64,000 nucleotides of DNA, taken from Escherichia coli O127:H6 str. E2348/69. Its GTDB lineage: Bacteria > Pseudomonadota > Gammaproteobacteria > Enterobacterales > Enterobacteriaceae. How positions within the stretch are numbered: the stretch's first letter is position 1; each line of letters begins with the position of its first letter. The translations under genes and the position numbers were made by a program. This document shows positions 1 to 64,000 of the stretch, piece after piece. The notes under the pieces were generated by a model, which saw only the letters and a program-made list of their open reading frames with translations, was not told where the DNA came from and did no database searches. Where the stretch lies: the NCBI RefSeq assembly GCF_000026545.1, contig NC_011601.1. One strand, 5' to 3'.

Positions 1-123
1 CACCATACCAATACTGCCTTTTTGATAGCCTATACGTAACGCCTCTGGCGAAGACTCCGCGGCAACAGCAAGTGTAGAGACGCTAAGTAAACCCGCCAGC
101 GCCAGTTTAATGATCTTACGCAT
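1..123 (-). CDS. ssuA: SsuA sulfonate-binding protein, N-terminal fragment (gene runs off window start)
   Basis: Minus-strand ATG at 121-123 overlapping ssuE stop; N-terminus MRKIIKLALAGLLSVSTLAVA is a signal peptide; position downstream of ssuE. Confidence 0.6.
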   Translation of the reverse strand, partial: MRKIIKLALAGLLSVSTLAVAAESSPEALRIGYQKGSIGMV

Positions 124-691
124 GGGCATTACCTCGCAGAGACAGAAGGTCAGGAACCTGAACATCGCGGCGGTGCAACGCCTGCCAGAAAGTTTCTAGC
201 GCGGTATCAAGACGAGTTTGCAGATTTGGCGTGAACTGGGGTTTGTGGTGGTAATCAATTACTTGTGAGTCATCGGCAAACACGCCGTGTAGGATCTCCT
301 GGGCTTTCAGCGTACTTAAAACTGGCTTAAGGGCATAATCGACCGCCAGCAGATGGGCCACGGTGCCGCCTGTCGCCAGCGGCAGCACCACTTTGCCTTG
401 CAACGCACGTTCTGGCAGCAGGTCGAGCAGGGTTTTCAGTGCACCGGAATAGGCGGCTTTATACACAGGCGTGGCGACAATCAGCCCATCGGCCTGTTGC
501 AGCTGTTCGGTGAAGGTCTTGAGTGCCGGACTATCGAAACGAGCATAAAGCAGATCTTCCGGGACGAAGTTTTGCAAATTCCAGTGATAAACCTCTACAT
601 CCAGGCCATTTAGTTTTTCCCGCGCATATTCCAGCAAGGAGCTGGAGCGAGAAGGAAAGCGAGGACTACCCGCCAGGGTGATGACACGCAT
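116..691 (-). CDS. ssuE: NADPH-dependent FMN reductase SsuE
   Basis: 191-aa ORF recognised as E. coli SsuE; synteny with pyrD. Confidence 0.85.
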   Translation of the reverse strand: MRVITLAGSPRFPSRSSSLLEYAREKLNGLDVEVYHWNLQNFVPEDLLYARFDSPALKTFTEQLQQADGLIVATPVYKAAYSGALKTLLDLLPERALQGKVVLPLATGGTVAHLLAVDYALKPVLSTLKAQEILHGVFADDSQVIDYHHKPQFTPNLQTRLDTALETFWQALHRRDVQVPDLLSLRGNAHA

Positions 692-927
692 ACTCTCTCC
701 TTATAACCAATTGTTCTTTTTTTGTTAACATTGATAACAATTCGGTCAGTCTGACAGAGGGCGTCCGCGAGTCGAAATGATTTATCTGAGGAAGAAAAGC
801 CAAAAAAAGCATAAAAAAAGCGCAATAAGAAAACGTTTGCTATTTATTGCCGCAGGTCAATTCCCTTTTGGTCCGAACTCGCACATAATACGCCCCCGGT
901 TTGCACACCGGGAATCCAGGAGAGTTC

Positions 928-1938
928 ATGTACTACCCCTTCGTTCGTAAAGCCCTTTTCCAGCTCGATCCAGAGCGCGCTCATGAGTTTACTTTTCAGC
1001 AATTACGCCGTATTACCGGAACGCCGTTTGAAGCACTGGTGCGGCAGAAAGTGCCTGCGAAACCTGTTAACTGCATGGGCCTGACGTTTAAAAATCCGCT
1101 TGGTCTGGCAGCCGGTCTTGATAAAGACGGGGAGTGCATTGACGCGTTAGGCGCGATGGGATTTGGATCGATCGAGATCGGTACCGTCACGCCACGTCCC
1201 CAGCCAGGTAATGACAAGCCGCGTCTCTTTCGTCTGGTAGATGCCGAAGGTTTGATCAACCGTATGGGCTTTAATAATCTTGGCGTTGATAACCTCGTAG
1301 AGAACGTAAAAAAAGCCCATTACGACGGCGTTCTGGGTATTAACATCGGCAAAAATAAAGATACGCCGGTGGAGCAGGGTAAAGATGACTATCTGATTTG
1401 TATGGAAAAAATCTATGCCTATGCGGGATATATCGCCATCAATATTTCATCGCCAAATACCCCAGGATTACGCACACTGCAATATGGTGAAGCGCTGGAT
1501 GATCTCTTAACTGCGATTAAAAATAAACAAAATGATTTGCAAGTGATGCACCATAAATATGTGCCGATCGCAGTGAAGATCGCGCCGGATCTTTCTGAAG
1601 AAGAATTGATCCAGGTTGCCGATAGTTTAGTTCGCCATAATATTGATGGCGTTATTGCAACCAATACCACACTCGATCGTTCTCTGGTTCAGGGAATGAA
1701 AAATTGCGATCAAACCGGTGGCTTAAGTGGTCGTCCGCTTCAGTTAAAAAGCACCGAAATTATTCGCCGCTTGTCACAGGAATTAAACGGACGCTTGCCG
1801 ATTATTGGTGTTGGCGGCATTGACTCGGTTATCGCTGCGCGTGAAAAGATTGCTGCGGGTGCCTCACTGGTGCAAATTTATTCTGGTTTTATTTTTAAAG
1901 GTCCGCCGCTGATTAAAGAAATCGTTACCCATATCTAA
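928..1938 (+). CDS. pyrD: dihydroorotate dehydrogenase (quinone)
   Basis: ORF from internal ATG 928 (RBS caggagag) gives 336 aa starting [21 protein letters not shown], matching PyrD length. Confidence 0.95.
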
Positions 1939-2111
1939 TTATTTTTTCAAATTCCTCTTTATAAGATAATCAGGGCTTTATTTTCAGCCCTGGTTGTTTT
2001 ATATTCATCGCTGTTGCTTATTTAGACATTTTGTACTTTTATTGTTGAGGTTATTAAGCGAAGCGACAATGGATTGTGTCGCTGCGGTTTTATAAGGTTG
2101 GGGAGTGGCAG

Positions 2112-2654
2112 ATGCGAATTAAACCAGACGATAACTGGCGTTGGTATTACGATGAAGAGCACGATCGAATGATGCTCGATTTAGCCAATGGTATGCTATT
2201 TCGCTCACGTTTTGCGCGCAAAATGTTGACTCCAGATGCCTTTTCTCCCGCAGGTTTTTGCGTTGATGACGCCGCGCTCTATTTCTCTTTTGAAGAAAAG
2301 TGCCGCGATTTTAAGTTATCTAAAGAACAAAAAGCCGAACTGGTGCTGAATGCACTGGTAGCAATTCGTTATCTCAAACCGCAAATGCCGAAAAGCTGGC
2401 ATTTTGTATCTCATGGTGAAATGTGGATGCCCATGCCGGGCGATGCGGCCTACGTTTGGTTGAGCGACACTCATGAGCAAGTGAATTTACTGGTCGTTGA
2501 ATCTGGCGAGAATGCCGCGCTATGTCTACTGGCACAACCCTGCGTTGTTATTGCGGGTCGCGCGATGCAGTTGGGCGACGCCATTAAAATCATGAACGAC
2601 AGGCTGAAACCGCAGGTTAATGTTGACAGCTTCAGCCTCGAACAGGCAGTCTAA
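2112..2654 (+). CDS. zapC: cell division protein ZapC
   Basis: 180-aa product from ATG 2112 (RBS gggagtgg) starting [21 protein letters not shown]. Confidence 0.85.
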
Positions 2655-3760
2655 CGCGCCAGCTTAAGCGCAGTCTTCGGTACACAACTACAGCAAAGAA
2701 TAGTGCCATCATCGCCTATTGCTGATTTTTTTAGCGGCGTGACTTCGCCTTCTAAAAGCTGAACACGGCAACTTCCACAAATGCCCGCGCGGCAAGAATA
2801 AGGGATACGAATTCCCTGATTTTCTAATTGCTCCAGCAGCACCTGTTGGTTATTTCCACGAAATGCCTGTCCCTGCCAGTCAATATCTACGTTTGCGTCC
2901 GGTTGTTGCGTGATGTTGGCAGTATCATCAGCGGCACCTGCGCCGTAAATTTTAGCCGGAGCCGTTGCCAGAATTTCCACCTCGTCGCCAACGCGAATCA
3001 CGCCGCTATTACGGGCAATTAAATTCTGACCAAAATCGACATCGCCGTTATCCTGGGCAGTACGGAAAGATTGCAGCGTTTTTAATGGTTCGCCTGCCGG
3101 ATGTTTTTGCCCTTTTTCTGGGCTGACGGTGGTGAAAATACAGCGGCTACAAGGCTTAACCACATCAAACACGACATCACCAATGCGAATCACTTTCCAG
3201 CTATCTTCTTCCCAGGCCGATGCACCGGAAACCACCAGATTGGGGCGGAATTGCTCCATTTTTACACTGGCCGGACAACGTTGTTGGAGATCACGTAACG
3301 AGGCCTCGTTAGCAAGAAGGTAAGGATAGCCATCAGCAAATGACAGGGGTACAGTGTTGTGGCGTTTCACGCGCCGGGTCATTTGTGGCCCCACCCAGCG
3401 TAATTGCACTTCGCGGGAGAAAAATCCACTTAGCCATTTGTTGATCGCGTCTGGCGCAATTCGCGCGGTAAAATGTGTGCCCCAAACTTCGGTTGGTGCG
3501 TCTTGTGTGGCGAAATCAGCAAAACGAACATATGCACTACTGCCATCTGGTGCGGTGAGATGCAAGCCATCATGCACGGGTGAAGGAGTAAACCGTACCA
3601 TTAGCGGAAACTGGCGAGCGGTAATAAACGTACCGTCAGGTTCCGTGATCATAAAGATGCGATCGAAGGCCAGACCACTGACATCTGCCAGGGTATGTGT
3701 AAGACCAATGCCGCGCATCGATTTAACAGGATGAATAAAAAGCCGGGTTAATGTCGCCAC
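2651..3760 (-). CDS. ycbX: MOSC-domain 2Fe-2S protein YcbX
   Basis: 369-aa ORF with C-terminal Cys-rich ferredoxin-like tail; K-12 synteny. Confidence 0.85.
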
Positions 3761-3857
3761 GGTGCGGTCCTCAAATGAAAATAAGCCCTCAACTTTATGA
3801 CATGACGCGCTTATTAGCTATAATGCGCAACAATTTTCTTAGAGTAAAAGTGACAAT

Positions 3858-5966
3858 ATGAATTCTCTGTTTGCCAGTACGGCCCGTGGGCTGGAAGAGC
3901 TGTTAAAAACTGAACTGGAAAACCTGGGGGCCGTTGAATGCCAGGTGGTTCAGGGTGGGGTCCATTTCAAGGGCGACACACGGCTTGTTTACCAGAGCCT
4001 GATGTGGAGCCGCCTGGCCTCGCGTATTATGTTGCCGCTGGGCGAGTGTAAGGTTTACAGCGATTTAGACCTCTATCTCGGTGTTCAGGCGATCAACTGG
4101 ACAGAGATGTTTAATCCTGGCGCGACCTTCGCTGTCCACTTCAGTGGTTTGAATGACACCATACGCAACAGTCAGTACGGTGCGATGAAAGTGAAAGACG
4201 CGATCGTCGATGCTTTCACGCGGAAAAATCTGCCGCGTCCAAATGTTGATCGCGATGCGCCGGATATCCGCGTTAACGTCTGGCTGCATAAAGAAACCGC
4301 CAGTATCGCCCTTGATCTCAGTGGTGATGGTTTACATCTGCGTGGCTATCGCGATCGTGCTGGCATTGCGCCGATCAAAGAAACCCTGGCAGCCGCTATT
4401 GTGATGCGATCCGGCTGGCAGCCAGGAACACCGCTGCTCGATCCAATGTGTGGTTCAGGTACGTTGCTGATTGAAGCGGCTATGTTGGCGACCGACCGCG
4501 CACCGGGCTTGCACCGTGGGCGTTGGGGCTTTAGCGGCTGGACGCAGCATGATGAAGCTATCTGGCAGGAAGTGAAAGCGGAAGCGCAAACTCGTGCCCG
4601 TAAAGGCCTGGCGGAGTATAGCTCCCATTTCTACGGTTCGGACAGTGACGCACGGGTGATTCAACGTGCGCGCACTAACGCCCGTCTTGCGGGGATTGGT
4701 GAACTGATCACCTTTGAGGTGAACGATGTCGCGCAACTGGCCAATCCGCTGCCGAAAGGGCCGTACGGTACAGTGTTGAGCAACCCGCCATACGGTGAAC
4801 GTCTGGACAGCGAACCGGCGCTGATTGCGCTGCATAGTCTGCTGGGCCGAATCATGAAAAACCAGTTCGGTGGCTGGAATCTCTCTTTGTTTAGTGCCTC
4901 GCCGGATCTGCTAAGCTGCCTGCAGCTGCGTGCAGACAAACAGTACAAGGCGAAAAACGGCCCGCTGGACTGCGTACAGAAAAACTACCATGTTGCCGAA
5001 AGCACACCAGACAGCAAACCGGTAATGGCAGCGGAAGACTACGCCAACCGTCTGCGTAAGAACCTCAAAAAATTCGAGAAGTGGGCTCGCCAGGAAGGAA
5101 TTGAATGTTACCGCCTGTATGACGCCGATCTGCCGGAATATAACGTTGCCGTTGACCGTTATGCCGACTGGGTGGTGGTGCAGGAGTATGCGCCGCCAAA
5201 AACTATTGATGCGCACAAAGCGCGTCAGCGTCTGTTCGATATTATCGCTGCAACCATTTCGGTACTGGGGATTGCGCCAAACAAACTGGTGCTGAAAACC
5301 CGTGAACGCCAGAAGGGCAAAAATCAATACCAGAAACTGGGCGAGAAGGGCGAGTTTCTGGAAGTTACCGAATATAACGCTCACTTGTGGGTGAACCTGA
5401 CGGATTACCTCGATACCGGTCTGTTCCTCGATCACCGTATCGCCCGTCGTATGCTCGGTCAGATGAGCAAAGGCAAAGATTTCCTCAACCTGTTCTCTTA
5501 TACCGGCAGCGCCACCGTGCATGCGGGATTAGGCGGTGCACGCAGCACCACCACCGTGGATATGTCGCGTACTTATCTGGAGTGGGCAGAACGCAACCTG
5601 CGTCTGAATGGCCTAACCGGGCGTGCGCATCGCCTGATTCAGGCCGATTGCCTGGCGTGGCTGCGTGAGGCAAATGAACAGTTTGATCTGATCTTTATCG
5701 ATCCGCCAACCTTCTCTAACTCAAAACGAATGGAAGATGCGTTTGATGTTCAGCGCGATCATCTGGCGCTGATGAAAGATTTGAAACGTCTGCTGCGTGC
5801 AGGTGGGACGATCATGTTCTCGAACAACAAACGCGGCTTCCGTATGGATCTCGACGGCCTGGCGAAACTGGGACTGAAAGCACAAGAAATTACGCAAAAA
5901 ACGCTCTCCCAGGATTTCGCCCGTAACCGCCAGATCCACAACTGCTGGCTGATTACCGCAGCCTGA
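3858..5966 (+). CDS. rlmL: bifunctional 23S rRNA methyltransferase RlmKL
   Basis: 702-aa ORF with two methyltransferase modules; synteny. Confidence 0.9.
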
Positions 5967-5977
5967 AAGGAATAGTA

Positions 5978-7885
5978 ATGTCATTAATCAGTATGCATGG
6001 CGCATGGCTGTCGTTCAGCGACGCGCCGCTTCTCGATAACGCCGAACTGCATATCGAAGATAACGAACGTGTTTGTCTGGTGGGGCGTAACGGTGCAGGC
6101 AAATCAACGTTAATGAAGATCCTCAACCGTGAACAGGGGCTGGATGACGGTCGCATTATTTATGAGCAAGATTTGATTGTAGCTCGTCTGCAACAGGATC
6201 CGCCGCGTAACGTTGAGGGTAGCGTTTATGATTTCGTTGCCGAAGGCATTGAAGAACAAGCGGAATACCTGAAACGCTATCACGATATTTCGCGCCTGGT
6301 GATGAACGACCCGAGCGAGAAAAATCTCAACGAACTGGCGAAGGTTCAGGAACAGCTGGATCACCACAACCTGTGGCAGCTGGAAAACCGCATCAACGAA
6401 GTGCTGGCGCAACTGGGATTAGATCCTAATGTTGCGCTGTCGTCGCTTTCCGGCGGCTGGTTGCGTAAAGCGGCATTAGGACGCGCGCTGGTGAGCAATC
6501 CGCGCGTATTGCTGCTCGACGAACCGACTAACCACCTAGATATTGAAACCATCGACTGGCTGGAAGGGTTCCTCAAAACCTTCAATGGGACAATTATTTT
6601 CATTTCCCACGACCGTTCGTTTATCCGCAATATGGCGACGCGCATTGTTGATCTCGATCGCGGCAAGCTGGTGACCTATCCAGGGAATTACGACCAGTAC
6701 CTGCTGGAAAAAGAAGAAGCCCTGCGCGTGGAAGAATTACAAAATGCCGAGTTCGAGCGCAAACTGGCGCAGGAAGAGGTGTGGATCCGCCAGGGGATCA
6801 AAGCACGTCGTACCCGTAATGAAGGCCGCGTACGCGCCCTGAAAGCAATGCGTCGCGAGCGTGGTGAACGTCGCGAAGTGATGGGTACCGCAAAGATGCA
6901 GGTGGAAGAAGCCAGCCGCTCCGGTAAGATCGTTTTCGAAATGGAGGACGTTTGCTACCAGGTTGACGGTAAGCAACTGGTGAAAGATTTTTCTGCCCAG
7001 GTTCTACGCGGCGACAAAATTGCCCTGATTGGTCCGAATGGGTGCGGCAAAACCACGCTGCTGAAACTAATGCTCGGTCAGCTTCAAGCAGACAGCGGGC
7101 GTATTCATGTTGGCACCAAACTGGAAGTGGCTTATTTCGATCAGCACCGCGCGGAACTGGATCCCGATAAAACGGTGATGGATAACCTTGCCGAAGGTAA
7201 GCAAGAGGTGATGGTTAACGGCAAGCCACGCCACGTATTGGGCTATTTGCAGGACTTCCTGTTCCATCCAAAACGGGCGATGACGCCGGTACGTGCGCTT
7301 TCTGGCGGTGAGCGTAACCGCTTGTTGTTGGCGCGTTTGTTCCTCAAACCAAGCAACTTATTGATTCTTGACGAACCGACCAACGATCTTGATGTCGAAA
7401 CGCTGGAACTGCTGGAAGAACTGATCGACAGCTATCAGGGCACGGTATTGCTGGTTAGCCACGATCGTCAGTTTGTCGATAACACCGTTACAGAATGCTG
7501 GATCTTCGAAGGCGGCGGTAAAATTGGTCGTTATGTCGGCGGTTATCATGATGCCCGTGGTCAGCAAGAACAGTATGTGGCGCTCAAACAGCCTGCGGTG
7601 AAAAAAAGCGAAGAAGCCGCTGCGCCAAAAGCAGAAACTGTAAAACGCAGCAGTAGCAAACTAAGCTATAAATTGCAGCGCGAACTGGAGCAGCTACCGC
7701 AATTGCTTGAAGATCTGGAGGCGAAGCTGGAAGCCCTACAGACGCAGGTGGCGGATGCTTCCTTCTTCAGTCAGCCCCATGAGCAGACACAAAAAGTGCT
7801 CGCCGATATGGCTGCTGCAGAGCAGGAGCTGGAGCAAGCCTTTGAACGCTGGGAGTATCTTGAAGCGTTAAAAAATGGTGGCTGA
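5978..7885 (+). CDS. uup: ABC-F ATPase Uup
   Basis: 635-aa ORF with two Walker A motifs (GRNGAGKST, GPNGCGKTT) and C-terminal coiled coil. Confidence 0.95.
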   Translation: MSLISMHGAWLSFSDAPLLDNAELHIEDNERVCLVGRNGAGKSTLMKILNREQGLDDGRIIYEQDLIVARLQQDPPRNVEGSVYDFVAEGIEEQAEYLKRYHDISRLVMNDPSEKNLNELAKVQEQLDHHNLWQLENRINEVLAQLGLDPNVALSSLSGGWLRKAALGRALVSNPRVLLLDEPTNHLDIETIDWLEGFLKTFNGTIIFISHDRSFIRNMATRIVDLDRGKLVTYPGNYDQYLLEKEEALRVEELQNAEFERKLAQEEVWIRQGIKARRTRNEGRVRALKAMRRERGERREVMGTAKMQVEEASRSGKIVFEMEDVCYQVDGKQLVKDFSAQVLRGDKIALIGPNGCGKTTLLKLMLGQLQADSGRIHVGTKLEVAYFDQHRAELDPDKTVMDNLAEGKQEVMVNGKPRHVLGYLQDFLFHPKRAMTPVRALSGGERNRLLLARLFLKPSNLLILDEPTNDLDVETLELLEELIDSYQGTVLLVSHDRQFVDNTVTECWIFEGGGKIGRYVGGYHDARGQQEQYVALKQPAVKKSEEAAAPKAETVKRSSSKLSYKLQRELEQLPQLLEDLEAKLEALQTQVADASFFSQPHEQTQKVLADMAAAEQELEQAFERWEYLEALKNGG

Positions 7886-8014
7886 TCGCAAAATAGTCGA
7901 TTTAAACAGAGACAGCTGACAACGGTAAAATTGCCTGATGAACTGGGTTTATCAGGCATGAAAACCAACACTTTGTTCGTCATCTGTAAAATAGCGCATC
8001 ATTAAGGAGTACCA

Positions 8015-9268
8015 ATGTGCGAACATCATCATGCCGCGAAGCACATCCTGTGCTCGCAGTGTGACATGCTGGTGGCGTTACCGCGCCTTGAGCATGGTCA
8101 GAAAGCGGCATGTCCCCGGTGTGGCACAACGTTAACCGTGGCGTGGGATGCCCCTCGGCAGCGTCCCACCGCCTATGCGTTGGCTGCACTGTTCATGCTG
8201 TTGCTGTCCAACTTGTTTCCTTTTGTGAATATGAACGTTGCAGGAGTTACCAGTGAAATTACATTACTGGAAATTCCCGGCGTGCTTTTTTTTGAGGACT
8301 ACGCCAGCCTCGGCACCTTTTTCCTGTTGTTTGTGCAACTGGTTCCCGCGTTTTGTCTGATAACCATTCTGTTACTGGTGAATCGCGCGGAATTACCGGT
8401 CCGTTTAAAAGAGCAACTGGCACGGGGGCTTTTTCAACTCAAAACCTGGGGAATGGCGGAGATTTTCCTCGCGGGTGTGCTGGTCAGTTTCGTTAAACTG
8501 ATGGCTTACGGCAGCATTGGTGTCGGCAGCAGCTTTCTCCCCTGGTGTTTATTTTGTGTCCTGCAACTGCGCGCCTTTCAGTGCGTTGATCGTCGCTGGT
8601 TATGGGATGACATCGCCCCGATGCCAGAGCTGCGCCAGCCGCTAAAACCAGGCGTCACGGGGATACGTCAGGGGCTGCGTTCGTGCTCCTGTTGTACGGC
8701 AATCCTTCCTGCTGATGAACCCGTGTGCCCGCGCTGTGGTACTAAAGGGTACGTTCGACGTAGAAACAGCCTGCAATGGACACTCGCGCTGCTTGTTACG
8801 TCCATCATGCTGTATCTTCCGGCTAATATTTTGCCCATCATGGTGACGGATTTATTAGGCTCGAAGATGCCGTCGACGATTCTTGCTGGGGTCATCCTGT
8901 TATGGAGCGAAGGCTCTTATCCCGTCGCTGCGGTGATCTTTCTGGCCAGTATTATGGTGCCAACGTTAAAGATGATCGCCATTGCGTGGCTGTGTTGGGA
9001 TGCCAAAGGACACGGCAAGCGCGACAGTGAAAGAATGCATTTGATTTATGAAGTTGTTGAGTTTGTAGGCCGCTGGTCGATGATTGACGTTTTCGTTATC
9101 GCGGTGCTCTCGGCGCTGGTGCGTATGGGAGGTTTAATGAGTATTTATCCGGCAATGGGTGCATTAATGTTTGCTTTAGTCGTCATAATGACAATGTTTT
9201 CTGCTATGACGTTTGACCCGCGTTTGTCGTGGGATCGTCAACCTGAATCAGAGCATGAGGAGTCCTGA
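8015..9268 (+). CDS. pqiA: paraquat-inducible membrane protein PqiA
   Basis: 417-aa polytopic membrane ORF with N-terminal CxxC pairs; operon with pqiB. Confidence 0.9.
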   Translation: MCEHHHAAKHILCSQCDMLVALPRLEHGQKAACPRCGTTLTVAWDAPRQRPTAYALAALFMLLLSNLFPFVNMNVAGVTSEITLLEIPGVLFFEDYASLGTFFLLFVQLVPAFCLITILLLVNRAELPVRLKEQLARGLFQLKTWGMAEIFLAGVLVSFVKLMAYGSIGVGSSFLPWCLFCVLQLRAFQCVDRRWLWDDIAPMPELRQPLKPGVTGIRQGLRSCSCCTAILPADEPVCPRCGTKGYVRRRNSLQWTLALLVTSIMLYLPANILPIMVTDLLGSKMPSTILAGVILLWSEGSYPVAAVIFLASIMVPTLKMIAIAWLCWDAKGHGKRDSERMHLIYEVVEFVGRWSMIDVFVIAVLSALVRMGGLMSIYPAMGALMFALVVIMTMFSAMTFDPRLSWDRQPESEHEES

Positions 9269-9272
9269 CAGT

Positions 9273-10913
9273 ATGGAATCTAATAATGGGGAAGCCAAAA
9301 TCCAGAAAGTGAAGAACTGGTCTCCCGTGTGGATATTTCCTATCGTCACGGCGCTCATTGGGGCCTGGGTTCTTTTTTATCATTACAGCCATCAGGGACC
9401 GGAAGTGACCCTGATCACCGCGAATGCGGAAGGAATTGAAGGTGGCAAAACCACCATTAAAAGCCGTAGCGTTGACGTCGGCGTGGTTGAAAGCGCCACA
9501 CTGGCTGATGATTTGACGCACGTTGAAATCAAAGCGCGGCTGAATTCCGGTATGGAAAAATTGCTGCATAAAGATACCGTCTTTTGGGTGGTGAAACCGC
9601 AGATTGGTCGAGAAGGGATTAGCGGCCTGGGAACGCTACTGTCTGGGGTTTATATCGAACTGCAGCCAGGCGCGAAAGGCAGCAAAATGGATAAATACGA
9701 TTTGCTGGACTCGCCACCGTTGGCCCCGCCTGATGCGAAAGGTATCCGTGTGCTTCTCGATAGCAAAAAAGCCGGGCAGCTCTCGCCAGGAGATCCGGTG
9801 CTGTTCCGTGGCTATCGGGTAGGTTCGGTTGAAACCAGCACTTTCGATACGCAAAAACGCAATATCAGCTATCAACTGTTCATCAATGCACCTTATGACC
9901 GACTGGTGACCAGCAATGTTCGTTTCTGGAAAGATAGTGGCATTGCGGTTGATCTGACGTCAGCGGGAATGCGTGTGGAGATGGGCTCATTGACAACGCT
10001 GCTTAGTGGCGGTGTCAGCTTTGATGTGCCGGAAGGTCTGGATTTAGGGCAGCCAGTGGCACCGAAAACAGCTTTCGTTTTGTATGATGATCAGAAGAGC
10101 ATTCAGGATTCGTTGTACACCGATCACATTGATTATCTGATGTTCTTTAAAGATTCGGTACGCGGTCTGCAACCGGGAGCTCCGGTAGAATTCCGGGGTA
10201 TTCGCCTGGGTACCGTAAGCAAAGTGCCATTCTTTGCGCCGAATATGCGTCAGACATTTAACGATGATTACCGTATTCCGGTACTGATTCGTATCGAGCC
10301 AGAGCGGCTGAAAATGCAGCTTGGCGAAAATGCGGATGTTGTTGAGCACCTTGGCGAATTGTTGAAACGTGGTTTACGCGGATCGCTGAAAACCGGAAAC
10401 CTGGTCACTGGCGCACTGTATGTTGATCTCGATTTCTATCCAAATACGCCTGCAATAACCGGTATTCGTGAATTTAATGGTTATCAGATTATCCCGACCG
10501 TCAGCGGCGGCCTGGCGCAAATCCAGCAACGACTGATGGAAGCGTTGGATAAGATCAACAAACTGCCACTGAATCCGATGATTGAACAGGCAACCAGTAC
10601 GCTTTCTGAAAGTCAGCGCACAATGAAAAACCTGCAAACGACGCTGGATAGCATGAACAAGATCCTTGCCAGCCAGTCGATGCAGCAGTTACCGACGGAT
10701 ATGCAGTCAACGTTGCGTGAATTGAATCGCAGCATGCAGGGCTTCCAGCCTGGTTCCGCAGCCTACAACAAGATGGTGGCGGATATGCAGCGCCTTGATC
10801 AGGTGTTGCGAGAACTGCAACCGGTGCTGAAAACGCTCAACGAGAAGAGTAACGCGCTGGTATTTGAAGCGAAGGACAAAAAAGATCCAGAGCCGAAGAG
10901 GGCGAAACAATGA
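9273..10913 (+). CDS. pqiB: MCE-domain envelope-spanning protein PqiB
   Basis: 546-aa product from ATG 9273 starting MESNNGEAKIQKVKNWSPVW. Confidence 0.9.
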   Translation: MESNNGEAKIQKVKNWSPVWIFPIVTALIGAWVLFYHYSHQGPEVTLITANAEGIEGGKTTIKSRSVDVGVVESATLADDLTHVEIKARLNSGMEKLLHKDTVFWVVKPQIGREGISGLGTLLSGVYIELQPGAKGSKMDKYDLLDSPPLAPPDAKGIRVLLDSKKAGQLSPGDPVLFRGYRVGSVETSTFDTQKRNISYQLFINAPYDRLVTSNVRFWKDSGIAVDLTSAGMRVEMGSLTTLLSGGVSFDVPEGLDLGQPVAPKTAFVLYDDQKSIQDSLYTDHIDYLMFFKDSVRGLQPGAPVEFRGIRLGTVSKVPFFAPNMRQTFNDDYRIPVLIRIEPERLKMQLGENADVVEHLGELLKRGLRGSLKTGNLVTGALYVDLDFYPNTPAITGIREFNGYQIIPTVSGGLAQIQQRLMEALDKINKLPLNPMIEQATSTLSESQRTMKNLQTTLDSMNKILASQSMQQLPTDMQSTLRELNRSMQGFQPGSAAYNKMVADMQRLDQVLRELQPVLKTLNEKSNALVFEAKDKKDPEPKRAKQ

Positions 10914-11473
10914 AAAAGTGGCTAGTGACGATTGCGGCACTCTGGCTGGCCGGATGCAGCTCCGGCGAAATTAATAAAAACTATTACCAGTTACCTGTGG
11001 TGCAGAGCGGTACACAAAGCACCGCCAGCCAGGGTAATCGCCTGTTATGGGTTGAGCAGGTCGCTGTTCCTGACTATCTGGCGGGGAATGGTGTGGTTTA
11101 TCAAACCAGTGATGTGAAGTATGTGATTGCCAACAACAACCTGTGGGCCAGCCCGTTGGATCAACAGTTGCGCAACACCCTGGTTGCCAACCTGAGTACG
11201 CAACTGCCCGGCTGGGTGGTTGCCTCCCAGCCTCTGGGAAGCGCCCAGGACACGCTCAATGTTACCGTCACGGAGTTTAACGGTCGCTATGATGGCAAGG
11301 TCATTGTCAGTGGTGAGTGGCTGTTGAACCACCAGGGACAACTGATCAAACGTCCGTTCCGTCTGGAAGGAGTGCAAACTCAGGATGGTTACGATGAGAT
11401 GGTTAAAGTGCTGGCCAGTGTCTGGAGTCAGGAAGCCGCTTCTATTGCGCAAGAGATAAAGCGTCTACCTTAA
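10910..11473 (+). CDS. pqiC: lipoprotein PqiC (YmbA)
   Basis: 187-aa ORF with lipobox LAGCSS; start overlaps pqiB stop. Confidence 0.85.
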   Translation: MKKWLVTIAALWLAGCSSGEINKNYYQLPVVQSGTQSTASQGNRLLWVEQVAVPDYLAGNGVVYQTSDVKYVIANNNLWASPLDQQLRNTLVANLSTQLPGWVVASQPLGSAQDTLNVTVTEFNGRYDGKVIVSGEWLLNHQGQLIKRPFRLEGVQTQDGYDEMVKVLASVWSQEAASIAQEIKRLP

Positions 11474-11728
11474 TCATAAAGATTTGTAAATATAACCGTC
11501 TCCGGTATGTTGCCTGAGGCGGTTTTTTTGTTTCTAACGTGCGGAAAAAGTTGTTCCTCTTCACATTTTTTGTACAACCGACATGCCCGTGTAGTTCACA
11601 AATATGACAGTGGCGTGAATTTTGCGCATTGACGGCAGTTATGATTCGCGGTATTGCTTAACTGTGATTGCATATTTAGTAATCACTGTTTTCTTTTCCA
11701 CCAGAAACCAGTATGAGGGAAACGAGGC

Positions 11729-11896
11729 ATGAAGAGACAAAAACGAGATCGCCTGGAACGGGCACATCAACGTGGTTATCAGGCCGGCATCGCCGGACGC
11801 TCAAAAGAAATGTGTCCCTATCAGACGCTGAATCAAAGGTCACAATGGCTGGGAGGCTGGCGAGAAGCCATGGCGGACAGGGTAGTAATGGCCTGA
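11729..11896 (+). CDS. rmf: ribosome modulation factor
   Basis: 55-aa ORF MKRQKRDRLERAHQRGYQAGIAGRSKEMCPYQTLNQRSQWLGGWREAMADRVVMA, below the ORF-track size cut-off; the listed 11713..11910 ORF is the wrong frame. Confidence 0.9.
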   Translation: MKRQKRDRLERAHQRGYQAGIAGRSKEMCPYQTLNQRSQWLGGWREAMADRVVMA

Positions 11897-11908
11897 TTCT
11901 GTCTCTTT

Positions 11909-11945
11909 AAAAAGAAACCTCCGCATTGCGGAGGTTTCGCCTTTA
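11909..11945. terminator. bidirectional intrinsic terminator between rmf and fabA
   Basis: Hairpin cctccgc-att-gcggagg flanked by A-run upstream and T-rich tract downstream. Confidence 0.6.
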
Positions 11946-11965
11946 TATACTCTGTCTGATTAAAA

Positions 11966-12484
11966 TCAGAATGCAGACGTATCCTGGAACAGACCTACTT
12001 TCAGGTCGTTGGCGGTATAGATCAAACGACCATCAACCAGCACTTCGCCATCAGCTAGGCCCATAATCAGACGACGGTTAACTATGCGTTTAAAGTGAAT
12101 ACGATAGGTCACTTTTTTCGCCGTCGGCAGCACCTGGCCTGTGAATTTCACTTCACCTACGCCCAGCGCGCGACCTTTACCTTCGCCGCCCAGCCAGCCG
12201 AGGTAGAACCCTACCAGCTGCCACATTGCGTCCAGGCCCAGGCATCCCGGCATAACCGGATCGCCGATAAAGTGGCATCCGAAGAACCACAGATCCGGAT
12301 TGATATCCAGCTCTGCTTCAACATACCCTTTGTCGAAGTTACCACCCGTTTCGGTCATTTTGACCACACGGTCCATCATCAGCATGTTTGGTGCTGGCAA
12401 TTGCGGGCCTTTAGCGCCAAACAGTTCACCGCGACCAGAGGCAAGAAGGTCTTCTTTTGTATAGGATTCGCGTTTATCTACCAT
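11966..12484 (-). CDS. fabA: 3-hydroxydecanoyl-ACP dehydratase/isomerase FabA
   Basis: 172-aa product from ATG 12484 starting [23 protein letters not shown]. Confidence 0.95.
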
Positions 12485-12552
12485 GTTCTCTGTAAGCCTT
12501 ATTTTATTGAAGCACGCAGGATAGCTAACACGTGTACGCTGAACAAGTCCGA

Positions 12553-14313
12553 TCAGTTCGGAATAAACCAGTTCAGCCAACGTAATGGCCATGGAAAACG
12601 GTGACGTCCTTCCTGTTGCGATGCTTGTGCGATACGTTCCTGGATGGTTTGCATCAGCGTCGTTTGGCCTTCGCCATCCCACACCAGATTTAATAATAAC
12701 GGCAGTGCGTCAGTCACATCGTCTACTGCCCAGATGGTGAATTTGTCTTCTTCTACCGCTTTCACCAGTTCACTGTGAAGACTTAAATGGCGAACGTTAG
12801 CTGTGGGGATAATGACACCTTGTTTCCCCGTTAACTCACGTTGCTGGCAAATAGCAAAGAAGCCTTCGATTTTCTCATTTAAACCACCGACTGGCTGGGC
12901 GCGACCGAACTGATCGACTGAACCTGTGATAGCGATACTCTGATTCACCGGCACATCGGCGAGGGCGCTTATCAGGGCGCAGAGTTCAGCCATCGAGGCA
13001 CTATCGCCATCCACTTCACTGTATGACTGCTCAAATGTCAGCGATGCTGAGAAGGGGATCTGTTGCTCAAGCTGTAGTTCCGACATCAGGAACGCTTGCA
13101 TGATCATCATCCCTTTTGCATGGATATTGCCGCCAAGCTCCGCTTTGCGTTCGATGTCGGTGAATTCACCATCGCCAATATGTACAACGCAGCTAATGCG
13201 AGAAGGTTCGCCAAAAGCGCGTGGATGACCCGGAAATTCAATGACCGAAAGGGCGTTAATTTGCCCGATGCGTTCGCCTTCGGTTTCAATCAGGATTTGC
13301 TCCTGAAGGATCTCATCCTGCATGCGTTCAGCGAGGAAACCTTCGCGCCATTCACGCTGCTGTAGCATTAAGTTTAGCTGCTCGCCGGAGAAGGTGTCGC
13401 CATCACACAGGGAGGCGACCTCTTGACACTGGCGGAGGATCCACTGCGGGCTAAGCGGAAGTGTTTCTTGTTCACCAGTGTAGCGTGCTGCTTCGCGGAT
13501 AAGCACCGGCCAGGCATCCGCTCCCGGTGCAGGTAAGTGATTATGTCTGGCGGTAAATGTCACCCAGCGACACCACTGGCTTACTGACTCCGCATCGACA
13601 ATCTGCAGAGTATCTTCAAATTCGCTATAAATAGTCTGCTCTGAAAGCTCTGGTTCTATCTCCTGGAAATCAGCCAATGATTCGCGTTCGCCTACCAGAA
13701 TGACTTTCAGCTTCAATGGCATCGAAGGCACAGAGACGGGGAGAGGGCGCGACTCATCAAACGCAACCCAGTCAAAACGCTCGCGGTTAACGATATTTTT
13801 CAGCCGCATCCACAGCAGAGGTTGCGCCAGCAGTGTACGCAAAGAGATGATGAGAATACCGCCATTTGCCTGATGCACCAGACCAGGCTGCAGGGTAATA
13901 TCGCCATTAAACTGACGCAGGCAGCCAAAGAGTTGCTCTGCTTCTACCCAGTCGGCAGCGACAACTTGCGTTAAAGTCGCAAAATTATCATCTGCACTCA
14001 CTGCGTGACGTAAGCGGATGGTGTGGCCGGAAACCTCATAGTGACCGCCCACCAGTTGGCCTGCATCGCTTTGTAGCGTACGCGCGGCATCAGCAATAAG
14101 ATTCAGATACTCAGACTCTTCCGGGGCCTTCGCCAGCATAAAAGAGGAGGATGCTCGCGTATGCAGCAACTGCTCCAGCGCAAATTGCAGTCGCGGTTGA
14201 GTATCACTGAATAAAGGATCGTTTTCGTCAATCAAATGTGGCTGAGCAAATATTTCCTGATAGCTATCGGTATCAGGAACCAGGTCACGCCATGCAAGTT
14301 TCGTAATGGTCAA
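12553..14313 (-). CDS. ycbZ: Lon-protease homolog YcbZ
   Basis: 586-aa ORF with Lon-like C-terminal protease region; K-12 synteny between fabA and matP. Confidence 0.85.
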
Positions 14314-14498
14314 AGTTGATGTTTTTTAGTCTGTTGTCAAAGCCGCGATTATACCGTAACCGGCACTGCAGCACACGTAGAAAGCAACGACAATACTCCT
14401 GGCATGGGCGTTAAAGCTCACAGGATGGAGATTCTTTTCTTCACTGGCCTAAAAAGCTGATATTCTGTAAAGAGTTACACGGTAACATTGAGATCGCT

Positions 14499-14951
14499 AT
14501 GAAATATCAACAACTTGAAAATCTTGAAAGCGGTTGGAAATGGAAGTATCTGGTGAAGAAGCACCGCGAAGGGGAGTTAATCACCCGTTACATAGAAGCC
14601 AGTGCCGCCCAGGAAGCCGTCGATGAGTTGCTCTCGCTGGAAAATGAACCCGTGCTGGTAAATGGTTGGATTGACAAGCATATGAATCCGGAACTGGTCA
14701 ATCGCATGAAGCAGACCATTCGGGCCAGACGGAAGCGCCATTTTAATGCAGAACACCAGCATACGCGCAAAAAATCGATCGATCTGGAATTTATCGTCTG
14801 GCAACGTCTGGCTGGCCTTGCGCAGCGTCGCGGTAAAACGCTTTCTGAAACGATTGTTCAGCTGATTGAAGATGCGGAAAACAAAGAGAAATACGCGAAT
14901 AAAATGTCTTCTTTGAAGCAGGATCTGCAGGCATTGCTGGGTAAGGAATAA
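14499..14951 (+). CDS. matP: macrodomain Ter protein MatP
   Basis: 150-aa [25 protein letters not shown] recognised as MatP. Confidence 0.9.
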
Positions 14952-14981
14952 CTGTCAAAAGTCAGTTCAATTTACTAAAGG

Positions 14982-15017
14982 CGAAAAAAAAACCCCGCAG
15001 CTGCGGGGTTTTTCTAC
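14982..15017. terminator. bidirectional intrinsic terminator between matP and ompA
   Basis: A-run, hairpin ccccgcagctgcgggg, T-run. Confidence 0.7.
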
Positions 15018-15028
15018 CAGACGAGAAC

Positions 15029-16069
15029 TTAAGCCTGCGGCTGAGTTACAACGTCTTTGATGCCTTTAACTTCGATCTCTACGCGACGATCCGGAGCCAG
15101 GCAATCGATCAGTGCAGCACGCTGTTTCACGTTGTCACAGGTGTTGCCAGTAACCGGGTTGGATTCGCCCATACCACGTGCGGAGATTTTGTCTGCCGGG
15201 ATACCTTTAGAGATCAGGTAATCAACAACGGACTGAGCACGACGCTCGGACAGAGCCTGGTTATAAGCGTCAGAACCGATGCGGTCAGTGTAACCCAGAA
15301 CAACTACGGAACCGTCTTTCGGATCCAGGTTGCTCAGCTGGCTGTACAGCTGATCCAGAGCAGCCTGACCTTCCGGTTTCAGGGTTGCTTTGTTGAAGGT
15401 GAACAGAACGTCAGACTTCAGAGTGAAGTGCTTGGTCTGTACTTCCGGTGCCGGAGCTGGAGCCGGAGCAACTACTGGAGCTACTTCGCCCTGACCGAAA
15501 CGGTAGGAAACACCCAGGCTCAGCATGCCGTTGTCCGGACGAGTGCCGATGGTGTGTGCGTCACCGATGTTGTTGGTCCACTGGTATTCCAGACGGGTAG
15601 CGATTTCAGGAGTGATCGCATACTCAACACCGCCAGCGAAGACCGGAGAAACGCCGGTGTCGTGGTTTTTACCATAAACGTTGGATTTAGTGTCTGCACG
15701 CCATACCATACCACCCAGACGAGTGTATACGTCCAGATCGTCAGTGATTGGGTAACCCAGTTTAGCGGTCAGCTGAACGCCCTGAGCTTTATATGCACCG
15801 TTTTCAACGCTGCCTTTGTATGGCATACGACCTAACCAGTCATAACCCATTTCAAAGCCAACATACGGGTTAACCTGGTAACCACCAAAAGCACCAGCGC
15901 CCAGTTGGTTTTCATGGGTCGGACCATTGTTAGGAATAAAACCAGTGTCATGGTACTGGGACCAGCCCAGTTTAGCACCAGTGTACCAGGTGTTATCTTT
16001 CGGAGCGGCCTGCGCTACGGTAGCGAAACCAGCCAGTGCCACTGCAATCGCGATAGCTGTCTTTTTCAT
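15029..16069 (-). CDS. ompA: outer membrane protein A
   Basis: 346-aa product from ATG 16069 starting [22 protein letters not shown]-terminal OmpA peptidoglycan-binding domain. Confidence 0.95.
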
Positions 16070-16424
16070 TTTTTGCGCCTCGTTATCATCCAAAATACGC
16101 CATGAATATCTCCAACGAGATAACACGGTTAAATCCTTCACCGGGGATCTGCTCAATATTAACTCTACCGATATCTTCGGCTTATGCCGAGCACCCCTGG
16201 CGATGTAAAGTCTACAACGTAGTTGAAAACTTACAAGTGTGAACTCCGTCAGGCATATGAAAAAAAAGTCTTGTATAAGGTACGTTTAATCTTTTTTGTC
16301 AGCGACAATTTACAGAAGAAAATCGCGGAAACCGCTTCAGACAAGCCTCCGCAAGGAAAATTAGTCACGACTGAAAGCATTGGCTGGGCGATAAAAAAAG
16401 TTCCAGGATTAATCCTAAATTTAC

Positions 16425-16934
16425 TTAATGATACAAATTAGAATGAATTTTTAGCCCGGAAAGTTGTCTCGTTGCGTGAGAGGATGCGCTTACCGGACGC
16501 ATAATAAACCCCATAGCGTTACCTTCATTTGCCGCATCAACAAGTTCAGCATGCTCTTCTGCAGTCAAATCATCTGCCAACCAACCGATCACCACGCTGT
16601 AATTGCCCGTGCGTAAAGCGCGAACCATTGACTCCACGGTGTGGCAAGGGGAGAGCTGGCTAATCTGCATTACTTTCGTTAAGGGTAGCCCAGATGCCTG
16701 AACCCATTCGCGACTCAGTTTTTGTTGCGGTGTTAACCAGAGTTGCCAGCGCGATTGCTGACCGAGTTGCTGTAACAATGGCAACAGTAGAAGTTGCGTC
16801 ATCATGGGCTGATCTTCGCGATAGACAACTTCACTGATAAGCCCGGCTGTAGTGTTTTCCGTAGAGACACGCGCAATTTTGCTTGCTGCGGATGAGAACG
16901 ACGAATCACGATGTGCATAGCCTGAAGTGTACAT
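16425..16934 (-). CDS. sulA: SOS cell-division inhibitor SulA
   Basis: 169-aa product from ATG 16934 starting MYTSGYAHR. Confidence 0.95.
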
Positions 16935-16955
16935 AATCAATCCAGCCCTGTGAGT

Positions 16956-16975
16956 TACTGTATGAATATACAGTA
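16956..16975. promoter_or_regulatory. LexA (SOS) box upstream of sulA
   Basis: tactgtatgaatatacagta matches CTGT-N8-ACAG consensus about 22 bp upstream of the sulA start. Confidence 0.85.
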
Positions 16976-17151
16976 TATCCAGTGACGACAAAGATCAACC
17001 CTATTTTCGGAAAGAGCCTCGCAAATTTTGTCGTTGGTGGCGGGAAAACATAAATTAATCTTGCCCCTTAAGAATAAGTTGCCTATTTTCGTAGTTAACG
17101 GATCCGTTAATGTGAATCATTCTTTTATGTTATGATTTTAAAAGGAATTTT

Positions 17152-17781
17152 ATGAAAAGCCTCTCCTATAAGCGGATCTATAAATCACAAGAATACCTGG
17201 CAACGTTGGGCACAATTGAATACCGATCATTGTTTGGTAGTTACAGCCTGACCGTTGACGACACGGTGTTTGCGATGGTTTCTGATGGTGAGTTGTATCT
17301 TCGGGCTTGTGAGCAAAGTGCACAGTACTGTGTAAAACATCCGCCTGTCTGGCTGACATATAAAAAGTGTGGCCGATCCGTTACCCTCAATTACTATCGA
17401 GTTGATGAAAGTCTATGGCGAAATCAACTGAAGCTGGTGCGTCTGTCGAAATATTCTCTCGATGCAGCGCTGAAAGAGAAAAGCACGCGCAATACCCGGG
17501 AAAGACTGAAAGATTTGCCCAATATGTCTTTTCATCTGGAAGCGATTCTCGGGGAGGTGGGGATTAAGGATGTACGGGCGTTACGTATACTTGGGGCAAA
17601 AATGTGTTGGTTGCGACTGCGGCAGCAAAACTGTCTGGTGACAGAAAAGATTCTGTTTATGCTTGAAGGGGCCATTATCGGCATTCATGAAGCTGCGCTC
17701 CCGGTGGCACGCCGCCAGGAGCTTGCAGAATGGGCTGACTCTCTTACGCCAAAACAGGAGTTTCCTGCGGAACTTGAGTAA
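17152..17781 (+). CDS. sxy: competence regulator Sxy/TfoX
   Basis: 209-aa ORF recognised as Sxy; synteny after sulA. Confidence 0.85.
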   Translation: MKSLSYKRIYKSQEYLATLGTIEYRSLFGSYSLTVDDTVFAMVSDGELYLRACEQSAQYCVKHPPVWLTYKKCGRSVTLNYYRVDESLWRNQLKLVRLSKYSLDAALKEKSTRNTRERLKDLPNMSFHLEAILGEVGIKDVRALRILGAKMCWLRLRQQNCLVTEKILFMLEGAIIGIHEAALPVARRQELAEWADSLTPKQEFPAELE

Positions 17782-19906
17782 TCTGGCGTTGCAGACGACC
17801 AATCTCTGGCAGTAATGCAATCAATAACCCAACTTGTTGTACGACCAGAGGTTCTTTGCTGTCTGCCCGTGGTTCAAGTTGCTGCATCCGCTGTTTCAGG
17901 CCAGCTAATGCCTGATTGACGCGTTCTTCATCAGCAGGTTGATGATGTAGCGCGTCATCAACATAGCAAACTGCGTCATCAAGAAACGCCAGAATTTCAG
18001 GATTAGTTAACTGCTCCCGGTGAGCACCGAGGGCTGAGATATAGCTGGTAAACGTATGGTTAAGGCACAGCAACCGAAACGCGGCTTCGCGAATTTGCGG
18101 GGTAACGTTCGGTTCGCTGGACATATTTGATACCACCGACGCCAGTTCAGCATCACGGTTGTGTGCATCGCGGCGGGCAATACGATACGCCAGACGGTTA
18201 TCACGCCCCTGATGGTATTGCTCCAGTATGGCATCGAGATACCGACAGTTGGCCTCGGTGGCGCGTTCGAGCATTCGCGGCAGATTGCGAAACTTCCAGT
18301 CAGGCCAGATGTAGCTCACTGCAGCCCACGCAATGGCACAACCAATCAGCGTATCGATTACGCGAGGTAACGCCACTTCAAAACCTTCACCCAGCAAGTT
18401 GAAACACAGTAGCACCAAAAGTGTGATGAACATCGTTGCATGGGCGTATTGCACGTTACGGAAGGCAAAAAAGAGCACGCCGGTAATAACCAGCAGCACC
18501 AGCTGCCCTTCCAGTGATGGCACAAACCACAGCACAGGAATGCCAATTGCGATACCTACCAGCGTACCAATAATCCTTAACTTCAGGCGGTGGCGCGTGG
18601 CGTTATAGTTTGGCTGGCAGACAAACAAACTTGTCAGCAAGATCCAATACCCGTGATGCATTCCGGTTATCTGAATGATGGCGTAGCCGAAGCACAACAC
18701 CAGCGACATTCTTACTGCATGACGGAAGAGGGCGGATTCCGGCGTGAAGTGACGGCTAAGACGCAGCCAGATATCACTCAATCCGTGCGGGCTGTCATCA
18801 GCGAGCTCATTTTCGTCATTATTATGGGGCAGTGCCTGGGCCTGTTCTGATTCAATTGTTGCCAGTTGGGCATCAATGGCACGTAAATTGTTCAGTAAAA
18901 ATCCCAGTGTTTTGAGTAAATCAGCAGGAGCGCCGTTATCGCGCATCCGCTCCAGCGCAGCATCAATATGCGTAAAAGCGCGCTCAAAATGCGGATCATG
19001 TTGATAAGGCTGACGCAGCAAAATACAGCGTGACAGTTGCTGGCACGCCTGGCCCTGCATCGACATCAGCCGCTGAAAACGGAACAGCACGTCGCTGTGG
19101 CGAAAATGTTCACGCAATGTTTGATATTGAATATGAGAAGAGCTGGCACGCTCGTGAATATCCTGTGCGACAAAGTAATAATGCAGTGTGCGACGCGTTC
19201 CCCGTTGACCACGATCGCCACGTAAGCGGGTCAGCAGCGAGAGTTTCGTCTGATTCAATGTCGCCATCAGCTGACCGTTGGCGAGAGCCAAATCGTACAG
19301 CGGTGCCTGGCTTTCATCTTCAATATCAGGATCAAACATGCGCGACTTGAGCTCAAGATAACGCGCCAGTTGTTCATAGCAACGCGCCAGGTTGTCCTGC
19401 AGCGGGCGGACCGGGAACAGCAGATGACCAATAAGTGTCAGGACGTTGTACCAGACGGCACCGGCCAGAAGATACATCGGCTGCTGATACCAGTGCTCAT
19501 ACAGTGATGTTCCCAACATAGTGTAAATGGCGATCAGCAATGCACCGAAGGCAATTGTTGCATAGCGTTGACCCAGACCGCCGAGCAAAATGAAGCCGCT
19601 GGTAGAGAGCGTTAAGCCAATCGCAAATAGCCAGGGCCAGGGAAACAGCAATTCTACTGAGGCTGAGGCGATAAAAAAGCAGAACAGCGTAATGATGAGG
19701 TTACGCAAACGTCCCGCCAGTCGGTCATCGAGATCGGTCAGCGCCGCTGCCACCATCCCCAGCGTCAGCGGAATCGTCAGTTTTACATCACCCAGCCACC
19801 ACGGAAACGCTGTGGTTCCACAAAGCGCAATAAAAATACGCGCGTAATACAGCCAGGCGCTGTTCCAGGTATAGCGTTTGAGCAAAGGACTTAGCATAAA
19901 GGCCAT
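17744..19906 (-). CDS. yccS: inner membrane protein YccS
   Basis: 720-aa polytopic membrane ORF; synteny. Confidence 0.85.
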   Translation of the reverse strand: MAFMLSPLLKRYTWNSAWLYYARIFIALCGTTAFPWWLGDVKLTIPLTLGMVAAALTDLDDRLAGRLRNLIITLFCFFIASASVELLFPWPWLFAIGLTLSTSGFILLGGLGQRYATIAFGALLIAIYTMLGTSLYEHWYQQPMYLLAGAVWYNVLTLIGHLLFPVRPLQDNLARCYEQLARYLELKSRMFDPDIEDESQAPLYDLALANGQLMATLNQTKLSLLTRLRGDRGQRGTRRTLHYYFVAQDIHERASSSHIQYQTLREHFRHSDVLFRFQRLMSMQGQACQQLSRCILLRQPYQHDPHFERAFTHIDAALERMRDNGAPADLLKTLGFLLNNLRAIDAQLATIESEQAQALPHNNDENELADDSPHGLSDIWLRLSRHFTPESALFRHAVRMSLVLCFGYAIIQITGMHHGYWILLTSLFVCQPNYNATRHRLKLRIIGTLVGIAIGIPVLWFVPSLEGQLVLLVITGVLFFAFRNVQYAHATMFITLLVLLCFNLLGEGFEVALPRVIDTLIGCAIAWAAVSYIWPDWKFRNLPRMLERATEANCRYLDAILEQYHQGRDNRLAYRIARRDAHNRDAELASVVSNMSSEPNVTPQIREAAFRLLCLNHTFTSYISALGAHREQLTNPEILAFLDDAVCYVDDALHHQPADEERVNQALAGLKQRMQQLEPRADSKEPLVVQQVGLLIALLPEIGRLQRQITQVPQETPVLA

Positions 19907-19915
19907 ATTAGTGGA

Positions 19916-20362
19916 TTATTCAAAACGACGACGTGCATTGGCTTCGCGCGCAGCTTGCGCTGTTTCTACCGATACCACGCGACGACCGACCGGCCATAGT
20001 GCAATAGCGGCAATTTTAAAGTTCGCAATACCGACAGGAATGCCAATGATGGAAATACATTGTGCGATGCCCGTTGCAATGTGCATCAGGCATAACCACC
20101 AGCCAAAGAAAATCAGCCAGAAAATATTCAATACCGTACCGCCAGTATTCAGCAGCACATTTTTGCCAGCCGGGTTCAGTTCATCGACATGAATAGCTTC
20201 ATTGCCATAAGGCACCAGAGACAGTTTAGTGATCTCCCAGCAGGATCGTGTCAGCGGTAAGGTAAAAATCAGCACAATACTGACCAGAGTCGCCAACAGC
20301 CAGCCCAGAGTGGTGGCAAATCCGCCAAGCACAAAGTTCAGAATGTTCAAAACGGTACGCAT
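19916..20362 (-). CDS. yccF: inner membrane protein YccF
   Basis: 148-aa hydrophobic ORF; synteny. Confidence 0.85.
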   Translation of the reverse strand: MRTVLNILNFVLGGFATTLGWLLATLVSIVLIFTLPLTRSCWEITKLSLVPYGNEAIHVDELNPAGKNVLLNTGGTVLNIFWLIFFGWWLCLMHIATGIAQCISIIGIPVGIANFKIAAIALWPVGRRVVSVETAQAAREANARRRFE

Positions 20363-20484
20363 AAAACCTCGCTTTACTGTGGTTTTCAGTAATGGGCGGC
20401 AATTGTAACGTTTTTTTGGGCTGGAGCACGTTTTCTCTGACGGTTACACTGATAAGAAATAATTTCGTGTGGATCTACAGAGTC

Positions 20485-22539
20485 ATGGAACTGAAAGCGA
20501 CAACGCTTGGAAAACGTCTGGCACAGCACCCTTACGATCGGGCGGTGATCCTCAATGCCGGGATTAAAGTCTCCGGCGATCGCCACGAATACCTTATTCC
20601 TTTCAATCAATTACTGGCGATTCACTGTAAGCGCGGTCTGGTATGGGGCGAGCTGGAATTTGTACTGCCGGACGAAAAAGTGGTGCGTCTGCACGGCACC
20701 GAATGGGGCGAGACGCAGCGTTTTTACCATCATCTTGATGCTCACTGGCGGCGGTGGAGTGGCGAGATGAGCGAAATTGCGTCTGGTGTTTTACGCCAGC
20801 AACTGGATTTGATTGCCACGCGCACCGGAGAAAATAAATGGCTGACGCGTGAGCAAACCTCTGGCGTTCAGCAACAAATCCGCCTGGCTATGTCGGCGTT
20901 GCCGTTGCCGGTTAACCGACTGGAAGAATTCGATAACTGCCGTGAGGCGTGGCGTAAATGTCAGGCCTGGTTGAAAGACATTGAAAGCGCTCGGTTGCAG
21001 CATAATCAGGCGTATACCGAAGCCATGCTTACCGAGTATGCGGATTTTTTCCGCCAGGTCGAGTCTTCACCGCTGAATCCGGCGCAGGCCCGGGCAGTCG
21101 TTAATGGCGAGCATTCTTTGTTAGTGCTGGCTGGTGCAGGAAGCGGAAAAACGTCGGTGCTGGTGGCCCGTGCAGGCTGGTTGCTGGCGCGTGGTGAAGC
21201 GTCCCCTGAGCAAATTTTATTGCTGGCGTTTGGTCGCAAAGCCGCTGAAGAGATGGACGAGCGTATTCGAGAACGACTACATACCGAAGACATTACCGCA
21301 CGCACGTTTCATGCGCTGGCGCTGCATATTATTCAGCAGGGCAGCAAAAAAGTTCCGATAGTCAGCAAACTGGAAAATGATACCGCTGCCCGTCATGAAC
21401 TTTTTATTGCTGAGTGGCGCAAGCAATGCAGCGAAAAGAAAGCGCAGGCGAAGGGCTGGCGGCAATGGCTGACGGAAGAAATGCAGTGGTCAGTGCCAGA
21501 AGGTAATTTCTGGGATGATGAAAAATTACAGCGTCGTCTTGCCTCTCGCCTCGATCGCTGGGTAAGTCTGATGCGGATGCACGGTGGTGCACAGGCAGAA
21601 ATGATTGCCAGTGCACCCGAAGAGATTCGCGATCTGTTCAGTAAACGTATCAAGTTGATGGCCCCGTTATTAAAAGCCTGGAAAGGTGCGCTGAAGGCAG
21701 AAAACGCTGTCGATTTTTCGGGCCTTATTCACCAGGCGATTGTGATTCTGGAGAAAGGTCGCTTTATCAGCCCGTGGAAGCATATTCTGGTTGATGAATT
21801 TCAGGATATCTCGCCGCAGCGTGCAGCGTTGTTAGCGGCATTACGCAAGCAAAATAGTCAAACGACGTTGTTCGCTGTTGGTGATGACTGGCAGGCGATT
21901 TACCGATTCAGCGGTGCGCAAATGTCGCTTACCACGGCTTTCCATGAAAACTTTGGTGAAGGTGATCGCTGCGATTTAGACACGACTTACCGTTTTAACA
22001 GTCGTATCGGTGAGGTGGCAAACCGGTTTATTCAGCAGAACCCAGGCCAGCTGAAAAAGCCGCTAAACAGCTTAACCAATGGAGACAAAAAAGCCGTCAC
22101 ATTATTGGATGAGGGGCAACTTGACGCTTTGCTGGATAAGCTCTCTGGTTATGCCAAACCGGAAGAGCGCATTCTGATCCTGGCGCGTTACCATCACATG
22201 AGGCCTGCCAGCCTGGAAAAAGCGGCAACACGCTGGCCGAAGTTGCAAATCGACTTTATGACCATTCATGCCAGCAAAGGGCAACAGGCGGATTACGTCA
22301 TCATCGTTGGCTTGCAGGAGGGGAGTGATGGTTTTCCGGCTGCGGCGCGGGAGTCGATTATGGAAGAGGCGCTACTGCCACCGGTTGAGGATTTCCCGGA
22401 CGCTGAAGAACGGCGGTTAATGTACGTGGCGCTGACCCGGGCACGCCATCGGGTATGGGCACTGTTTAACAAAGAGAATCCCTCTCCCTTTGTGGATATA
22501 CTGAAAAATCTGGATGTGCCGGTGGCGAGAAAACCGTAA
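20485..22539 (+). CDS. helD: DNA helicase IV
   Basis: 684-aa product from ATG 20485 starting MELKATTLGKRLAQHPYDRAV; Walker A GAGSGKTS. Confidence 0.9.
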   Translation: MELKATTLGKRLAQHPYDRAVILNAGIKVSGDRHEYLIPFNQLLAIHCKRGLVWGELEFVLPDEKVVRLHGTEWGETQRFYHHLDAHWRRWSGEMSEIASGVLRQQLDLIATRTGENKWLTREQTSGVQQQIRLAMSALPLPVNRLEEFDNCREAWRKCQAWLKDIESARLQHNQAYTEAMLTEYADFFRQVESSPLNPAQARAVVNGEHSLLVLAGAGSGKTSVLVARAGWLLARGEASPEQILLLAFGRKAAEEMDERIRERLHTEDITARTFHALALHIIQQGSKKVPIVSKLENDTAARHELFIAEWRKQCSEKKAQAKGWRQWLTEEMQWSVPEGNFWDDEKLQRRLASRLDRWVSLMRMHGGAQAEMIASAPEEIRDLFSKRIKLMAPLLKAWKGALKAENAVDFSGLIHQAIVILEKGRFISPWKHILVDEFQDISPQRAALLAALRKQNSQTTLFAVGDDWQAIYRFSGAQMSLTTAFHENFGEGDRCDLDTTYRFNSRIGEVANRFIQQNPGQLKKPLNSLTNGDKKAVTLLDEGQLDALLDKLSGYAKPEERILILARYHHMRPASLEKAATRWPKLQIDFMTIHASKGQQADYVIIVGLQEGSDGFPAAARESIMEEALLPPVEDFPDAEERRLMYVALTRARHRVWALFNKENPSPFVDILKNLDVPVARKP

Positions 22540-22570
22540 GAAACAGGTGGCGTTTGCCACCTGTGCAATA

Positions 22571-23029
22571 TTACTTCAGACGGTCTGCGAGATAACGCTG
22601 ATAATCGGGGATCAGAATATCGACCGCGTCGTTAAAATGCGGTGACTGGATAATGAAGTCTGCCGTTGCCACGTTGGTGGCGACCGGAATGTTCCATACC
22701 GTTGCCAGACGCAGCAAGGCTTTCACGTCAGGATCGTGCGGCACGGCATTTAGTGGGTCCCAGAAGAAAATCAATACATCAATTTTCCCTTCTGAGATCA
22801 ATGCGCCAACCTGCTGGTCACCCCCCATTGGGCCACTCAACATCGCGTTGACGTTCATGCCGGTCGCGCGGGAAATTAAGTTACCGGTAGTGCCTGTTGC
22901 ATACAGTACGTGTTGTTCCAGTAACGGTTGATGCCGTTCCACCCAGCTCATCAGCATTTGTTTGCAGTGATCGTGTGCCACCAGCGCAATATGTTTCCGC
23001 GAAGGTAAAGTGCGAGTCGTCAGTTCCAT
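22571..23029 (-). CDS. mgsA: methylglyoxal synthase
   Basis: 152-aa product from ATG 23029 starting MELTTRTLP. Confidence 0.9.
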
Positions 23030-23124
23030 AATGTACATCCGTAGTTAACTTTCCTACAGATTACTGTAAGTACTTATCGCTGCAAGATAAAGACTGAAAA
23101 AGCCTGCGCACAGGCACAAAAATC

Positions 23125-23787
23125 TCAGGAGGATGGTTGTTTTTCCGCCCATTGCAGGAAAGTATTTCGCGTTTGTGGGTCAGCCAGTTTAAACCAATAC
23201 TTCAGCCGTTGTTCTGTGAGCACCTGAGACTGCGGCGGAATAGCATCCAGCTCGGAAACACCCGAAAGCAGCGTACTGTCATCTGCCATCATCGTGGCAA
23301 ATTGCGGTAGTGAAGCGCGTTTCGCGGATTTGTTATAGCGTTCAACCTCGACCTCATAATCAATCGTTTTTGCCGTTGAGGTAATGGCGAGAATATCCAG
23401 CTTTACCGGAATCGGCGTCGCATCGCCATCCAACAATTCAAGGCGCGGCGCGGCATCAAAATGGTTAGCTTCCCGCTCATTCTCCAGGCGAGGCAGGCGA
23501 AAATTGACCTGGTTGATGAGCTGGGTATTAAAACTAACCACCAGTGGAGGGGAGATATAGAGCCGTTCTTCACTATTGGAAAGATGAATCGTCTTCTCAA
23601 CGCGAAACACTAACTGATGCGGTCCATTGTCCAGTTCAATGCTGTCCGCACCGCGCAGCAGAGAGCTGGAAACCTTCTTACCGTCGAGTACCAGAAGATC
23701 GACATCAGTAGAAAGCCGCAGCGTGGTGGCAAAAACGGATACCGGCAAACATAATGCAATCAAGGTGGTCACGATGCCGGTTTTCAT
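23125..23787 (-). CDS. yccT: periplasmic protein YccT
   Basis: 220-aa ORF with signal peptide; synteny. Confidence 0.8.
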
Positions 23788-23959
23788 AGATAGCTCCTGT
23801 TAAAAGACCGCCCGAATAATAATGTGTCAAAATTTTTCTTTAATCATACTTACTAACATATAGACATATTTCCCGCTTTTGCTTTCATTCATTCGTATTA
23901 GCTGCATGGTTGGCATGTCGGCTTTGTCGTACACTTTGTTAAACAGTCTGGAGGAAATA

Positions 23960-24373
23960 ATGAAAGAAACCGATATTGCAGGCATTTTAACGTCCACTCA
24001 CACCATTGCGCTGGTGGGGGCAAGCGACAAACCCGATCGTCCCAGCTATCGCGTGATGAAATATCTACTCGACCAGGGGTATCACGTCATTCCTGTTTCG
24101 CCAAAAGTTGCCGGCAAAACACTGCTGGGCCAGCAGGGGTATGGCACGCTGGCAGACGTTCCAGAAAAAGTCGATATGGTCGATGTTTTCCGTAATTCAG
24201 AAGCGGCGTGGGGCGTGGCGCAGGAAGCTATCGCCATTGGCGCGAAAACCCTCTGGATGCAACTGGGGGTGATTAATGAGCAAGCGGCAGTGCTGGCGCG
24301 TGATGCAGGGCTAAACGTGGTGATGGATCGCTGCCCGGCGATTGAGATCCCTCGCCTGGGCCTGGCCAAATAA
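23960..24373 (+). CDS. yccU: CoA-binding protein YccU
   Basis: 137-aa product from ATG 23960 starting [10 protein letters not shown]. Confidence 0.8.
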
Positions 24374-24417
24374 AAAATCCCCGGAAGGCAAAAACCTTCC
24401 GGGGATTTGTTCAGGGA

Positions 24418-24792
<375 letters not shown>

Positions 24793-25983
24793 TTACATGA
24801 CGCGACAGGCAAACCCTTTCAGATATAGCCCTTCCGGGTAGGTAGCGATCACCGGATGATCGGCTGCCTGACGGAACTGCTCTATAAATTGTACATCACG
24901 ACCGGCATCAATTGCGGCATCCGCGATGATTTTCTGAAATAAATCGCTGGTCATCAGACCGGAACAGGAGAAAGTCAGGAGAATACCGCCTTCATTCAGC
25001 AACTGAATCGCCAGCATGTTGATGTCTTTATAACCACGACACGCGCCCATCAACTGGCTTTTATTCTCAACAAACTTCGGCGGGTCCATCACGATAACAT
25101 CAAATTTTTCACCGCGATCGCGATAAGTACGCAGCAATTTAAAGACATCATCACGGACAAACTCTGCCTTGCTCAGATCCAGTTTGTTCAGCTCAACGTT
25201 CTGCCGTGCAATATCCAGCGCTTCGTGGGAGGTATCAACGCTGACAACCTGGCTGCAACCGCCCATCAATGCCGATACGGCGAAACCACCGGTATAGGAG
25301 AAACAGTTAAGTACGCGTTTATTTTCGACGTAGCGGCGGGTAGCCAGGCGGCTGTCACGCTGGTCCAGGTAGTAGCCCGTTTTGTGTCCGTGCTGAATAT
25401 CCACCAGCAGTTTCATGCCGTGTTCTTCAATCGGCAGCAGGGCAGGCGGCAACTCGCCGGTGATGGGGCCCTGAGTCAGCTCCATCCCTTCTTTTTTACG
25501 TACCGCGACGTCGCTGCGATCGTAAATAGCACATTCCGGGTACAGCGTTTGCAGGACACTAATTAATGCCGCGCGCTGATACTCTGCGCCAGCACTCAGC
25601 AGTTGCAGCACCAGAAAATTACCGAAACGATCGATAGTAATACCCGGCAGGCCATCAGATTCTCCGGCGATTAAACGATAGCTGTCGAGGCCATCTTTTT
25701 GCGCCAGCCAGTCACGCCATTTTTGTGCTTGCTGTAAACGGCGGGTAAAAAAAGCAATGTCGATAGACTCAGACGGGTCAAACGTCCAGACGCGCGCCCG
25801 GATTTGCGAAGCTGGCGAATAAGCGCCGCGTGCTAACCATTTTCCCTGATGATCAACAATATCGATGGTTTCACCGAGGCTGGCTTTACCTTCCATGCGG
25901 GCAACGGCCCCGGAAAAGACCCACGGATGGCGACGAAGTAATGATTTTTCGCGCCCTTTGGCTAACACTAAACGTACACTCAT
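24793..25983 (-). CDS. rlmI: 23S rRNA m5C1962 methyltransferase RlmI
   Basis: 396-aa ORF with SAM-methyltransferase motifs; synteny. Confidence 0.9.
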
Positions 25984-26077
25984 AATTTACTTTTCTGTCG
26001 ATGCAAAGAAATGGGCGTCATTGTCCGGAGTTTTCCATGGATTTGCAACGCGTCCATTAAGGATAAGGAGAGCAGCA

Positions 26078-26356
26078 ATGTCGAAAGTCTGCATAATTGC
26101 CTGGGTTTACGGGCGAGTTCAGGGCGTAGGATTCCGCTACACCACGCAGTACGAAGCGAAAAAACTGGGACTAACCGGGTACGCCAAAAATCTTGACGAT
26201 GGCAGCGTGGAAGTGGTTGCCTGCGGTGACGAAGAGCAGGTGGAAAAATTAATGCAGTGGTTAAAAAGTGGCGGCCCGCGTTCAGCGCGTGTGGAACGGG
26301 TGCTTAGCGAGCCGCATCATCCCTCCGGGGAGTTAACGGATTTTCGTATTCGTTAA
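26078..26356 (+). CDS. yccX: acylphosphatase
   Basis: 92-aa product from ATG 26078 starting [21 protein letters not shown]. Confidence 0.85.
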
Positions 26357-26682
26357 ATGCATTTTACCGGTTTAGGCAGGCCAGCAATTTTGGTGGCTTG
26401 CTTTGCCGGACCTTTCGGGAACAGTCGGTACAGATAGCGGCTGTTACCTTTTTCTTCGCCAAATTTATTCGCCATCGCTTTTACCAGCATACGAATCGCC
26501 GGAGAAGTATTGAATTCCAGATAGAAATCACGCACAAAACGCACCACTTCCCAGTGTTCTGGCGACAGCGCAATCCCTTCGTTCTCTGCAATCACCACCG
26601 CCAGTGGTTCACTCCACTGGCTGCTTTCTTTGAGATAGCCTTCGGTATCCGTTTCTATCTCTTTACCTTCGAAGATCAGCAT
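26353..26682 (-). CDS. tusE: sulfurtransferase TusE
   Basis: 109-aa DsrC-like ORF with C-terminal Cys; synteny. Confidence 0.85.
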
Positions 26683-26773
26683 AATTCTTTACTACCTTAA
26701 TCAGACTGGCGGCAGTGTAACAAAAAACAAAGCCCCGCATAAAGCGAGGCTCGGTAAGTAACCCTGGGCGAGA

Positions 26774-27433
26774 TTAATCGCGGCTGGCGAAGCCCAGAAT
26801 GCTCAGCAGGCTGACGAAGATGTTGTACAGCGAAACATACAGGCTAACCGTGGCACGAATATAGTTCGTTTCACCGCCATGAATGATGTTGCTGGTTTCA
26901 AACAAAATAGCGCCAGAGGAGATCAGAATGAAGACCGCGCTGATCGCCAGATGCAGAGCAGGCAGTTGCAGGAAGATATTAGCAACCATACCAATCAGCA
27001 CCACCACAATACCCGCCATCAGCATACCGCCGAGGAACGACATATCTTTGCGGGTGGTCAGCACATATGCAGAGCAGCAGAAGAACACTAACGCCGTTCC
27101 GCCCAGTGCCATAGCGATTACGTCACCCATTCCGGTAGCCAGATAGGTATTCAAAATTGGCCCGAGGATATAACCCAGAAAACCGGTAAAGGCGAATGCG
27201 GAGATAATCCCGGTCGGCTTATTCGCCGTTTTGTAGGTCAGGAACATCAAACCATACATACCCACCAGCGTCAGAATCAGACCCGGAGATGGCAGCATCA
27301 GCACCGTACTGGCAGTTGCGGTAATCGCCGAAAAGGCCAGCGTCAGGCTCAGCAGAAAATAGGTATTACGCAGCACCTTATGGGTGCTAAGCAGTGATGT
27401 ACGGTCATGTGAAGAACTAACAATACGATCCAT
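26774..27433 (-). CDS. yccA: Bax-inhibitor family membrane protein YccA
   Basis: 219-aa seven-TM ORF; synteny next to serT. Confidence 0.9.
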
Positions 27434-27601
27434 TGAGTCACTCTCTATGACAGATGTAATTAATTAAGCAGCATAATGATAATGCGTAAGGGCACCCAGA
27501 AGTTTTACCCATCTTTACGCATTTGATCTGGAACAGGTTTAACAGCGGATTATCAGGTCATTAAGCAAATATAACGCCCTGAGAATTTCGACAGGCAAAA
27601 G

Positions 27602-27631
27602 AAAAAGGGGTTAGCAGTTAGCTAACCCCTT
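27602..27631 (-). terminator. intrinsic terminator downstream of serT
   Basis: Hairpin ggggttagc-agtta-gctaacccc with flanking A/T runs. Confidence 0.7.
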
Positions 27632-27639
27632 ATCTTATT

Positions 27640-27727
27640 TGGCGGAAGCGCAGAGATTCGAACTCTGGAACCCTTTCGGGTCGCCGGTTTTCAAGACCGG
27701 TGCCTTCAACCGCTCGGCCACACTTCC
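27640..27727 (-). tRNA. serT: tRNA-Ser (anticodon UGA)
   Basis: 88-nt reverse complement reads GGAAGTGTGGCCGAGCGGTTGAAGGCACCGGTCTTGAAAACCGGCGACCCGAAAGGGTTCCAGAGTTCGAATCTCTGCGCTTCCGCCA with long variable arm and CCA end. Confidence 0.9.
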
Positions 27728-28153
27728 GGAATGACGCGCACTATAAACATCCCGATGCGGCGTGTAAACCCCTAATTTGTTTGTTTGCCTGAAAAACAGC
27801 CAAAAGTGCATTAATAGCGTGAAATAACAGCAGATTGATCATTTCATCACCATGAATTCCTTCTCTTTTACTCGTTTAGCAACCGGCTAAACATCCCCAC
27901 CGCCCGGTAAAAAGAAAAATAGGTCCATTTTTATCGCTAAAAGATAAATCCACACAGTTTGTATTGTTTTGTGCAAAAGTTTCACTACGCTTTATTAACA
28001 ATACTTTCTGGCGACGTGCGCCAGTGCAGAAGGATGAGCTTTCGTTTTCAGCATCTCACGTGAAGCGATGGTTTGCCTTGCTACAGGGACGTCGCTTGCC
28101 GACCATGTGCGCCCGGTGTCCTGCCGGTGTCGCAAGGAGAAGAGACGTGCGAT

Positions 28154-29272
28154 ATGAATAACGAGGAAACATTTTACCAGGCCATGCGGCGTCAGGGCGT
28201 TACCCGGCGCAGCTTTCTCAAATATTGTAGTCTGGCTGCCACGTCGCTGGGATTAGGCGCGGGAATGGCACCAAAGATTGCTTGGGCGCTGGAGAATAAA
28301 CCGCGCATTCCGGTGGTATGGATCCACGGTCTGGAATGCACCTGCTGTACCGAATCTTTTATCCGCTCCGCTCACCCACTGGCGAAGGACGTCATCCTTT
28401 CCCTGATTTCCCTCGATTACGACGATACTTTGATGGCTGCCGCCGGAACCCAGGCGGAAGAAGTCTTTGAAGACATCATCACGCAATACAATGGCAAATA
28501 TATCCTCGCCGTTGAAGGTAATCCGCCGCTGGGCGAGCAGGGGATGTTCTGTATCAGCAGCGGTCGACCGTTTATTGAGAAACTCAAACGTGCCGCTGCC
28601 GGAGCCAGTGCGATTATCGCCTGGGGAACCTGCGCGTCCTGGGGCTGCGTGCAGGCCGCGCGACCCAATCCGACGCAGGCAACGCCTATCGACAAAGTCA
28701 TCACCGACAAACCTATTATCAAAGTACCTGGCTGCCCGCCGATCCCGGATGTGATGAGCGCCATCATTACTTACATGGTGACCTTTGATCGCTTGCCAGA
28801 TGTCGACAGAATGGGCCGTCCGTTGATGTTCTATGGTCAGCGAATCCACGATAAATGCTATCGCCGCGCTCACTTCGACGCCGGAGAGTTCGTGCAGAGT
28901 TGGGATGATGACGCTGCCCGCAAAGGTTACTGCCTGTACAAAATGGGCTGCAAAGGGCCTACCACCTATAACGCCTGTTCCTCCACACGCTGGAACGATG
29001 GCGTTTCCTTCCCGATCCAGTCAGGTCACGGCTGCCTGGGTTGTGCGGAAAATGGTTTCTGGGATCGTGGTTCGTTCTACAGCCGCGTGGTCGATATTCC
29101 ACAAATGGGTACCCATTCCACCGCCGACACCGTCGGTTTAACCGCGCTTGGCGTGGTGGCAGCGGCTGTTGGTGTGCACGCAGTCGCCAGCGCCGTTGAC
29201 CAGCGCAGACGTCATAACCAGCAACCTACAGAAACCGAACATCAGCCAGGCAATGAGGATAAACAGGCATGA
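28154..29272 (+). CDS. hyaA: hydrogenase-1 small subunit
   Basis: 372-aa product from ATG 28154 with Tat signal RRSFLK. Confidence 0.9.
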
Positions 29273-31062
29273 GCACTCAGTACGAAACTCAGGGATACAC
29301 CATCAACAATGCCGGACGCCGCCTGGTGGTCGACCCGATTACGCGCATTGAAGGCCACATGCGCTGCGAAGTGAATATTAACGATCAGAATGTGATCACC
29401 AATGCCGTCTCCTGCGGCACCATGTTTCGCGGGCTGGAGATCATCCTGCAAGGGCGTGACCCGCGCGATGCGTGGGCGTTCGTTGAACGTATCTGCGGCG
29501 TCTGTACTGGCGTACACGCCCTGGCTTCGGTTTACGCCATCGAAGATGCCATCGGTATTAAAGTGCCGGATAACGCCAATATCATCCGCAACATTATGCT
29601 GGCAACGCTCTGGTGCCACGATCATCTGGTGCACTTCTATCAGCTTGCCGGGATGGACTGGATCGATGTGTTAGATGCGCTGAAAGCCGACCCGCGGAAA
29701 ACCTCCGAACTGGCGCAAAGCCTCTCCTCATGGCCGAAATCATCCCCTGGCTATTTCTTCGACGTACAAAACCGCCTGAAGAAATTCGTTGAAGGCGGGC
29801 AGTTGGGGATCTTCCGCAATGGCTACTGGGGGCACCCGCAGTACAAACTGCCGCCAGAAGCCAACCTGATGGGCTTTGCCCACTATCTCGAAGCTCTCGA
29901 TTTCCAGCGTGAAATTGTCAAAATCCACGCGGTCTTTGGTGGTAAAAACCCGCATCCAAACTGGATTGTCGGAGGGATGCCTTGCGCCATTAACATTGAC
30001 GAAAGCGGCGCAGTCGGGGCGGTCAATATGGAACGCCTGAACCTGGTGCAGTCGATCATTACCCGTACGGCGGATTTCATTAACAACGTGATGATCCCCG
30101 ACGCCTTAGCCATCGGCCAGTTCAACAAACCGTGGAGCGAAATCGGCACGGGTCTTTCTGATAAATGTGTCCTCAGCTACGGTGCATTCCCGGATATTGC
30201 CAACGACTTTGGTGAGAAAAGTCTGCTGATGCCTGGCGGCGCGGTGATTAACGGCGACTTCAAAAATGTGCTGCCAGTGGATTTAGTTGATCCGCAGCAG
30301 GTGCAGGAGTTTGTTGACCATGCCTGGTATCGTTATCCCAACGATCAGGTTGGGCGTCATCCGTTCGATGGCATTACCGACCCGTGGTACAACCCCGGCG
30401 ATGTCAAAGGCAGCGATACCAACATTCAGCAGCTGAATGAACAGGAACGCTACTCGTGGATCAAAGCGCCACGCTGGCGCGGTAACGCGATGGAAGTGGG
30501 GCCGCTGGCACGCACGTTAATCGCTTATCACAAAGGCGATGCTGCGACCGTTGAGTCGGTCGATCGCATGATGTCGGCGTTGAACCTGCCGCTTTCCGGC
30601 ATCCAGTCAACGTTAGGCCGCATTTTGTGCCGCGCGCACGAAGCACAGTGGGCCGCAGGTAAGTTGCAGTATTTCTTCGATAAGCTGATGACCAACCTGA
30701 AAAACGGCAATCTTGCCACCGCTTCCACGGAAAAATGGGAACCAGCAACCTGGCCGACAGAGTGCCGTGGTGTCGGTTTTACCGAAGCGCCGCGCGGGGC
30801 GTTAGGCCACTGGGCTGCCATTCGCGATGGCAAGATTGATCTCTATCAGTGCGTGGTGCCGACCACCTGGAACGCCAGCCCGCGCGATCCCAAAGGGCAG
30901 ATTGGTGCTTATGAAGCGGCGCTGATGAACACCAAAATGGCGATCCCCGAGCAACCGCTGGAGATCCTGCGTACTCTGCACAGCTTTGACCCGTGCCTCG
31001 CCTGTTCAACACACGTGCTGGGCGACGACGGTAGCGAGCTGATCTCCGTGCAGGTGCGTTAA
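29269..31062 (+). CDS. hyaB: hydrogenase-1 large subunit
   Basis: 597-aa [NiFe] large subunit with RxCGxC N-terminal and DPCxxC C-terminal metal-site motifs. Confidence 0.9.
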
Positions 31063-31080
31063 CAGCGAAGGAGAATCATC

Positions 31081-31788
31081 ATGCAACAGAAAAGCGACAA
31101 CGTTGTCAGCCACTATGTCTTTGAAGCGCCAGTGCGTATCTGGCACTGGCTGACGGTGTTATGCATGGCGGTGTTGATGGTCACCGGATACTTTATCGGC
31201 AAGCCGCTACCTTCCGTCAGCGGCGAGGCGACGTATCTGTTTTACATGGGCTATATCAGGTTGATTCACTTCAGCGCCGGGATGATTTTTACCGTGGTCT
31301 TGCTGATGCGGATCTACTGGGCTTTTGTTGGCAATCGTTACTCCCGCGAGCTGTTTATCGTGCCGGTATGGCGTAAAAGCTGGTGGCAGGGCGTGTGGTA
31401 TGAAATCCGCTGGTATCTGTTTCTGGCAAAACGTCCGAGTGCCGATATAGGCCATAACCCCATCGCCCAGGCGGCGATGTTCGGCTATTTCCTGATGTCA
31501 GTTTTTATGATCATCACCGGCTTTGCGCTGTACAGCGAACACAGCCAGTACGCTATTTTTGCGCCGTTCCGTTATGTGGTGGAATTTTTCTACTGGACGG
31601 GTGGCAACTCAATGGACATTCACAGCTGGCATCGGCTGGGGATGTGGCTGATTGGCGCGTTTGTGATCGGTCATGTCTACATGGCGCTGCGTGAAGACAT
31701 CATGTCCGACGACACGGTGATCTCCACTATGGTCAACGGCTACCGTAGCCACAAATTTGGCAAAATAAGTAACAAGGAGCGTTCATGA
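31081..31788 (+). CDS. hyaC: hydrogenase-1 cytochrome b subunit
   Basis: 235-aa membrane ORF; operon order. Confidence 0.9.
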
Positions 31789-32372
31789 GCGAGCAACGCG
31801 TGGTGGTAATGGGGCTGGGCAACCTGCTGTGGGCCGATGAAGGCTTCGGCGTGCGGGTGGCGGAACGGCTGTATGCCCATTACCACTGGCCCGAGGATGT
31901 GGAGATTGTCGATGGCGGCACCCAAGGACTGAACTTGCTGGGGTATGTCGAAAGCGCCGGTCATCTGTTGATTCTCGATGCCATTGATTACGGGCTGGAA
32001 CCCGGAACGCTACGAACGTATGCCGGAGAACGCATTCCGGCTTATCTCAGCGCGAAGAAAATGAGCCTGCACCAGAACAGTTTCTCCGAAGTGCTGGCGC
32101 TGGCAGATATCCGCGGACATCTGCCAGCACATATTGCCCTCGTCGGTCTGCAACCCGCGATGCTCGACGACTACGGCGGCAGCCTGAGCGAACTGGCGCG
32201 GGAGCAACTGCCCGCCGCGGAACAGGCGGCGCTGGTACAGCTGGCGGCCTGGGGAATTGTACCGCAACCGACTGAGGAGTTGCGCTGTCTCAATTATGAC
32301 TGTCTGTCGATGGAAAATTACGAAGGCGTTCGCTTGCGTCAGTACCGGATGACACTGGAGGAGCAGGGATGA
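31785..32372 (+). CDS. hyaD: hydrogenase-1 maturation protease
   Basis: 195-aa ORF; operon order. Confidence 0.85.
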
Positions 32373-32767
32373 GCAAGGACACGCCATTTGATGCGTTGTG
32401 GCAACGAATGCTGGCGCGTGGCTGGACGCCGGTCAGTGAATCCCGTCTCGACGACTGGCTTACGCAAGCGCCAGACGGCGTGGTGTTATTAAGCAGCGAT
32501 CCGAAACGCACGCCAGAAGTCAGCGATAACCCGGTAATGATTGGCGAATTACTGCGCGAGTTTCCCGACTATACATGGCAGGTAGCGATTGCTGATCTTG
32601 AGCAGAGCGAAGCCATCGGCGATCGCTTTGGCGTCTTTCGCTTTCCCGCCACATTAGTGTTTACCGGCGGAAACTATCGCGGCGTGCTGAATGGTATTCA
32701 CCCGTGGGCGGAACTGATAAACCTGATGCGCGGGCTTGTCGAACCGCAACAGGAGCGTGCTTCATGA
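32369..32767 (+). CDS. hyaE: hydrogenase-1 chaperone HyaE
   Basis: 132-aa ORF; operon order. Confidence 0.85.
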
Positions 32768-33621
32768 GCGAAACTTTTTTCCATCTGCTGGGGCCAGGAA
32801 CGCAACCGAACGATGACAGTTTCAGCATGAATCCACTGCCGATCACCTGTCGGGTGAATGGTGAACCGAGTATGGCGGCCCTGGAGCAATGTGCTCACAG
32901 CCCGCAGGTGATTGCGCTGTTAAACGAGTTACAATATCAACTAAGCGAACGCCAGCCGCCGCTGGGTGAGGTACTGGCAGTCGATCTGTTAAATCTCAAC
33001 GCCGACGATCGTCACTTTATCAATACGCTTCTCGGGGAAGGGGAAGTGTCAGTGCGCATTCAGCAGGCTGATGGTAGTGAAAGTGAAATTCAGGAGGCGA
33101 TCTTCTGCGGATTATGGCGGGTACGCAGACGTCACGGCGAACAGTTGCTGGAAGACAAACTGGAGGCTGGCTGCGCACCGCTGGCGTTGTGGCAGGCGGC
33201 AACGCAAAACGTCTTGCCGACAGATTCGCTGTTACCGCCGCCCATTGATGGCCTGATGAATGGCCTACCGTTGGCCCATGAATTACTGGCACATGTACGT
33301 AACCCCGACGCGCAACCGCACAGCATTAATCTGACGCAATTACCCATCAGCGAAGCTGACCGGCTTTTTCTCTCACGTCTCTGTGGGCCGGGAAATATTC
33401 AGATTCGTACCATTGGCTATGGCGAGAGTTATATCAACGCCACGGGGTTACGCCATGTCTGGCATTTACGCTGTACGGACACCTTAAAAGGCCCGTTACT
33501 GGAAAGTTATGAAATCTGCCCAATACCGGAAGTGGTGCTGGCAGCGCCAGAAGATTTGGTCGACTCTGCGCAGCGGCTTAGCGAGGTATGTCAGTGGCTG
33601 GCGGAAGGTGCACCGACGTAA
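32764..33621 (+). CDS. hyaF: hydrogenase-1 operon protein HyaF
   Basis: 285-aa product from ATG 32764 starting [12 protein letters not shown]. Confidence 0.85.
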
Positions 33622-33754
33622 AAAGACGGTAAGTATCGCTTTCAGTCTTATGAATATCGCAATCGGCGAATACCTCTGGTCGTAGAGTTTCAGGATAAAG
33701 AGGGAGATCTACCATTAACGGGTTATTTTTCTCTCTTCGCCTACAGGAGTGCGC

Positions 33755-35299
33755 ATGTGGGATGTCATTGATTTATCGCGCTGGCAGTTTGCACTGACCG
33801 CGCTGTATCACTTTTTATTTGTACCCCTTACCCTGGGGCTGATTTTTTTGCTGGCTATCATGGAAACCATTTACGTGGTCACCGGCAAAACAATCTACCG
33901 AGATATGACGCGCTTCTGGGGTAAGCTCTTCGGTATCAACTTTGCTCTTGGCGTGGCTACCGGCCTGACGATGGAGTTTCAGTTTGGTACTAACTGGTCA
34001 TTCTATTCCAACTATGTGGGCGATATTTTTGGCGCACCGCTGGCGATGGAAGCATTAATGGCCTTCTTCCTCGAATCCACCTTTGTCGGGCTGTTCTTCT
34101 TCGGCTGGCAGCGGCTGAATAAATACCAGCACCTGCTGGTGACGTGGCTGGTGGCGTTCGGTTCAAATCTCTCTGCATTGTGGATATTGAATGCCAACGG
34201 TTGGATGCAATACCCGACCGGTGCGCATTTTGATATCGACACCCTGCGTATGGAGATGACCAGTTTCAGCGAGCTGGTCTTTAATCCGGTCAGCCAGGTG
34301 AAATTTGTGCACACCGTAATGGCGGGCTACGTGACCGGGGCCATGTTTATTATGGCGATCAGCGCCTGGTATTTACTGCGCGGACGGGAGCGCGATGTCG
34401 CATTACGCTCGTTTGCCATCGGTTCCGTCTTCGGTACTCTGGCGATTATCGGTACGCTGCAACTCGGAGACAGTTCTGCGTATGAAGTCGCGCAAGTACA
34501 ACCGGTAAAACTGGCGGCAATGGAAGGGGAGTGGCAAACGGAACCTGCACCTGCACCGTTCCATGTGGTTGCCTGGCCGGAACAGGATCAAGAGCGTAAC
34601 GCCTTTGCCATCAAAATTCCCGCGCTGCTAGGGATCCTCGCCACTCACTCATTAGATAAACCCGTGCCGGGTCTGAAGAATTTGATGGCTGAAACCTACC
34701 CACGCTTGCAACGCGGACGTATGGCCTGGCTGTTAATGCAGGAAATATCGCAAGGCAATCGAGAGCCGCATGTGTTGCAGGCATTCCGGGAGCTGGAAGG
34801 CGACCTGGGTTACGGCATGTTGCTCTCCCGCTATGCGCCGGATATGAATCATGTCACAGCCGCACAGTACCAGGCGGCGATGCGTGGCGCGATACCTCAG
34901 GTTGCGCCGGTATTCTGGAGTTTCCGCATCATGGTGGGCTGTGGTTCCCTGCTGCTACTGGTGATGCTGATTGCGCTTGTTCAGACGCTGCGTGGCAAAA
35001 TCGACCAGCATCGCTGGGTGCTGAAAATGGCGCTCTGGAGTTTGCCGCTGCCGTGGATTGCGATTGAAGCCGGATGGTTTATGACCGAGTTTGGTCGTCA
35101 GCCGTGGGCGATACAGGACATCTTACCGACATACTCCGCGCACTCCGCCTTAACCACAGGACAACTGGCTTTCTCACTGATCATGATCGTAGGGCTTTAC
35201 ACCCTGTTCTTAATCGCCGAAGTCTACCTGATGCAGAAATATGCCCGTCTGGGGCCGAGCGCGATGCAGAGTGAACAACCGACGCAGCAACAGGGGTAA
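33755..35299 (+). CDS. appC: cytochrome bd-II oxidase subunit I
   Basis: 514-aa product from ATG 33755 starting [22 protein letters not shown]. Confidence 0.9.
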
Positions 35300-35310
35300 A
35301 GGAGAAAATC

Positions 35311-36447
35311 ATGTTTGATTATGAAACATTGCGCTTCATCTGGTGGCTGCTGATTGGTGTGATCCTGGTGGTCTTTATGATCTCCGACGGATTTGACATG
35401 GGGATCGGCTGTCTGCTGCCGCTGGTGGCGCGTAATGATGATGAACGTCGGATAGTGATAAACAGCGTTGGCGCGCACTGGGAAGGCAATCAGGTCTGGT
35501 TGATCCTCGCAGGTGGGGCATTATTTGCCGCCTGGCCCAGAGTGTATGCAGCGGCGTTTTCCGGCTTTTATGTGGCGATGATTCTGGTGCTGTGCTCGCT
35601 GTTCTTCCGCCCGCTGGCCTTTGATTATCGCGGAAAAATCGCCGATGCACGCTGGCGTAAAATGTGGGATGCCGGACTGGTCATCGGCAGTCTGGTGCCG
35701 CCGGTAGTCTTCGGTATTGCATTCGGCAACTTGCTGCTCGGTGTGCCGTTTGCCTTCACACCGCAATTACGCGTGGAATATCTCGGCAGCTTCTGGCAAC
35801 TGCTGACGCCATTCCCTTTATTGTGTGGATTGCTCAGTCTTGGGATGGTGATTTTGCAAGGTGGCGTCTGGTTACAACTGAAAACTGTTGGTGTGATTCA
35901 TCTGCGTTCACAGCTGGCGACCAAACGCGCCGCACTACTGGTGATGCTGTGCTTTTTGCTGGCGGGTTACTGGCTGTGGGTTGGTATTGATGGCTTTGTA
36001 CTGCTCGCCCAGGATGCTAACGGTCCTTCCAATCCGTTAATGAAACTGGTGGCAGTGCTACCTGGTGCCTGGATGAATAATTTCGTCGAATCGCCCGTTT
36101 TGTGGATCTTCCCGCTGCTGGGGTTCTTCTGCCCATTGCTGACGGTGATGGCGATTTATCGTGGTCGCCCGGGTTGGGGATTTTTGATGGCGTCATTGAT
36201 GCAATTTGGCGTGATTTTCACGGCAGGCATCACGCTGTTCCCCTTTGTCATGCCGTCAAGCGTGAGTCCGATCTCCAGCCTGACGTTGTGGGACAGCACT
36301 TCCAGTCAGCTGACGCTGAGCATTATGTTGGTAATCGTGCTGATATTTTTGCCCATTGTGTTGCTCTACACTCTCTGGAGCTACTACAAAATGTGGGGGC
36401 GCATGACGACAGAAACTCTCCGCCGTAACGAAAACGAGCTGTACTAA
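35311..36447 (+). CDS. appB: cytochrome bd-II oxidase subunit II
   Basis: 378-aa membrane ORF; operon order. Confidence 0.9.
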
Positions 36448-36459
36448 GGAGCAGGAACA

Positions 36460-36552
36460 ATGTGGTATTTACTTTGGTTCGTCGGCATTTTGTTGATATG
36501 TTCGCTCTCCACCCTTGTGTTGGTATGGCTGGACCCGCGATTGAAAAGTTAA
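36460..36552 (+). CDS. appX: cytochrome bd-II small subunit AppX
   Basis: 30-aa single-TM ORF MWYLLWFVGILLICSLSTLVLVWLDPRLKS after RBS aggagcagg; below ORF-track cut-off. Confidence 0.75.
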   Translation: MWYLLWFVGILLICSLSTLVLVWLDPRLKS

Positions 36553-36562
36553 CGAACGTAAG

Positions 36563-36595
36563 TCTGATGCGGCGCATTAGCGTCGTATCAGGCAA
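36563..36595. repeat. REP-like palindromic element
   Basis: tgatgcggcgcattagcgtcgtatcaggc resembles the E. coli REP consensus. Confidence 0.5.
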
Positions 36596-36631
36596 TCAAT
36601 AATGTCGGATATGAAAAGCGGAAACATATCG

Positions 36632-37930
36632 ATGAAAGCGATCTTGATCCCATTTTTATCTCTTCTGATTCCGTTAACCCCGCAATCTGCATTCGCTCAG
36701 AGTGAGCCGGAGCTGAAGCTGGAAAGTGTGGTGATTGTCAGCCGTCATGGTGTGCGTGCACCAACCAAGGCCACGCAACTGATGCAGGATGTCACCCCAG
36801 ACGCATGGCCAACCTGGCCGGTAAAACTGGGTTGGCTGACACCGCGCGGTGGTGAGCTGATCGCCTATCTCGGACATTACCAACGCCAGCGTCTGGTAGC
36901 CGACGGATTGCTGACGAAAAAAGGCTGCCCGCAGCCTGGTCAGGTCGCGATTATTGCTGATGTCGACGAGCGTACCCGTAAAACAGGCGAAGCCTTCGCC
37001 GCCGGGCTGGCACCTGACTGTGCAATAACCGTACATACCCAGGCAGATACCTCCAGTCCCGATCCGTTATTTAATCCTCTAAAAACTGGCGTTTGCCAAC
37101 TGGATAACGCGAACGTGACTGACGCGATCCTCAGTAGGGCAGGAGGGTCAATTGCTGACTTTGCCGGGCATCGGCAAACGGCGTTTCGCGAACTGGAACG
37201 GGTGCTTAATTTCCCGCAATCAAACTTGTGCCTTAACCGTGAGAAACAGGACGAAAGCTGTTCATTAACGCAGGCATTACCATCGGAACTCAAGGTGAGC
37301 GCCGACAATGTCTCATTAACCGGTGCGGTAAGCCTCGCATCAATGCTGACGGAGATATTTCTCCTGCAACAGGCACAAGGAATGCCGGAGCCGGGGTGGG
37401 GAAGGATCACTGATTCACACCAGTGGAACACCTTGCTAAGTTTGCATAACGCGCAATTTTATTTACTACAACGCACGCCAGAGGTTGCCCGCAGTCGTGC
37501 CACCCCGTTGTTGGATTTGATCATGACAGCGTTGATGCCCCATCCACCGCAAAAACAGGTGTATGGTGTGACATTACCCACTTCAGTGCTGTTTATCGCC
37601 GGACACGATACTAATCTGGCAAATCTCGGCGGCGCACTGGAGCTCAACTGGACGCTTCCAGGTCAGCCGGATAACACACCGCCAGGGGGTGAACTGGTGT
37701 TTGAACGCTGGCGTAGGCTAAGTGATAACAGCCATTGGATTCAGGTTTCGCTGGTCTTCCAGACTTTACAGCAGATGCGTGATAAAACGCCGCTATCATT
37801 AAATACGCCGCCCGGAGAGGTGAAACTGACCCTGGCAGGATGTGAAGAGCGAAACGCGCAGGGCATGTGTTCGTTGGCCGGTTTTATGCAAATCGTGAAT
37901 GAAGCACGCATACCGGCGTGCAGTTTGTAA
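36632..37930 (+). CDS. appA: periplasmic acid phosphatase/phytase AppA
   Basis: 432-aa product from ATG 36632 with signal peptide and RHGVRAP histidine-acid-phosphatase motif. Confidence 0.9.
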   Translation: MKAILIPFLSLLIPLTPQSAFAQSEPELKLESVVIVSRHGVRAPTKATQLMQDVTPDAWPTWPVKLGWLTPRGGELIAYLGHYQRQRLVADGLLTKKGCPQPGQVAIIADVDERTRKTGEAFAAGLAPDCAITVHTQADTSSPDPLFNPLKTGVCQLDNANVTDAILSRAGGSIADFAGHRQTAFRELERVLNFPQSNLCLNREKQDESCSLTQALPSELKVSADNVSLTGAVSLASMLTEIFLLQQAQGMPEPGWGRITDSHQWNTLLSLHNAQFYLLQRTPEVARSRATPLLDLIMTALMPHPPQKQVYGVTLPTSVLFIAGHDTNLANLGGALELNWTLPGQPDNTPPGGELVFERWRRLSDNSHWIQVSLVFQTLQQMRDKTPLSLNTPPGEVKLTLAGCEERNAQGMCSLAGFMQIVNEARIPACSL

Positions 37931-37934
37931 TGCA

Positions 37935-37967
37935 TAAAAAAAGAGCATTCAGTTACCTGAATGCTCT
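37935..37967. terminator. intrinsic terminator hairpin between appA and etk
   Basis: A-run then hairpin agagcattcag-ttac-ctgaatgctct. Confidence 0.6.
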
Positions 37968-37984
37968 GAAGCTGATGACAAACG

Positions 37985-38040
37985 AAGAACTGTCTGATGC
38001 GTAGGCCGGAAAAGGCGTTCACGCCGCATCCGGCCACCTT
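37985..38040. repeat. REP element
   Basis: gatgcgtaggccggaaaaggcgttcacgccgcatccggcca has the typical REP inverted-repeat structure. Confidence 0.6.
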
Positions 38041-38050
38041 ACCTTCAGTT

Positions 38051-48689: not shown

Positions 48690-51422
48690 TCAGGTCTTTC
48701 TTATTAACCATGCTTCCAGAGCGGCAACACTGCGTGTAATTTCTTCGTGTGGAAGGGGGGCAGATAATGGCTGCTGCTCCAGTTGTGCGCATTGCTGGCT
48801 GGCGCTACGCATTCCCAGACTCGAGCAACTGCTTTTTAGCTGATGTGCGGCACGCTTTATTTTCTCGTTATCCTGACTGGCGCGGGCAATGTCGATTTCA
48901 TCGAGAAGCGGCAGGGCATGTTGTTTAAATAATATCAGCCATTCGTGGAGCTTCTCCGCCCCCATTAAATGAGCATCTTCATTGAGTTGCGATACATCCA
49001 GTGGTTGATCGTTATTGACTTGCAGTTGGAGATAGTGCGCCAGTAATTGACCGAGCACTTCACGCGGCACCGGTTTAGGGATAATCCCGCGAAATAGCGA
49101 ACTGGTACGCTGTCGCAGTGTTTCGTCAATGACATGGGCGCTAAAGCCAATCAAAACCAGTGACGGATATTGCTGTGCCAGTTGCCGGGCAAGGGTAATG
49201 CCGTCGATATCCGGCAGATCAAAATCCACCAGTGCGGCAGCAAACGGTTCGCTATTTTGCAATGCCTCTATTGCCTGCGCGGCATTTCCTACGGCAACGA
49301 CCTGCGCACCACTGGTGTTCAGCATTTCGACAGTAATTCGCTGGGTGAGCGGGTTATCTTCAATTAACAGCAAACGCAAATCGTCCAGACGTACCGCCTG
49401 ATTGACTGTTTTGGGCACGGGTGCAGTGGCAATACGTAACGGCAAGCGTAAACAAAAACAGCTTCCAACCTCCGGCGTGCTGGTGGCGCTCAGTTCGCCA
49501 CCCATCGCCTGGGCCAGGCGGCTACTGATAGTCAGCCCCAGCCCGGTGCCGCCGCGTTTGCCGCTAACCTGAACAAATGGCTGGAAGATTTTAGCCAGTT
49601 TCGCGGGATCAATACCGCAGCCGCTGTCTTCCACTTCGACCAGCCATTGTTCGCCATCAGTGCGACTACGCAGAATAATGTGCCCTTCGTCGGTGAAACG
49701 CAGGGCGTTGCTCAACAGGTTGGTAATGACCTGACGAATACGCCGCGGATCGCCCATTAACGCAGTCGGTACATCGTCGGCAATTTCTGTTGCCAGGCGA
49801 ATCGGGCGACCTTTCACCCTTCCGCTCATTAATTGCAGGGTACTTTCCAGCAGCGGGCGCGGTTCAAAGGGTTCATCGCTGACCGAAACATTCTTGCCGC
49901 CTGCTTCGATAGCCGAATAATCGAGAATATCGTTGAGGATGGTCAGCAACGATTCACCAGAGTCGGTAATCGCCCGCAAATCATCGCGCTGGGCGTTAAG
50001 TGCGGGGTTATCTGCCAGCAACTGTGCGGTGCCGAGAATACCGTACAGCGGTGTGCGGATCTCATGGCTCATCGCCGCCAGAAACGCTGATTTTGCCTGG
50101 TTGGCTTTTTCTGCTTCCGCCCGTGCCTGTCGGTGTTCTATCACCAGTTCCTGCAATTCAGCTGTACGCGCTTTGACCTGCGCCGCCAACTGTTCACGGT
50201 GGCGATTCAGTGCATGAACACTGCTGCGAAACGCATCCATCAGCCGCCCGATGGTATCCAGCTCCCGTACGCCAGCGGTTTCCGGGAAAGGGGAGTCAAT
50301 ATCACCGTCCAGCAGTCGTTGCAGCGCCTGCGTTTGTTCGGCAAGTGGACGCGTGACTGAGCGATAAACCACGCGCCAGAGGATCAGTATCAGTGCGCAA
50401 AGTGAAACCATCCCCAGCAATAACAGGCTGTATTGCCCGCGTGCACTGGCTTTTTCCAGATGCGCCAGTCCGTGCTGATTACGCAGCTCAATGGTGTCGA
50501 CCAGCTGACTGACTTCGCTACTAAACTGCGCGAATTGGGCGATGTTATTTTGGGCGAGAGTTTGCAGGTGATTGCTGATTTCACTGTCCTGCTGATACAG
50601 CGCCAGCAAATCGCTATATTGGCTAACGGTAGTTAACGTTGTTGCTACCTGAGTACGAACACCCGGATCTTCAATGCGTATTTGCCGACGTTGCAGAATT
50701 TTCACCGCATTATTGAGCTGCTTTTCCAGCGTTGGCGCATTTTTCTGGATCTGTTCCAGCCCCAGATTCATCACCATTTGCTGCACCCGCAGGGCGCTAA
50801 GGCGCAGTTCATTCATCTGGTTAACATACTCAAGATCGATATCAATCAGCCGATCGAGTGCACTTTCTGCGGCCTGACGCTGATGTTGTTCGATCAAATC
50901 GTAAATCCCGGCCTGGGTCGCTCCGGCGGAGGTTGCCGCATTATTCGCCTGACCTTGCGCCAGGCGTGCGATCTCATCGGCGGCGGCGACTATCTGCTGA
51001 CTGAGTTGCTGTTGTTGCTGGCGCAGTTGCAAACGCTGTCCCACCAGTTCCCCTTGCTGACGTAACGAACGGGAGATCTCCTGCTCCTGTTGTTCAATAG
51101 CGGTGGTGTCAAAACCTTGTTCCCGTAACGCTTGCAGCAACGCATTAATCTTCAGGCTTTGTGCGGTGAGCATTCGCCCCTGCGCCTGCCACATCTTTTC
51201 GTTATCGGCACTGGTCAGGTTCTGCGCGGCGAAAAGTTCCCAGGCGCTGGCTTCGCTCAACTGGCGCGCCATATTCATGGTAGGAATCAATGCCTGAGTG
51301 TTGTCTTTTTCCACCTGGCTGATAAAGCGCAGGTTGTACCATCCCACCAGGGTACTGGTCAGGGTTAACAGCGCCATCAGGGCAAAGCCCATCCAGAGTC
51401 TTCGGGTCAGGGTTAAATTCAC
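48690..51422 (-). CDS. torS: TMAO sensor hybrid histidine kinase TorS
   Basis: 910-aa ORF with HAMP, HisKA (SHEIRTP), ATPase, receiver (DFDLPDIDG) and HPt domains; GTG start at 51422. Confidence 0.9.
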
Positions 51423-51516
51423 GGTCGGTGCACTTTGGGTGAATAAGTTGTATATTTAAAATCTCTTTAATTATCAGTAAATTAATGTAAGTAGGTCATT
51501 ATTAGTCAAAATAAAA
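51423..51516. other. attL region (bacterial/phage junction plus P' arm) between torS start and int stop
   Basis: Only 94 bp separate the torS start from the int stop; the junction must lie here, core not resolved by eye. Confidence 0.5.
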
Positions 51517-52590
51517 TCATTTGTCGATTTCAATTTTGTCCCATTCCCGTCCACGGCTGTCCCTATACCGCGCCGCCATTGAATCTGATTTATGCCCGAG
51601 AAGACGTTGAGCAAACTTATCGCCAATCTGGTTCCGGTATAGCCTCGCTGACAGGCTACGCAGTTCATGGAATGTTGGCGGGTTTCCATCAAATGAGAGG
51701 CCAGATGCATTTCTCGCCTTTGTAAAATACTTTGATACTGTTTTCGGGGAAAGCGGATCGTGATGCTTTGATGCGATTATAGTTTCACTGCTGCTGGCCT
51801 CCCTGCATTTCTGTAGTGTATCAGCCAATGAGATATTGAGCGCGTCAATCGTTAGCGTTAGCGGAATGGCGAGTTTAGCCCCTGTTTTACTCTGTTTAAT
51901 GTGAAGATGGTTGTCGTTTATGTCTGACCATTTCATTCTGCACAAATCGCCGACTCTCTGCCCTGTAACGACGGCCAAATCCATCGCCAGCCTTAGCCAG
52001 ATAGGGAGAGGTTCGGCTGCATGGTAAATCTCGACATACTCATTAGCTGTCAGCCTTGAGCGCCTTACTTCTGACTTTGCTGTACGGGTTGCTGTTACCG
52101 GATTCGTTGCCACATGCCCCTCGGCTATTGCTTCACGAAAAACGTCAACAAGGGTTGACCTGATTAATTTTGCGGAAGCTGCTTTACCTTCTGCTACGTA
52201 GGTGTTTAGCATTGCTGCCACTTCTTTCGTTGATATGTCAGTGAGCGGTTTGTCCGGCAATTTTCTTCGGATTGCCCTGATTTTGCTGGCGTAGTCGAGT
52301 AGAGTTTTCGGCCTGATCCCCCTTTCGGTGAGGATTGTTTCATATCGGTCAAGCCACACATGAAGAGTGATTGCGTCACCGCCTTTAATTCTGTCTATCA
52401 GTGATTTGCGTCCGCTGTCTGAGAGTAACTCAATATTGGCCTGTATTGCTTCAGTGATTGCTATCCTCCTGTCTCGGCCTAATCCAAACTCTTTACCCGT
52501 CCTTGGGTCCCTGTAGCAGTAATATCCATTGTTTCTTATATAAAGGTTAGGGGGTAAATCCCGGCGCTCATGACTTCGCCTTCTTCCCAT
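51517..52590 (-). CDS. int: lambda-family tyrosine integrase
   Basis: 357 aa; N-terminus MGRRRSHERRDLPPNLYIRNNGYYCYRDPRTGKEFGLGRDRRIAITEAIQANIEL matches lambda Int arm-binding domain; catalytic region diverges (HK022-like?). Confidence 0.95.
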   Translation of the reverse strand: MGRRRSHERRDLPPNLYIRNNGYYCYRDPRTGKEFGLGRDRRIAITEAIQANIELLSDSGRKSLIDRIKGGDAITLHVWLDRYETILTERGIRPKTLLDYASKIRAIRRKLPDKPLTDISTKEVAAMLNTYVAEGKAASAKLIRSTLVDVFREAIAEGHVATNPVTATRTAKSEVRRSRLTANEYVEIYHAAEPLPIWLRLAMDLAVVTGQRVGDLCRMKWSDINDNHLHIKQSKTGAKLAIPLTLTIDALNISLADTLQKCREASSSETIIASKHHDPLSPKTVSKYFTKARNASGLSFDGNPPTFHELRSLSARLYRNQIGDKFAQRLLGHKSDSMAARYRDSRGREWDKIEIDK

Positions 52591-52786
52591 TTCTGATCCT
52601 CTTCAAAAGGCTACCTGTTACTGGTCGATTTAAGTCAACCTTTACCGCTGATTCGTGGAACAGATACTCTCTTCCATCCTTAACCGGAGGAGGGAATATC
52701 CTGCACTCGCGTACCCATCGACGAACTGTTTCAAGGCTTCTTGGGCGTCGCTGGCGTGCGTTCCACTCCTGAAGTGTCAAGTACAT
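52568..52786 (-). CDS. xis: excisionase
   Basis: 72 aa MYLTLQEWNARQRRPRSLETVRRWVRECRIFPPPVKDGREYLF, essentially lambda Xis; overlaps int start. Confidence 0.95.
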   Translation of the reverse strand: MYLTLQEWNARQRRPRSLETVRRWVRECRIFPPPVKDGREYLFHESAVKVDLNRPVTGSLLKRIRNGKKAKS

Positions 52787-52825
52787 CGCAAAGTCTCCGC
52801 AATTACACGCAAGAAAAAACCGCCA

Positions 52826-52993
52826 TCAGGCGGCTTGGTGTTCTTTCAGTTCTTCAATTCGAATATTGGTTACGTCTGCATGTGCTATCTGTGCCCATAT
52901 CATCCAGTGGTCATAGCAGTCGTTGATGTTCTCTGCTTCGATAACTCTGTTGAATGGCTCTCCATTCCATTCACCTGTGACTCGGAAGTGCAT
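52826..52993 (-). CDS. small hypothetical phage protein (55 aa)
   Basis: Hand-translated minus-strand ORF MHFRVTGEWNGEPFNRVIEAENINDCYDHWMIWAQIAHADVTNIRIEELKEHQAA between xis and ea8.5; not in ORF track. Confidence 0.3.
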   Translation of the reverse strand: MHFRVTGEWNGEPFNRVIEAENINDCYDHWMIWAQIAHADVTNIRIEELKEHQAA

Positions 52994-53081
52994 TTATCAT
53001 CTCCATAAAACAAAACTCGCCGTAGCGAGTTCAGATAAAATAAATCCCCGCGAGTGCGAGGATTGTTATGTAATATTGGGT

Positions 53082-53363
53082 TTAATCATCTATATGTTTT
53101 GTACAGAGAGGGCAAGTATCGTTTCCACCGTACTCGTGATAATAATTTTGCACGGTATCAGTCATTTCTCGCACATTGCAGAATGGGGATTTGTCTTCAT
53201 TAGACTTATAAACCTTCATGGAATATTTGTATGCCGACTCTATATCTATACCTTCATCTACATAAACACCTTCGTGATGTCTGCATGGAGACAAGACACC
53301 GGATCTGCACAACATTGATAACGCCCAATCTTTTTGCTCAGACTCTAACTCATTGATACTCAT
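53082..53363 (-). CDS. ea8.5: Ea8.5-like protein (Cys/His-rich)
   Basis: 93 aa, position after xis as in lambda; C19, C27, H29/H30, C62, C85, C88, H91 suggest zinc binding. Confidence 0.6.
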   Translation of the reverse strand: MSINELESEQKDWALSMLCRSGVLSPCRHHEGVYVDEGIDIESAYKYSMKVYKSNEDKSPFCNVREMTDTVQNYYHEYGGNDTCPLCTKHIDD

Positions 53364-53565
53364 TTATAAACTCCTTGCAATGTATGTCGTTTCAGCTAAA
53401 CGGTATCAGCAATGTTTATGTAAAGAAACAGTAAGATAATACTCAACCCGATGTTTGAGTACGGCCATCATCTGACACTACAGACTCTGGCATCGCTGTG
53501 AAGACGACGCGAAATTCAGCATTTTCACAAGCGTTATCTTTTACAAACCCGTATTCCTGCTCATA

Positions 53566-54234
53566 TCATTCTCCTTTGATGCGAATGCCAGCGGCGCGGA
53601 TAGATTTCCATTGTTCCCATATGCGGTTGAAGTCTGTTCCTGATAAGGTCGCGTTACGGTATCCAGTTTCGGTGCGCAATCCTTCAAGCGTCGATTTGGA
53701 AATACAAATTGAATGCATTACCCATGATTCGAACAAATCACGCTCCCGGGCTTCGCAACTTTGCTTACTCATCTCTTCGATACGTTCAGCCATCGCAGCA
53801 CACTCTTCAAAGTTACTTAATGCTTTTCGCTCCCATTCGGCGCATTGTTTTCCAAGCTCTGCAATCAGCTTGTCTTTGCCTTCCAGCTCAACTCGCAGCT
53901 TCCCTACCGTTAGCGCAATATCCTCGTTCTCCTGATCACGGCTTTTGATGTATTGCTGGTTTCTTTCCCGTTCATCCAGCAGCGCCAGCACGGTAGCTGG
54001 ACTGGCTGCGGCGATGAATTCAGCATTGGCCTGCTGTTCCATTTGGAAATCTTCATCGAAACCGCTTTCAGGATGCGCTCCTTCAATTATGCAAATGGGA
54101 ATATATCCAGCAGCCTCGCGATGAATTAGCGCATCATCACAATCAAATCGGCTCTCTCCATATTCGAGCGACCATACACCACACGTTGCTTTTTCTGCCT
54201 TGGCACGCAGTGCCTCATAGTCAATCTTGCTCAC
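53566..54234 (-). CDS. Ead/Ea22-like protein with coiled-coil C-terminal half
   Basis: N-terminal [18 protein letters not shown]... is the conserved Ea22-type start; probable GTG start at 54234 six nt after RBS aaggagg and overlapping upstream stop (alternative ATG at 54267). Confidence 0.6.
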   Translation of the reverse strand: MSKIDYEALRAKAEKATCGVWSLEYGESRFDCDDALIHREAAGYIPICIIEGAHPESGFDEDFQMEQQANAEFIAAASPATVLALLDERERNQQYIKSRDQENEDIALTVGKLRVELEGKDKLIAELGKQCAEWERKALSNFEECAAMAERIEEMSKQSCEARERDLFESWVMHSICISKSTLEGLRTETGYRNATLSGTDFNRIWEQWKSIRAAGIRIKGE

Positions 54235-54812
54235 TGGTTGCCTCCTTTGCGAATCTGTTCCGCCCATTCTTCAAGGGATTTCTCCGCATATTCACCGGAC
54301 AGGCCATCAATCGGGTGCAGTTCATTAGCCAACTCTTCTTTCGCTGACAGAATCATGCGTGTAACGTCGAAAACTTCACGCAAAGACTTATTGATAAATC
54401 CGTGGTTGAAAGCAGCAGCAAGACGGCTGGCGGTATAGTTAATCCCCTCGTTGCGTGCTTCTGCACGAATTTCAGCCAGAAAAGCATCGGTAGCTGGGGT
54501 GTCTGATTGCAGAAACTTTGCGCGATAGTCATTCCACCCTCTTGCATACATGGGATTAACTTGCACTCCATCTTTTACGCAATATGCCTGCCCTCCACGG
54601 TTGATAACCTTGATTTCGTCCATAGCGCCAGACTTCAGCCCCGCATTCTCCGCTGCCAGCGCCGCGCACTTGGCCTCAGCTTCAGCAAATTTACGCACCA
54701 TATATTCAGCATTTGTTTCGTTAACCTTTAAATCACATGAGATGCATTTACCTTTCAGAAATCCATCCATCTCAATTAGTGTCATTCGTTTCATTTCTTC
54801 CCACTCCGCCAC
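54231..54812 (-). CDS. hypothetical phage protein (193 aa)
   Basis: Long ORF in lambda b2/ea region, tightly packed with neighbours; no recognisable motif. Confidence 0.5.
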
Positions 54813-54973
54813 ATCGCATTCAGATATTTGTTTTGATTCACTGACGGAGAAGAATTTCTCTTAAGCAATTCCTCTCTCGATGGCATTGGCTTTACGCGTT
54901 GGCGAATAATCATTTCTGCCGGAAGAATGCCGGGATTGTATGCAAGTCCTCTCATGGTAAATTCCTCAGTCAT
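54791..54973 (-). CDS. hypothetical small phage protein (about 60 aa)
   Basis: Internal Met ([15 protein letters not shown]...) of ORF 54791..55105 gives a start just past the upstream stop. Confidence 0.3.
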
Positions 54974-55259
54974 TACTGATAGCGCCATAGCGTGAGCGGT
55001 AATTACGCAGGCGCGGGTCAATTTCAGGGAAGTGTGTATATGCGGCTTTGCGGAATGGTCGTATTGATGTCTGGTAAATTCGCTCTCGTTCTTCTTTCTC
55101 TGCAAGCCATATACAGTGGCGAAATTCCTTTTCCTCTTTCGTTTCCTGCGGTAGCGACATTATCCGGTCGTAGTTTTTCCTGAATTTATCCAGCACCTCC
55201 GATACGGAATTGCCGGAACAGCGGCGCGGGTCATCCGCACCATACTGAGGCGCTGGCAT
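54966..55259 (-). CDS. hypothetical phage protein (97 aa)
   Basis: ORF immediately downstream of ssb. Confidence 0.45.
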
Positions 55260-55272
55260 GATTTTCTCCTGA

Positions 55273-55779
55273 TTAAATTGCGTGAATAGCGTGACGAGGG
55301 AAGGGGAGAGTTACTGGTGCAAAGGGTATATCGTCGTCAAAATCCATCGGAGGTTCGTTGTGTTGTGCTGGTGATGATTGCTGCTGTGGCTTCTGTGATT
55401 GCCTGCTGGCTGCTTGTTGTTTGCTGTCGCCAATGCCGCCAAGCATTTGCATCACGCCATTAATTCCGACATGAACCTCGGTTGTGTAACGGTCTTGCCC
55501 TGACTGGTCTTTCCACTTTCTGGTTCTCAGCATTCCCTCGAAATAAATCTGATCACCTTTTTTCACATACTGCCCCACGACCTCAGCCAGTTTCCCGGAT
55601 ACAGCAACACGATGCCATTCAGTCAATTCCTTTTGCTCGCCAGTATTTTTATCTCGCCATTGTTCTGACGTGGCTATTGTCAGGTTAGCGAACGCTGTTC
55701 CTGATGGTGAGTATCGAACTTCCGGGTCTTGTCCTACCCGACCAAGGATAATCACCTTATTTACGCCTCTGCTTGCCAT
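55273..55779 (-). CDS. ssb: phage single-stranded DNA-binding protein
   Basis: 168 aa starting [23 protein letters not shown] (OB fold), Gln/Pro-rich linker, acidic tail DFDDDIPF. Confidence 0.9.
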
Positions 55780-56487
55780 TTATGCTGCCTGTTTTAGTTC
55801 GTTAACTCTGATGTTCATTACCTGAACACATTTAGCCTGCGCCTCCTCGTTGCCAGCCATTAATTGCCAGTCACGCTGATAACGCTCGATGAGTTTTTTC
55901 TTGTCAGTTTCTGTCGCTGCATAATCGCTGAAGTCTTTCAGGATTTGTTCGCAGTCAACCGATGGAGATTTCTGGTTGGTATTTTCTGGTGATGGTTTGT
56001 TATCTGATGCTGGGATTGCCCATCCCGGCAGTGATGGAGGTAGCCAGTAAAATCCTGTTCCATCCTTCAGTTTTGCCCTGTGCCACCCCTGCTTTTTATC
56101 GAGAGATGTTTGTGCGAAACCTTCCTCAAGGTTATACAGATACCGACCGATTCCCCACTGAACGGCAGCGCGCTTCATTGCACCGGAACGACCGCCTTTG
56201 ACAGCTTCTACCTGCGTGTTTTCAGCAGCATCCCATTTGGTTACCCATTCGGAATCAATCCTGATTGATATGCCGCATTCAACGCCTCCGTTGTTGGGAA
56301 TATCGCGGTATTCATTGCGCCATCCTGCTTTGCCGCAAACATCGTCCAGACGTTTCATGATTGCCCGGTTCGTGACATAAGCCAGCACCATAGCCCACAC
56401 CTTGCCATCGCGTGTTTTACCGCTTTGCTGTATTCGCCATTCGATATCTTCAGGGCTGAATGGCTCATCGAATTTGTTCAAATCCAT
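55780..56487 (-). CDS. single-strand annealing recombinase, Rad52-like N-domain with Erf-like C-terminus
   Basis: 235 aa; N-terminal half has Rad52/Sak-type motifs (GISIRID, AMKRAAVQWGIGRYLY); C-terminal 50 aa (EQILKDFSDYAATETDKKKLIERYQRDWQ...) resembles P22 Erf C-terminus as recalled; adjacent to ssb. Confidence 0.7.
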   Translation of the reverse strand: MDLNKFDEPFSPEDIEWRIQQSGKTRDGKVWAMVLAYVTNRAIMKRLDDVCGKAGWRNEYRDIPNNGGVECGISIRIDSEWVTKWDAAENTQVEAVKGGRSGAMKRAAVQWGIGRYLYNLEEGFAQTSLDKKQGWHRAKLKDGTGFYWLPPSLPGWAIPASDNKPSPENTNQKSPSVDCEQILKDFSDYAATETDKKKLIERYQRDWQLMAGNEEAQAKCVQVMNIRVNELKQAA

Positions 56488-56586
56488 AATTCACCTCAGA
56501 ATGGACACGGCCCAAGGAAATAACGCTGATTTAATACTTCGACTCGGGACAAATTAAGGCATACCCGCATTCCTTCGCGGTCGCCA

Positions 56587-56745
56587 TTATGGCGATACCA
56601 GAGAGCTTTCTGCGTGTACATGCGTCTCTGTAACTTGCTCTCCTTCACTGTGGTTGCAAGTGACATGAATATCTCCTTCGTTACCGATTAATTCTTTCAT
56701 CTGACGAATGAATTCTTCGTCTGAGCAGTTATCTGTAAAACTCAT
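56587..56745 (-). CDS. small acidic hypothetical protein (52 aa), coupled to kil
   Basis: Hand-translated ORF MSFTDNCSDEEFIRQMKELIGNEGDIHVTCNHSEGEQVTETHVHAESSLVSP; its ATG overlaps the kil-like stop (ATGA). Confidence 0.3.
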   Translation of the reverse strand: MSFTDNCSDEEFIRQMKELIGNEGDIHVTCNHSEGEQVTETHVHAESSLVSP

Positions 56746-56894
56746 TTCCTGCGATACCACGGAAGGTTGATAGCTGATTTCATCGCTTTATTTGCTTCAA
56801 GCCACATTTTGGAATCACCAATAAATCTGGCTATTACTGCTTTGTTCTGTGCAGCACGAAGCATCTGGTGATTGATGGCTATTTCATTGCGCAT
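56742..56894 (-). CDS. kil: Kil-like host-killing small protein
   Basis: Hand-translated 50 aa MRNEIAINHQMLRAAQNKAVIARFIGDSKMWLEANKAMKSAINLPWYRRK; FIGD-x-KM motif and position next to cIII as in lambda. Confidence 0.45.
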   Translation of the reverse strand: MRNEIAINHQMLRAAQNKAVIARFIGDSKMWLEANKAMKSAINLPWYRRK

Positions 56895-57013
56895 AACGCC
56901 TCCAGTTGTTTCTTTGCTGCTCTGATTAATTGTTTAACTCGGCGTGATAATTCAGATTCGTGCGGGTAGAAAGCGGACATGACGCCGCTACCCGCGAGCT
57001 GAAAGTGCATCAT
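56879..57013 (-). CDS. cIII: cIII-like FtsH inhibitor
   Basis: 44 aa MMHFQLAGSGVMSAFYPHESELSRRVKQLIRAAKKQLEALCAMK after RBS aaggag; pattern resembles lambda CIII (AG...V...P.ES.L..R). Confidence 0.5.
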   Translation of the reverse strand: MMHFQLAGSGVMSAFYPHESELSRRVKQLIRAAKKQLEALCAMK

Positions 57014-57088
57014 GGGTAACTCCTTATATTTGATTGCATAACGAAAACGCCTCGAGTGAAGCGTTATTGGTATGCGGTAAAGCCGCAC

Positions 57089-57457
57089 TCAGGCGGCCTT
57101 GATAGTCATATCATCTGAATCAAATATTCCTGATGTATCGATATCGGTAATTCTTATTCCTTCACTACCATCCATTGGAGGCCATCCTTCCTGACCATTT
57201 CCATCATCCCAGTCGAACTCACAAACAACACCATATGCATTTAAGTCTTTCGAAATTGCTATAAGCAGAGCATGTTGCGCCAGCATGATTAATACAGCAT
57301 TTAATACAGAGCCGTGTTTATTGAGTCGGTATTCAGAGTCTGACCAGAAATTATTAATCTGGTGAAGTTTTTCCTCTGTCATTACGTCATGGTCGATTTC
57401 AATTTCTATTGATGCTTTCCAGTCGTAATCAATGATGTATTTTTTGATGTTTGACAT
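57089..57457 (-). CDS. highly acidic 122-aa protein in the lambda ea10 slot
   Basis: ORF with RBS gagga; C-terminal EFDWDDGNGQEGWPPMDGSEGIRITDIDTSGIFDSDDM; low GC; terminator directly upstream. Confidence 0.6.
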   Translation of the reverse strand: MSNIKKYIIDYDWKASIEIEIDHDVMTEEKLHQINNFWSDSEYRLNKHGSVLNAVLIMLAQHALLIAISKDLNAYGVVCEFDWDDGNGQEGWPPMDGSEGIRITDIDTSGIFDSDDMTIKAA

Positions 57458-57475
57458 CTATTCATATCCTCATAG

Positions 57476-57503
57476 ATAAAAAATCGCCCTCACATTAGAG
57501 GGC
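57476..57503 (-). terminator. intrinsic terminator between the 156-aa moron and the 122-aa gene
   Basis: Minus-strand hairpin gccctc-taatgt-gagggc followed by gatttttt. Confidence 0.7.
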
Positions 57504-57607
57504 AAAGAAGATTTCCAATAATCAGAACAAGTCGGCTCCTGTTTAGTTACGAGCGACATTGCTCCGTGTATTCACTCGTTGGAATGAATACACAGTGCTT
57601 ATTCGTA

Positions 57608-64000: not shown

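Follow-up and report, generated by a model that had tools for sequence, protein, structure and literature searches.

The DNA upstream of torS

The window, a stretch of 64,000 nucleotides from Escherichia coli O127:H6 str. E2348/69 (assembly GCF_000026545.1, contig NC_011601.1), has an integrase gene immediately upstream of torS, the gene for the TMAO sensor kinase, and raises the question of what this element is and how torS is expressed beside it. The original prediction was that a lambdoid prophage had inserted directly upstream of torS, so that the 5' region of torS had become partly phage DNA. For gene annotation we used the RefSeq E2348/69 record NZ_CP059840.2, which agrees with the window at every one of the 33,101 nt compared. 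The features of the region are as follows.

48690..51422, minus strand: torS, TMAO sensor kinase (ORF list, alignment with K-12 torS, RefSeq annotation)
51423..51516: gap of 94 bp between the torS GTG and the int stop codon
51517..52590, minus strand: int, HK022-type tyrosine integrase of 357 aa, reading toward torS (ORF list, megablast, protein comparison)
52568..52786, minus strand: xis, excisionase of 72 aa (ORF list, protein comparison)
52787..64000, running on past the window: early region of prophage PP4 (annotated in RefSeq on the identical E2348/69 sequence)

The predicted K-12-like host synteny up to torS is seen in the RefSeq gene order (ssuE...ompA...hya-app-gfc-csp-yccM-torS), the ORF coordinates confirm the 94 bp claimed between the torS start and the int stop, and int, xis and a lambdoid early region are present beyond torS, as judged from both the ORFs and the RefSeq annotation. 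According to the ORF list, xis and int overlap by 23 nt. When positions 51423-52786 were compared with a phage collection by megablast, the attP-int-xis DNA of HK022 and mEp235 matched with 96% identity over 99% of the query, and Stx1a-converting phages and H19J matched with 95-98.7% identity, whereas the identity to lambda, 434 and HK97 was only ~77%. When positions 50900-52000 were searched by megablast in 5,426 complete E. coli genomes, E2348/69 matched at 100%, and the homology to prophage-free E. coli genomes ended at ~51450. Because the homology to the attP-int-xis DNA of HK022 and mEp235 begins at 51433, the phage and host homologies overlap between 51433 and ~51450, indicating that this shared stretch is the recombination core.

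An HK022-type integrase and excisionase

The integrase is identical to HK022 Int at 345 of 357 residues (96.6%) and to lambda Int at 74.7% overall. As had been proposed, a lambda-identical N-terminal domain is joined to a divergent catalytic domain: residues 1-55, which form the arm-binding N-terminal domain, are identical to those of lambda Int, whereas the core-binding and catalytic domains have ~70-72% identity to lambda and 95-98% to HK022. All six residues of the catalytic set (R212-K235-H308-R311-H333-Y342, lambda numbering) are present. At lambda positions 99, 282, 283, 287 and 319 the protein has D, P, K, K and R, as HK022 Int does, whereas lambda Int has N, S, G, R and E; these are the five positions that, in the 1995 work of Dorgai, Yagil and Weisberg, reportedly switch lambda to HK022 core-site specificity. 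The non-lambda att specificity that was originally suspected thus agrees with an integrase of the HK022 type. Further, Xis has the same sequence as in HK022, and a single aa separates it from lambda Xis.

attL and attR of the prophage

We aligned the core sites four ways, using K-12 attB, HK022 attP, the attL in the window and the attR at the far end of the E2348/69 prophage. The HK022 core consists of B-O-B' in 7+7+7 bp (Kolot and Yagil group, PMC7736782). The aligned cores, divided accordingly, read:

attB, K-12: GCACTTT / AGGTGAA / AAAGGTT
attP, HK022: ATCCTTT / AGGTGAA / TAAGTTG
attL, window 51430-51450: GCACTTT / GGGTGAA / TAAGTTG
attR, far end of the E2348/69 prophage: ATCCTTT / GGGTGAA / AAAGGTT

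The host flanks are those of K-12 attB and the phage flanks those of HK022 attP, giving attL the structure B-O-P' and attR the structure P-O-B'. Alignment to the K-12 torS-torT spacer and to HK022 attP places the core of attL at 51430-51450. The sites in attL are listed below; those in the P' arm carry the names of the established lambda attP layout and were assigned by homology to it.

51430..51436, plus strand: B core-type Int site of attL, GCACTTT, host DNA identical to K-12 attB
51437..51443, plus strand: 7-bp overlap O (crossover region), GGGTGAA; AGGTGAA in HK022 attP and K-12 attB
51444..51450, plus strand: C' core-type Int site, TAAGTTG, the first phage-derived DNA, identical to the C' of HK022 and lambda
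51444..51530, plus strand: P' arm of attL, 100% identical to HK022 (lambda/HK022 alignment)
51472-51484, P' arm: IHF H'-like site, TATCAGTAAATTA
51493-51502, P' arm: arm-type Int site P'1, AGGTCATTAT
51503-51512, P' arm: arm-type Int site P'2, TAGTCAAAAT
51514-51523, P' arm, overlapping the int stop codon: arm-type Int site P'3, AAATCATTTG

The claim that the DNA upstream of torS is partly phage P' arm is therefore borne out, with phage-derived sequence from 51444 onward. Over positions 51444-51699, which cover the P' arm and the int 3' end, the window is identical to HK022 at 256/256 nt. The K-12 torS-torT intergenic region measures 82 bp; here the annotated torS GTG is preceded by no more than 21 bp of original sequence, 14 bp from the host plus the 7-bp overlap. 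A search for attR found it beyond the window end, 55 bp upstream of torT and at a core-to-core distance of 45,513 bp from attL, from which it follows that int belongs to this element; an uninterrupted torS-torT spacer is excluded, the spacer being split by the prophage. The whole B'-side spacer is kept beside torT and is identical to K-12 in the four-site alignment. We note that torT had been thought to be replaced by int and xis. It is instead intact and displaced to the far prophage end, 45.5 kb away, and according to the RefSeq annotation torR and torCAD are likewise intact beyond attR. The torS GTG and the torT ATG lie 45,595 bp apart, in agreement with the 45,626 bp listed between torS and torT for E2348/69 (NC_011601, phylogroup B2) in Supplementary file 1 of Carey et al. 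2019 (eLife 8:e49081, PMC6814406) once a 30-nt start-codon shift, described below, is added. Overall, we conclude that the locus is attL, int and xis of a prophage in the HK022 attachment site between torS and torT; the tentative proposal of an HK022-type attB at this position is upheld by the comparison of attB, attP, attL and attR and by Carey et al. 2019 (PMC6814406).

The prophage is PP4

The prophage is PP4 of EPEC E2348/69, a mosaic lambdoid prophage of ~45.5 kb with an HK022 integration module. Its early genes include an ea22-like gene, anti-RecBCD, ssb, a Rad52-family recombinase gene, kil, N, BRO and a cI-like repressor gene, followed by cro-like, cII, O/P-like replication genes, ren and nin genes including ninB. 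Beyond the window, the RefSeq annotation lists a lysis cassette, lambda-like head and tail genes and, at the attR end, a cargo of nleG-like (DUF1076), nleB2, nleC, an nleH remnant and nleD; this effector cargo matches that of PP4 of E2348/69 (PMC2697328). Positions 54900-56500 hold a P22-like recombination module (Abc2-type anti-RecBCD, ssb and a Rad52-family annealing protein) and not lambda Red, and the antiterminator is of the N type where HK022 has Nun. Because of these two features, PP4 is a mosaic whose similarity to HK022 is confined to the integration module. Within that module, the crossover position, the P' arm and Xis are the same, Int is 96.6% identical and the P arm with its tI/sib-like hairpin is conserved; the overlap (GGGTGAA in PP4, AGGTGAA in HK022) differs. 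Outside it, PP4 is set apart from HK022 by its antiterminator, its recombination module, its lambda-like tail and its T3SS effector cargo. Frameshifts are annotated in tail tip gene J and in the tape measure gene (25748-29462 and 31853-34908, numbering of the far-end segment), and PP4 may be unable to produce infectious particles although int, xis, attL and attR look intact.

Probable transcription of torS from phage DNA

The torS-torT prophage locus and its regulatory consequence have been published, with E2348/69 included by listing (Carey et al. 2019, PMC6814406). In that work, integration of HK022 between torS and torT parts torS from an IscR operator, which is placed on the torT side, between the overlap and torT. 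Neither of the two native torS transcription starts is retained: the junction partly ablates one, and the other is moved to the attR side. Nevertheless, torS transcription goes up in HK022 lysogens while torT transcription is unchanged, and the increase in torS disappears when an omega terminator is inserted at attL. With the use of ~200 bp upstream of torS, a torS transcription start was mapped inside the prophage. Excess TorS without bound TorT holds TorR in the dephosphorylated state. The lysogens therefore have torCAD switched off in air, can induce it anaerobically and forfeit a bet-hedging strategy; aerobic torCAD expression is also lost in the natural lysogen NRG 857C. The same authors point out that prophages at this site vary in content and that their behaviour need not be uniform (PMC6814406).

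We expect the same regulatory effect in E2348/69 as in HK022 lysogens, because the 256 bp of phage DNA beside torS are identical to HK022, and we consider it highly likely that the region is the attL-int-xis end of PP4, with torS over-expressed from a phage promoter and torCAD off in air. PP4 integrated by Int-mediated recombination of attP with attB in the torS-torT spacer, an event that moved torT, together with the region from the overlap to torT on which Carey et al. 2019 place the IscR operator, 45.5 kb away to the attR end. As in HK022 lysogens, torS would then be transcribed from a promoter inside the phage DNA beside attL, and TorS would be made in excess over TorT, the latter presumably still repressed by IscR. 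TorT-free TorS would dephosphorylate TorR, and the prediction is that torCAD is not expressed in air but still responds to TMAO when oxygen is absent. The possible change in TMAO sensing that was raised originally has thus been demonstrated experimentally for HK022 lysogens and for NRG 857C (PMC6814406). The regulatory reading as a whole holds in so far as torS control is altered; the implied loss of torS expression does not stand, the published effect being over-expression with loss of IscR control. In this respect the locus represents a prophage that alters host behaviour by its place of integration and not by its cargo, as shown experimentally by Carey et al. 2019 (PMC6814406), and any silencing of aerobic TMAO respiration and of bet-hedging by PP4 in the prototype EPEC strain could affect how well it grows in the gut, in which TMAO is present. 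The published experiments and E2348/69 share the site, the orientation and the promoter-bearing phage sequence, and E2348/69 appears in the natural-lysogen table of Carey et al. 2019 (PMC6814406). They differ in that the experiments were done in K-12(HK022) and in NRG 857C, whose prophage is P22-like and has several differences in the P' arm, whereas the P' arm of E2348/69 is identical to that of HK022.

A consensus scan of attL for sigma-70-like promoters returned two hexamer pairs in the P' arm, a number not above chance; both are weak and directed toward torS.

51527->51498, minus strand: TCGACA-18-AATAAT
51499->51470, minus strand: ATGACC-18-GATAAT

These two pairs are candidates for the phage-encoded torS promoter that was mapped in HK022 lysogens. 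In the K-12 torS-torT spacer, the consensus scan gave no sigma-70 promoter match, and Carey et al. 2019 (PMC6814406) likewise saw no clear -10 or -35 elements. Because the hexamer matches are weak and occur at chance frequency, the exact torS promoter cannot be placed from sequence, and it is the data of Carey et al. 2019, together with the 100% identity to HK022, and not the hexamer scan, that argue for the existence of a phage promoter of torS.

We also inspected the region for terminators. In the P arm at attR, a lambda-like tI/sib hairpin (TTAGCGCAAG...CTTGCGCTAA) is conserved at 18940-18990 (numbering of the far-end segment); the terminator scan of attR missed it, and only when the P arm was aligned with lambda and HK022 did it become apparent. 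Between xis and the next leftward ORF, at 52817-52836 on the minus strand, is a strong terminator-like hairpin with a T-run after it (AAGCCGCCTGATGGCGGTTT TTTCTT). From its place just upstream of xis, this hairpin might restrict how far pL transcription that is not antiterminated runs on into xis and int, and so toward torS.

Alternative readings of the torS junction

The int gene of PP4 at attB(HK022) reads outward, in the same direction as torS, and the terminator scan detected no terminator-like site along the minus strand from the int stop to torS. Because the tI/sib hairpin belongs to the P arm, it has been relocated to attR, apart from int, and no terminator is left between int and torS. 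This arrangement would suit a situation in which torS is driven mainly by read-through of the int transcript, started at pI, or at pL after induction, and not by a dedicated promoter in the P' arm. We regard this as improbable, since the ~200 bp upstream of torS comprise attL, the P' arm and only ~80 bp of the int 3' end, although int read-through could plausibly add to torS expression during induction. A textbook analogy is offered by lambda attL beside gal, where 'escape synthesis' of gal occurs from pL. The geometry is the same, with a host gene downstream of int across attL and tI/sib moved to attR, but the documented driver of torS is a promoter near attL and not pL. It is very unlikely, on the other hand, that the insertion merely removed the torS promoter and left a strain without TorS and blind to TMAO. 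The loss of both native torS transcription starts (Carey et al. 2019, PMC6814406) and the short remnant of original sequence upstream of the torS GTG are what such a strain would display, but in HK022 lysogens torS transcription rises and anaerobic induction of torCAD by TMAO is normal (PMC6814406), and the phage DNA adjoining torS in E2348/69 is identical to that of HK022. Transcription of torS from a promoter in the P' arm therefore remains our preferred reading.

A change of promoter would be without consequence if torS itself were a dead pseudogene, and RefSeq does label the gene 'frameshifted'. Compared with K-12 torS, a 1-nt deletion at nt 2719 turns the last 8 aa, HKKDLNAI, into IRKT followed by a stop, and PGAP calls torS a frameshifted pseudogene extended to 48679 (3' end, window 48679-48710). 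However, the frameshift alters only these last 8 of 914 TorS residues, and a 90-nt stretch identical to this torS 3' end is present in 1077 of 5406 complete genomes, ST131 strains among them, and also in the non-lysogen N68. Further, NRG 857C, which has the same TorS C-terminus as E2348/69, responds to TMAO under anaerobic conditions by inducing torCAD (Carey et al. 2019, PMC6814406). Because a strain with the same allele responds to TMAO, the allele ending in IRKT is very probably functional, a lineage allele that has been mis-flagged. We reject the view that torS is dead in E2348/69, the allele being common and found in a TMAO-responsive strain, and a promoter swap made inconsequential by the frameshift is extremely unlikely.

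The 5' end of torS also differs from its annotation. Translational fusions support an ATG located 30 nt downstream of the annotated GTG as the torS start (Carey et al. 2019, PMC6814406). In the window this ATG lies at 51392-51390, so that 30 nt are added to the effective upstream region, and the annotated GTG start at 51422 is probably wrong.

Polymorphism of the overlap

In PP4 the overlap begins with G (GGGTGAA), in attL (51437) as well as in attR (18768, minus strand, numbering of the far-end segment). This first base is A in HK022 attP, in K-12, in N68 and in both attL and attR of NRG 857C. In the source FASTA of Carey et al. 2019, G is found in five sequences, including the independent E2348/69 assembly NC_011601, and we thus rejected a sequencing error as its origin. 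The machine-read alignment in the PDF of Supplementary file 2 has an A for E2348/69; we consider it unreliable, as the FASTA of the same paper has G. The exact attL is common to only 4 RefSeq lysogens, and an empty attB with G in the overlap is present in at least 25 non-lysogenic genomes, including NC101 and NGF1, which suggests that the crossover site is polymorphic in host and phage. Since such empty sites exist, heteroduplex repair need not be invoked. The overlap may have any sequence provided that both partners match (PMC7736782), and the simplest reading is that a matched pair of phage and host recombined.

It is conceivable, though we think it doubtful, that the A/G polymorphism of the overlap acts as a lock-and-key barrier to host range. 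If it did, PP4-type phages with a matching attP would integrate efficiently only in the sub-lineage with an empty GGGTGAA attB (including NC101, NGF1 and several H6 strains), and HK022-type phages with AGGTGAA would be disfavoured in GGGTGAA hosts. Phage and host would then co-vary at a site that also controls torS regulation.

Frequency and relatives of the junction

The torS-attL-int junction was found in 194 of 5,426 E. coli genomes (3.6%), and ~5% of complete genomes have been reported to carry a prophage at the torS-torT site (Carey et al. 2019, PMC6814406). Apart from HK022, the Stx1a-converting phages of O26:H11 and other STEC (H19J, Stx1a_11KH263) have int-xis-attL DNA that is 95-98.7% identical to that of PP4 and, according to paper titles and records, the same torS-torT insertion site. 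They differ from PP4 in that stx1a takes the place of its nle effectors.

Follow-up and report, generated by a model that had tools for sequence, protein, structure and literature searches.

The ea8.5 and orf55 genes of phage lambda in a lambda/P22 mosaic prophage of EPEC E2348/69

For phage lambda, there are already published accounts of both the ea8.5 and orf55 genes, of the Ea8.5 family as zinc-finger proteins, of a model of Orf55, and of three terminators. Open reading frames (ORFs) of the exo–xis segment are expressed early after induction, and ea8.5 mRNA is lower downstream of terminators (PMC4195576, PMC9239242). Two homologues of Ea8.5 have been solved by NMR (PDB 2M7A and 2M7B; Kwan et al., 2013) and are characterized as having a homeodomain-like/zinc-finger hybrid fold (PMC8614690, PMC4195576). 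Ea8.5 was non-essential for plaque formation in a genome-wide CRISPRi screen from which orf55 was left out (PMC10695390). Yeast two-hybrid work has yielded Ren, Q, MinE, and tail proteins as published but unvalidated partners of Ea8.5 (PMC8614690), and further leads in the literature are modulation of CII-dependent promoters by Ea8.5 overexpression and an old cell-cycle phenotype. Donaldson (2021) published a structure model of Orf55 and proposed a resemblance of the protein to T7 Gp2 and a possible modulation of RNA polymerase; orf55 has also been described as unique to lambda (PMC8614690).

The stretch of DNA analyzed here (the window) comprises 64,000 nucleotides and is 100% identical to Escherichia coli O127:H6 E2348/69, in which the CDSs annotated at the place of interest are WP_000026224 and WP_000545733. 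Lambda and its laboratory relatives match positions 52500–53500 at 98.8% over the full 1 kb (megablast), and the RefSeq lambda features under this match are int, xis, lambdap35 (29118–29285), and ea8.5 (29374–29655). The two ORFs in question, of 93 and 55 amino acids, lie on the minus strand (Table 1) and encode proteins that are 100% identical to lambda Ea8.5 (NP_040611) and lambdap35/orf55 (NP_597778), respectively. It is highly probable that they are the lambda genes ea8.5 and orf55 and follow the operon logic described below. They are the last two accessory genes in the exo–xis segment of the leftward (pL) early operon, and in EPEC E2348/69 they are carried by a prophage of mosaic lambda/P22 type that has integrated next to torS.

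The original prediction, made from the DNA letters, had described an Ea8.5-like protein of 93 residues at the position of lambda ea8.5 and, after xis, a real 55-residue ORF that translates cleanly. Its ORF coordinates and descriptions proved correct, and the alignment that it proposed, with lambda Ea8.5 and the small ORF following xis, gave complete identity for both proteins. The smaller ORF was called Trp-rich, in agreement with a content of 3 Trp in 55 residues (5.5%), and the view of both as accessory genes with no defined role holds for lambda ea8.5 and orf55 as well. The label "b-region" was mistaken, as both genes belong to the exo–xis region of the pL early operon. The 55-residue ORF had seemed unlisted because it is absent from the original lambda GenBank record J02459 and because of a length cut-off; it is annotated both in E2348/69 (WP_000545733) and in RefSeq lambda (NP_597778), where its label is "hypothetical protein, predicted by GeneMark". 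The name orf55 was reportedly given by Sergueev et al. in 2002. The discovery value of the locus is small, and the region, having been understood correctly, needs no further attention.

Table 1. Positions in the 64,000-nucleotide window of ea8.5, orf55, their signals, and neighboring genes
Feature	Position	Strand	Basis
int	51517-52590	-	ORF reading
xis, 72 aa, downstream neighbor	52568..52786	-	Pfam PF07825 Exc, E=4e-41; annotated excisionase
Presumed CII motif TTGCGTGTAATTGC, TTGC-N6-TTGC repeat, abutting t5 T-run	52799..52812	-	Read directly; identical in lambda
Predicted intrinsic terminator t5-lambda, overlapping orf55 stop	52814..52836	-	Terminator scan; RNA fold; PMC4195576
orf55 CDS, 55 aa, 6.5 kDa, pI 4.9	52826..52993	-	Identical to lambdap35 NP_597778; phrog_676; dN/dS; AF2
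Shine-Dalgarno GGAG, 7 nt upstream of orf55 ATG	53001..53004	-	Read directly; conserved in L003-L007
Predicted intrinsic-terminator hairpin t4-lambda, directly upstream of orf55 ribosome-binding site	53013..53032	-	Terminator scan; RNA fold; PMC4195576
Predicted intrinsic-terminator hairpin t3-lambda, just after ea8.5 stop	53043..53064	-	Terminator scan; RNA fold; PMC4195576 Table 4
ea8.5 CDS, 93 aa, pI 4.8	53082..53363	-	Identical to lambda NP_040611; PF20735; 2M7A; phrog_6325
CxxC codons of putative zinc tetrad: C84 (53112-53114), C87 (53103-53105)	53103..53114	-	Invariant in family alignment
CxxH codons of putative zinc tetrad: C27 (53283-53285), H30 (53274-53276)	53274..53285	-	Invariant in homologues and 2M7A/2M7B
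Shine-Dalgarno AAGGAG, 7 nt upstream of ea8.5 ATG	53371..53376	-	Read directly
Ea22-like gene, 233 aa	53566-54267	-	ORF reading
N homologue (antiterminator)	58137-58493	-	Gene identification in prophage

The ea8.5 CDS shows no DNA difference from that of lambda and occupies the same place, between ea22 and orf55. The context upstream of ea8.5 differs: here it consists of the gene for a 233-residue Ea22-like protein and a P22-type recombination module, whereas lambda has ea22 and exo–bet–gam. Ea8.5 matches the whole Pfam profile PF20735 (Lambda_ea8_5; positions 1–90 of 90) with 164.3 bits and E=1.1e-48, against a curated cut-off of 27 bits, and it also matches phrog_6325 and, by sequence, the solved chains 2M7A (E=2.5e-18) and 2M7B (E=1e-3). 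A word-indexed search with Ea8.5 alone returned close relatives only, and a three-sequence profile was required for distant ones. The protein contains five Cys (C19, C27, C62, C84, C87) and four His (H29, H30, H76, H90), a pattern from which zinc coordination had been suspected at the outset. In the alignment with E. coli and Pseudomonas homologues (26–41% identity), only C27, H30, C84, and C87 are invariant, and the same four residues are kept in 2M7A and 2M7B; C19, H29, C62, H76, and H90 vary among homologues. The suspected zinc site would thus be a CxxH…CxxC tetrad, which from these distant homologues appears to join the N-terminal helical part to a C-terminal knuckle, and which, as far as the alignment goes, fits the published homeodomain-like/zinc-finger fold. 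Ea8.5 may be pictured as a small helical protein in which the knuckle would be clamped to the helical core by a single zinc ion, with C27, H30, C84, and C87 as the likely ligands.

Both ea8.5 and orf55 evolve under purifying selection, and each has a good ribosome-binding site (Table 1). For both, gene status was decided by homology and dN/dS, because codon usage is uninformative for genes so short. In six-frame codon-usage log-likelihoods, the annotated frames are best under a phage-trained table, marginally; under a host-trained table, an antisense frame scores slightly above the orf55 frame. The score of xis, whose gene status is proven, is no higher. The original prediction had named a lack of lambda homology together with random-like codon usage as what would speak against it; the homology is present, and codon usage at such a length is silent on the matter.

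Judged by sequence comparison, orf55 is a real protein-coding gene under purifying selection. The protein, which in lambda likewise adjoins xis, matches phrog_676 over its entire length (E=6.6e-40, positions 1–55 of 55), and the gene differs from lambda orf55 at four nucleotides, all four synonymous. Comparison with a Klebsiella prophage homologue (75% amino-acid identity) gives a dN of 0.19, a saturated dS (1.9), and a dN/dS of 0.10, and across all informative pairs dN/dS ranges from 0.10 to 0.37. Word-indexed and exhaustive profile searches of 1.8 billion representatives yielded 53 clusters of Orf55 homologues at E<=0.001, with full-length homologues down to 36% identity. In their alignment, M1, W9, and E19 are invariant and F3, T6, N10, F14, E21, D22, D25, W33, and A39 nearly so. 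All located homologues lie in the early-left operon of temperate phages, adjoining xis/int in seven loci (L003–L007, L009, and L010), with varied upstream neighbors, or just downstream of the repressor in three (L011–L013). An AlphaFold2 model built from the family alignment (pLDDT 90.6) has a β-β-α-β fold, with strands at residues 2–9, 12–19, and 41–49, a helix at 23–37, and a disordered C-terminal tail (pLDDT 56), and reproduces the published model of Donaldson (2021).

These data bear on a quite different reading, according to which the 55-residue ORF is untranslated and open by chance and the segment acts as RNA or DNA, namely as a triple terminator block and pI insulator. The ORF is indeed short and was in lambda first called by GeneMark alone, its frames are barely separated by codon-usage scoring, the segment is dense in terminator hairpins, and the disordered tail of the protein is encoded by a terminator arm. 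However, a chance ORF would not be expected to combine exclusively synonymous differences from lambda with a dN/dS of 0.10 at saturated dS, to keep its length and sequence core at 36–52% identity in other phages with unrelated flanking DNA, to have a Shine-Dalgarno sequence at ideal spacing, and to give a confident AlphaFold2 fold, while the frame antisense to it gathers non-synonymous changes only; we regard the untranslated alternative as scarcely credible and retain orf55 as a protein-coding gene.

Two long antisense ORFs on the plus strand overlap xis, orf55, and ea8.5. The 117-residue one (52655–53008) was ruled out as coding, since all nine of its substitutions relative to lambda change its amino acid; the second has 131 residues (52923–53318). 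Many database proteins are chimeras of an unrelated N-terminus with the C-terminal half, and no other part, of Orf55 or Ea8.5 (P0047, P0048, P0060, P0063, P0066, P0074, P0096; P0106, P0110). This pattern suggests that recombination breakpoints are frequent within the two genes, or that starts have been mis-called there.

Three predicted intrinsic terminators bracket orf55 as they do in lambda, and they are t3, t4, and t5 of an earlier prediction (PMC4195576 Table 4). A literature search for the named lambda terminators tL2 and tL3 gave nothing relevant, and the hairpins here correspond to the predicted t3–t5 of that study (PMC4195576). The stretch of t3 and t4 folds as RNA with −25 kcal/mol (z=−6.2). 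Besides the four synonymous substitutions in orf55, the cassette differs from lambda by one base in the t4 stem, where A here replaces G of lambda and pairing is kept (A-U here, G-U in lambda). In the t5 hairpin (52836–52817), the final two Ala codons of orf55 form the 5′ arm and its TGA stop codon occupies the loop; the hairpin is followed by a T6 run. The same stop-in-loop arrangement is seen in the homologous loci L003 (3158–3180), L004, and L011 (both about 3159–3182), and, with differing stem sequences, it persists down to 45% identity among homologues of lambda-type, Klebsiella, and metagenomic origin. L009 and L013 lack it. The arrangement may simply reflect compact phage design.

The sequence TTGCGTGTAATTGC starts one base after the T-run of t5 and carries the repeat TTGC-N6-TTGC (52799–52812), which we take to be the CII recognition motif in the −35 region of the pI (int) promoter. 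The HK630 record has a "cII" feature annotated under the match. A crude consensus scan of positions 52400–53700, by which weak or activator-dependent promoters could be missed, found no sigma-70-like promoter on the minus strand. The sole match in an Rfam scan of positions 51400–54400 (E<=1) was to Leu_leader; it is below threshold (20.7 bits vs. 50) and on the wrong strand, and is taken as chance.

As in the lambda pL operon, every gene from the N homologue through int is on the minus strand; these genes are downstream of a repressor of cI type (S24), and the prophage also encodes CII, O, P, and NinB. From this minus-strand operon order, the predicted terminators, and the failure to detect a promoter, we infer that ea8.5 and orf55 would be silent in the lysogen and, after induction or infection, would be transcribed from pL only by N-modified RNA polymerase reading through t3, t4, and t5. 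Unmodified transcripts would end at t3–t5, ahead of pI, xis, and int, and this termination would insulate the CII-dependent pI promoter, starting 1 nt after the T-run of t5.

Of 5426 complete E. coli genomes, 2486 (approximately 46%) carry orf55 DNA, in up to four copies each, and 245 (4.5%) carry ea8.5 DNA, so that orf55 is about ten times more widespread in this species. E2348/69 itself has orf55 DNA at three places. Only 21 of the 236 matching phage records reach into ea8.5. The statement that orf55 is unique to lambda (PMC8614690) is therefore wrong, given its presence in 2486 of the 5426 genomes.

The similarity shared by orf55-bearing sequences begins just upstream of the t3 hairpin and ends just after t5. 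Lambdoid phages are known to carry morons, accessory genes that are bracketed by a promoter and a terminator of their own. Like lambda bor and lom, orf55 is a discrete cassette with mosaic boundaries at terminator hairpins and has a terminator behind it. It differs from them in having two terminators in front of it and no detected promoter of its own (52400–53700), and in belonging to the early operon, with predicted silence in the lysogen. A more elaborate proposal takes orf55 and its terminators, present in about 46% of E. coli genomes, for a self-contained mobile cassette with two functions: its protein would inhibit a host protein stoichiometrically, in the manner of Gp2 or otherwise, and its stop-codon hairpin would serve as a translation-sensitive terminator gate; we consider it very unlikely in this combined form. 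The gate is speculative: a ribosome at the orf55 stop codon might occlude the 5′ arm of t5, so that read-through into xis–int by polymerase lacking antitermination would depend on translation of orf55.

The only published functional hypothesis for Orf55 is Gp2-like inhibition of RNA polymerase, and it fails tests of sequence signature. In its full form, the hypothesis would link Orf55 to T7 Gp2 (PDB 2WNM, 2LMC, 4LK0, 4LLG) by analogous function or by remote homology and would have it wedge between the β′ jaw of RNA polymerase and region 1.1 of σ70 and damp host σ70 transcription early in infection. The two proteins are near in size (55 residues for Orf55, 64 for Gp2), both are acidic, and the β-β-α-β topology that our independent AlphaFold2 model reproduces for Orf55 would be that of Gp2. 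The top Foldseek match in the PDB is T7 Gp2 in its RNA polymerase complex (4lk0_M; E=0.04, probability 0.99, 25% identity over 44 columns), and four annotated Gp2-type "RNA polymerase inhibitors" are among the matches to viral models, although Foldseek gave no match to Orf55 at E<=0.001. For the two family profiles, hhalign gives one gapless alignment of 45 columns (pairwise P=0.021) whose register agrees with that of the structural match, but it assigns the pair of families a probability of just 2.2%, and Gp2 was found neither in Pfam (E<=1) nor in a PDB profile search (E<=10). That profile search returned chance matches only, to the "VTGEWN" strand of copper nitrite reductases (E about 0.4).

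In Gp2, R56 and R58 are the residues that bind the β′ jaw. Both are located in strand β3 and are invariant in all eight homologues of a Gp2 family alignment built from eight phages. Orf55 has a matching residue at about 4 of the 15 invariant Gp2 positions, a fifth (R58) being matched in close homologues only. The essential R56 aligns with N43 of Orf55. The counterpart of R58 in Orf55 is R45, a position at which distant Orf55 homologues carry V, E, H, N, or D. The jaw-binding arginines are thus absent or not conserved, and sequence and profile similarity to Gp2 is not significant. Moreover, lambda, unlike T7, needs host RNA polymerase through its whole cycle. A role of Orf55 as a Gp2 analogue is, on balance, unlikely. 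Besides Gp2, its weak Foldseek neighbors include the UDG inhibitor p56, the antitoxin Dmd, and the anti-CRISPRs AcrIE2 and AcrIC9; judging from the model, Orf55 seems to share a generic small α/β fold with all of these and cannot be filed in the Gp2 family.

A broader possibility is that Ea8.5, Orf55, or both are counter-defense or host-takeover factors that inhibit an immunity or DNA-replication protein, which would account for the "bin" phenotype. In this old phenotype, initiation of host replication is blocked; it was mapped to orf73–ea22–ea8.5–orf55, and the literature ascribes the effect to this group of genes (PMC9239242), whereas experiments assign it to neither ea8.5 nor orf55 individually. 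Both proteins are small, acidic, early, and non-essential (the screen data being for Ea8.5), their slot in the genome is highly mosaic and accessory, and E. coli prophages carry orf55 very commonly (2486 of 5426 genomes). The presence of Dmd, p56, AcrIE2, and AcrIC9 among the fold neighbors of Orf55 points in the same direction, but these fold matches are all weak and generic, and neither protein has a sequence match to a characterized inhibitor. NCBIfam and PADLOC scans of Ea8.5 and Orf55 gave no matches, from two libraries that do not model anti-defense proteins, and this result is neutral with respect to the possibility. Overall, a role in counter-defense or host takeover seems rather improbable.

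The best-supported view is that Ea8.5 and Orf55 are small accessory proteins that are made early from an N-dependent operon and would bind partners, Ea8.5 being presumably zinc-stabilized. Ea8.5 would work by binding a partner, protein or nucleic acid, and not by catalysis, and this binding might nudge the lysis–lysogeny balance and host-cell physiology. Orf55 would be a 6.5-kDa acidic β-β-α-β protein with the size, charge, and fold of phage proteins that bind and inhibit host proteins stoichiometrically, and its conserved surface would comprise the W9-N10-G11 hairpin turn, the E19-A20-E21-D22 stretch, and W33. As far as tests go, neither gene would be required for plaque formation. The partner-binding mechanisms of the two proteins are drawn from fold and composition and are tentative, with a likelihood somewhat short of even.

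Within the prophage, int, xis, orf55, and ea8.5 are lambda-like, and the region 53566–60592 is a lambda/P22 mosaic. The gene order beyond ea8.5 is the 233-residue Ea22-like gene, a 193-residue ORF (54231–54812), DUF2737, an anti-RecBCD gene (Abc2-type), and SSB, followed by a Rad52/Rad22-type annealing protein, kil, DUF2528, the N homologue, and the S24 repressor. The 193-residue ORF has no Pfam match. The Int protein is chimeric relative to lambda Int: residues 1–55, the arm-binding domain, are identical, and overall identity is 75%. A search for lambda-type Int arm sites (AGTCACTAT, one mismatch allowed) found none near the end of int, and their count was not above chance.

The prophage adjoins torS (48690–51422) and not lambda attB. 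In RefSeq, torS of E2348/69 (LT827011) is annotated as a frameshifted pseudogene of 2744 nt (48679–51422 of the window). The window has an open torS ORF of 910 residues that ends 11 nt short of this annotated span, and the defect is therefore near the 3′ end; it looks unrelated to the prophage junction.

Follow-up and report, generated by a model that had tools for sequence, protein, structure and literature searches.

The locus analysed here lies in a lambdoid prophage of Escherichia coli O127:H6 str. E2348/69 that adjoins torS. It raises the question of where translation of an Ea22-like gene begins when the sequences that would direct its initiation are part of the coding sequence of the gene before it. 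The window, i.e. the whole stretch of DNA analysed, comprises 64,000 nucleotides. The Ea22-like gene belongs to the leftward early (exo-xis) operon of the prophage, the order of which is N, kil, Rad52-like recombinase, ssb, anti-RecBCD (abc2), DUF2737, EaE-like, ead/Ea22-like, Ea8.5-like, a small ORF, xis and int. In RefSeq, three of these genes form a chain with 4-nt overlaps, DUF2737 - ATGA - EaE-like - GTGA - Ea22-like. The relevant features are as follows.

54791..54955, minus strand: DUF2737 family coding sequence, 54 aa, which opens the overlapping chain (RefSeq WP_001214459.1).
54231..54794, minus strand: EaE-like coding sequence, 187 aa, with an ATG start at 54794 and an ATGA overlap with the DUF2737 stop at 54794..54791 (RefSeq WP_000827661.1).
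53566..54234, minus strand: ead/Ea22-like coding sequence, 222 aa (669 nt), with a GTG start at 54234..54232 and a TGA stop at 53568..53566 (RefSeq WP_012578863.1; PF13935).
54231..54234, minus strand: GTGA, the Ea22-like start codon overlapping the EaE-like stop (sequence; RefSeq).
54241..54247, minus strand: Shine-Dalgarno (SD) sequence AAGGAGG, 6 nt before the GTG, inside the K-G-G codons of the EaE-like gene (sequence; duplex energy).
54229..54250, minus strand: 5' gene-boundary block GCAAAGGAGGCAACCAGTGAGC, made up of SD, spacer, start and Ser codon (conserved across loci).
53559..53586, minus strand: 3' boundary block ATTCGCATCAAAGGAGAATGATATGAGC, encoding IRIKGE-stop, with AAGGAG at 53576..53571 and an ATG 1 nt past the stop (sequence; comparison of loci).
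53541..53564, minus strand: apparent remnant ORF of seven codons, MSRNTGL-stop (sequence; comparison of loci).

A promoter/terminator scan found no promoter-like or terminator-like site on the minus strand from 56500 to 53100, and Rfam gave no RNA family in 51000-64000. Directly beyond the prophage integrase gene, torS (48679..51422, minus strand) abuts the prophage end and is a frameshifted pseudogene in RefSeq.

On the minus strand, the junction between the EaE-like and Ea22-like genes reads ...CAG ATT CGC AAA GGA GGC AAC CAG TGA GCA AGA TTG..., with the EaE-like stop TGA at 54233..54231 and a 6-nt spacer, CAACCA (54240..54235), between the SD and the GTG. The first-pass annotation had proposed that the Ea22-like gene starts at this GTG, 6 nt after a perfect AAGGAGG that is itself encoded within the C-terminal KGGNQ of the upstream protein (AAA GGA GGC AAC CAG, then TGA), and that the GTG overlaps the upstream stop as GTGA. 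All of these elements are present as described, and the RefSeq start, the Pfam profile, the homologue N-termini and the SD agree on the start. RefSeq/PGAP already places the start at GTG 54234, both here and in one near-identical genome, and position 1 of the Pfam Ead_Ea22 profile aligns to residue 2 of the GTG-started protein. Judged from sequence comparison, we put the probability that translation of the Ea22-like gene begins at GTG 54234, to give a 222-aa protein, at roughly 0.9.

The alternative start is ATG 54267, which is in frame, with no stop before the GTG, and from which the longest ORF of the gene would give a 233-aa protein with 11 extra residues. The earlier proposal that this ATG would add 11 residues absent from the conserved start holds; the accompanying overlap with the upstream gene is 37 nt rather than the 36 nt it gave, a trivial difference. 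As an initiator GTG is weaker than ATG, and extensions of this kind have been called in a few database entries (P0054, P0063, P0042). However, when homologues of the 233-aa query were compared, 111 of 120 clusters (~92%) opened, at the position equivalent to the GTG, with M-[STN]-x-I-[DN] or a one-residue variant of it, and the 11 extra residues, which are unconserved, are missing from these clusters. Three homologue clusters are extended (one of them MDYFYEGGQPV-S...), and in each of these the ORF call just runs further upstream across the same ...QPV(GTG) junction. The Pfam profile begins after the GTG, and RefSeq does not use ATG 54267.

The initiation signals likewise differ between the two codons. 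For GTG 54234 the duplex of the SD with the anti-SD of the 16S 3' end has a calculated energy of -11.6 kcal/mol at a 6-nt spacing, whereas the GGAG nearest to ATG 54267 lies 13 nt before it (-6.6 kcal/mol), which is too far, such that this ATG has no usable SD. Of 200 shuffles, 199 fold better than the 126-nt region around the initiation site (z = +2.17), which fits an open initiation region. Within the 64-kb window, the two strands together contain just two copies of AAGGAGG, both of them 4-9 nt ahead of a start codon; the copy other than that of the Ea22-like gene, at 38415 (minus strand), is 5 nt before an ATG (ggcaAAGGAGGctttgATGtg) and is presumably the ribosome-binding site of a host gene.

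Comparison at the nucleotide level also bears on the choice of start. Among 76 IMG/VR loci encoding relatives, 55 have GTG and 19 have ATG as the aligned start codon, and the upstream sequences of these loci sort into 20 unrelated contexts. Because many of the loci are close relatives, raw locus counts (55 with GTG and, for the KGE end considered below, 52) are not independent events, and the independent support is the number of distinct contexts (20 here and 26 in a second sample described below). In 13 of the 20 contexts, the stretch from the nearest upstream stop to the conserved codon has no in-frame ATG, GTG or TTG, so there the conserved N-terminus can be obtained from no other start. 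Mean column identity over 17 context representatives rises from 0.39 (-60..-40) and 0.45 (-40..-30), via 0.60 (-30..-21), to 0.87 (-21..-1) and 0.96 (+1..+21), i.e. upstream conservation begins only about 21 nt before the GTG. Conserved residues matching the ATG-initiated extension, which would have spoken for ATG 54267, were looked for and not found, with nothing conserved beyond about -21 across the 20 contexts. The comparative data thus largely refute a start at ATG 54267, as far as sequences can, and we regard translation from that codon as extremely improbable.

It might be argued that the E2348/69 prophage makes two isoforms, with ATG 54267 and GTG 54234 both used, given that both codons are in frame and open here and in the close relatives (11 loci). 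All 11 loci with the E2348/69-type upstream context are identical across the overlap between the ATG 54267 extension and the EaE-like gene. The evidence against ATG 54267 counts against its use for a second isoform too; moreover, an extension at that position is found in just one of the 20 contexts and its residues are set by the EaE-like codons, which makes a conserved function for it unlikely. Dual use of the two codons is therefore highly improbable, and GTG 54234 is retained as the start in what follows.

The upstream gene also requires a corrected start. Its longest ORF begins at GTG 54812 and gives the 193-aa protein named in the first-pass annotation, a length that applies to this ORF only, whereas RefSeq starts the gene at ATG 54794 (187 aa). 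The sequence MK(Q/K/R/L)M(S/T)LIE, which follows from the ATG, opens 100 of 120 EaE-like homologue clusters, while MAEWEEMK, from the GTG, opens only 3. A GGAG lies 9 nt upstream of ATG 54794 (-6.2 kcal/mol); GTG 54812 has no SD (+0.3), and at least 10 related loci carry GTT in its place. These data support ATG 54794 as the predicted start of a 187-aa EaE-like protein, the 193-aa version being a longest-ORF mis-start.

The EaE-like protein had been described as of unknown function, and this stands: it has no known function and no Pfam, NCBIfam, PADLOC or PDB match, relatives of it being named 'Eae protein' (P22 eaE) or DUF4752 in some sources. Its AlphaFold2 model is poor (mean pLDDT 58.1). 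NCBIfam, PADLOC and PDB sequence searches yielded nothing usable for either protein, the single PDB match, to FKBP3 (E = 0.53), being noise. We detected no relatedness between the EaE-like and Ea22-like proteins of the window. A hint from PHROG 368 and some PF13935-labelled matches that other phages might carry the EaE-like protein as a fusion with an Ea22 N-terminus was followed and rejected; the entry concerned (P0170) is an ordinary EaE-like protein that shows no similarity to the Ea22-like protein.

The same description does not hold in full for the 222-aa protein, since a pro-lysogenic role of the Ea22 family has been published, on the basis of deletion mutants in lambda and Phi24B (PMC7093339; PMC10834534). 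The 222-aa protein matches PF13935/IPR025153 with 100.5 bits against a cut-off of 27, its residues 2-161 covering profile positions 1-137 of 139. The architecture described for Ea22, namely a short N-terminal part, a long central coiled coil and a variable C-terminal domain (PMC10834534), is recovered here in the AlphaFold2 model and the PHROG assignment. The model has a helix and small sheet over residues 1-48 (low confidence), a helix over 78-177 (core pLDDT 88-97) and short C-terminal helices; its mean pLDDT is 71.7, and the long helix is the one part modelled with confidence. The last 75 aa match a separate PHROG (29036). The gene also lies in the early-left region, upstream of Ea8.5-like, xis and int, and its product ends ...AGIRIKGE, i.e. 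with the K/R-G-E typical of the family. By Pfam match, architecture, position and KGE end, the protein is thus a member of the Ead/Ea22 family.

Conservation of the 21 nt before the GTG is what would be expected if the sequence around the start travels with the Ea22-like gene rather than with its neighbor. The 22-nt block GCAAAGGAGGCAACCAGTGAGC occurs once in the window, against 0 expected from shuffles. In a sample of loci anchored on the block, with 117 occurrences in 26 upstream contexts, 85 occurrences precede an Ea22-type N-terminus and 32 precede unrelated genes. The unrelated genes, which follow the block AAAGGAGGCAACCAGTGAG, fall into seven families of 74-214 aa that include DUF7739 and DUF7446, the others having no Pfam match among those scanned (L017, L019, L029, L032, L038, L044 and L053; also L086 onward). 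The block is therefore a short border sequence conserved between unrelated flanks, with 20 and 26 upstream contexts in the two samples and eight downstream families. Several of the Ea22-type frames that come after the block have a length of just 20-71 codons and may thus be truncated or decayed copies carried by some prophages.

Upstream genes end on the block in two frames: 97 end ...RKGGNQ-stop, with the GTGA overlap, and 20 use the other frame, in which they end ...AKEATSEQD-stop at a point 11 nt inside the Ea22 gene. The GGAG core is retained in every junction variant, irrespective of the upstream reading frame. Some of the small genes in the seven unrelated families begin at one block copy and terminate by running, in a different frame, through the copy that follows. 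The DUF2737 family provides a comparison within one protein. Here, with an EaE-like gene next, its tail is ...NAMWRSGKK-stop, versus ...NAM(L/W)RKGGNQ-stop where an Ea22-type gene comes directly next, the two versions parting right after ...ATGT(G/T)GCG.

These observations bear on the possibility that the sequence upstream of the GTG is kept for a functional ...RKGGNQ peptide tail and not as a ribosome-binding or boundary sequence. Many EaE-like proteins do share an ending AEQ(I/L)RKG.., and the conservation of 0.60 at -30..-21 is intermediate. Against this, other upstream genes read the block in the second frame, with the GGAG core unchanged, DUF2737 gains the RKGGNQ tail only where an Ea22-type gene comes next, and the residues after K-G differ (GNQ, SSQ, VQS, VIQ, ADK, GKQ) while AAAGGAG is fixed. 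In the EaE-like gene of the window the codons over the SD are AAAGGAGGC, for which AAGGGTGGT is a synonymous alternative. We consider conservation for the peptide very unlikely; as judged from these comparisons, the upstream ...RKGGNQ tail is a by-product of the block that belongs to the downstream cassette.

The end of the Ea22-like gene, ATT CGC ATC AAA GGA GAA TGA T ATG AGC..., has the same layout as the 5' block. The sequence ATTCGCATCAAAGGAGAGTGA is identical in 52 of 72 loci (a raw count, to be read as above), where it forms the 3' end of Ea22-like genes that code for 175-316 aa and differ in their C-terminal domains; 1 nt past the stop in those loci comes the ATG of the next gene, a place taken by at least 12 different genes. 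The invariant IRIKGE-stop-coding block is ATTCGCATCAAAGGAG(A/G)TGA (loci L003-L082). In most other tail types, too, an overlapping or adjacent start is closely preceded by an SD core. A terminal K/R-G-E has been reported for all Ea22 proteins, with its significance stated to be unknown (PMC7093339), and we found no explanation of the motif in a review (PMC8614690). Our results suggest that the K-G-E of Ea22 is probably AAAGGAG read as protein, i.e. the SD and boundary block of the next gene.

In the E2348/69 prophage, the MSRNTGL-stop ORF begins exactly where a downstream cassette would start, and it looks like the stump of a lost downstream gene. Lambda has a further-deleted version of the sequence of this region.

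Short conserved boundary sequences at lambdoid gene borders have been proposed (Susskind & Botstein 1978; Clark et al. 2001), as reported in passages of PMC3029335 and PMC3528268. The Ea22 block resembles these boundary, or linker, sequences in its length of about 20-30 nt and in its place at a gene border between unrelated flanks, and the Ea22-like cassette is flanked at both ends by a related form, ATTCGC..AAAGGAG..N6-7..(G/A)TGAGC; it differs from them in that, for the Ea22 block, recombination is something we only infer. We lean, with some reservation, towards the view that the RKGGNQ ends of EaE-like and DUF2737 proteins and the +GE/IRIKGE tails are the translated shadow of portable SD-containing blocks of about 20-30 nt that flank cassettes, rather than protein motifs, the blocks acting as homology patches for exo-xis cassette swaps in lambdoid and P22-like phages. 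Boundary sequences as such are an old idea; what seems not to have been stated before is the reading of the block in two frames and this account of the +GE motif.

With respect to initiation, the following model is consistent with what the sequences establish, namely the start position, the SD, the GTGA overlap and the block's portability. The Ea22-like gene is the third in the chain, on a polycistronic mRNA presumably transcribed from pL. Its ribosome-binding site lies in the last EaE-like codons and, around its start codon, the gene shares three bases with the EaE-like TGA stop. With the SD inside the upstream gene and the start overlapping the stop, ribosomes might either be recruited directly by the strong SD or, having terminated at the TGA, start again, i.e. 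by translational coupling. The weak GTG would be compensated by the strong SD and the unstructured initiation region, and the ~22-nt SD-spacer-GTG-AGC block would be part of the downstream cassette, not of the upstream gene. Translational coupling via overlapping stop and start codons of the ATGA/GTGA type occurs at E. coli trpB-trpA. The chain resembles such pairs in its 4-nt stop/start overlaps (GTGA, and ATGA at 54794..54791), in the SD within the upstream coding sequence with a 6-nt spacer, in the shared operon and in having no promoter or terminator between the genes. Set against this, the SD of the Ea22-like gene is very strong and could support independent initiation. As the initiation region is predicted to be unstructured, the dependence of Ea22-like translation on that of the EaE-like gene may be weak.

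Comparison with characterised phages places the arrangement in context. Lambda ea22 (NP_040612, 182 aa) also starts with GTG AGC (GTG AGC GAA ATT AAC...; V/M-S-E-I-N-S-Q-A-L-R-E-A), its GTG overlaps the TGA of the upstream orf73 frame (...AAG TGA GC), as in E2348/69, and it occupies the same exo-xis position upstream of ea8.5, xis and int. The two proteins share the coiled-coil core (61% identity over 74 aa) and their last eight residues, AGIRIKGE. Lambda differs in its weaker SD (GAGAGG) and in the identity of the upstream gene, and its protein is without ~36 residues of the N-terminal region found in E2348/69 and has another C-terminal domain (PMC10834534). The HK620 genes hkaI-hkaH-hkaG (DUF2737 / hypothetical / ead-Ea22-like) are closer, having the same order with 4-nt overlaps at both junctions, and the HK620 junction, TCGCAAAGGAGGCAGCCA-GTG-AGC (L047), is one base off the block of the window. 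By contrast, hkaH has another middle and C-terminal region and so represents a different upstream context, and hkaG encodes 238 aa with another C-terminal domain and has hkaF directly downstream.

The GTG start and the GTGA layout are thus ordinary and already annotated, and are not new. Their biological weight is small because, in lambdoid early operons, GTGA/ATGA pairs whose SD lies in the upstream coding sequence are the usual arrangement, lambda ea22 being one example. In annotation terms, longest-ORF calls are wrong for two adjacent genes (233 to 222 aa for the Ea22-like protein and 193 to 187 aa for the EaE-like protein), the RefSeq coordinates being right. The analysis has as by-products a corrected upstream start, a portable block read in two frames and a likely explanation of the +GE motif. 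The K/R-G-E and RKGGNQ tails are probably constrained by the ribosome-binding and boundary sequence of the next gene, not by protein function, and work on the structure and function of Ea22 should be cautious in treating those tails as functional motifs.

What the first reader, a model, noticed from the sequence alone, without database searches (positions are those of the whole stretch)
55273..56487. Recombination module is a Rad52-like/Erf-tail chimera plus SSB instead of lambda exo-bet-gam
Where lambda has exo, bet and gam, this prophage has a 235-aa annealing protein whose N-terminal two thirds carry Rad52/Sak-type motifs while the last 50 residues resemble the P22 Erf C-terminus as I recall it. 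It is immediately followed (stop/start adjacent) by a phage SSB with the acidic tail. No exonuclease or Gam-like gene is evident nearby, so a partner nuclease or RecBCD inhibitor may be among the small unassigned ORFs.
Basis: partly seen in the sequence, partly recalled or inferred. Interest (0 to 1): 0.4.

Follow-up and report, generated by a model that had tools for sequence, protein, structure and literature searches.

The report
Ordinary P22-type phage recombination module
This is the already-described "HK75-type" recombination gene set of lambda-like prophages: a Rad52-fold DNA-annealing protein with a P22-Erf-type tail domain, a phage SSB and the RecBCD hijacker Abc2. It is ordinary except that the SSB buries its usual docking tip under a conserved 15-residue cap that I could not find described.

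Summary
The two ORFs exist as described. The 235-aa protein has a Rad52/Mgm101-type core (Pfam PF04098, E 7e-26; Foldseek to Mgm101/RAD52), a disordered linker and a three-helix C-terminal domain. Only that domain matches P22 Erf (65% over 79 aa, E 6e-31). The ssb gene starts directly after its stop codon (TAAATG).

The "missing partner" is not missing. The next gene (54966..55259) is Abc2, 92% identical to P22 Abc2. The gene order kil–small ORFs–annealing protein–middle gene–abc2 matches P22 kil–arf–erf–abc1–abc2.

The same module, 96-97% identical, is in phages mEp235, mEpX2 and HK75, and diverged or interrupted versions in Sf6, epsilon34 and ES18. At least 80% of it is in 362 of 5,426 complete E. 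coli genomes. The window is 100% identical to EPEC E2348/69. The Erf "domain swap" was published by 2008, and the "HK75-type" module (anti-RecBCD + SSB + annealing protein, no nuclease) in 2025. Verdict: real, ordinary, already known.

One side result: the SSB's DDDIPF tip is not terminal. A 15-residue cap ([15 protein letters not shown]) follows it. The cap is present in about 112 of the 120 closest SSB clusters and recurs on unrelated phage SSB-like proteins and on a primase-helicase. I found no description of it.

The parts
56879..57013 (-). cIII
   Evidence: Pfam cIII E 5.4e-30; the RefSeq CDS maps to these coordinates.
56742..56894 (-). kil, the upstream boundary of the recombination module as in P22 and lambda
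   Evidence: Pfam Lambda_Kil E 1.7e-20; phrog_2055.
56587..56745 (-). 52-aa acidic ORF (Sf6 gene 30 / HK022 gp42-like) at the position of P22 arf; function unknown
   Evidence: phrog_2123 E 2.7e-40. No Pfam Phage_Arf hit. Shares only SDEEFI with P22 Arf. Not annotated by RefSeq.
56496..56666 (-). 56-aa basic ORF (Sf6 gene 29-like) that overlaps the previous ORF by 80 bases in another frame and ends ...GPCPF; function unknown
   Evidence: phrog_1723 E 9.4e-36. Weakly alignable (local score 83, no E-value computed) to epsilon34 gp37 / ES18 gp50, which end ...SELPF.
56017..56487 (-). Annealing protein, residues 1-157: Rad52/Mgm101-type ssDNA-annealing core
   Evidence: PF04098 E 7.2e-26. AF2 model pLDDT mostly 83-95 in this region, with dips at residues 61-70 and 81-100 including a below-50 loop at 89-97. 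Foldseek matches Mgm101 9yi9 (E 4.6e-4) and human RAD52 8rjw/8bjm/1h2i (prob 0.96-1.0).
55960..56016 (-). Annealing protein, residues 158-176: variable, disordered linker that is also the mosaic junction
   Evidence: pLDDT below 50 at residues 162-175. Length and sequence vary among homologues. DNA similarity to an E. coli relative stops at 55988, and similarity to P22 starts at 55950.
55783..55959 (-). Annealing protein, residues 177-235: Erf-type C-terminal three-helix domain, presumed to dock a partner protein
   Evidence: 65% identity to P22 Erf 134-205, E 6e-31. Helices at 179-192, 196-209 and 214-234. The same domain family sits on ERF-core proteins of P22, HK022, GZ7, EhrS_49 and S9-5.
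55441..55779 (-). SSB OB-fold domain (residues 1-113); the start codon abuts the annealing protein's stop codon
   Evidence: Pfam SSB E 1.6e-36. 100% identical to the mEp235 and HK75 SSBs. TAAATG junction.
55321..55347 (-). SSB acidic tip MDFDDDIPF (residues 145-153), identical to the E. coli SSB-Ct but internal
55276..55320 (-). 15-residue cap [15 protein letters not shown] (residues 154-168) that follows the tip
   Evidence: Present in about 112 of the 120 closest SSB clusters, always 15 aa, in 28 sequence variants. Recurs in unrelated phages.
54966..55259 (-). abc2, the anti-RecBCD protein 2
   Evidence: PF11043 E 2.1e-62. 92% identical to P22 Abc2. PDB 8b1t E 8.4e-57.
54791..54955 (-). DUF2737 small ORF (P22 ORF56-like); it travels with abc2
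   Evidence: RefSeq annotation. DNA similarity to P22 and HK022 continues through it.

Best explanation
This is the HK75-type variant of the P22-style recombination (Rec) module of a lambdoid prophage integrated next to torS in EPEC E2348/69. It is transcribed leftward in the early-left operon, in the order cIII, kil, two small ORFs, annealing protein, SSB, Abc2.

Proposed mechanism. Abc2 binds host RecBCD through RecC and reprogrammes it instead of destroying it, so the host enzyme supplies the resection that lambda gets from Exo (established for P22 Abc2; inferred here from 92% identity). The phage SSB coats the ssDNA. The Rad52-fold protein oligomerises through its N-terminal core and anneals complementary strands (inferred from fold and family). 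Its C-terminal three-helix domain, on a flexible linker, acts as a docking module that brings the core to SSB-coated DNA or to another partner. This last step is inferred by analogy with the Redbeta C-terminal domain and from the fact that the domain is exchanged independently of the core.

The protein is a domain mosaic relative to P22 Erf, but that mosaic is the standard, widespread and already published architecture.
For: Identity of the parts.

Synteny with P22 kil-arf-erf-abc1-abc2.

The same module at 96-97% nucleotide identity in phages mEp235, mEpX2 and HK75, at 91% in ECP1, and in diverged or interrupted form in Sf6, epsilon34 and ES18.

Prevalence: at least 80% of abc2-ssb-annealing protein is in 362 of 5,426 complete E. 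coli genomes. RefSeq already names the genes 'Rad52/Rad22 family DNA repair protein', 'ssb' and 'phage anti-RecBCD protein'.

Literature: PMC12315714 defines the HK75 Rec-module type (anti-RecBCD+, SSB+, nuclease-, SAP+; 27 of 325 lambdoid phages). PMC2629481 states that epsilon34 gene 36 is 'Erf' only through its C-terminal 56 aa and that such Erf domain swaps had been discussed before. The phage L preprint says the same.

Fold: AF2 model with mean pLDDT 81.5. Core matches Mgm101/RAD52. Linker is disordered. C-terminal domain is a three-helix bundle.

Modularity: the C-terminal domain family occurs on both PF04098 and PF04404 cores. In an E. coli relative the segment 'C-terminal domain + SSB' is replaced as one cassette by a different C-terminal domain variant plus a small protein ending ...DDSIPF, between breakpoints in the linker (55988) and at the abc2 ribosome-binding site (55262).

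Analogy: the Redbeta C-terminal domain is a three-helix bundle that binds lambda Exo and the SSB C-terminal peptide (PMC6393309). RecT-SSB compatibility depends on the last 7 SSB residues.
Against: No activity was tested here. Annealing, ring formation, RecC binding and the partner of the C-terminal domain are all inferred.

The Erf-type C-terminal domain shows no detectable homology to the Redbeta C-terminal domain (hhalign probability 0.9%), and Foldseek finds nothing significant for it (best E 1.6). The docking role is therefore analogy only.

The same C-terminal domain type works in P22 with Abc1 and no phage SSB, and in EhrS_49 with no other Rec gene. Its partner therefore cannot be strictly the phage SSB.

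The SSB tip is capped, which by the canonical SSB-Ct binding mode (PMC10164576) should block ordinary tip docking.
Confidence: 0.88

Rival explanations
1. One reading: a novel Rad52/Erf chimera that lacks both nuclease and RecBCD inhibitor, whose unknown partner hides among small unassigned ORFs.
For: The junction with respect to P22 Erf is real. No phage exonuclease is present in this prophage. Two small ORFs upstream have no known function.
Against: Abc2 lies 13 bases downstream of ssb. The architecture is full-length collinear with a large, named family. The module and the domain swap are published.
Confidence: 0.04
2. The SSB cap has a function. By hiding the Phe alpha-carboxylate and presenting a new C-terminus (...RHAIHAI), the phage SSB is insulated from the host's SSB-interacting proteins, or is given a private partner such as the annealing protein's C-terminal domain, Abc2-RecBCD or a replisome component. 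The module would then work with its own SSB rather than through the host SSB hub.
For: The cap is present in about 112 of the 120 closest 90%-identity SSB clusters, always 15 aa, in 28 sequence variants. A profile search of 1.84 billion representatives finds 48 proteins at E<=1e-3. Of 47 sequences compared (the retrieved hits plus seven phage proteins), 45 have 14-16 residues after the IPF, on OB-fold SSBs, on four other phage families and on a primase-helicase. Capped SSBs sampled in E. coli, Klebsiella and Salmonella all lie stop/start-adjacent to a PF04098 annealing protein. Canonical SSB-Ct pockets anchor the terminal carboxylate. SSAP-SSB specificity lies in the last 7 residues.
Against: Sf6 and ES18 carry the same annealing protein with uncapped SSBs and are viable phages. 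P22 uses the same C-terminal domain type with no phage SSB. No binding data exist. The cap occurs in phages without this annealing protein, so any partner is probably more general.
Confidence: 0.35
3. The cap is a neutral by-product of homing-endonuclease traffic at the 3' end of ssb, in which deletion or insertion of an HNH gene fuses or splits 45 bases of coding sequence. It would have no role of its own.
For: In Sf6 an HNH endonuclease gene sits exactly between the Phe codon and the cap codons, and its own last 14 residues are [14 protein letters not shown], encoded by the same 45 bases. ES18 similarity to the window ends exactly at the Phe codon (55321). HNH or homing endonuclease genes abut capped genes in DrSchubert and KE23.
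Against: The length is fixed, the substitutions are conservative, and the cap is present across unrelated phage lineages with diverged DNA. These features indicate selection on the peptide.
Confidence: 0.15
4. The module is an inactive relic in a decaying prophage.
For: RefSeq marks a frameshifted small ORF upstream of the N gene in this prophage. The right end of the prophage lies outside the window.
Against: All module ORFs are intact. The SSB is 100% identical and the whole module 96-97% identical to plaque-forming phages mEp235 and HK75.
Confidence: 0.08

Closest known systems
Rec modules of phages HK75, mEp235, mEpX2, ECP1, Sf6 (genes 28-25), epsilon34 (genes 36-33) and ES18 (gp49-46): the 'HK75' and 'ES18' types of PMC12315714
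   Same: Same genes in the same order. 96-97% nucleotide identity to HK75, mEp235 and mEpX2, and 91% to ECP1. SSB 100% identical to HK75 and mEp235, including the cap.
   Different: mEp235, mEpX2 and epsilon34 have an extra Rv2179c/DnaQ-like 3'-5' exonuclease gene between ssb and abc2. Sf6 and ES18 have an HNH endonuclease there and uncapped SSBs. The window, like HK75 and ECP1, has nothing there.
Phage P22 kil-arf-erf-abc1-abc2
   Same: Same operon position and order. Abc2 is 92% identical. The C-terminal 79 aa of the annealing protein are 65% identical to Erf. DNA similarity is limited to the C-terminal domain (55950..55780) and abc2.
   Different: The core is Rad52_Rad22 (PF04098), not ERF (PF04404). 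The middle gene is ssb, not abc1. The arf-position ORFs are not Arf by Pfam.
Lambda Red (exo, bet, gam)
   Same: Same genomic slot and same overall job: single-strand-annealing recombination plus neutralisation of RecBCD. The annealing protein has two domains, with a three-helix C-terminal domain in both.
   Different: No Exo, no Bet/RecT-family protein and no Gam. RecBCD is hijacked by Abc2 rather than blocked. No sequence or profile similarity between the C-terminal domains.
Phage HK620 Sak4-SSB-Abc2 module (PMC5928155)
   Same: Annealing protein, then SSB, then Abc2. In HK620 the SSB's last six residues are needed to stimulate the annealing protein. This is the closest tested precedent for a cognate SSAP-SSB pair in this slot.
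   Different: HK620 uses a RecA-fold Sak4 and a DUF669 SSB that ends in a free ...NDYPPF. Here the pair is a Rad52-fold protein and an OB-fold SSB with a capped tip.
Eukaryotic/mitochondrial Rad52 and Mgm101; lactococcal phage ul36 Sak
   Same: Same Pfam family and same predicted core fold.
   Different: 12-17% sequence identity in the structural alignments. The C-terminal domain is unrelated to the Rad52 C-terminal region.

Membership tests
Rad52/Rad22 SSAP family (Pfam PF04098) | Sequence match to the family profile above the curated threshold | tested here: met
   91.4 bits against a cutoff of 20.3, E 7.2e-26, residues 4-136 on profile positions 7-153/153.
Rad52/Rad22 SSAP family (Pfam PF04098) | Rad52-type core fold | tested here: met
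   AF2 model (mean pLDDT 81.5). Foldseek matches Mgm101 9yi9_P (E 4.6e-4, prob 1.00) and human RAD52 8rjw, 8bjm and 1h2i. This rests on a predicted structure, not a solved one.
Rad52/Rad22 SSAP family (Pfam PF04098) | Ring or filament oligomer that binds ssDNA and anneals complementary strands | not testable with these tools
   Requires biochemistry or EM.
ERF family (Pfam PF04404; P22 Erf) | ERF-type N-terminal annealing core | tested here: not met
   No ERF hit at E<=0.1. BLASTP finds no N-terminal similarity to P22 Erf. P22 Erf itself scores 157 bits on ERF.
ERF family (Pfam PF04404; P22 Erf) | P22-Erf-type C-terminal domain | tested here: met
   51/79 identical, E 6e-31. tblastn of the C-terminal domain hits P22 erf at 73%, E 5e-24.
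HK75-type lambdoid Rec module (PMC12315714) | Anti-RecBCD gene + SSB gene + strand-annealing gene, contiguous, with no nuclease gene | tested here: met
   Abc2, SSB and the annealing protein are contiguous: zero spacing between the annealing protein and ssb, and 13 bases between ssb and abc2. 96.9% identity to HK75 over 97% of the query.
Lambda Red system | Exo (YqaJ-type 5'-3' exonuclease), Bet (RecT/Redbeta family) and Gam | tested here: not met
   None of the ORFs scanned between cI and int matches these families.
P22 Abc2 anti-RecBCD (PF11043) | Full-length match to the family and to the P22 protein | tested here: met
   207.8 bits, residues 1-97 on 1-97/97. 89/97 identical to P22 Abc2. 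PDB 8b1t E 8.4e-57.
P22 Abc2 anti-RecBCD (PF11043) | Binds RecC and alters RecBCD activity | not testable with these tools
   Inferred from 92% identity to the protein solved in complex with RecBCD.
Bacterial-type SSB (PF00436) with SSB-Ct hub function | OB-fold ssDNA-binding domain | tested here: met
   125 bits, E 1.6e-36. TIGR00621 at 166.9 bits against a cutoff of 53.95.
Bacterial-type SSB (PF00436) with SSB-Ct hub function | Acidic tip ...DDDIPF at the extreme C-terminus, with the Phe alpha-carboxylate free for the partner's 'basic lip' (PMC10164576) | tested here: not met
   The motif is present at residues 148-153 but is followed by 15 residues. The profile matches of TIGR00621, phrog_2544 and phrog_4477 all end at residue 153.
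P22 Arf (PF17585) | Match of an arf-position ORF to the Arf profile | tested here: not met
   No hit for 56496..56666 or 56587..56760. Pairwise comparison finds only SDEEFI (6 aa, E 0.014) for the second, and nothing for the first.

The most novel reading that the evidence does not exclude
The 15-residue cap after the SSB tip (consensus DDDIPF-AP[VI][GT]L[QP][YF]xxx[AFL][IL][HY]x[IL]-COOH) is a distinct, so far undescribed docking peptide of phage replication and recombination proteins. It would convert the universal host-type SSB tip into a private interface. In this module that would make the SSB a dedicated partner of the Rad52-type annealing protein (or of Abc2-RecBCD) and keep host SSB-binding nucleases and helicases off phage recombination intermediates. 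The exact insertion of a homing endonuclease gene at the Phe|Ala junction in Sf6 would then be a natural 'uncapping' event.
Probability: 0.35. Interest if true: 0.55.

Novelty: already known. Interest (0 to 1): 0.2.

Why it matters
The finding as given matters little. It re-identifies a common prophage recombination module whose composition, domain mosaicism and prevalence are already published and already annotated in RefSeq. It is useful as a clean example of exchange at domain boundaries: the breakpoints fall in the interdomain linker, at the Phe codon of the SSB tip and at the abc2 ribosome-binding site.

The capped SSB tail could matter more. SSAP-SSB compatibility governs the portability of recombineering systems and is reported to be set by the last seven SSB residues. 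A widespread phage variant that replaces those residues while keeping the host-type tip internally would be a ready-made test case for how phages separate their recombination machinery from the host SSB interaction network.

Tried and rejected
1. Sequence search of the annealing protein against PDB gave nothing significant. The best hit was a WW-domain-like match of residues 129-164 to PRP40 at E 0.09-0.14. I treat it as chance, although W148, P151, L153, P154 and W156 are invariant in the family.

2. Foldseek of the C-terminal domain alone against PDB found only generic three-helix bundles (best E 1.6). The Redbeta C-terminal domain was not recovered.

3. hhalign of the C-terminal domain profile against the lambda Bet C-terminal domain gave probability 0.9%, so there is no detectable homology.

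4. A profile search with the C-terminal domain in the 5.8-billion-protein collection returned only 20 fragments and no architecture information. I used tblastn on phages plus Pfam scans instead.

5. I tested whether either small upstream ORF is Arf, Abc2 or Gam. It is not, by Pfam, PHROG, NCBIfam or BLASTP.

6. A literature search for the cap as text strings ([28 protein letters not shown]) and by keywords found nothing relevant. The supplements of PMC12315714 are not held.

7. I asked whether the cap carriers include N4 SSB. A 268-aa carrier (P0137) matches jumbo-phage proteins, not N4.

8. I considered a ClpX C-terminal degron or a beta-clamp-binding motif as explanations for the cap. These are resemblances from memory only, not tested and not claimed.
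Full report
WHAT IS THERE. On the minus strand, ORF 55780..56487 encodes 235 aa and ORF 55273..55779 encodes 168 aa. The first ends GCA TAA and the second begins ATG on the very next base.

The surrounding genes are a lambdoid early-left operon. In order they are a LexA-family cI-like repressor (59771..60592), a Bro-N protein, an N-peptide gene, DUF2528, cIII (56879..57013) and kil (56742..56894). Next come two small overlapping ORFs, the two genes of the finding, and a 97-aa ORF (54966..55259). The operon continues with DUF2737, an unknown 193-aa ORF, Ead/Ea22, ea8.5, excisionase and a lambda/HK022-type integrase that abuts torS. The window is 100% identical over this stretch to E. coli E2348/69.

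THE ANNEALING PROTEIN. Residues 4-136 match Pfam Rad52_Rad22 (E 7.2e-26, 91.4 bits, cutoff 20.3), and there is no ERF match.

An AlphaFold2 model built on 43 homologues (mean pLDDT 81.5) has four parts:
- a beta/alpha core;
- short beta strands at residues 126-149;
- a segment with pLDDT below 50 at residues 162-175;
- a three-helix bundle (helices 179-192, 196-209, 214-234).

Foldseek against the PDB returns yeast Mgm101 (9yi9_P, E 4.6e-4, prob 1.00) and human RAD52 entries (8rjw, 8bjm, 5jrb, 1h2i, 1kn0) as the only significant hits.

BLASTP against P22 Erf aligns only residues 157-235 with Erf 134-205 (51/79 identical, E 6e-31). The N-terminal parts are unrelated, and P22 Erf's own core is Pfam ERF.

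THE JUNCTION IS REAL BUT OLD AND COMMON. PHROG 1097 ('Erf-like ssDNA annealing protein') matches the protein end to end (E 1.1e-129). A search of the 5.8-billion-protein collection gives 5,596 homologues. Most of the 120 best-scoring clusters listed cover the whole length, at identities down to 57%, in Salmonella, Cronobacter, Citrobacter, Klebsiella, Hafnia, Pantoea, Erwinia and others.

In the alignment the core is highly conserved, the linker varies in length and sequence, and the C-terminal domain is more variable, with a conserved L183, F186, W207 and R227 pattern. Homologues of the C-terminal domain also sit on ERF-type cores in P22, HK022, Klebsiella phage GZ7, Erwinia phage EhrS_49 and Salmonella phage S9-5. 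One C-terminal domain family therefore serves two annealing-core families.

BLASTN maps the breakpoints:
- Similarity to P22 is confined to 55950..55780 (the C-terminal domain) and 55269..54813 (abc2 and DUF2737).
- Similarity to an E. coli relative (GCA_012349825) runs through the small ORFs and the core, stops at 55988 in the linker, and resumes at 55262, the abc2 ribosome-binding site.
- In that relative the segment 'C-terminal domain + SSB' is replaced as one cassette by a different C-terminal domain variant plus a 127-aa protein ending ...YDDSIPF.

THE MISSED PARTNER. The ORF that starts 13 bases after the ssb stop codon is Abc2. It matches Pfam Anti-RecBCD_p2 at E 2.1e-62 over its full length, is identical to P22 Abc2 at 89 of 97 positions, and matches PDB entries 8b1t/8b1u, 'Anti-RecBCD protein 2', at E 8.4e-57.

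The gene order kil / small ORF(s) / annealing protein / middle gene / abc2 is that of P22 kil-arf-erf-abc1-abc2. In the P22 paradigm no phage exonuclease is needed, because Abc2 reprogrammes host RecBCD (summarised in PMC5928155 and PMC12315714). So 'no Gam-like gene nearby' is wrong, while 'no exonuclease' is right and expected.

Sister phages do carry an extra gene exactly between ssb and abc2. In mEp235, mEpX2 and epsilon34 it is an Rv2179c/DnaQ-like 3'-5' exonuclease. In Sf6 and ES18 it is an HNH endonuclease. The window, HK75 and ECP1 have none.

ALREADY KNOWN. The 2,051-base stretch is 96.5% identical to mEp235, 96.3% to mEpX2, 96.9% to HK75 and 91% to ECP1, with 245 phage records matching in all. 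At least 80% of abc2-ssb-annealing protein is present in 362 of 5,426 complete E. coli genomes. RefSeq names the three products 'Rad52/Rad22 family DNA repair protein', 'single-stranded DNA-binding protein' and 'phage anti-RecBCD protein'.

Three papers cover it:
- PMC12315714 (Genome Res 2025) classifies the Rec modules of 325 lambdoid phages. It lists an 'HK75' type (anti-RecBCD+, SSB+, nuclease-, SAP+; 27 phages) and an 'ES18' type with an added nuclease (25 phages). It also notes that shuffling of partner-interaction domains probably explains the promiscuous combinations.
- The phage L preprint makes the same point.

HOW IT MOST LIKELY WORKS.
- Shown by homology: the parts are a Rad52-fold annealing protein, an OB-fold SSB and Abc2.
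- Inferred from the P22 system: Abc2 binds RecC and turns RecBCD into the resection engine, SSB coats the 3' ssDNA, and the annealing-protein oligomer anneals it to a complementary strand at a replication fork or another resected end.
- Inferred by analogy only: the C-terminal domain is a docking module. The Redbeta C-terminal domain is also a three-helix bundle and binds lambda Exo and the SSB C-terminal peptide (PMC6393309). RecT-SSB compatibility depends on the last seven SSB residues. In HK620 the last six SSB residues are needed to stimulate Sak4.

I could not detect homology between the Erf-type and Redbeta C-terminal domains (hhalign probability 0.9%; Foldseek best E 1.6). The same C-terminal domain type occurs in P22 with no phage SSB and in EhrS_49 with no other Rec gene. 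A host partner, with host SSB the obvious candidate, is therefore more likely than an exclusively phage one.

THE SSB IS NOT QUITE CANONICAL. It is 100% identical to the mEp235 and HK75 SSBs and carries the E. coli tip MDFDDDIPF, but 15 residues ([15 protein letters not shown]) follow before the stop codon. Canonical SSB-Ct pockets bury the terminal Phe and anchor its alpha-carboxylate on a basic lip (PMC10164576). A capped tip should therefore not bind in the usual way.

The cap is not an accident of this strain:
- Of the 120 best 90%-identity clusters homologous to this SSB, about 112 are capped. Of these, 109 have exactly 15 residues, in 28 sequence variants, and 7 clusters are uncapped.
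- A tblastn search with the 27-residue tail finds 146 phage records that cover at least 80% of it.
- These include a true SSB of Vibrio phage 1.243.O (...[21 protein letters not shown]).
- They also include non-OB proteins of Vequintavirinae phages of Acinetobacter, Klebsiella and Salmonella.
- A 424-aa protein of phage DrSchubert and the DNA primase/helicase of Seunavirus KE23 (...DDDTPFAPIGLQYANHAIYVL) carry it too.
- A profile of six tails searched against 1.84 billion representatives gives 48 hits at E<=1e-3. Of 47 sequences compared (the retrieved hits plus seven phage proteins), 45 have 14-16 residues after the IPF.
- The carriers belong to PHROGs 44 and 9002 (SSBs) and to 2544, 4477, 32668 and 3284 (unknown function).

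In Sf6 an HNH endonuclease gene lies exactly between the Phe codon and the cap codons. The SSB then ends ...DSDIPF*, and the endonuclease itself ends ...[14 protein letters not shown], encoded by the same 45 bases. ES18 similarity to the window stops exactly at the Phe codon.

Capped SSBs sampled from E. coli, Klebsiella and Salmonella prophages all lie stop/start-adjacent to a PF04098 annealing protein. I found no description of the cap. The only trace is the Sf6 GenBank note that gene 26 'contains 14 contiguous amino acids identical to ... E. coli SSB'. What the cap does is unknown. I rate a specific docking or insulating function at about 0.35 and a neutral by-product of endonuclease traffic at about 0.15.

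THE SMALL UPSTREAM ORFs. ORF 56587..56745 (52 aa from its ATG; Sf6 gene 30 / HK022 gp42-like; phrog_2123) is acidic and shares only SDEEFI with P22 Arf. ORF 56496..56666 (56 aa; Sf6 gene 29-like; phrog_1723) overlaps it by 80 bases in another frame. It aligns weakly with epsilon34 gp37 / ES18 gp50 (local score 83, no E-value computed), and both end in Pro-Phe. Neither is Abc2-, Gam- or Arf-like by profile. RefSeq annotates neither.

VERDICT. It describes the standard, published architecture of a very common prophage module, and the supposedly missing RecBCD modulator is the adjacent Abc2. Novelty: already known. Interest 0.2. The only open item is the capped SSB tail.

Noticed in passing
window 55276..55320 (-), SSB residues 154-168: The SSB's DDDIPF tip is followed by a conserved 15-residue cap, [15 protein letters not shown]. 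About 112 of the 120 closest SSB clusters have it, always 15 aa. A similar cap (AP[VI]GL[QP][YF]....[IL][HY]x[IL]) ends unrelated phage SSB-like proteins and a primase-helicase. I found no description of it in the literature.
   Followed up: partly
window 55320/55321 junction; L006 (Sf6) 3091-3580; L005 (ES18) 2693: In Sf6 an HNH endonuclease gene is inserted exactly between the Phe codon and the cap codons of ssb, and the endonuclease ORF reads through the 45 cap-coding bases. ES18 similarity to the window ends exactly at the Phe codon. This suggests homing-endonuclease traffic at this junction.
   Followed up: partly
window 55262..55988 against L014 (E. coli GCA_012349825) 4000-4582: The annealing protein's C-terminal domain and the following SSB are exchanged together as one cassette. 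The replacement is a different C-terminal domain variant plus a 127-aa protein ending ...YDDSIPF. The breakpoints lie in the interdomain linker and at the abc2 ribosome-binding site.
   Followed up: partly
between window 55259 and 55273; L001 4187-4735, L004 2741-3289, L025 3525-4073: Sister phages (mEp235, mEpX2, epsilon34) and a Klebsiella prophage carry an Rv2179c/DnaQ-like 3'-5' exonuclease gene (PF16473, E 1.3e-73) in the 13-base gap that the window has between ssb and abc2. The Klebsiella version lacks Abc2.
   Followed up: partly
window 56496..56666 and 56587..56760 (-): Two conserved small ORFs overlap by 80 bases in different frames in the 255-base kil-to-annealing-protein gap that RefSeq leaves unannotated. 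PHROGs label both 'recombinase' without evident basis. The 56-aa one and its Salmonella-phage counterparts end in Pro-Phe, like an SSB tip.
   Followed up: partly
window 55996..56103 (-), annealing-protein residues 129-164: A WW-domain-like stretch (GWHRAKLKDGTGFYWLPPSLPGWAIP) gives a weak hit to yeast PRP40 WW domains (E 0.09-0.14). W148, P151, L153, P154 and W156 are invariant across 43 homologues. It is probably part of the Rad52-type core's oligomerisation hairpin and not a true WW domain.
   Followed up: no
P0122 (120 aa, from the representative library): A protein with an unidentified N-terminal part (not scanned) fused directly to the SSB linker, tip and cap (…[38 protein letters not shown]). 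It looks like a deletion product in some prophage that joins a downstream gene to the ssb 3' end.
   Followed up: no
window 48690..52590: The prophage integrase (HK022/lambda type, 51517..52590) abuts torS (48690..51422). This is the HK022-type attachment site noted in the mEp235 record. The RefSeq record for E2348/69 marks torS as frameshifted, whereas the window shows one 910-aa ORF.
   Followed up: no
window about 58387..58609 (-): RefSeq marks a frameshifted hypothetical ORF just upstream of the N-peptide gene of this prophage. It is the only sign of decay seen in the early-left operon.
   Followed up: no

Follow-up and report, generated by a model that had tools for sequence, protein, structure and literature searches.

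cIII, kil and an overlapping pair of small genes ahead of the recombinase gene in a lambdoid prophage of Escherichia coli E2348/69

Which of the short open frames that lie in series on the minus strand just ahead of a phage recombinase gene in Escherichia coli O127:H6 str. E2348/69 are genes, and with which known families do they belong? In the window, by which is meant the whole stretch of 64,000 nucleotides that was analysed (contig NC_011601.1), an initial annotation had proposed three such frames, encoding a cIII-like peptide of 44 aa, a Kil-like peptide of 50 aa and an acidic peptide of 52 aa, and all three are found, at 56879-57013, 56742-56894 and 56587-56745, respectively. Because ORFs this short are abundant by chance (within the 4 kb about the cIII-kil site, a mechanical list has 63 that reach 25 aa or more), the evidence for the three small genes is their family matches and not the openness of the frames. 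The inventory of three was, however, one gene short, since a 56-aa frame that overlaps the third, and is the better conserved gene in the overlap, had been missed. With a probability of roughly 0.85, the interval belongs to the N-dependent early-left (pL) operon of a mosaic lambdoid prophage of the HK022/HK97/Sf6 type, encoding CIII, Kil, a coupled ORF3 and an overlapping ORF4. Open frames, family memberships, the pattern of selection and synteny are read from the DNA itself; biochemical activities, where they are mentioned below, are those that homology or position would suggest.

The operon and its annotation

The query (701 bp) shows 100% identity to the prophage of E. coli E2348/69 and to that of several other strains, finds a match in 2089 of the 5426 complete E. 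coli genomes (~40%) and, as DNA, is 94-99% identical to phages ECP1, mEpX2, mEp235, HK106, HK97, HK022 and Sf6. On the minus strand the order is N, a 156-aa ORF, an ea10-like DUF2528 gene, a terminator-like hairpin, cIII, kil, ORF3, ORF4, a Rad52-type annealing protein, SSB and Abc2. The ea10-like gene (57089-57457; PF10800, E=1.1e-46) neighbours cIII as in lambda, whose own ea10, also of 369 nt, is directly upstream of cIII, and the lambda gene order of cIII then kil, to which the initial annotation had appealed, is part of a longer agreement, ea10-cIII-kil being the order in both. The placing of cIII immediately upstream of kil (here with a 16-nt overlap) is common to lambda, P22, HK97 and Sf6, the P22 order being c3-kil-arf-erf. 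Between the ea10-like gene and cIII, a pattern scan finds the terminator-like hairpin at 57046-57065 on the minus strand (AACGCTTCACTCGAGGCGTT followed by a T-rich tail); a putative terminator is annotated at the matching position in HK97, and also upstream of c3 in P22, and N antitermination presumably reads through it. An Rfam scan of 54500-59500, with the cIII mRNA element included, gave no match at E<=1. At the far end of the interval, the first large gene of the recombination module (55780-56487, minus strand) encodes a Rad52/Sak-type single-strand annealing protein (PF04098, E=7.2e-26) that is 99.6% identical to Sf6 gp28.

That the cluster had gone unannotated is true in part. For identical sequence, RefSeq gives the cIII product as a 'hypothetical protein' and has no call from kil to the recombinase, where ORF3 and ORF4 lie, which as a practical point means the omission of two small genes and a CIII without its name. 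However, kil is named there, and the third ORF is present in the HK97, HK022, Sf6 and mEpX2 records and in the original E2348/69 annotation (CAS08537.1); two ORFs are annotated between kil and the recombinase in the records of HK97 (gp42.1/gp42), Sf6 (genes 30/29) and mEpX2. cIII and kil are textbook lambdoid genes of families already catalogued and grounded in experiment, whose presence confirms only that in the window the early-left operon of a prophage of HK022/HK97/Sf6 type is intact, and the third ORF belongs to a hypothetical family that was known before; to this extent the locus is an ordinary lambda-like prophage early operon with nothing new. What the analysis adds is the overlapping fourth gene, a frame-specific pattern of selection, and a link to HK620 HkaM and to the position of P22 arf.

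CIII and Kil

The first frame (cIII, 44 aa, 56879-57013, minus strand) has a Shine-Dalgarno sequence, AAGGAG, at 57020-57025, six nucleotides before its ATG. This is the strong ribosome-binding site that had been pointed out at the outset, and cIII would be translated from it independently. The peptide, MMHFQLAGSGVMSAFYPHESELSRRVKQLIRAAKKQLEALCAMK, which starts MMHFQLAGSG and ends CAMK, scores 104.7 bits against Pfam PF08134 (gathering cut-off 25; E=2e-30), with residues 2-38 on profile positions 1-37 of 37, and matches phrog_550 'CIII' with E=2.6e-13. It is exactly Swiss-Prot RPC3_BPHK0, the CIII of HK022, is 100% identical to the CIII of HK97, and is found as the exact sequence on >1000 contigs, all in keeping with the original cIII-like call. 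The alignment to lambda CIII that was suggested along with the call did not materialize: BLASTP of the peptide against lambda CIII gives zero alignment, PF02061 for the lambda class reaches 12.4 bits, below its cut-off of 25.7, and the only pattern common to the two in a multiple alignment is AG...ES.L.R...L. There are two classes of CIII, lambda-type and HK022-type, the latter being a second class of FtsH inhibitors, and CIII is identical among HK022, HK97 and H-19B (Kobiler et al. 2007, PMC1838920). A bridge between the two is Sf6 gp32, with its central ESLLERITRKLRDGWKR as in lambda and its C-terminal LCAMK as in the window. Through the HK022-class profile and bridges such as this one, the 44-aa peptide belongs to the HK022 class and not to the lambda class. 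By homology, its product would be an amphipathic-helix peptide and a competitive inhibitor of the FtsH protease, inhibition of which would stabilize CII and favor lysogeny.

The kil gene (50 aa, 56742-56894, minus strand) would start inside cIII, its ATG lying 16 nt within the cIII 3′ end. Its peptide, for which ARFIGDSKMW had been singled out as the telling motif, does contain this motif, and matches the full profile, positions 1-31, of Pfam PF06301 (Lambda_Kil) with 72.6 bits (cut-off 27.6; E=1.7e-20), as well as phrog_2055 'Kil' (E=1.2e-35). It is exactly VKIL_BPHK0, the Kil of HK022, and again the exact sequence is on >1000 contigs. In this case the alignment to the lambda counterpart is found, with 57% identity over 30 residues (17/30, lambda residues 3-32; E=3e-9) across the helix-turn-helix core. 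The Gly-Asp turn of that core is essential for lambda Kil activity (Naha et al. 2025, PMC11762379), and it is kept in the window peptide within FIGD as G26-D27. By homology the product would be a helix-turn-helix peptide acting, in dependence on ZipA, to disrupt FtsZ rings and block division on induction. The initial suggestion that all three peptides are host-interfering factors is, by homology, probably right for CIII and Kil; for ORF3, the position points instead to the recombination module.

ORF3 and the overlapping ORF4

ORF3 (52 aa, 56587-56745, minus strand) is a member of the family of HK97 gp42.1 (its N-terminal part), Sf6 gp30 and HK022 p38 and matches phrog_2123 over positions 1-52 of 52 (E=2e-40). 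Its ATG overlaps the TGA of kil as ATGA (56742-56745), exactly as first described. The further description of an acidic peptide containing Cys and His holds for the acidity, with a net charge of about -9, but the Cys/His component is not conserved in relatives: the window copy has a rare Cys7 where 61 of 62 other unique variants have Trp, and Cys30 is replaced by Ser or Arg in divergent relatives. The possibility of a conserved metal-binding Cys/His motif was rejected for this reason. The family is small, 28 representative clusters in a profile search of 1.84 billion proteins, with a conserved core made up of the N-terminal ~20 aa, MS[FI][TA]D[NT]W[ST]D[ED]xFIR[QL]M.

Selection acts differently along the length of ORF3. 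For codons 2-26, dN/dS is 0.19-0.35 in its own frame and 0.8-3.5, with stops, in the other two; this sign of purifying selection derives from 75 nt compared among just three divergent lineages (window/mEpX2, L095 and L099). Among near-identical variants the ORF3-only region has ~19 non-synonymous and 4 synonymous differences, mostly singletons, and in close relatives the nucleotides of codons 8-26 are very conserved. No constraint is seen on the tail (codons 27-52). The frame stays open in L092, L095 and L099, where indels are in-frame. A stop overlapping the ORF3 start codon ends at least five unrelated upstream genes, namely kil, a 56-aa CIII-like gene, a third gene (L087), KilR (L095) and a Kil-like gene of an Enterobacter phage, and the sequences converge exactly at the ORF3 ATG. 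In Erwinia phage vB_EhrS_59, the gene preceding the ORF4 homologue, gp44, has DFDFIRALYEM at the same 19-codon distance from the ORF4 ATG, and ends at the ORF4 homologue by an ATGA overlap, without an overlapping tail. In RecT-module phages (Louie, HK140) the N-terminus of ORF3 is retained, but the acidic tail after it is a different one and there is no ORF4 downstream; conversely, several ORF4-bearing loci (L089, L090, L093, L094 and HK620) have no ORF3.

The gene that had escaped notice, ORF4 (56 aa, 56496-56666, minus strand), of the HK97 gp42/Sf6 gp29/HK620 HkaM family, matches phrog_1723 over its full length (E=9.4e-36). It shares 80 nt with ORF3 in the +1 frame, and 8 nt separate its end from the ATG of the recombinase. 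Its translation would start within ORF3, in the different frame, from a strong Shine-Dalgarno sequence of its own, AAGGAG at 56673-56678, six bases before the ATG. In 62 unique near-identical DNAs from 93 loci, the 80-nt overlap has 9 distinct substitutions that are synonymous for ORF4 but not for ORF3 (one of them Q37*) and 1 of the reverse kind, and in the ORF4-only part the ratio of synonymous to non-synonymous is ~23:11. Since the substitutions are synonymous in its frame, ORF4 is the constrained gene in the overlap, and the C-terminal 26 residues of ORF3 follow it. For divergence, ORF4 lineages were drawn from encoding contigs and phage records, as a profile search for related loci with ORF4 alignment gave identical-ORF4 loci only and served the mosaic analysis. 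The family alignment has divergence at the protein level together with an invariant C-terminus, E-V-L-N-Q-R-Y-F-L-G-x-x-P-F.

An AlphaFold2 model of ORF4 is a two-helix hairpin (pLDDT 92), with which a fold search returned nothing better than E=1, a helical hairpin not being distinctive, and a linker-joined model of ORF3 with ORF4 has a pLDDT of 55 and a pTM of 0.38, too low to be informative. Kil and ORF4 are both helix-GD-helix hairpins, but the idea that ORF4 is a paralogue of Kil was rejected (hhalign 1.3% probability, no PF06301 match). So were apparent ORF4-Erf fusions, the 'ERF family' members of the ORF4 90% cluster being plain Erf fragments without ORF4 and hence a clustering artefact. 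As a separate observation, the invariant C-terminal Pro-Phe-COOH of ORF4 resembles the tip of the SSB tail, ...DIPF-COOH.

Fusions of ORF3 and ORF4 are another matter. HK97 gp42.1 has 83 aa, compared with 52 for ORF3, by virtue of two extra bases that carry the ORF3 frame into that of ORF4, and a large protein database holds many 82-aa ORF3-ORF4 variants, in which the frame switches at differing positions and which are mostly singletons. Programmed frameshifting between the two was considered and rejected, given the scattered switch positions, the lack of a defined slippery site and, for HK97, the two extra bases; the 82-aa variants look like sporadic indels or sequencing errors.

From the pattern of codon changes and the coupling, we conclude that ORF3 is probably a real small gene, coupled to kil by the stop-start ATGA, with its functional part likely to be the N-terminal ~26 residues under selection, which are predicted to form a single acidic helix. 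A chance open frame, leaving ORF4 as the sole real gene in the interval, would sit well with the way in which the overlapping part of ORF3 evolves, as a passive alternative frame of ORF4, with the RefSeq pipeline making no ORF3 call, and with the tolerance of frame-fusion variants, HK97 gp42.1 included. It is nevertheless very unlikely in view of the purifying selection specific to the ORF3 frame in codons 2-26, the start-codon coupling conserved across unrelated upstream genes, and the in-frame indels of L092, with the other two frames carrying stops. Harder to dismiss, though still rather unlikely, is that ORF3 serves only as a leader for translational coupling, its peptide being functionless: ribosomes leaving kil would reinitiate at the ATGA and, in crossing the ORF4 ribosome-binding site, tune the expression of ORF4 and the recombinase. 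The poor ribosome-binding site of ORF3 itself (AGGA, only 1 nt from the ATG) is as might be expected of such a leader, as are the stop/start overlap kept in every context, the location of the ORF4 ribosome-binding site and start inside ORF3, and an unconstrained tail in which one variant has Q37*. The nucleotide-level conservation of codons 8-26 in close relatives, and a kil-ORF4 spacer RNA that folds better than its shuffles (z=-3.0), would likewise fit. Against it stand the frame-specific dN/dS of 0.19-0.35 between divergent lineages, the acidic-aromatic motif kept in Erwinia gp44 when the sequence is otherwise different, and Louie and HK140, in which the N-terminus of ORF3 is retained although the acidic tail differs and ORF4 does not follow.

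The Arf slot and known counterparts

In every locus with readable downstream sequence, the relatives of ORF4 are a few bases upstream of a recombinase, the loci covered being those of the window type, HK97, Sf6, L089, L092-L095, L098-L100 and HK620. The recombinase itself varies: it is of Rad52 type in the window, L089 and S.Kent, an Erf in HK97 and L094, and a Sak4-type ATPase in L092, L093, L095, Erwinia and Enterobacter phages and HK620. Genes of both Erf type and Rad52 type are found joined to an identical ORF4, and there are therefore mosaic junctions at the ORF3 ATG and at the ORF4 stop. ORF3 and ORF4 would form a two-gene mosaic cassette heading the recombination module, where P22 has arf. 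That the two lie in this Arf slot is the best-supported statement; judged from position only, they are most likely accessory to phage recombination or DNA-end handling. The pair, of which ORF4 is the HkaM-family member, occurs widely, is conserved and stays tied to the start of recombination modules.

A closer relationship to Arf has its attractions. Were ORF3 a distant homologue of P22 Arf, a stimulator of Erf-dependent recombination, and its equivalent in function, this would account for the SDEEFI motif, common to both N-termini but encoded by synonymously different codons, for the likeness in size and acidity, and for the location of both after kil and before an annealing protein. In Salmonella phages SE1, UAB_Phi20 and BTP1 a P22-type arf precedes a recombinase ~90% identical to that of the window, and one public source (P0018) gives an 88%-identical protein the name 'accessory recombination function protein'. 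However, PF17585 (Phage_Arf) has no match to ORF3 even at E<=10, hhalign of ORF3 with Arf gives 7-9% probability over 15-16 columns, BLASTP with P22 Arf aligns the six-residue motif alone, and none of the fetched P22 Arf proteins is among the 28 proteins from the ORF3-family profile search of 1.84 billion representatives. In addition, the neighbor of the recombinase is ORF4 and not ORF3. At the level of sequence, homology of ORF3 and Arf is not demonstrable, ORF3 is not filed here as Arf, and the distant-homologue proposal is doubtful. HkaM was first labelled 'arf' by position alone and is without homology to P22 Arf (Hutinet et al. 2018, PMC5928155), and P22 Arf is itself without an assigned molecular function (PMC12315714).

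A more specific proposal is that the pair is a frame-overlapping accessory cassette of lambdoid recombination modules and a functional counterpart of P22 Arf, with the Pro-Phe-COOH of ORF4 docking at the sites that bind SSB tails and the acidic-aromatic N-terminal helix of ORF3 acting alongside. Such docking, on host or phage recombination proteins, would if true explain how ORF4 comes to stand before three unrelated recombinase families. In the work on HkaM, sak4 and ssb alone matched the recombineering level of the whole module (Hutinet et al. 2018, PMC5928155), and therefore this ORF4 homologue is dispensable in the Sak4 oligonucleotide recombineering assay, which weakens a direct recombinase-cofactor role for the ORF4 family. 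The docking proposal is quite unlikely to hold in this full form.

The closest known systems resemble the window to differing degrees along the operon. The CIII of HK022, HK97 and H-19B has the same 44-aa sequence in the same slot, between an ea10-like gene and kil, with no difference, while lambda CIII is of a separate sequence class. For Kil, the identity with HK022 contrasts with a lambda protein that is alike across the helix-turn-helix core, Gly-Asp turn included, and different at both ends, the window Kil having 7-9 extra N-terminal residues and a C-terminus of ...PWYRRK where lambda has ...RSSKSIH. Sf6 gp30 is 98% identical to ORF3. HK620 HkaM matches phrog_1723 (3.6e-33) and, by hhalign, ORF4 (88% probability, E=2.8e-6); like ORF4 it is directly upstream of a recombinase and has a C-terminal Pro-Phe, but it comes directly after kil, without an ORF3, and before Sak4 in place of a Rad52-type protein. 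P22 Arf (PF17585) parallels ORF3 in being small and acidic, in lying between kil and the annealing protein and in its N-terminal SDEEFI; yet where P22 has one gene in the arf slot, the window has two overlapping ones, with ORF4 between ORF3 and the recombinase.

Fusion, duplication and mosaic exchange in ORF3 and ORF4

The small genes that follow kil on the minus strand, ORF3 (56587-56745) and ORF4 (56496-56666), overlap by 80 nt and are not always separate. Frame fusion of the two is seen in HK97 gp42.1 (2331-2582 of the HK97 locus, L002) and in many 82-aa database proteins, P0008, P0010, P0015, P0031, P0046 and P0049 among the fusion proteins; its cause is small indels whose position varies from one protein to another. 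One of these proteins, P0031, is present on 36 contigs, so sequencing error does not explain all of the fusions and at least some exist as genuine variants. A different type of variation is internal to ORF3: in some Salmonella and E. coli copies (P0001, P0019) the 7-residue unit EFIRQMK is repeated in frame one or two extra times, as a 21-nt tandem duplication within the conserved helix. In phages with a RecT module, Louie (1501-1897 of its locus, L008) and HK140, the product of the ORF after kil retains the first 16 residues of ORF3, after which a different acidic tail (35 aa) takes over, placing a mosaic junction inside ORF3, and the position of ORF4 is taken by a 102-aa gene with no assigned function.

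Inverted repeat and hairpin sequences

The stretch of ORF3 that encodes DEEFIR is a perfect inverted repeat with 6-bp arms, centred on an EcoRI site (GACGAA GAATTCA TTCGTC; 56703-56721, minus strand), and RNA of the kil-ORF4 spacer folds better than shuffled sequences (z=-3.0). Five base pairs of this stem are retained in L095, a locus where an ORF4 relative precedes a Sak4-type gene; the repeat is absent from L092, another such locus, and from P22 arf. Further upstream, a second terminator-like hairpin (57484-57505, minus strand), with an 8-bp stem followed by TTTTTTAT, separates the 156-aa ORF from the ea10-like gene.

Database names of the small genes

Both small-ORF families, phrog_1723 and phrog_2123, are labelled 'recombinase', and the 90% cluster of ORF4 includes unrelated Erf fragments. 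Rather than pointing to a function, the label looks like spill-over from annotation of the adjacent gene. On NZ_CP059840.2, whose positions 3113704-3114221 are identical in sequence to 56496-57013 (minus strand), RefSeq names the HK022-class CIII 'hypothetical protein' and leaves both ORF3 and ORF4 uncalled, and none of the four peptides (cIII, kil, ORF3 and ORF4) is covered by an NCBIfam model.

C-termini of ORF4 and of the recombination proteins

Over its last ~80 residues, the Rad52-type recombinase (55780-56487, minus strand) shares 65% identity with the C-terminal end of P22 Erf, the N-terminal domains of the two being unrelated, and an Erf query cross-matches the Sak4-type proteins of L092, L093 and L095 downstream of their Sak4 match. 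Together, these matches suggest that recombinase families have a C-terminal domain in common.

Pro-Phe-COOH is the ending of all ORF4/HkaM-family members examined (GPCPF, GGCPF, GKLPF, SELPF or DELPF), even down to 36% identity. This ending resembles that of the SSB tail (...DDDIPF), whose tip docks onto many recombination and replication proteins; the parallel is offered just as an idea. In the prophage SSB (55273-55779, minus strand) the canonical DFDDDIPF is present and 15 further residues come after it, so that the usual tip is internal, not C-terminal.

Follow-up and report, generated by a model that had tools for sequence, protein, structure and literature searches.

Ea10 of a lambdoid prophage of Escherichia coli O127:H6, a probably dimeric acidic early protein with an orphan predicted fold, and its possible role as an inhibitor of a host protein that handles nucleic acid

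Background

In bacteriophage lambda, the delayed-early genes of the pL operon that lie past terminators are read through N antitermination. One of these genes is ea10, which is found in the order N ... tL2a/PreS - ea10 - cIII - kil, with ral and orf28 on its upstream side. The product of ea10 is an abundant early protein that was once mistaken for the kil product (PMC3961180), it was scored as non-essential in a CRISPRi map of lambda (PMC10695390), and in published work the gene routinely serves as a site for deletions or insertions, on which the papers do not comment. The terminator tL2a forms the 3' end of LPR1/PreS, an Hfq-dependent small RNA (bioRxiv 10.1101/2024.10.31.621285; PMC12197685); in the literature searched, the role of Ea10 is termed "not fully understood". 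For a two-hybrid analysis of lambda (PMC3224144) the main text gives Ea10 one interaction; in contrast, the supplementary tables (Table S4) list none for it, self-interaction included, and mark the gene as "in network: no". In the lambda sequence record J02459 the gene is labelled "ea10 (ssb;122)", and many phage records describe the product as a single-stranded DNA binding protein. In the searchable literature we found no functional study of Ea10, of DUF2528 or of PF10800, no experiment that ties Ea10 to a target, and no experimental basis for the ssb label. Ea10 has gone for about fifty years without an assigned function, in spite of its abundance and of a conservation that reaches 95% identity or more in about 200 records of lambdoid and Stx phages.

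Several small early proteins of phages and plasmids offer points of comparison. Ocr (gp0.3 of T7) and ArdA are dimeric anti-restriction proteins that mimic DNA, and conjugative plasmids commonly carry true anti-restriction genes. A second group, the RecBCD inhibitors, includes Gam of lambda, gp5.9 of T7 and Abc2 of P22; T7 keeps gp5.5 and gp5.9 just after its DNA polymerase gene. Many anti-defence genes are themselves variable cargo.

In this work we analyzed an open reading frame that encodes a small acidic protein in a prophage of E. coli O127:H6 str. E2348/69. The window, which is the whole stretch of 64,000 nucleotides under analysis, belongs to contig NC_011601.1. The gene was characterized by comparison with lambda and with related prophages, by profile and structure searches, by modelling of the monomer and of a linked dimer, and by a survey of its family in phages, plasmids and metagenomic contigs. 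From these analyses we conclude that the gene is ea10, and we weigh the readings of its function.

Results

The 122-aa open reading frame is the ea10 gene of a lambdoid prophage

The genes and signals of the region, in minus-strand order, are the following:

59771..60592, minus strand: cI (PHROG and NCBIfam scans)
58848-59690, minus strand: 280-aa Bro-N/DinD-like gene between cI and pL/N, the position of rexAB in lambda
58628..58600, minus strand: promoter-like site where pL is expected
58137..58493, minus strand: N-like antiterminator, start codon uncertain (PHROG 271, E 5.9e-25)
57608..58078, minus strand: 156-aa ORF, the "moron" of the earlier note (PHROG 1636, annotated without function)
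57478..57566, minus strand: homologue of the small RNA PreS/LPR1, 5' end approximate, near-identical to the ral-ea10 spacer of lambda
57505..57484, minus strand: hairpin of the intrinsic terminator tL2a, followed by T6, at the 3' end of PreS (terminator scan)
57467..57471, minus strand: Shine-Dalgarno sequence GAGGA, 9 nt before the ea10 ATG (read from the sequence and identical in lambda)
57089..57457, minus strand: ea10, an ATG-started ORF of 122 aa plus stop, orthologue of lambda Ea10 (Pfam DUF2528)
57046..57065, minus strand: terminator-like hairpin just past the ea10 stop and before cIII, conserved in lambda
56879..57013, minus strand: cIII homologue, 44 aa from an internal ATG (PHROG 550, E 2.6e-13)
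56742..56894, minus strand: kil homologue, 50 aa (PHROG 2055, E 1.2e-35)
53566-56760, minus strand: recombination module beyond kil, different from lambda Red, which comprises the next four entries
start of this module, downstream of kil, minus strand: two small ORFs that match "recombinase" PHROGs (PHROG scan)
55780-56487, minus strand: Erf/Rad52-type annealing protein (PHROG and NCBIfam scans)
55273-55779, minus strand: true SSB, 1.3 kb downstream of ea10 (166.9 bits on TIGR00621, cut-off 53.95)
54966-55259, minus strand: Abc2, anti-RecBCD, followed by two ORFs without assignment

The product of the ORF at 57089..57457 is identical to the ea10 product of J02459 (33536-33904) at 120 of 122 residues (98.4%), the only substitutions relative to lambda being S70K and N84D. 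The similarity extends beyond the coding region, given that about 550 bp of DNA (approximately 57597..57050, minus strand), which take in the whole spacer upstream of ea10, are about 97% identical to lambda. The protein matches PF10800 (DUF2528) over model positions 1-104 of 104 (i-E 1.1e-46) and PHROG 646 over positions 1-122 of 122 (E 2.4e-70), and both families are annotated without function. The residues that characterize DUF2528, i.e. D22, F37, E90-G91, G97, G100 and the loop EGWPxMDGSxGI, are all present in the window copy.

The earlier note had pointed out that this ORF occupies the position of lambda ea10 and has its length; the near-identity of the products, the shared place between tL2a and cIII-kil and the two family matches make that identification correct. 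It is practically certain that the ORF is ea10 of a lambdoid prophage, a non-essential delayed-early gene of the pL operon. Gene and family are therefore already known, and the presence of ea10 in a lambdoid prophage is to be expected. The protein to which the ORF is so closely related carries a name, and it is not a characterized protein with an unrelated function, the finding that the note would have taken as evidence against its proposal. When 50,697 phage records were searched with tblastn, Ea10 was found in 215, in about 200 of them at 95% identity or more; these records include lambda, 434, 21 and many Stx1 and Stx2 phages.

ea10 is bracketed by predicted terminators and belongs to a constant part of the pL operon

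The locus shares with lambda the order of the genes, the ribosome binding site and the terminators that flank ea10. The homology to lambda breaks just upstream of the spacer, where lambda has ral and orf28 and the window has the 156-aa ORF, for which no match was found in Pfam, NCBIfam or PADLOC. Downstream, the window carries another cIII-kil allele, and the recombination genes are those for an Erf/Rad52-type protein, an SSB and Abc2 instead of Red and Gam.

About 20 nt separate the end of the terminator tL2a from the ATG of ea10. The element formed by PreS and tL2a differs from that of lambda at two bases only, both in the terminator loop, and it folds far better than shuffled sequence (RNA fold z-score -4.7); no Rfam model was found for a PreS-like small RNA upstream of ea10. 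Since a second, terminator-like hairpin follows the ea10 stop, the gene is bracketed by predicted terminators, and a sequence scan revealed no promoter-like site between the upstream terminator and ea10. By its position, ea10 should be read only when N carries RNA polymerase past tL2a, as the earlier note had proposed; the terminator directly upstream, the location in the pL operon beyond N and the established biology of lambda all lead to this expectation.

The organization of the region was compared in 81 close loci, which are near-identical prophages of E. coli. Upstream of ea10 an N-like ORF is found in 71 of them, and in all 81 ea10 is followed by one of two cIII-kil alleles, the cIII allele of the window being the one that follows in 28. 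The slot between N and PreS is variable: ral is found there in 24 loci and the 156-aa ORF in 10, and elsewhere the slot is taken by other small ORFs, of 98, 86 and 149 aa. From this comparison, ea10 together with PreS represents a constant backbone beside a variable cargo site, and is not itself the cargo.

Acidity and a discrete set of residues are conserved in DUF2528

The earlier note described a strongly acidic protein, and the computed properties agree: window Ea10 has a pI of 4.31 and a net charge of -14, with 23 Asp and Glu against 9 Lys and Arg. The C-terminal half, which the note had singled out by quoting a peptide that corresponds to residues 80-117, carries -10 of this charge and the N-terminal half -4. 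This part of the description stands, but the cluster that it highlighted, DWDDGNG (residues 82-88), is an insertion that about half of the family members lack.

An exhaustive HMMER search of 1.84 billion cluster representatives yielded 244 DUF2528 clusters at E 0.001 or better, nearly all of them stand-alone proteins of 110-140 aa. Among 200 full-length homologues, many of which are only 30-50% identical, the pI has a median of 4.4 (5th to 95th percentile, 4.05-4.83) and the net charge a median of -14. Acidity is a trait of the family and not a chance property of the window copy. In an alignment of 132 sequences, 12 positions are acidic in at least 60% of the sequences; D22, F37, E90, G91, G97 and G100 are conserved in at least 90%, and the next most conserved residues are Y7, N35, W38, R44, F81, P93, D96, S98 and I101. 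Two motifs stand out: V-E-I-D-H, which closes strand 2, and E-G-W-P-x-M-D-G-S-x-G-I, which precedes the last core strand. As judged from these alignments, negative charge and a discrete motif (D22/H23 and EGWPxMDGSxGI) are conserved together across phyla.

A conserved site of this kind, with its D/H/E/D/S residues and its aromatic side chains, could also point to a ligand-binding protein or to a small enzyme. Y7, D22, H23, N35, F37, W38, R44, F81, E90, W92, D96 and S98 could line a pocket that binds a metal or a nucleotide-like molecule, and Ea10 might then serve, for example, as a sponge for a nucleotide used in host immune signalling, or catalyze a reaction on a nucleotide or on DNA. We consider this a serious rival to inhibition of a host protein, even if an unlikely one.

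The predicted fold has no informative relative and probably forms a dimer

The AlphaFold2 model of Ea10 is a compact alpha/beta domain (pLDDT 96.2, pTM 0.88) made of a beta hairpin, four main helices, a short turn at residues 83-85, a long ordered loop and a final strand. Given the confidence of the model, the acidic C-terminal half is a structured part of the domain rather than a floppy tail. A Foldseek search of this model against the PDB gave no significant match, and the PDB, queried by sequence and with the family profile, held no informative relative. Against AFDB50, Foldseek retrieved DUF2528 proteins only, from Proteobacteria, Bacteroidota, Campylobacterota and Desulfobacterota. In view of these searches, the fold can in practice be regarded as an orphan.

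A weak match to aequorin (E 0.87) had drawn attention to residues 82-93 as an EF-hand-like calcium loop. This candidate was rejected: the segment contains the insertion that is missing from half of the family, and by eye its residues do not fit the canonical EF-hand loop pattern.

When two copies of Ea10 were fused by a 30-residue Gly-Ser linker and modelled with a matched alignment, the pTM was 0.81 despite the disordered linker, and residues 117-122 of each copy turned into beta strands. Almost without exception, the 132 aligned sequences have hydrophobic residues at positions 117 and 119. The score of this fusion, the new C-terminal strands and the family-wide hydrophobic positions led us to conclude that Ea10 is probably a homodimer that pairs through its C-terminal strand, as far as can be judged from the pTM of an artificial linked construct; such a dimer would probably carry a net charge of about -28.

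The ssb label

The historical label raises the question of whether Ea10 is a genuine single-stranded-DNA-binding protein. Apart from J02459 and the records that derive from it, the location of ea10 beside recombination genes would agree with such a role. However, Ea10 matches no SSB family in Pfam or NCBIfam, its predicted fold is not an OB barrel, it is strongly acidic overall (pI 4.3), and a bona fide SSB is encoded separately in the same operon. What Ea10 has in common with SSB (OB-fold; TIGR00621/PF00436) is limited to the inherited annotation and an acidic C-terminal segment. We therefore give a single-stranded-DNA-binding function hardly any credence; Ea10 is not related to SSB by sequence or by predicted fold, and the label is unsupported and should be dropped.

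The segment FDSDDM of Ea10 was also considered as a mimic of the SSB C-terminal tail, and this was rejected given that the motif is not C-terminal and that the model is well ordered at this point.

ea10 relatives occur in early DNA-metabolism modules and are almost absent from plasmids

In lambdoid phages, ea10 is located in the pL operon beside cIII, kil, and gam or abc2. Mu-like relatives were found in Burkholderia and Stenotrophomonas phages and in Salmonella and Oceanobacter prophages; in these the gene belongs to the early region, where it comes after the transposase and a MuB-like ATPase and near the genes for Mu Gam, an RdgC-like protein, GemA and Mor. In a tblastn search of cultured phages with distant DUF2528 members, the only matches were lambdoid, BcepMu-like or Stenotrophomonas Mu-like.

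Other settings were found in metagenomic contigs. In one of them (L007, 3818-6342) there is an overlap between the DUF2528 gene and the stop codon of a DNA polymerase A gene, and the neighbourhood includes a 5'-3' exonuclease, a ligase and an SbcC-like gene; this arrangement suggests translational coupling to the replication module. In another, the neighbours are MazG, ThyX, Dam and a clamp loader. DUF2528 paralogues in tandem were found in two metagenomic phage contigs (L008, 2647-3368; L011, 4610-5408), and in both pairs the EGWPxMDGS loop is lost or degraded in the upstream copy, which hints at a heterodimer with one degenerate site. In every context inspected, the relatives of ea10 form part of early accessory or DNA-metabolism modules.

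One further short contig has a Band_7/SPFH gene immediately upstream of the DUF2528 gene. Ea10 could be conceived as a modulator of the lysis-lysogeny decision with an SPFH-like fold that acts, together with the adjacent cIII, on HflK/HflC-FtsH. The searches revealed no significant profile or structural match of Ea10 to the SPFH/Band 7 domain, and we regard such a role as very improbable.

In PLSDB, ea10 is carried by 19 of 72,556 plasmid records; identity to lambda Ea10 is at least 95% for every one of these copies, and many of the records are of the size of lambda. This scarcity and this likeness to lambda indicate that DUF2528 is phage-specific and lies outside the anti-restriction repertoire of plasmids.

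Three of the records (NZ_CP104294.1, NZ_CP068597.1 and NZ_CP082339.1) are described as plasmids of Stenotrophomonas, Paenibacillus and Salmonella, encode an Ea10 that is 98.4% identical to the query, and measure 48,499-48,502 bp, the size of the lambda genome. Owing to this size, they probably represent contamination of those assemblies with lambda control DNA.

Discussion

Comparison with anti-restriction proteins and RecBCD inhibitors

The earlier note had suggested that the acidic protein could be a DNA mimic or an anti-restriction factor, which in its broad sense is plausible, and had called for an alignment against known families. Such a protein, of the Ocr or ArdA class, would imitate B-form DNA, would block type I or other restriction-modification enzymes and would complement Ral, encoded in the same operon. 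Ea10 does resemble Ocr and ArdA in being small, very acidic, early, reported as abundant (PMC3961180) and predicted to be dimeric; its acidity is kept across the family, and in lambda the gene adjoins ral. In contrast, Ea10 showed no relation to Ocr, ArdA, ArdB/KlcA or Gam in sequence or in fold, and no match in PADLOC (E 0.01 or better) or in NCBIfam. The model is of the mixed alpha/beta type, and what the family conserves most strongly is a discrete Gly/Pro/Trp loop and three acidic residues, not a diffuse pattern of charge. Moreover, ea10 is present with or without ral in the close loci, and whereas ArdA-type genes are common on plasmids, DUF2528 genes are not. To our knowledge, decades of work on restriction in lambda credit its alleviation to Ral and not to Ea10, which also counts against a classical anti-restriction mimic. 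The near absence from plasmids, the presence of ea10 irrespective of ral, the discrete nature of the conserved site and the missing fold relation lead us to consider that such a function is quite unlikely.

Ea10 has a neighbourhood of early recombination and replication genes similar to that of the RecBCD inhibitors. It is accompanied by gam in lambda, by abc2 in the operon of the window, by Mu Gam in the Mu-like phages and by DNA polymerase A in one contig; however, no homology or fold match links it to Gam, gp5.9 or Abc2. Its target probably differs from theirs, given that Ea10 co-occurs with Gam or Abc2 rather than replacing them.

Ea10 as a possible inhibitor of a host protein

The reading that we favor, to which we assign a probability of roughly 35%, is that Ea10, as an acidic dimer, inhibits a conserved host protein involved in the handling of nucleic acid. 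In the mechanism that we infer, Ea10 would be made in large amounts early in infection and would act stoichiometrically, as a decoy or inhibitor that binds its host partner; candidate targets are nucleases, factors of defence or repair, and nucleoid proteins. Both a putative conserved acidic surface and the conserved site that comprises D22/H23 and the loop E90-G-W-P-x-M-D-G-S-x-G-I would take part in binding, and as an outcome the replication and recombination of phage DNA would be protected or favored. We prefer this reading because of the abundance of the protein, its early timing, its dispensability in the laboratory, the conserved negative charge, the predicted dimerisation and the lack of a phage partner in the filtered two-hybrid table, and also because of the constant association with genes for phage DNA replication and recombination in unrelated types of phages. 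The lack of a lambda partner in the filtered two-hybrid table fits a host target only weakly.

Several observations count against inhibition of a host protein. Neither in sequence nor in the model does Ea10 appear similar to known DNA mimics or anti-restriction proteins, and to judge by the alignment the conserved residues (G91, G97, G100, P93, W92, F37, D22, E90, D96 and S98) could equally well form a ligand, metal or catalytic site. The acidic cluster at 82-88 is not kept in the family, ea10 belongs to the conserved backbone next to a variable cargo slot, and the gene is virtually absent from plasmids.

A broader proposal is that DUF2528, with Ea10, founds a family with a new fold, made of dimeric acidic early phage proteins that neutralize a conserved host protein of nucleic-acid handling or of immunity, or that soak up a molecule of immune signalling; we consider it tentative and, on the whole, doubtful. 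If it were true, a family with a new fold would be common to lambdoid phages, Mu-like phages and some uncultured phages that encode their own replication genes, across several bacterial phyla, and one of the last abundant early proteins of lambda that lack an assignment would gain a function. Should a host target be found, the result would extend beyond lambda to the Stx phages of pathogenic E. coli. What the present analysis adds to the known gene is a confidently predicted orphan fold, a probable dimer, the conservation of charge and of a motif, neighbours related to DNA metabolism, and an ssb label to be dropped; in combination, these features make a targeted experiment on Ea10 cheap.

A separate observation concerns the 280-aa gene located between cI and the pL-like site. 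It has a terminator of its own (58839..58822), and its product contains a Bro-N domain, is matched by PDC-S13, a candidate defence family of PADLOC (E 2e-86), and shows a resemblance to DinD that stays below the cut-off of NCBIfam; this gene may be a defence gene expressed by the prophage.

Follow-up and report, generated by a model that had tools for sequence, protein, structure and literature searches.

A covarying RNA hairpin accompanies the PreS small RNA in the early-left operons of lambdoid phages and prophages

A perfect inverted repeat in a lambdoid prophage of Escherichia coli O127:H6 str. E2348/69 (GCF_000026545.1, NC_011601.1) raises the question of which transcript it belongs to and what it does there. 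We analysed it within a stretch of 64,000 nucleotides (the window), numbered from its first base. The initial annotation, made from the sequence alone, had described a perfect 9-bp inverted repeat, GTGTATTCA-ctcgttggaa-TGAATACAC at 57566-57593 on the plus strand, lying between the stop codon of a 156-aa open reading frame and an intrinsic terminator, and both the repeat and its position were confirmed. The 156-aa ORF stops at TAG (57610..57608, minus strand); the repeat starts 9 nt past this codon and is separated by 56 nt from the terminator stem, which is downstream in the sense of the transcript. That annotation credited the repeat and the terminator to the 156-aa gene, a presumed moron, and offered either an RNA hairpin or a protein-binding palindrome as its nature. 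The analysis presented here assigns the element to a different transcript and, as argued below, favours the first of these alternatives.

The prophage is lambdoid, and the locus, whose gene order is that of phage 933W, is its early-left (pL) operon (Table 1). The sense strand of the hairpin is the minus strand, which is also the sense strand of the pL operon and of all neighbouring genes, and the element lies downstream of N in the same order as in lambda and 933W. The 156-aa ORF is AT-rich (34-38% GC) and is a variable occupant of the slot after N, outside the conserved unit described below; a promoter scan of 56900-58600 found no minus-strand promoter-like site, including none for this ORF. 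Two further features of the operon were observed. A 280-aa ORF at 58848-59690 (minus strand), between the cI-like and N-like genes, occupies the position of rexAB in lambda and of stk in 933W. A second intrinsic terminator at 57046-57065 (minus strand; AACGCUUCACUCGAGGCGUU UUCGUU) follows ea10 ahead of the small ORFs at the cIII/kil position, and in phages that lack ea10 its sequence comes directly after the PreS terminator, forming another conserved junction block.

Table 1. Coordinates of the features of the locus and of other long hairpins in the window
Feature	Position	Strand	Remarks
38-nt RNA hairpin, allele A1	57598..57561	-	5'-GCACUGUGUAUUCAUUC-CAAC-GAGUGAAUACACGGAGC-3'; perfect 9-bp core 57566-57593
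Conserved outer pairs of the hairpin	G1-C38, C2-G37, C4-G35	-	hairpin base, with A3×A36 mismatch
Conserved loop-proximal pairs	57575..57584	-	U16-A23 (57583/57576), U15·G24 (57584/57575); C17-G22 and CAAC loop between
Loop-proximal pair A14-U25	hairpin position 14	-	conserved near the loop
5' flank CGAAUAA	57599..57605	-	semi-conserved; a remnant here, past the ORF's own TAG stop
PreS/LPR1 homolog, about 88 nt	57564..57477	-	5' end GAGCAAUG by the preprint's primers; 3' end tL2a U-tail
PreS seed region GACUUGUUCUGAUUAUUGG	57515..57533	-	seed pattern match
Intrinsic terminator tL2a	57478..57505	-	stem-loop 57505..57484, U-run (T-run) 57483..57478; terminator scan
cI-like repressor	60592..59771	-
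N-type antiterminator	58493..58137	-	Pfam N_peptide, phrog_271
156-aa ORF	58078..57608	-	phrog_1636, function unassigned; equals 933W L0079; without Pfam match
ea10	57457..57089	-	DUF2528; downstream of the cassette here and in lambda
Small ORFs	56969..56496	-	cIII/kil position of lambda and 933W, placed by position only
235-aa ORF, then 168-aa ORF	beyond the small ORFs (56969..56496)	-
Five other long hairpins	1960-2003 (+), 24375-24408, 32097-32130, 36562-36593 (+), 45525-45562 (-)		at least 14 contiguous pairs

The repeat extends beyond its core to 17-nt arms (57561-57577 and 57582-57598), and RNA structure prediction, proposed in the initial annotation as a check, returned a stable hairpin on the minus strand (dG -20.2 kcal/mol, z = -6.7) with 14 contiguous pairs, two of them U·G, an A×A mismatch, 2 further pairs and the loop CAAC. 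Read as plus-strand RNA, the repeat folds at -14.6 kcal/mol (z = -3.5), the weaker fold arising because the wobbles of the sense strand turn into C·A mismatches, and the 150-nt intergenic region as a whole reaches -50.5 kcal/mol on the minus strand versus -38 kcal/mol on the plus strand. The hairpin pattern occurs once in the whole window, and its exact form, with up to 2 mismatches allowed, was found in 0 of 100 shuffles. In dinucleotide shuffles of the window, however, a 9-bp inverted repeat without mismatch and with a spacer of 3-20 nt turns up on average 5 times per shuffle, and 50 of 100 shuffles contain a stem of 14 bp or more. Taken alone, the statistics of the window stay within chance, and it is the comparative evidence that establishes the feature. 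The window also holds five other hairpins with at least 14 contiguous pairs, against a shuffle mean of about 1, the longest of them reaching up to 18 bp at 1960-2003.

Directly downstream of this hairpin lies a homolog of LPR1, renamed PreS, an Hfq-dependent small RNA of lambda encoded between ea10 and ral (Silverman et al., bioRxiv 10.1101/2024.10.31.621285). PreS is reported to be about 88 nt long and processed to about 68 nt, to have the terminator tL2a as its 3' end, to be produced in lytic growth only, and to activate translation of dnaN, raising host DnaN and aiding phage replication (bioRxiv 10.1101/2024.10.31.621285). In the window, the corresponding predicted small RNA ends at the tL2a intrinsic terminator with a U-tail of the Hfq type, and its homology to lambda LPR1 includes the seed. 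The two loci share their sequence, their pL location upstream of ea10, their tL2a 3' end and the seed GUUCUGAUUAUUGG; the published M1 mutation alters CUG within GUUCUGAUU of this seed (bioRxiv 10.1101/2024.10.31.621285). From the hairpin through the terminator, the alignment shows identity to lambda save for 2 bases in the terminator loop, with 2 further differences past the terminator in the ea10 leader, and the block conserved between the window, lambda and 933W runs from the first base of the hairpin via the terminator into ea10, the hairpin itself being identical in all three. Upstream, lambda carries ral where the window has the 156-aa ORF, and homology ends at the 5' base of the hairpin. 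The same terminator is annotated "homology to phage lambda; tL2A" in the Sf6 record (AF547987), and an Rfam 15 scan of 55000-61000 gave no match at E <= 1.

The position of the hairpin relative to the 5' end of PreS is central to its interpretation. The primers used for cloning and for in-vitro transcription with T7 (P810, P1103, P1104) place the start of PreS at GAGCAATGTCGC and its end in the tL2a U-tail, and the deletion primers agree with a 5' end at GAGCAAUG (bioRxiv 10.1101/2024.10.31.621285). PreS then begins with G35, the nucleotide at which the 14-bp stem of the hairpin ends (window 57564); this placement derives from the primers together with a northern band of about 88 nt and is coarser than single-nucleotide. 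The preprint defines the small RNA from GAGC onward, leaving the hairpin, its conservation and the origin of the 5' end undescribed, and its text is silent on any hairpin or stem-loop, on both RNase III and RNase E, and on a promoter for PreS; in P969, the primer used for the full deletion, the homology arm runs up to ...GAATACACG, which means that the hairpin is retained in the Δlpr1 phage (bioRxiv 10.1101/2024.10.31.621285). In the predicted fold of the 88-nt form, the 5' GAGCAA is paired with UUGUUC of the seed, while in the fold of the precursor GAGC sits in the base of the hairpin instead; on these models, trimming to the 68-nt form would expose the seed. As a separate observation, CGCUCGUAA at 57546-57556 (minus strand), within the first 20 nt of PreS, resembles the lambda nut boxA CGCUCUUA, matching it at 7 of 8 positions. 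About 0.06 such boxA-like matches are expected by chance per 150 nt, and the motif falls within the segment that trimming from 88 to 68 nt removes.

Comparison across phages revealed how the hairpin has been maintained. Scans of IMG/VR anchored on the PreS body yielded first 210 and then 292 PreS-like cassettes, and in 292/292 a hairpin stands immediately 5' of (G/U)GAGC-AAU. Conservation in homologous prophages had been proposed as a check in the initial annotation; across these cassettes the structure is conserved and the sequence of the arms is not. The 292 cassettes contain 39 distinct hairpin sequences with common flanks and at least five unrelated arm classes, namely A1 (5' arm UGUGUAUUCA; this window, lambda, 933W), A2 (UAUAGCAGA; mEp043, mEp213, P22) and, from IMG/VR contigs, A3 (UAAUGACCA), A4 (UAAUGCGGA) and A5 (UUAUCGACU). 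When positions are numbered from the outside inward and the 39 unique hairpins are scored, positions 1, 2 and 4 are almost invariant (G-C, C-G and C-G), position 3 is an A×A or G×A mismatch in 38/39, and position 5 is U·G or a mismatch. Positions 6-13 show 2 to 5 canonical pair types each and are paired in at least 37/39, after which position 14 is A-U, position 15 is U·G in 35/39 and position 16 is U-A in 39/39.

This pattern of substitution with retained pairing is reflected in the covariation statistics. Aligned with MAFFT, 13 representatives have 93.3% of their cells paired, compared with 26-46% in slid registers; 9/15 pairs are altered on both sides, and the covariation score is 0.65 versus 0.15 in shuffles, with 0/500 shuffles reaching 0.65. 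Between A1 and A2 alone, 8/15 pairs are compensatory, and between alleles with identical flanks the arms differ at 8/9 positions; the compensatory counts stem from a few replacements of one allele by another and should not be read as numerous independent substitutions. One single variant turns the stem into a perfect 17 bp. Complementary arms could be produced without selection by quasi-palindrome template switching, though not the strand asymmetry of the wobble pairs: there are 70 G·U cells on the sense strand and 3 A/C cells, the counterpart expected of antisense wobbles, and the sense fold is stabler than the antisense fold in 20/21 variants. Neither a DNA-level constraint nor palindrome-perfecting template switching explains this asymmetry. 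The hairpin has been selected as an RNA structure on the pL-sense strand.

Several other identities for the element were considered and rejected. As an operator-like palindrome it has unconserved half-sites (8/9 positions differ), and its asymmetries are strand-specific G·U pairs. A Rho-independent terminator had already been discounted in the initial annotation for want of a U-run, and we agree, as the palindrome is followed by GGAGCAAUGUCGC and the minus-strand terminator scan finds 57505..57484 and 57065..57046 only. A sigma-70 promoter for PreS was likewise set aside, there being no minus-strand site in 56900-58600 and the sole conserved upstream sequence being the hairpin with its variable arms. 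A small ORF is also rejected, as the ORFs overlapping 57547-57732 sit in a block whose arms are swapped wholesale between phages.

The distribution of the element shows that it travels with PreS and not with the genes on either side. Among 192 cassettes with full flanks we found 22 upstream-context clusters, lambda ral among them, and 12 downstream clusters in 75 combinations. Conservation starts at the base of the hairpin, often with CGAAUAA or AGAAUAAACACU just ahead of it, and stops at the T-run of the terminator; in several other phages CGAAUAA is the final sense codon and stop of the upstream gene (GAA UAA). The hairpin therefore belongs to a small-RNA cassette of hairpin, PreS and tL2a and not to the 156-aa gene, and the terminator earlier credited to the moron is tL2a, a part of that cassette. 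The proposal that the element belongs to or regulates a cassette of the 156-aa moron is not supported, with the unit present in 22 upstream and 12 downstream contexts. As for its suggested regulatory character, the RNA half survives as the best reading, namely an RNA processing or stability hairpin, given the compensatory changes, the at least five arm classes and the G·U excess, whereas the protein-binding palindrome does not, its arms being unconserved and its G·U pairs confined to one strand. In many phages (e.g. L211:1413-1440 and IMG/VR loci), and not in the window, a second terminator-like stem was seen about 25 nt upstream of the hairpin, followed by UUUAUUUUU, with variants GGCCGCAUAGUCGGCC, GGCUGCCUGAUGGUGGCC and AACCCGCUCAGGCGGGUU and compensatory differences in the stem; lambda's own copy of this stem is weak and lies at the end of ral.

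The cassette is widespread. Of the phage records, 304 contain the A1 hairpin and 325 the PreS body, and the palindrome element is 100% conserved in 289 phage records. The 121-nt cassette (57477-57598, minus strand) is present in 2233/5426 complete E. coli genomes in RefSeq (41%), in up to 6 copies per genome and in 20 places on plasmids, with no annotated feature under it among the eight E. coli matches listed. The homologs reported for lambda PreS were limited to at least 92% identity (bioRxiv 10.1101/2024.10.31.621285), and our scans extend beyond these to diverged P22-type bodies and at least five hairpin alleles. P22 itself (L214:1200-1345, between orf87 and gene 17) carries the hairpin with a diverged PreS-like small RNA, as do many Salmonella and P22-like contigs (loci L215-L290). 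In the P22-type small RNA the seed reads GUUCUGGUUA(U/A)U..., the motif CCCUUGAU is conserved and the terminator is another one; identity lies well under 92%. A third, more diverged body, GAGCC(A/G)AUCCGCGCUC...GUUCUGAUUAA...terminator, stands behind A4 or A2 hairpins (L332, L340, L378, L380, L352, L354), and the middle stem-loop of the small RNA appears to covary between body types. When the hairpin flanks were searched for ahead of something other than 'A', six true, more diverged cassettes were recovered, the remainder being mostly chance matches in unrelated viruses.

Two individual loci provide natural variants. On the minus strand of contig IMGVR_UViG_2595698474_000001 (L016), two cassettes stand 1.4 kb apart (PreS-core matches at 7187-7205 and 8584-8602), the first copy with hairpin A2 and without the 3' half of its terminator (GCCCTCCGAAATGCGGGAAC...), the second with hairpin A1. 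In HK022 (L212:100-125, 1165-1200), IS903 lies within the hairpin, flanked by a 9-bp target duplication (TCATTCCAA), leaving the arms about 1 kb apart and the PreS body intact downstream, a natural disruption of the hairpin. Because HK022 is viable with IS903 in this position, the hairpin is non-essential.

If the hairpin is a selected RNA structure attached to PreS, the question becomes what it does for this small RNA. We consider it most likely that the hairpin is an RNA processing and stability signal, an explanation to which, with RNase III as the favoured enzyme, we give somewhat better than an even chance. PreS must be cut from the pL transcript, because no conserved promoter is possible among unrelated upstream contexts and variable arms, and because PreS is seen only when pL is active. 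The hairpin would position this cut, since it is the sole conserved element 5' of it. In the mechanism that we propose, a pL read-through transcript would carry the hairpin ahead of PreS, and RNase III would dock on its upper stem of 11-13 bp, as at the intercistronic sites of phage T7, reading the loop-proximal UA/UG as a distal box. The enzyme would then nick the 3' arm within the mismatch-interrupted base, freeing PreS with a 5'-monophosphate. The mRNA upstream, which in this prophage encodes the 156-aa protein, would be left with a 3' hairpin that blocks 3'-to-5' exonucleases. The base is fixed and holds two mismatches, the inner stem varies freely, and the top is again fixed, as A-U/U·G/U-A; such a distribution has the look of a recognition signal and not of a mere stable stem.

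The published requirements of RNase III in vitro allow this proposal to be compared with the sequence. The minimal substrate is a hairpin of 34 nt (uR1.1), in which 11 bp or more must separate the loop from the cut; beside the loop lies the distal box, canonically UA/UG with U on the 5' arm and about 10-11 bp from the cut, of which UG is stringently required; the consensus of the proximal box is GC, W-W', AU, W-W', in which G-C or C-G at positions 2 and 4 weakens binding and cleavage; and internal loops confine the enzyme to one strand, so that the RNA upstream keeps a 3' hairpin that protects it (Pertzev & Nicholson 2006, PMC1540722). We applied this consensus qualitatively, as in-vitro rules. 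Pairs 6-16 supply the required 11 bp in at least 35/39 unique hairpins, with 13 bp in A1, and the 11 pairs from the UA/UG set to the mismatched base equal the reported minimum helix length. The distal box corresponds to the conserved U16-A and U15·G pairs, with ambiguity as to which of the two is position 1; as a baseline, 475 other hairpins from phage DNA with stems of at least 11 bp were examined, and 5.5% of them have UA/UG near the loop. Counting 11 bp and applying the 2-nt overhang rule puts the 3'-arm cut between G35 and A36, 1 nt off the cloned 5' end. In the proximal box, positions 2-4 of A2-A5 are occupied by U·G, A-U or U-A. Against RNase III stand the G-C pairs that A1, the allele of the window and of lambda, has in the same register at proximal-box positions 2 and 4, and the stem below the putative cut, which has just 3 pairs. 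On sequence grounds the match to RNase III is suggestive, not decisive. Literature searches on tL2a, and on RNase III together with ea10, turned up nothing relevant apart from the PreS preprint and one review, and a search by exact sequence returned only an unrelated paper that prints lambda sequence.

Comparison with known processing systems helps to place this predicted signal. It resembles signals of the T7 R1.1 type in being an intercistronic hairpin within a phage polycistronic early transcript, in its size (38 nt versus the 34-nt minimal substrate), in having at least 11 bp from the loop to the cleavage region and in the UA/UG set next to the loop, and the mismatches at its base could confine cleavage to the 3' arm, leaving a protective 3' hairpin. 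It differs in the proximal-box G-C pairs of A1, in its very short lower stem, in a downstream product that is an Hfq-binding small RNA and not an mRNA, and in that cleavage here is only predicted. Transcripts from pL also contain the RNase III hairpins of lambda sib and of the N leader, which control RNA fate; these lie at other locations, have longer stems, serve int retroregulation and N translation respectively, and share no sequence similarity with the PreS hairpin. A further precedent is found in 3'UTR and intra-operonic small RNAs released by RNase E, such as MicL and CpxQ, which have their terminator in common with a longer transcript and are freed endonucleolytically. PreS is like these in its shared terminator, its presumed release by cleavage and its extra shortening (88 to 68 nt), yet the known determinants of RNase E release are stem-loops 3' of the cut, inside the small RNA, and to our knowledge no dedicated covarying hairpin 5' of the cut has been described for this group.

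The strongest competitor to RNase III processing is a passive role, in which RNase E or another single-strand endonuclease makes the cut and the hairpin only stops 3' exonucleases, or insulates the fold of the small RNA against mispairing with variable upstream sequence, or does both; we regard this as a real but distinctly lesser chance. Most enterobacterial small RNAs freed from longer transcripts are cut by RNase E, MicL and CpxQ being examples, and an insulator would explain why the element is retained across 22 upstream contexts. The base of the stem is weak, with its A×A mismatch and variable position 5, and could be single-stranded, and the unfavourable proximal-box pairs of A1 again count on this side. 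Inspection of the sequence found no motif like RN|WUU, that of RNase E, at or by the GAGCAAUG 5' end, however, and a passive stem leaves unexplained why the loop-adjacent U·G and U-A pairs are retained (35-39/39) while the inner stem turns over completely. A variant of the stabilising idea moves the cut upstream into GAAUAA, so that the hairpin becomes a 5'-terminal structure shielding a longer PreS precursor, or the ea10-cIII mRNA, from 5'-end-dependent decay by RNase E. A 5' stem-loop is known to stabilise E. coli mRNAs, ompA being the paradigm, and the AU-rich, semi-conserved CGAAUAA does lie directly 5' of the hairpin; but GAAUAA is merely the end of the upstream ORF in many phages and is missing in two contexts, and the northern bands are at about 88 and 68 nt, not at about 122 nt (bioRxiv 10.1101/2024.10.31.621285), which makes this variant quite unlikely in our view.

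The remaining alternatives place the function in DNA or dispense with function. The Sf6 record annotates precisely the 113-nt block from hairpin G1 to the last base of the tL2a stem as "bsq4; boundary sequence" (AF547987), and the cassette, as a short block conserved between unrelated flanking modules, fits the description of a lambdoid boundary sequence. That it is nothing else, a homology patch for module exchange whose palindrome has no RNA function, agrees with an established concept in the literature, with the break in lambda/window homology at the 5' base of the hairpin and with the 75 flanking combinations. We nevertheless hold it unlikely. The Sf6 element is the same hairpin-to-tL2a unit at the same kind of mosaic junction as here, but the boundary-sequence concept concerns DNA recombination and posits neither RNA hairpin nor small RNA, and the block holds an experimentally validated sRNA. 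A homology patch should also keep its sequence, and would not predict arms that are replaced with pairing kept and with strand-specific G·U. The small-RNA and crossover roles are compatible, and the conserved body of the small RNA may well serve as a crossover site too. Least probable, and already largely refuted, is either an operator-like site at which a dimeric protein would bind the palindrome as DNA and control the 156-aa gene, or a repeat that arose by chance. The 9-bp dyad is perfect, and repeats of its kind number about 5 per shuffled window; yet the arms diverge between alleles with identical flanks, the imperfections are one-strand G·U (70 vs 3), the element is independent of the 156-aa gene, and a chance repeat would not be found intact throughout the phage records and E. 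coli genomes counted above.

A broader interpretation, which we put forward as doubtful and well short of the processing model, is that hairpin, PreS and terminator form an autonomous portable small-RNA cassette, supplying its own processing signal, payload and terminator, a non-coding moron moving among lambdoid and P22-like phages, with the inner stem, of which at least five unrelated arm sets are seen between fixed flanks, under diversifying selection. Under such a reading the excised hairpin of about 30 nt could possibly be a functional or targeted RNA, or the arms could set a phage-specific specificity of processing or exclusion.

Much of the material on which this work builds is already known, including the lambda sequence, PreS itself and the boundary sequence, and processing or stabilising hairpins in phage polycistronic mRNAs are classical, so that the hairpin introduces no new principle. 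In the accessible literature we did not find described the hairpin as a constant, covarying part of PreS, its arm alleles, its RNase III-like signature or the diverged P22-like homologs, although a later version of the preprint or the S1-mapping papers of the 1980s on pL processing may cover some of this. What our analysis contributes is a reassignment of the hairpin and terminator away from the adjacent accessory gene, a candidate answer to how PreS is released from the pL transcript, which the 2024 preprint, the sole report on PreS that we found, leaves unaddressed, and a new reading of the boundary sequence, a label now twenty years old, as a module of functional RNA. The covarying hairpin emerges as an obligatory companion of PreS-like small RNAs in lambda, in Stx-converting phages of the 933W type, in P22, in Sf6 and in hundreds of prophages. 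If the proposed release mechanism is true, the cassette could follow any gene without destabilising its mRNA, which would fit its mosaic distribution.
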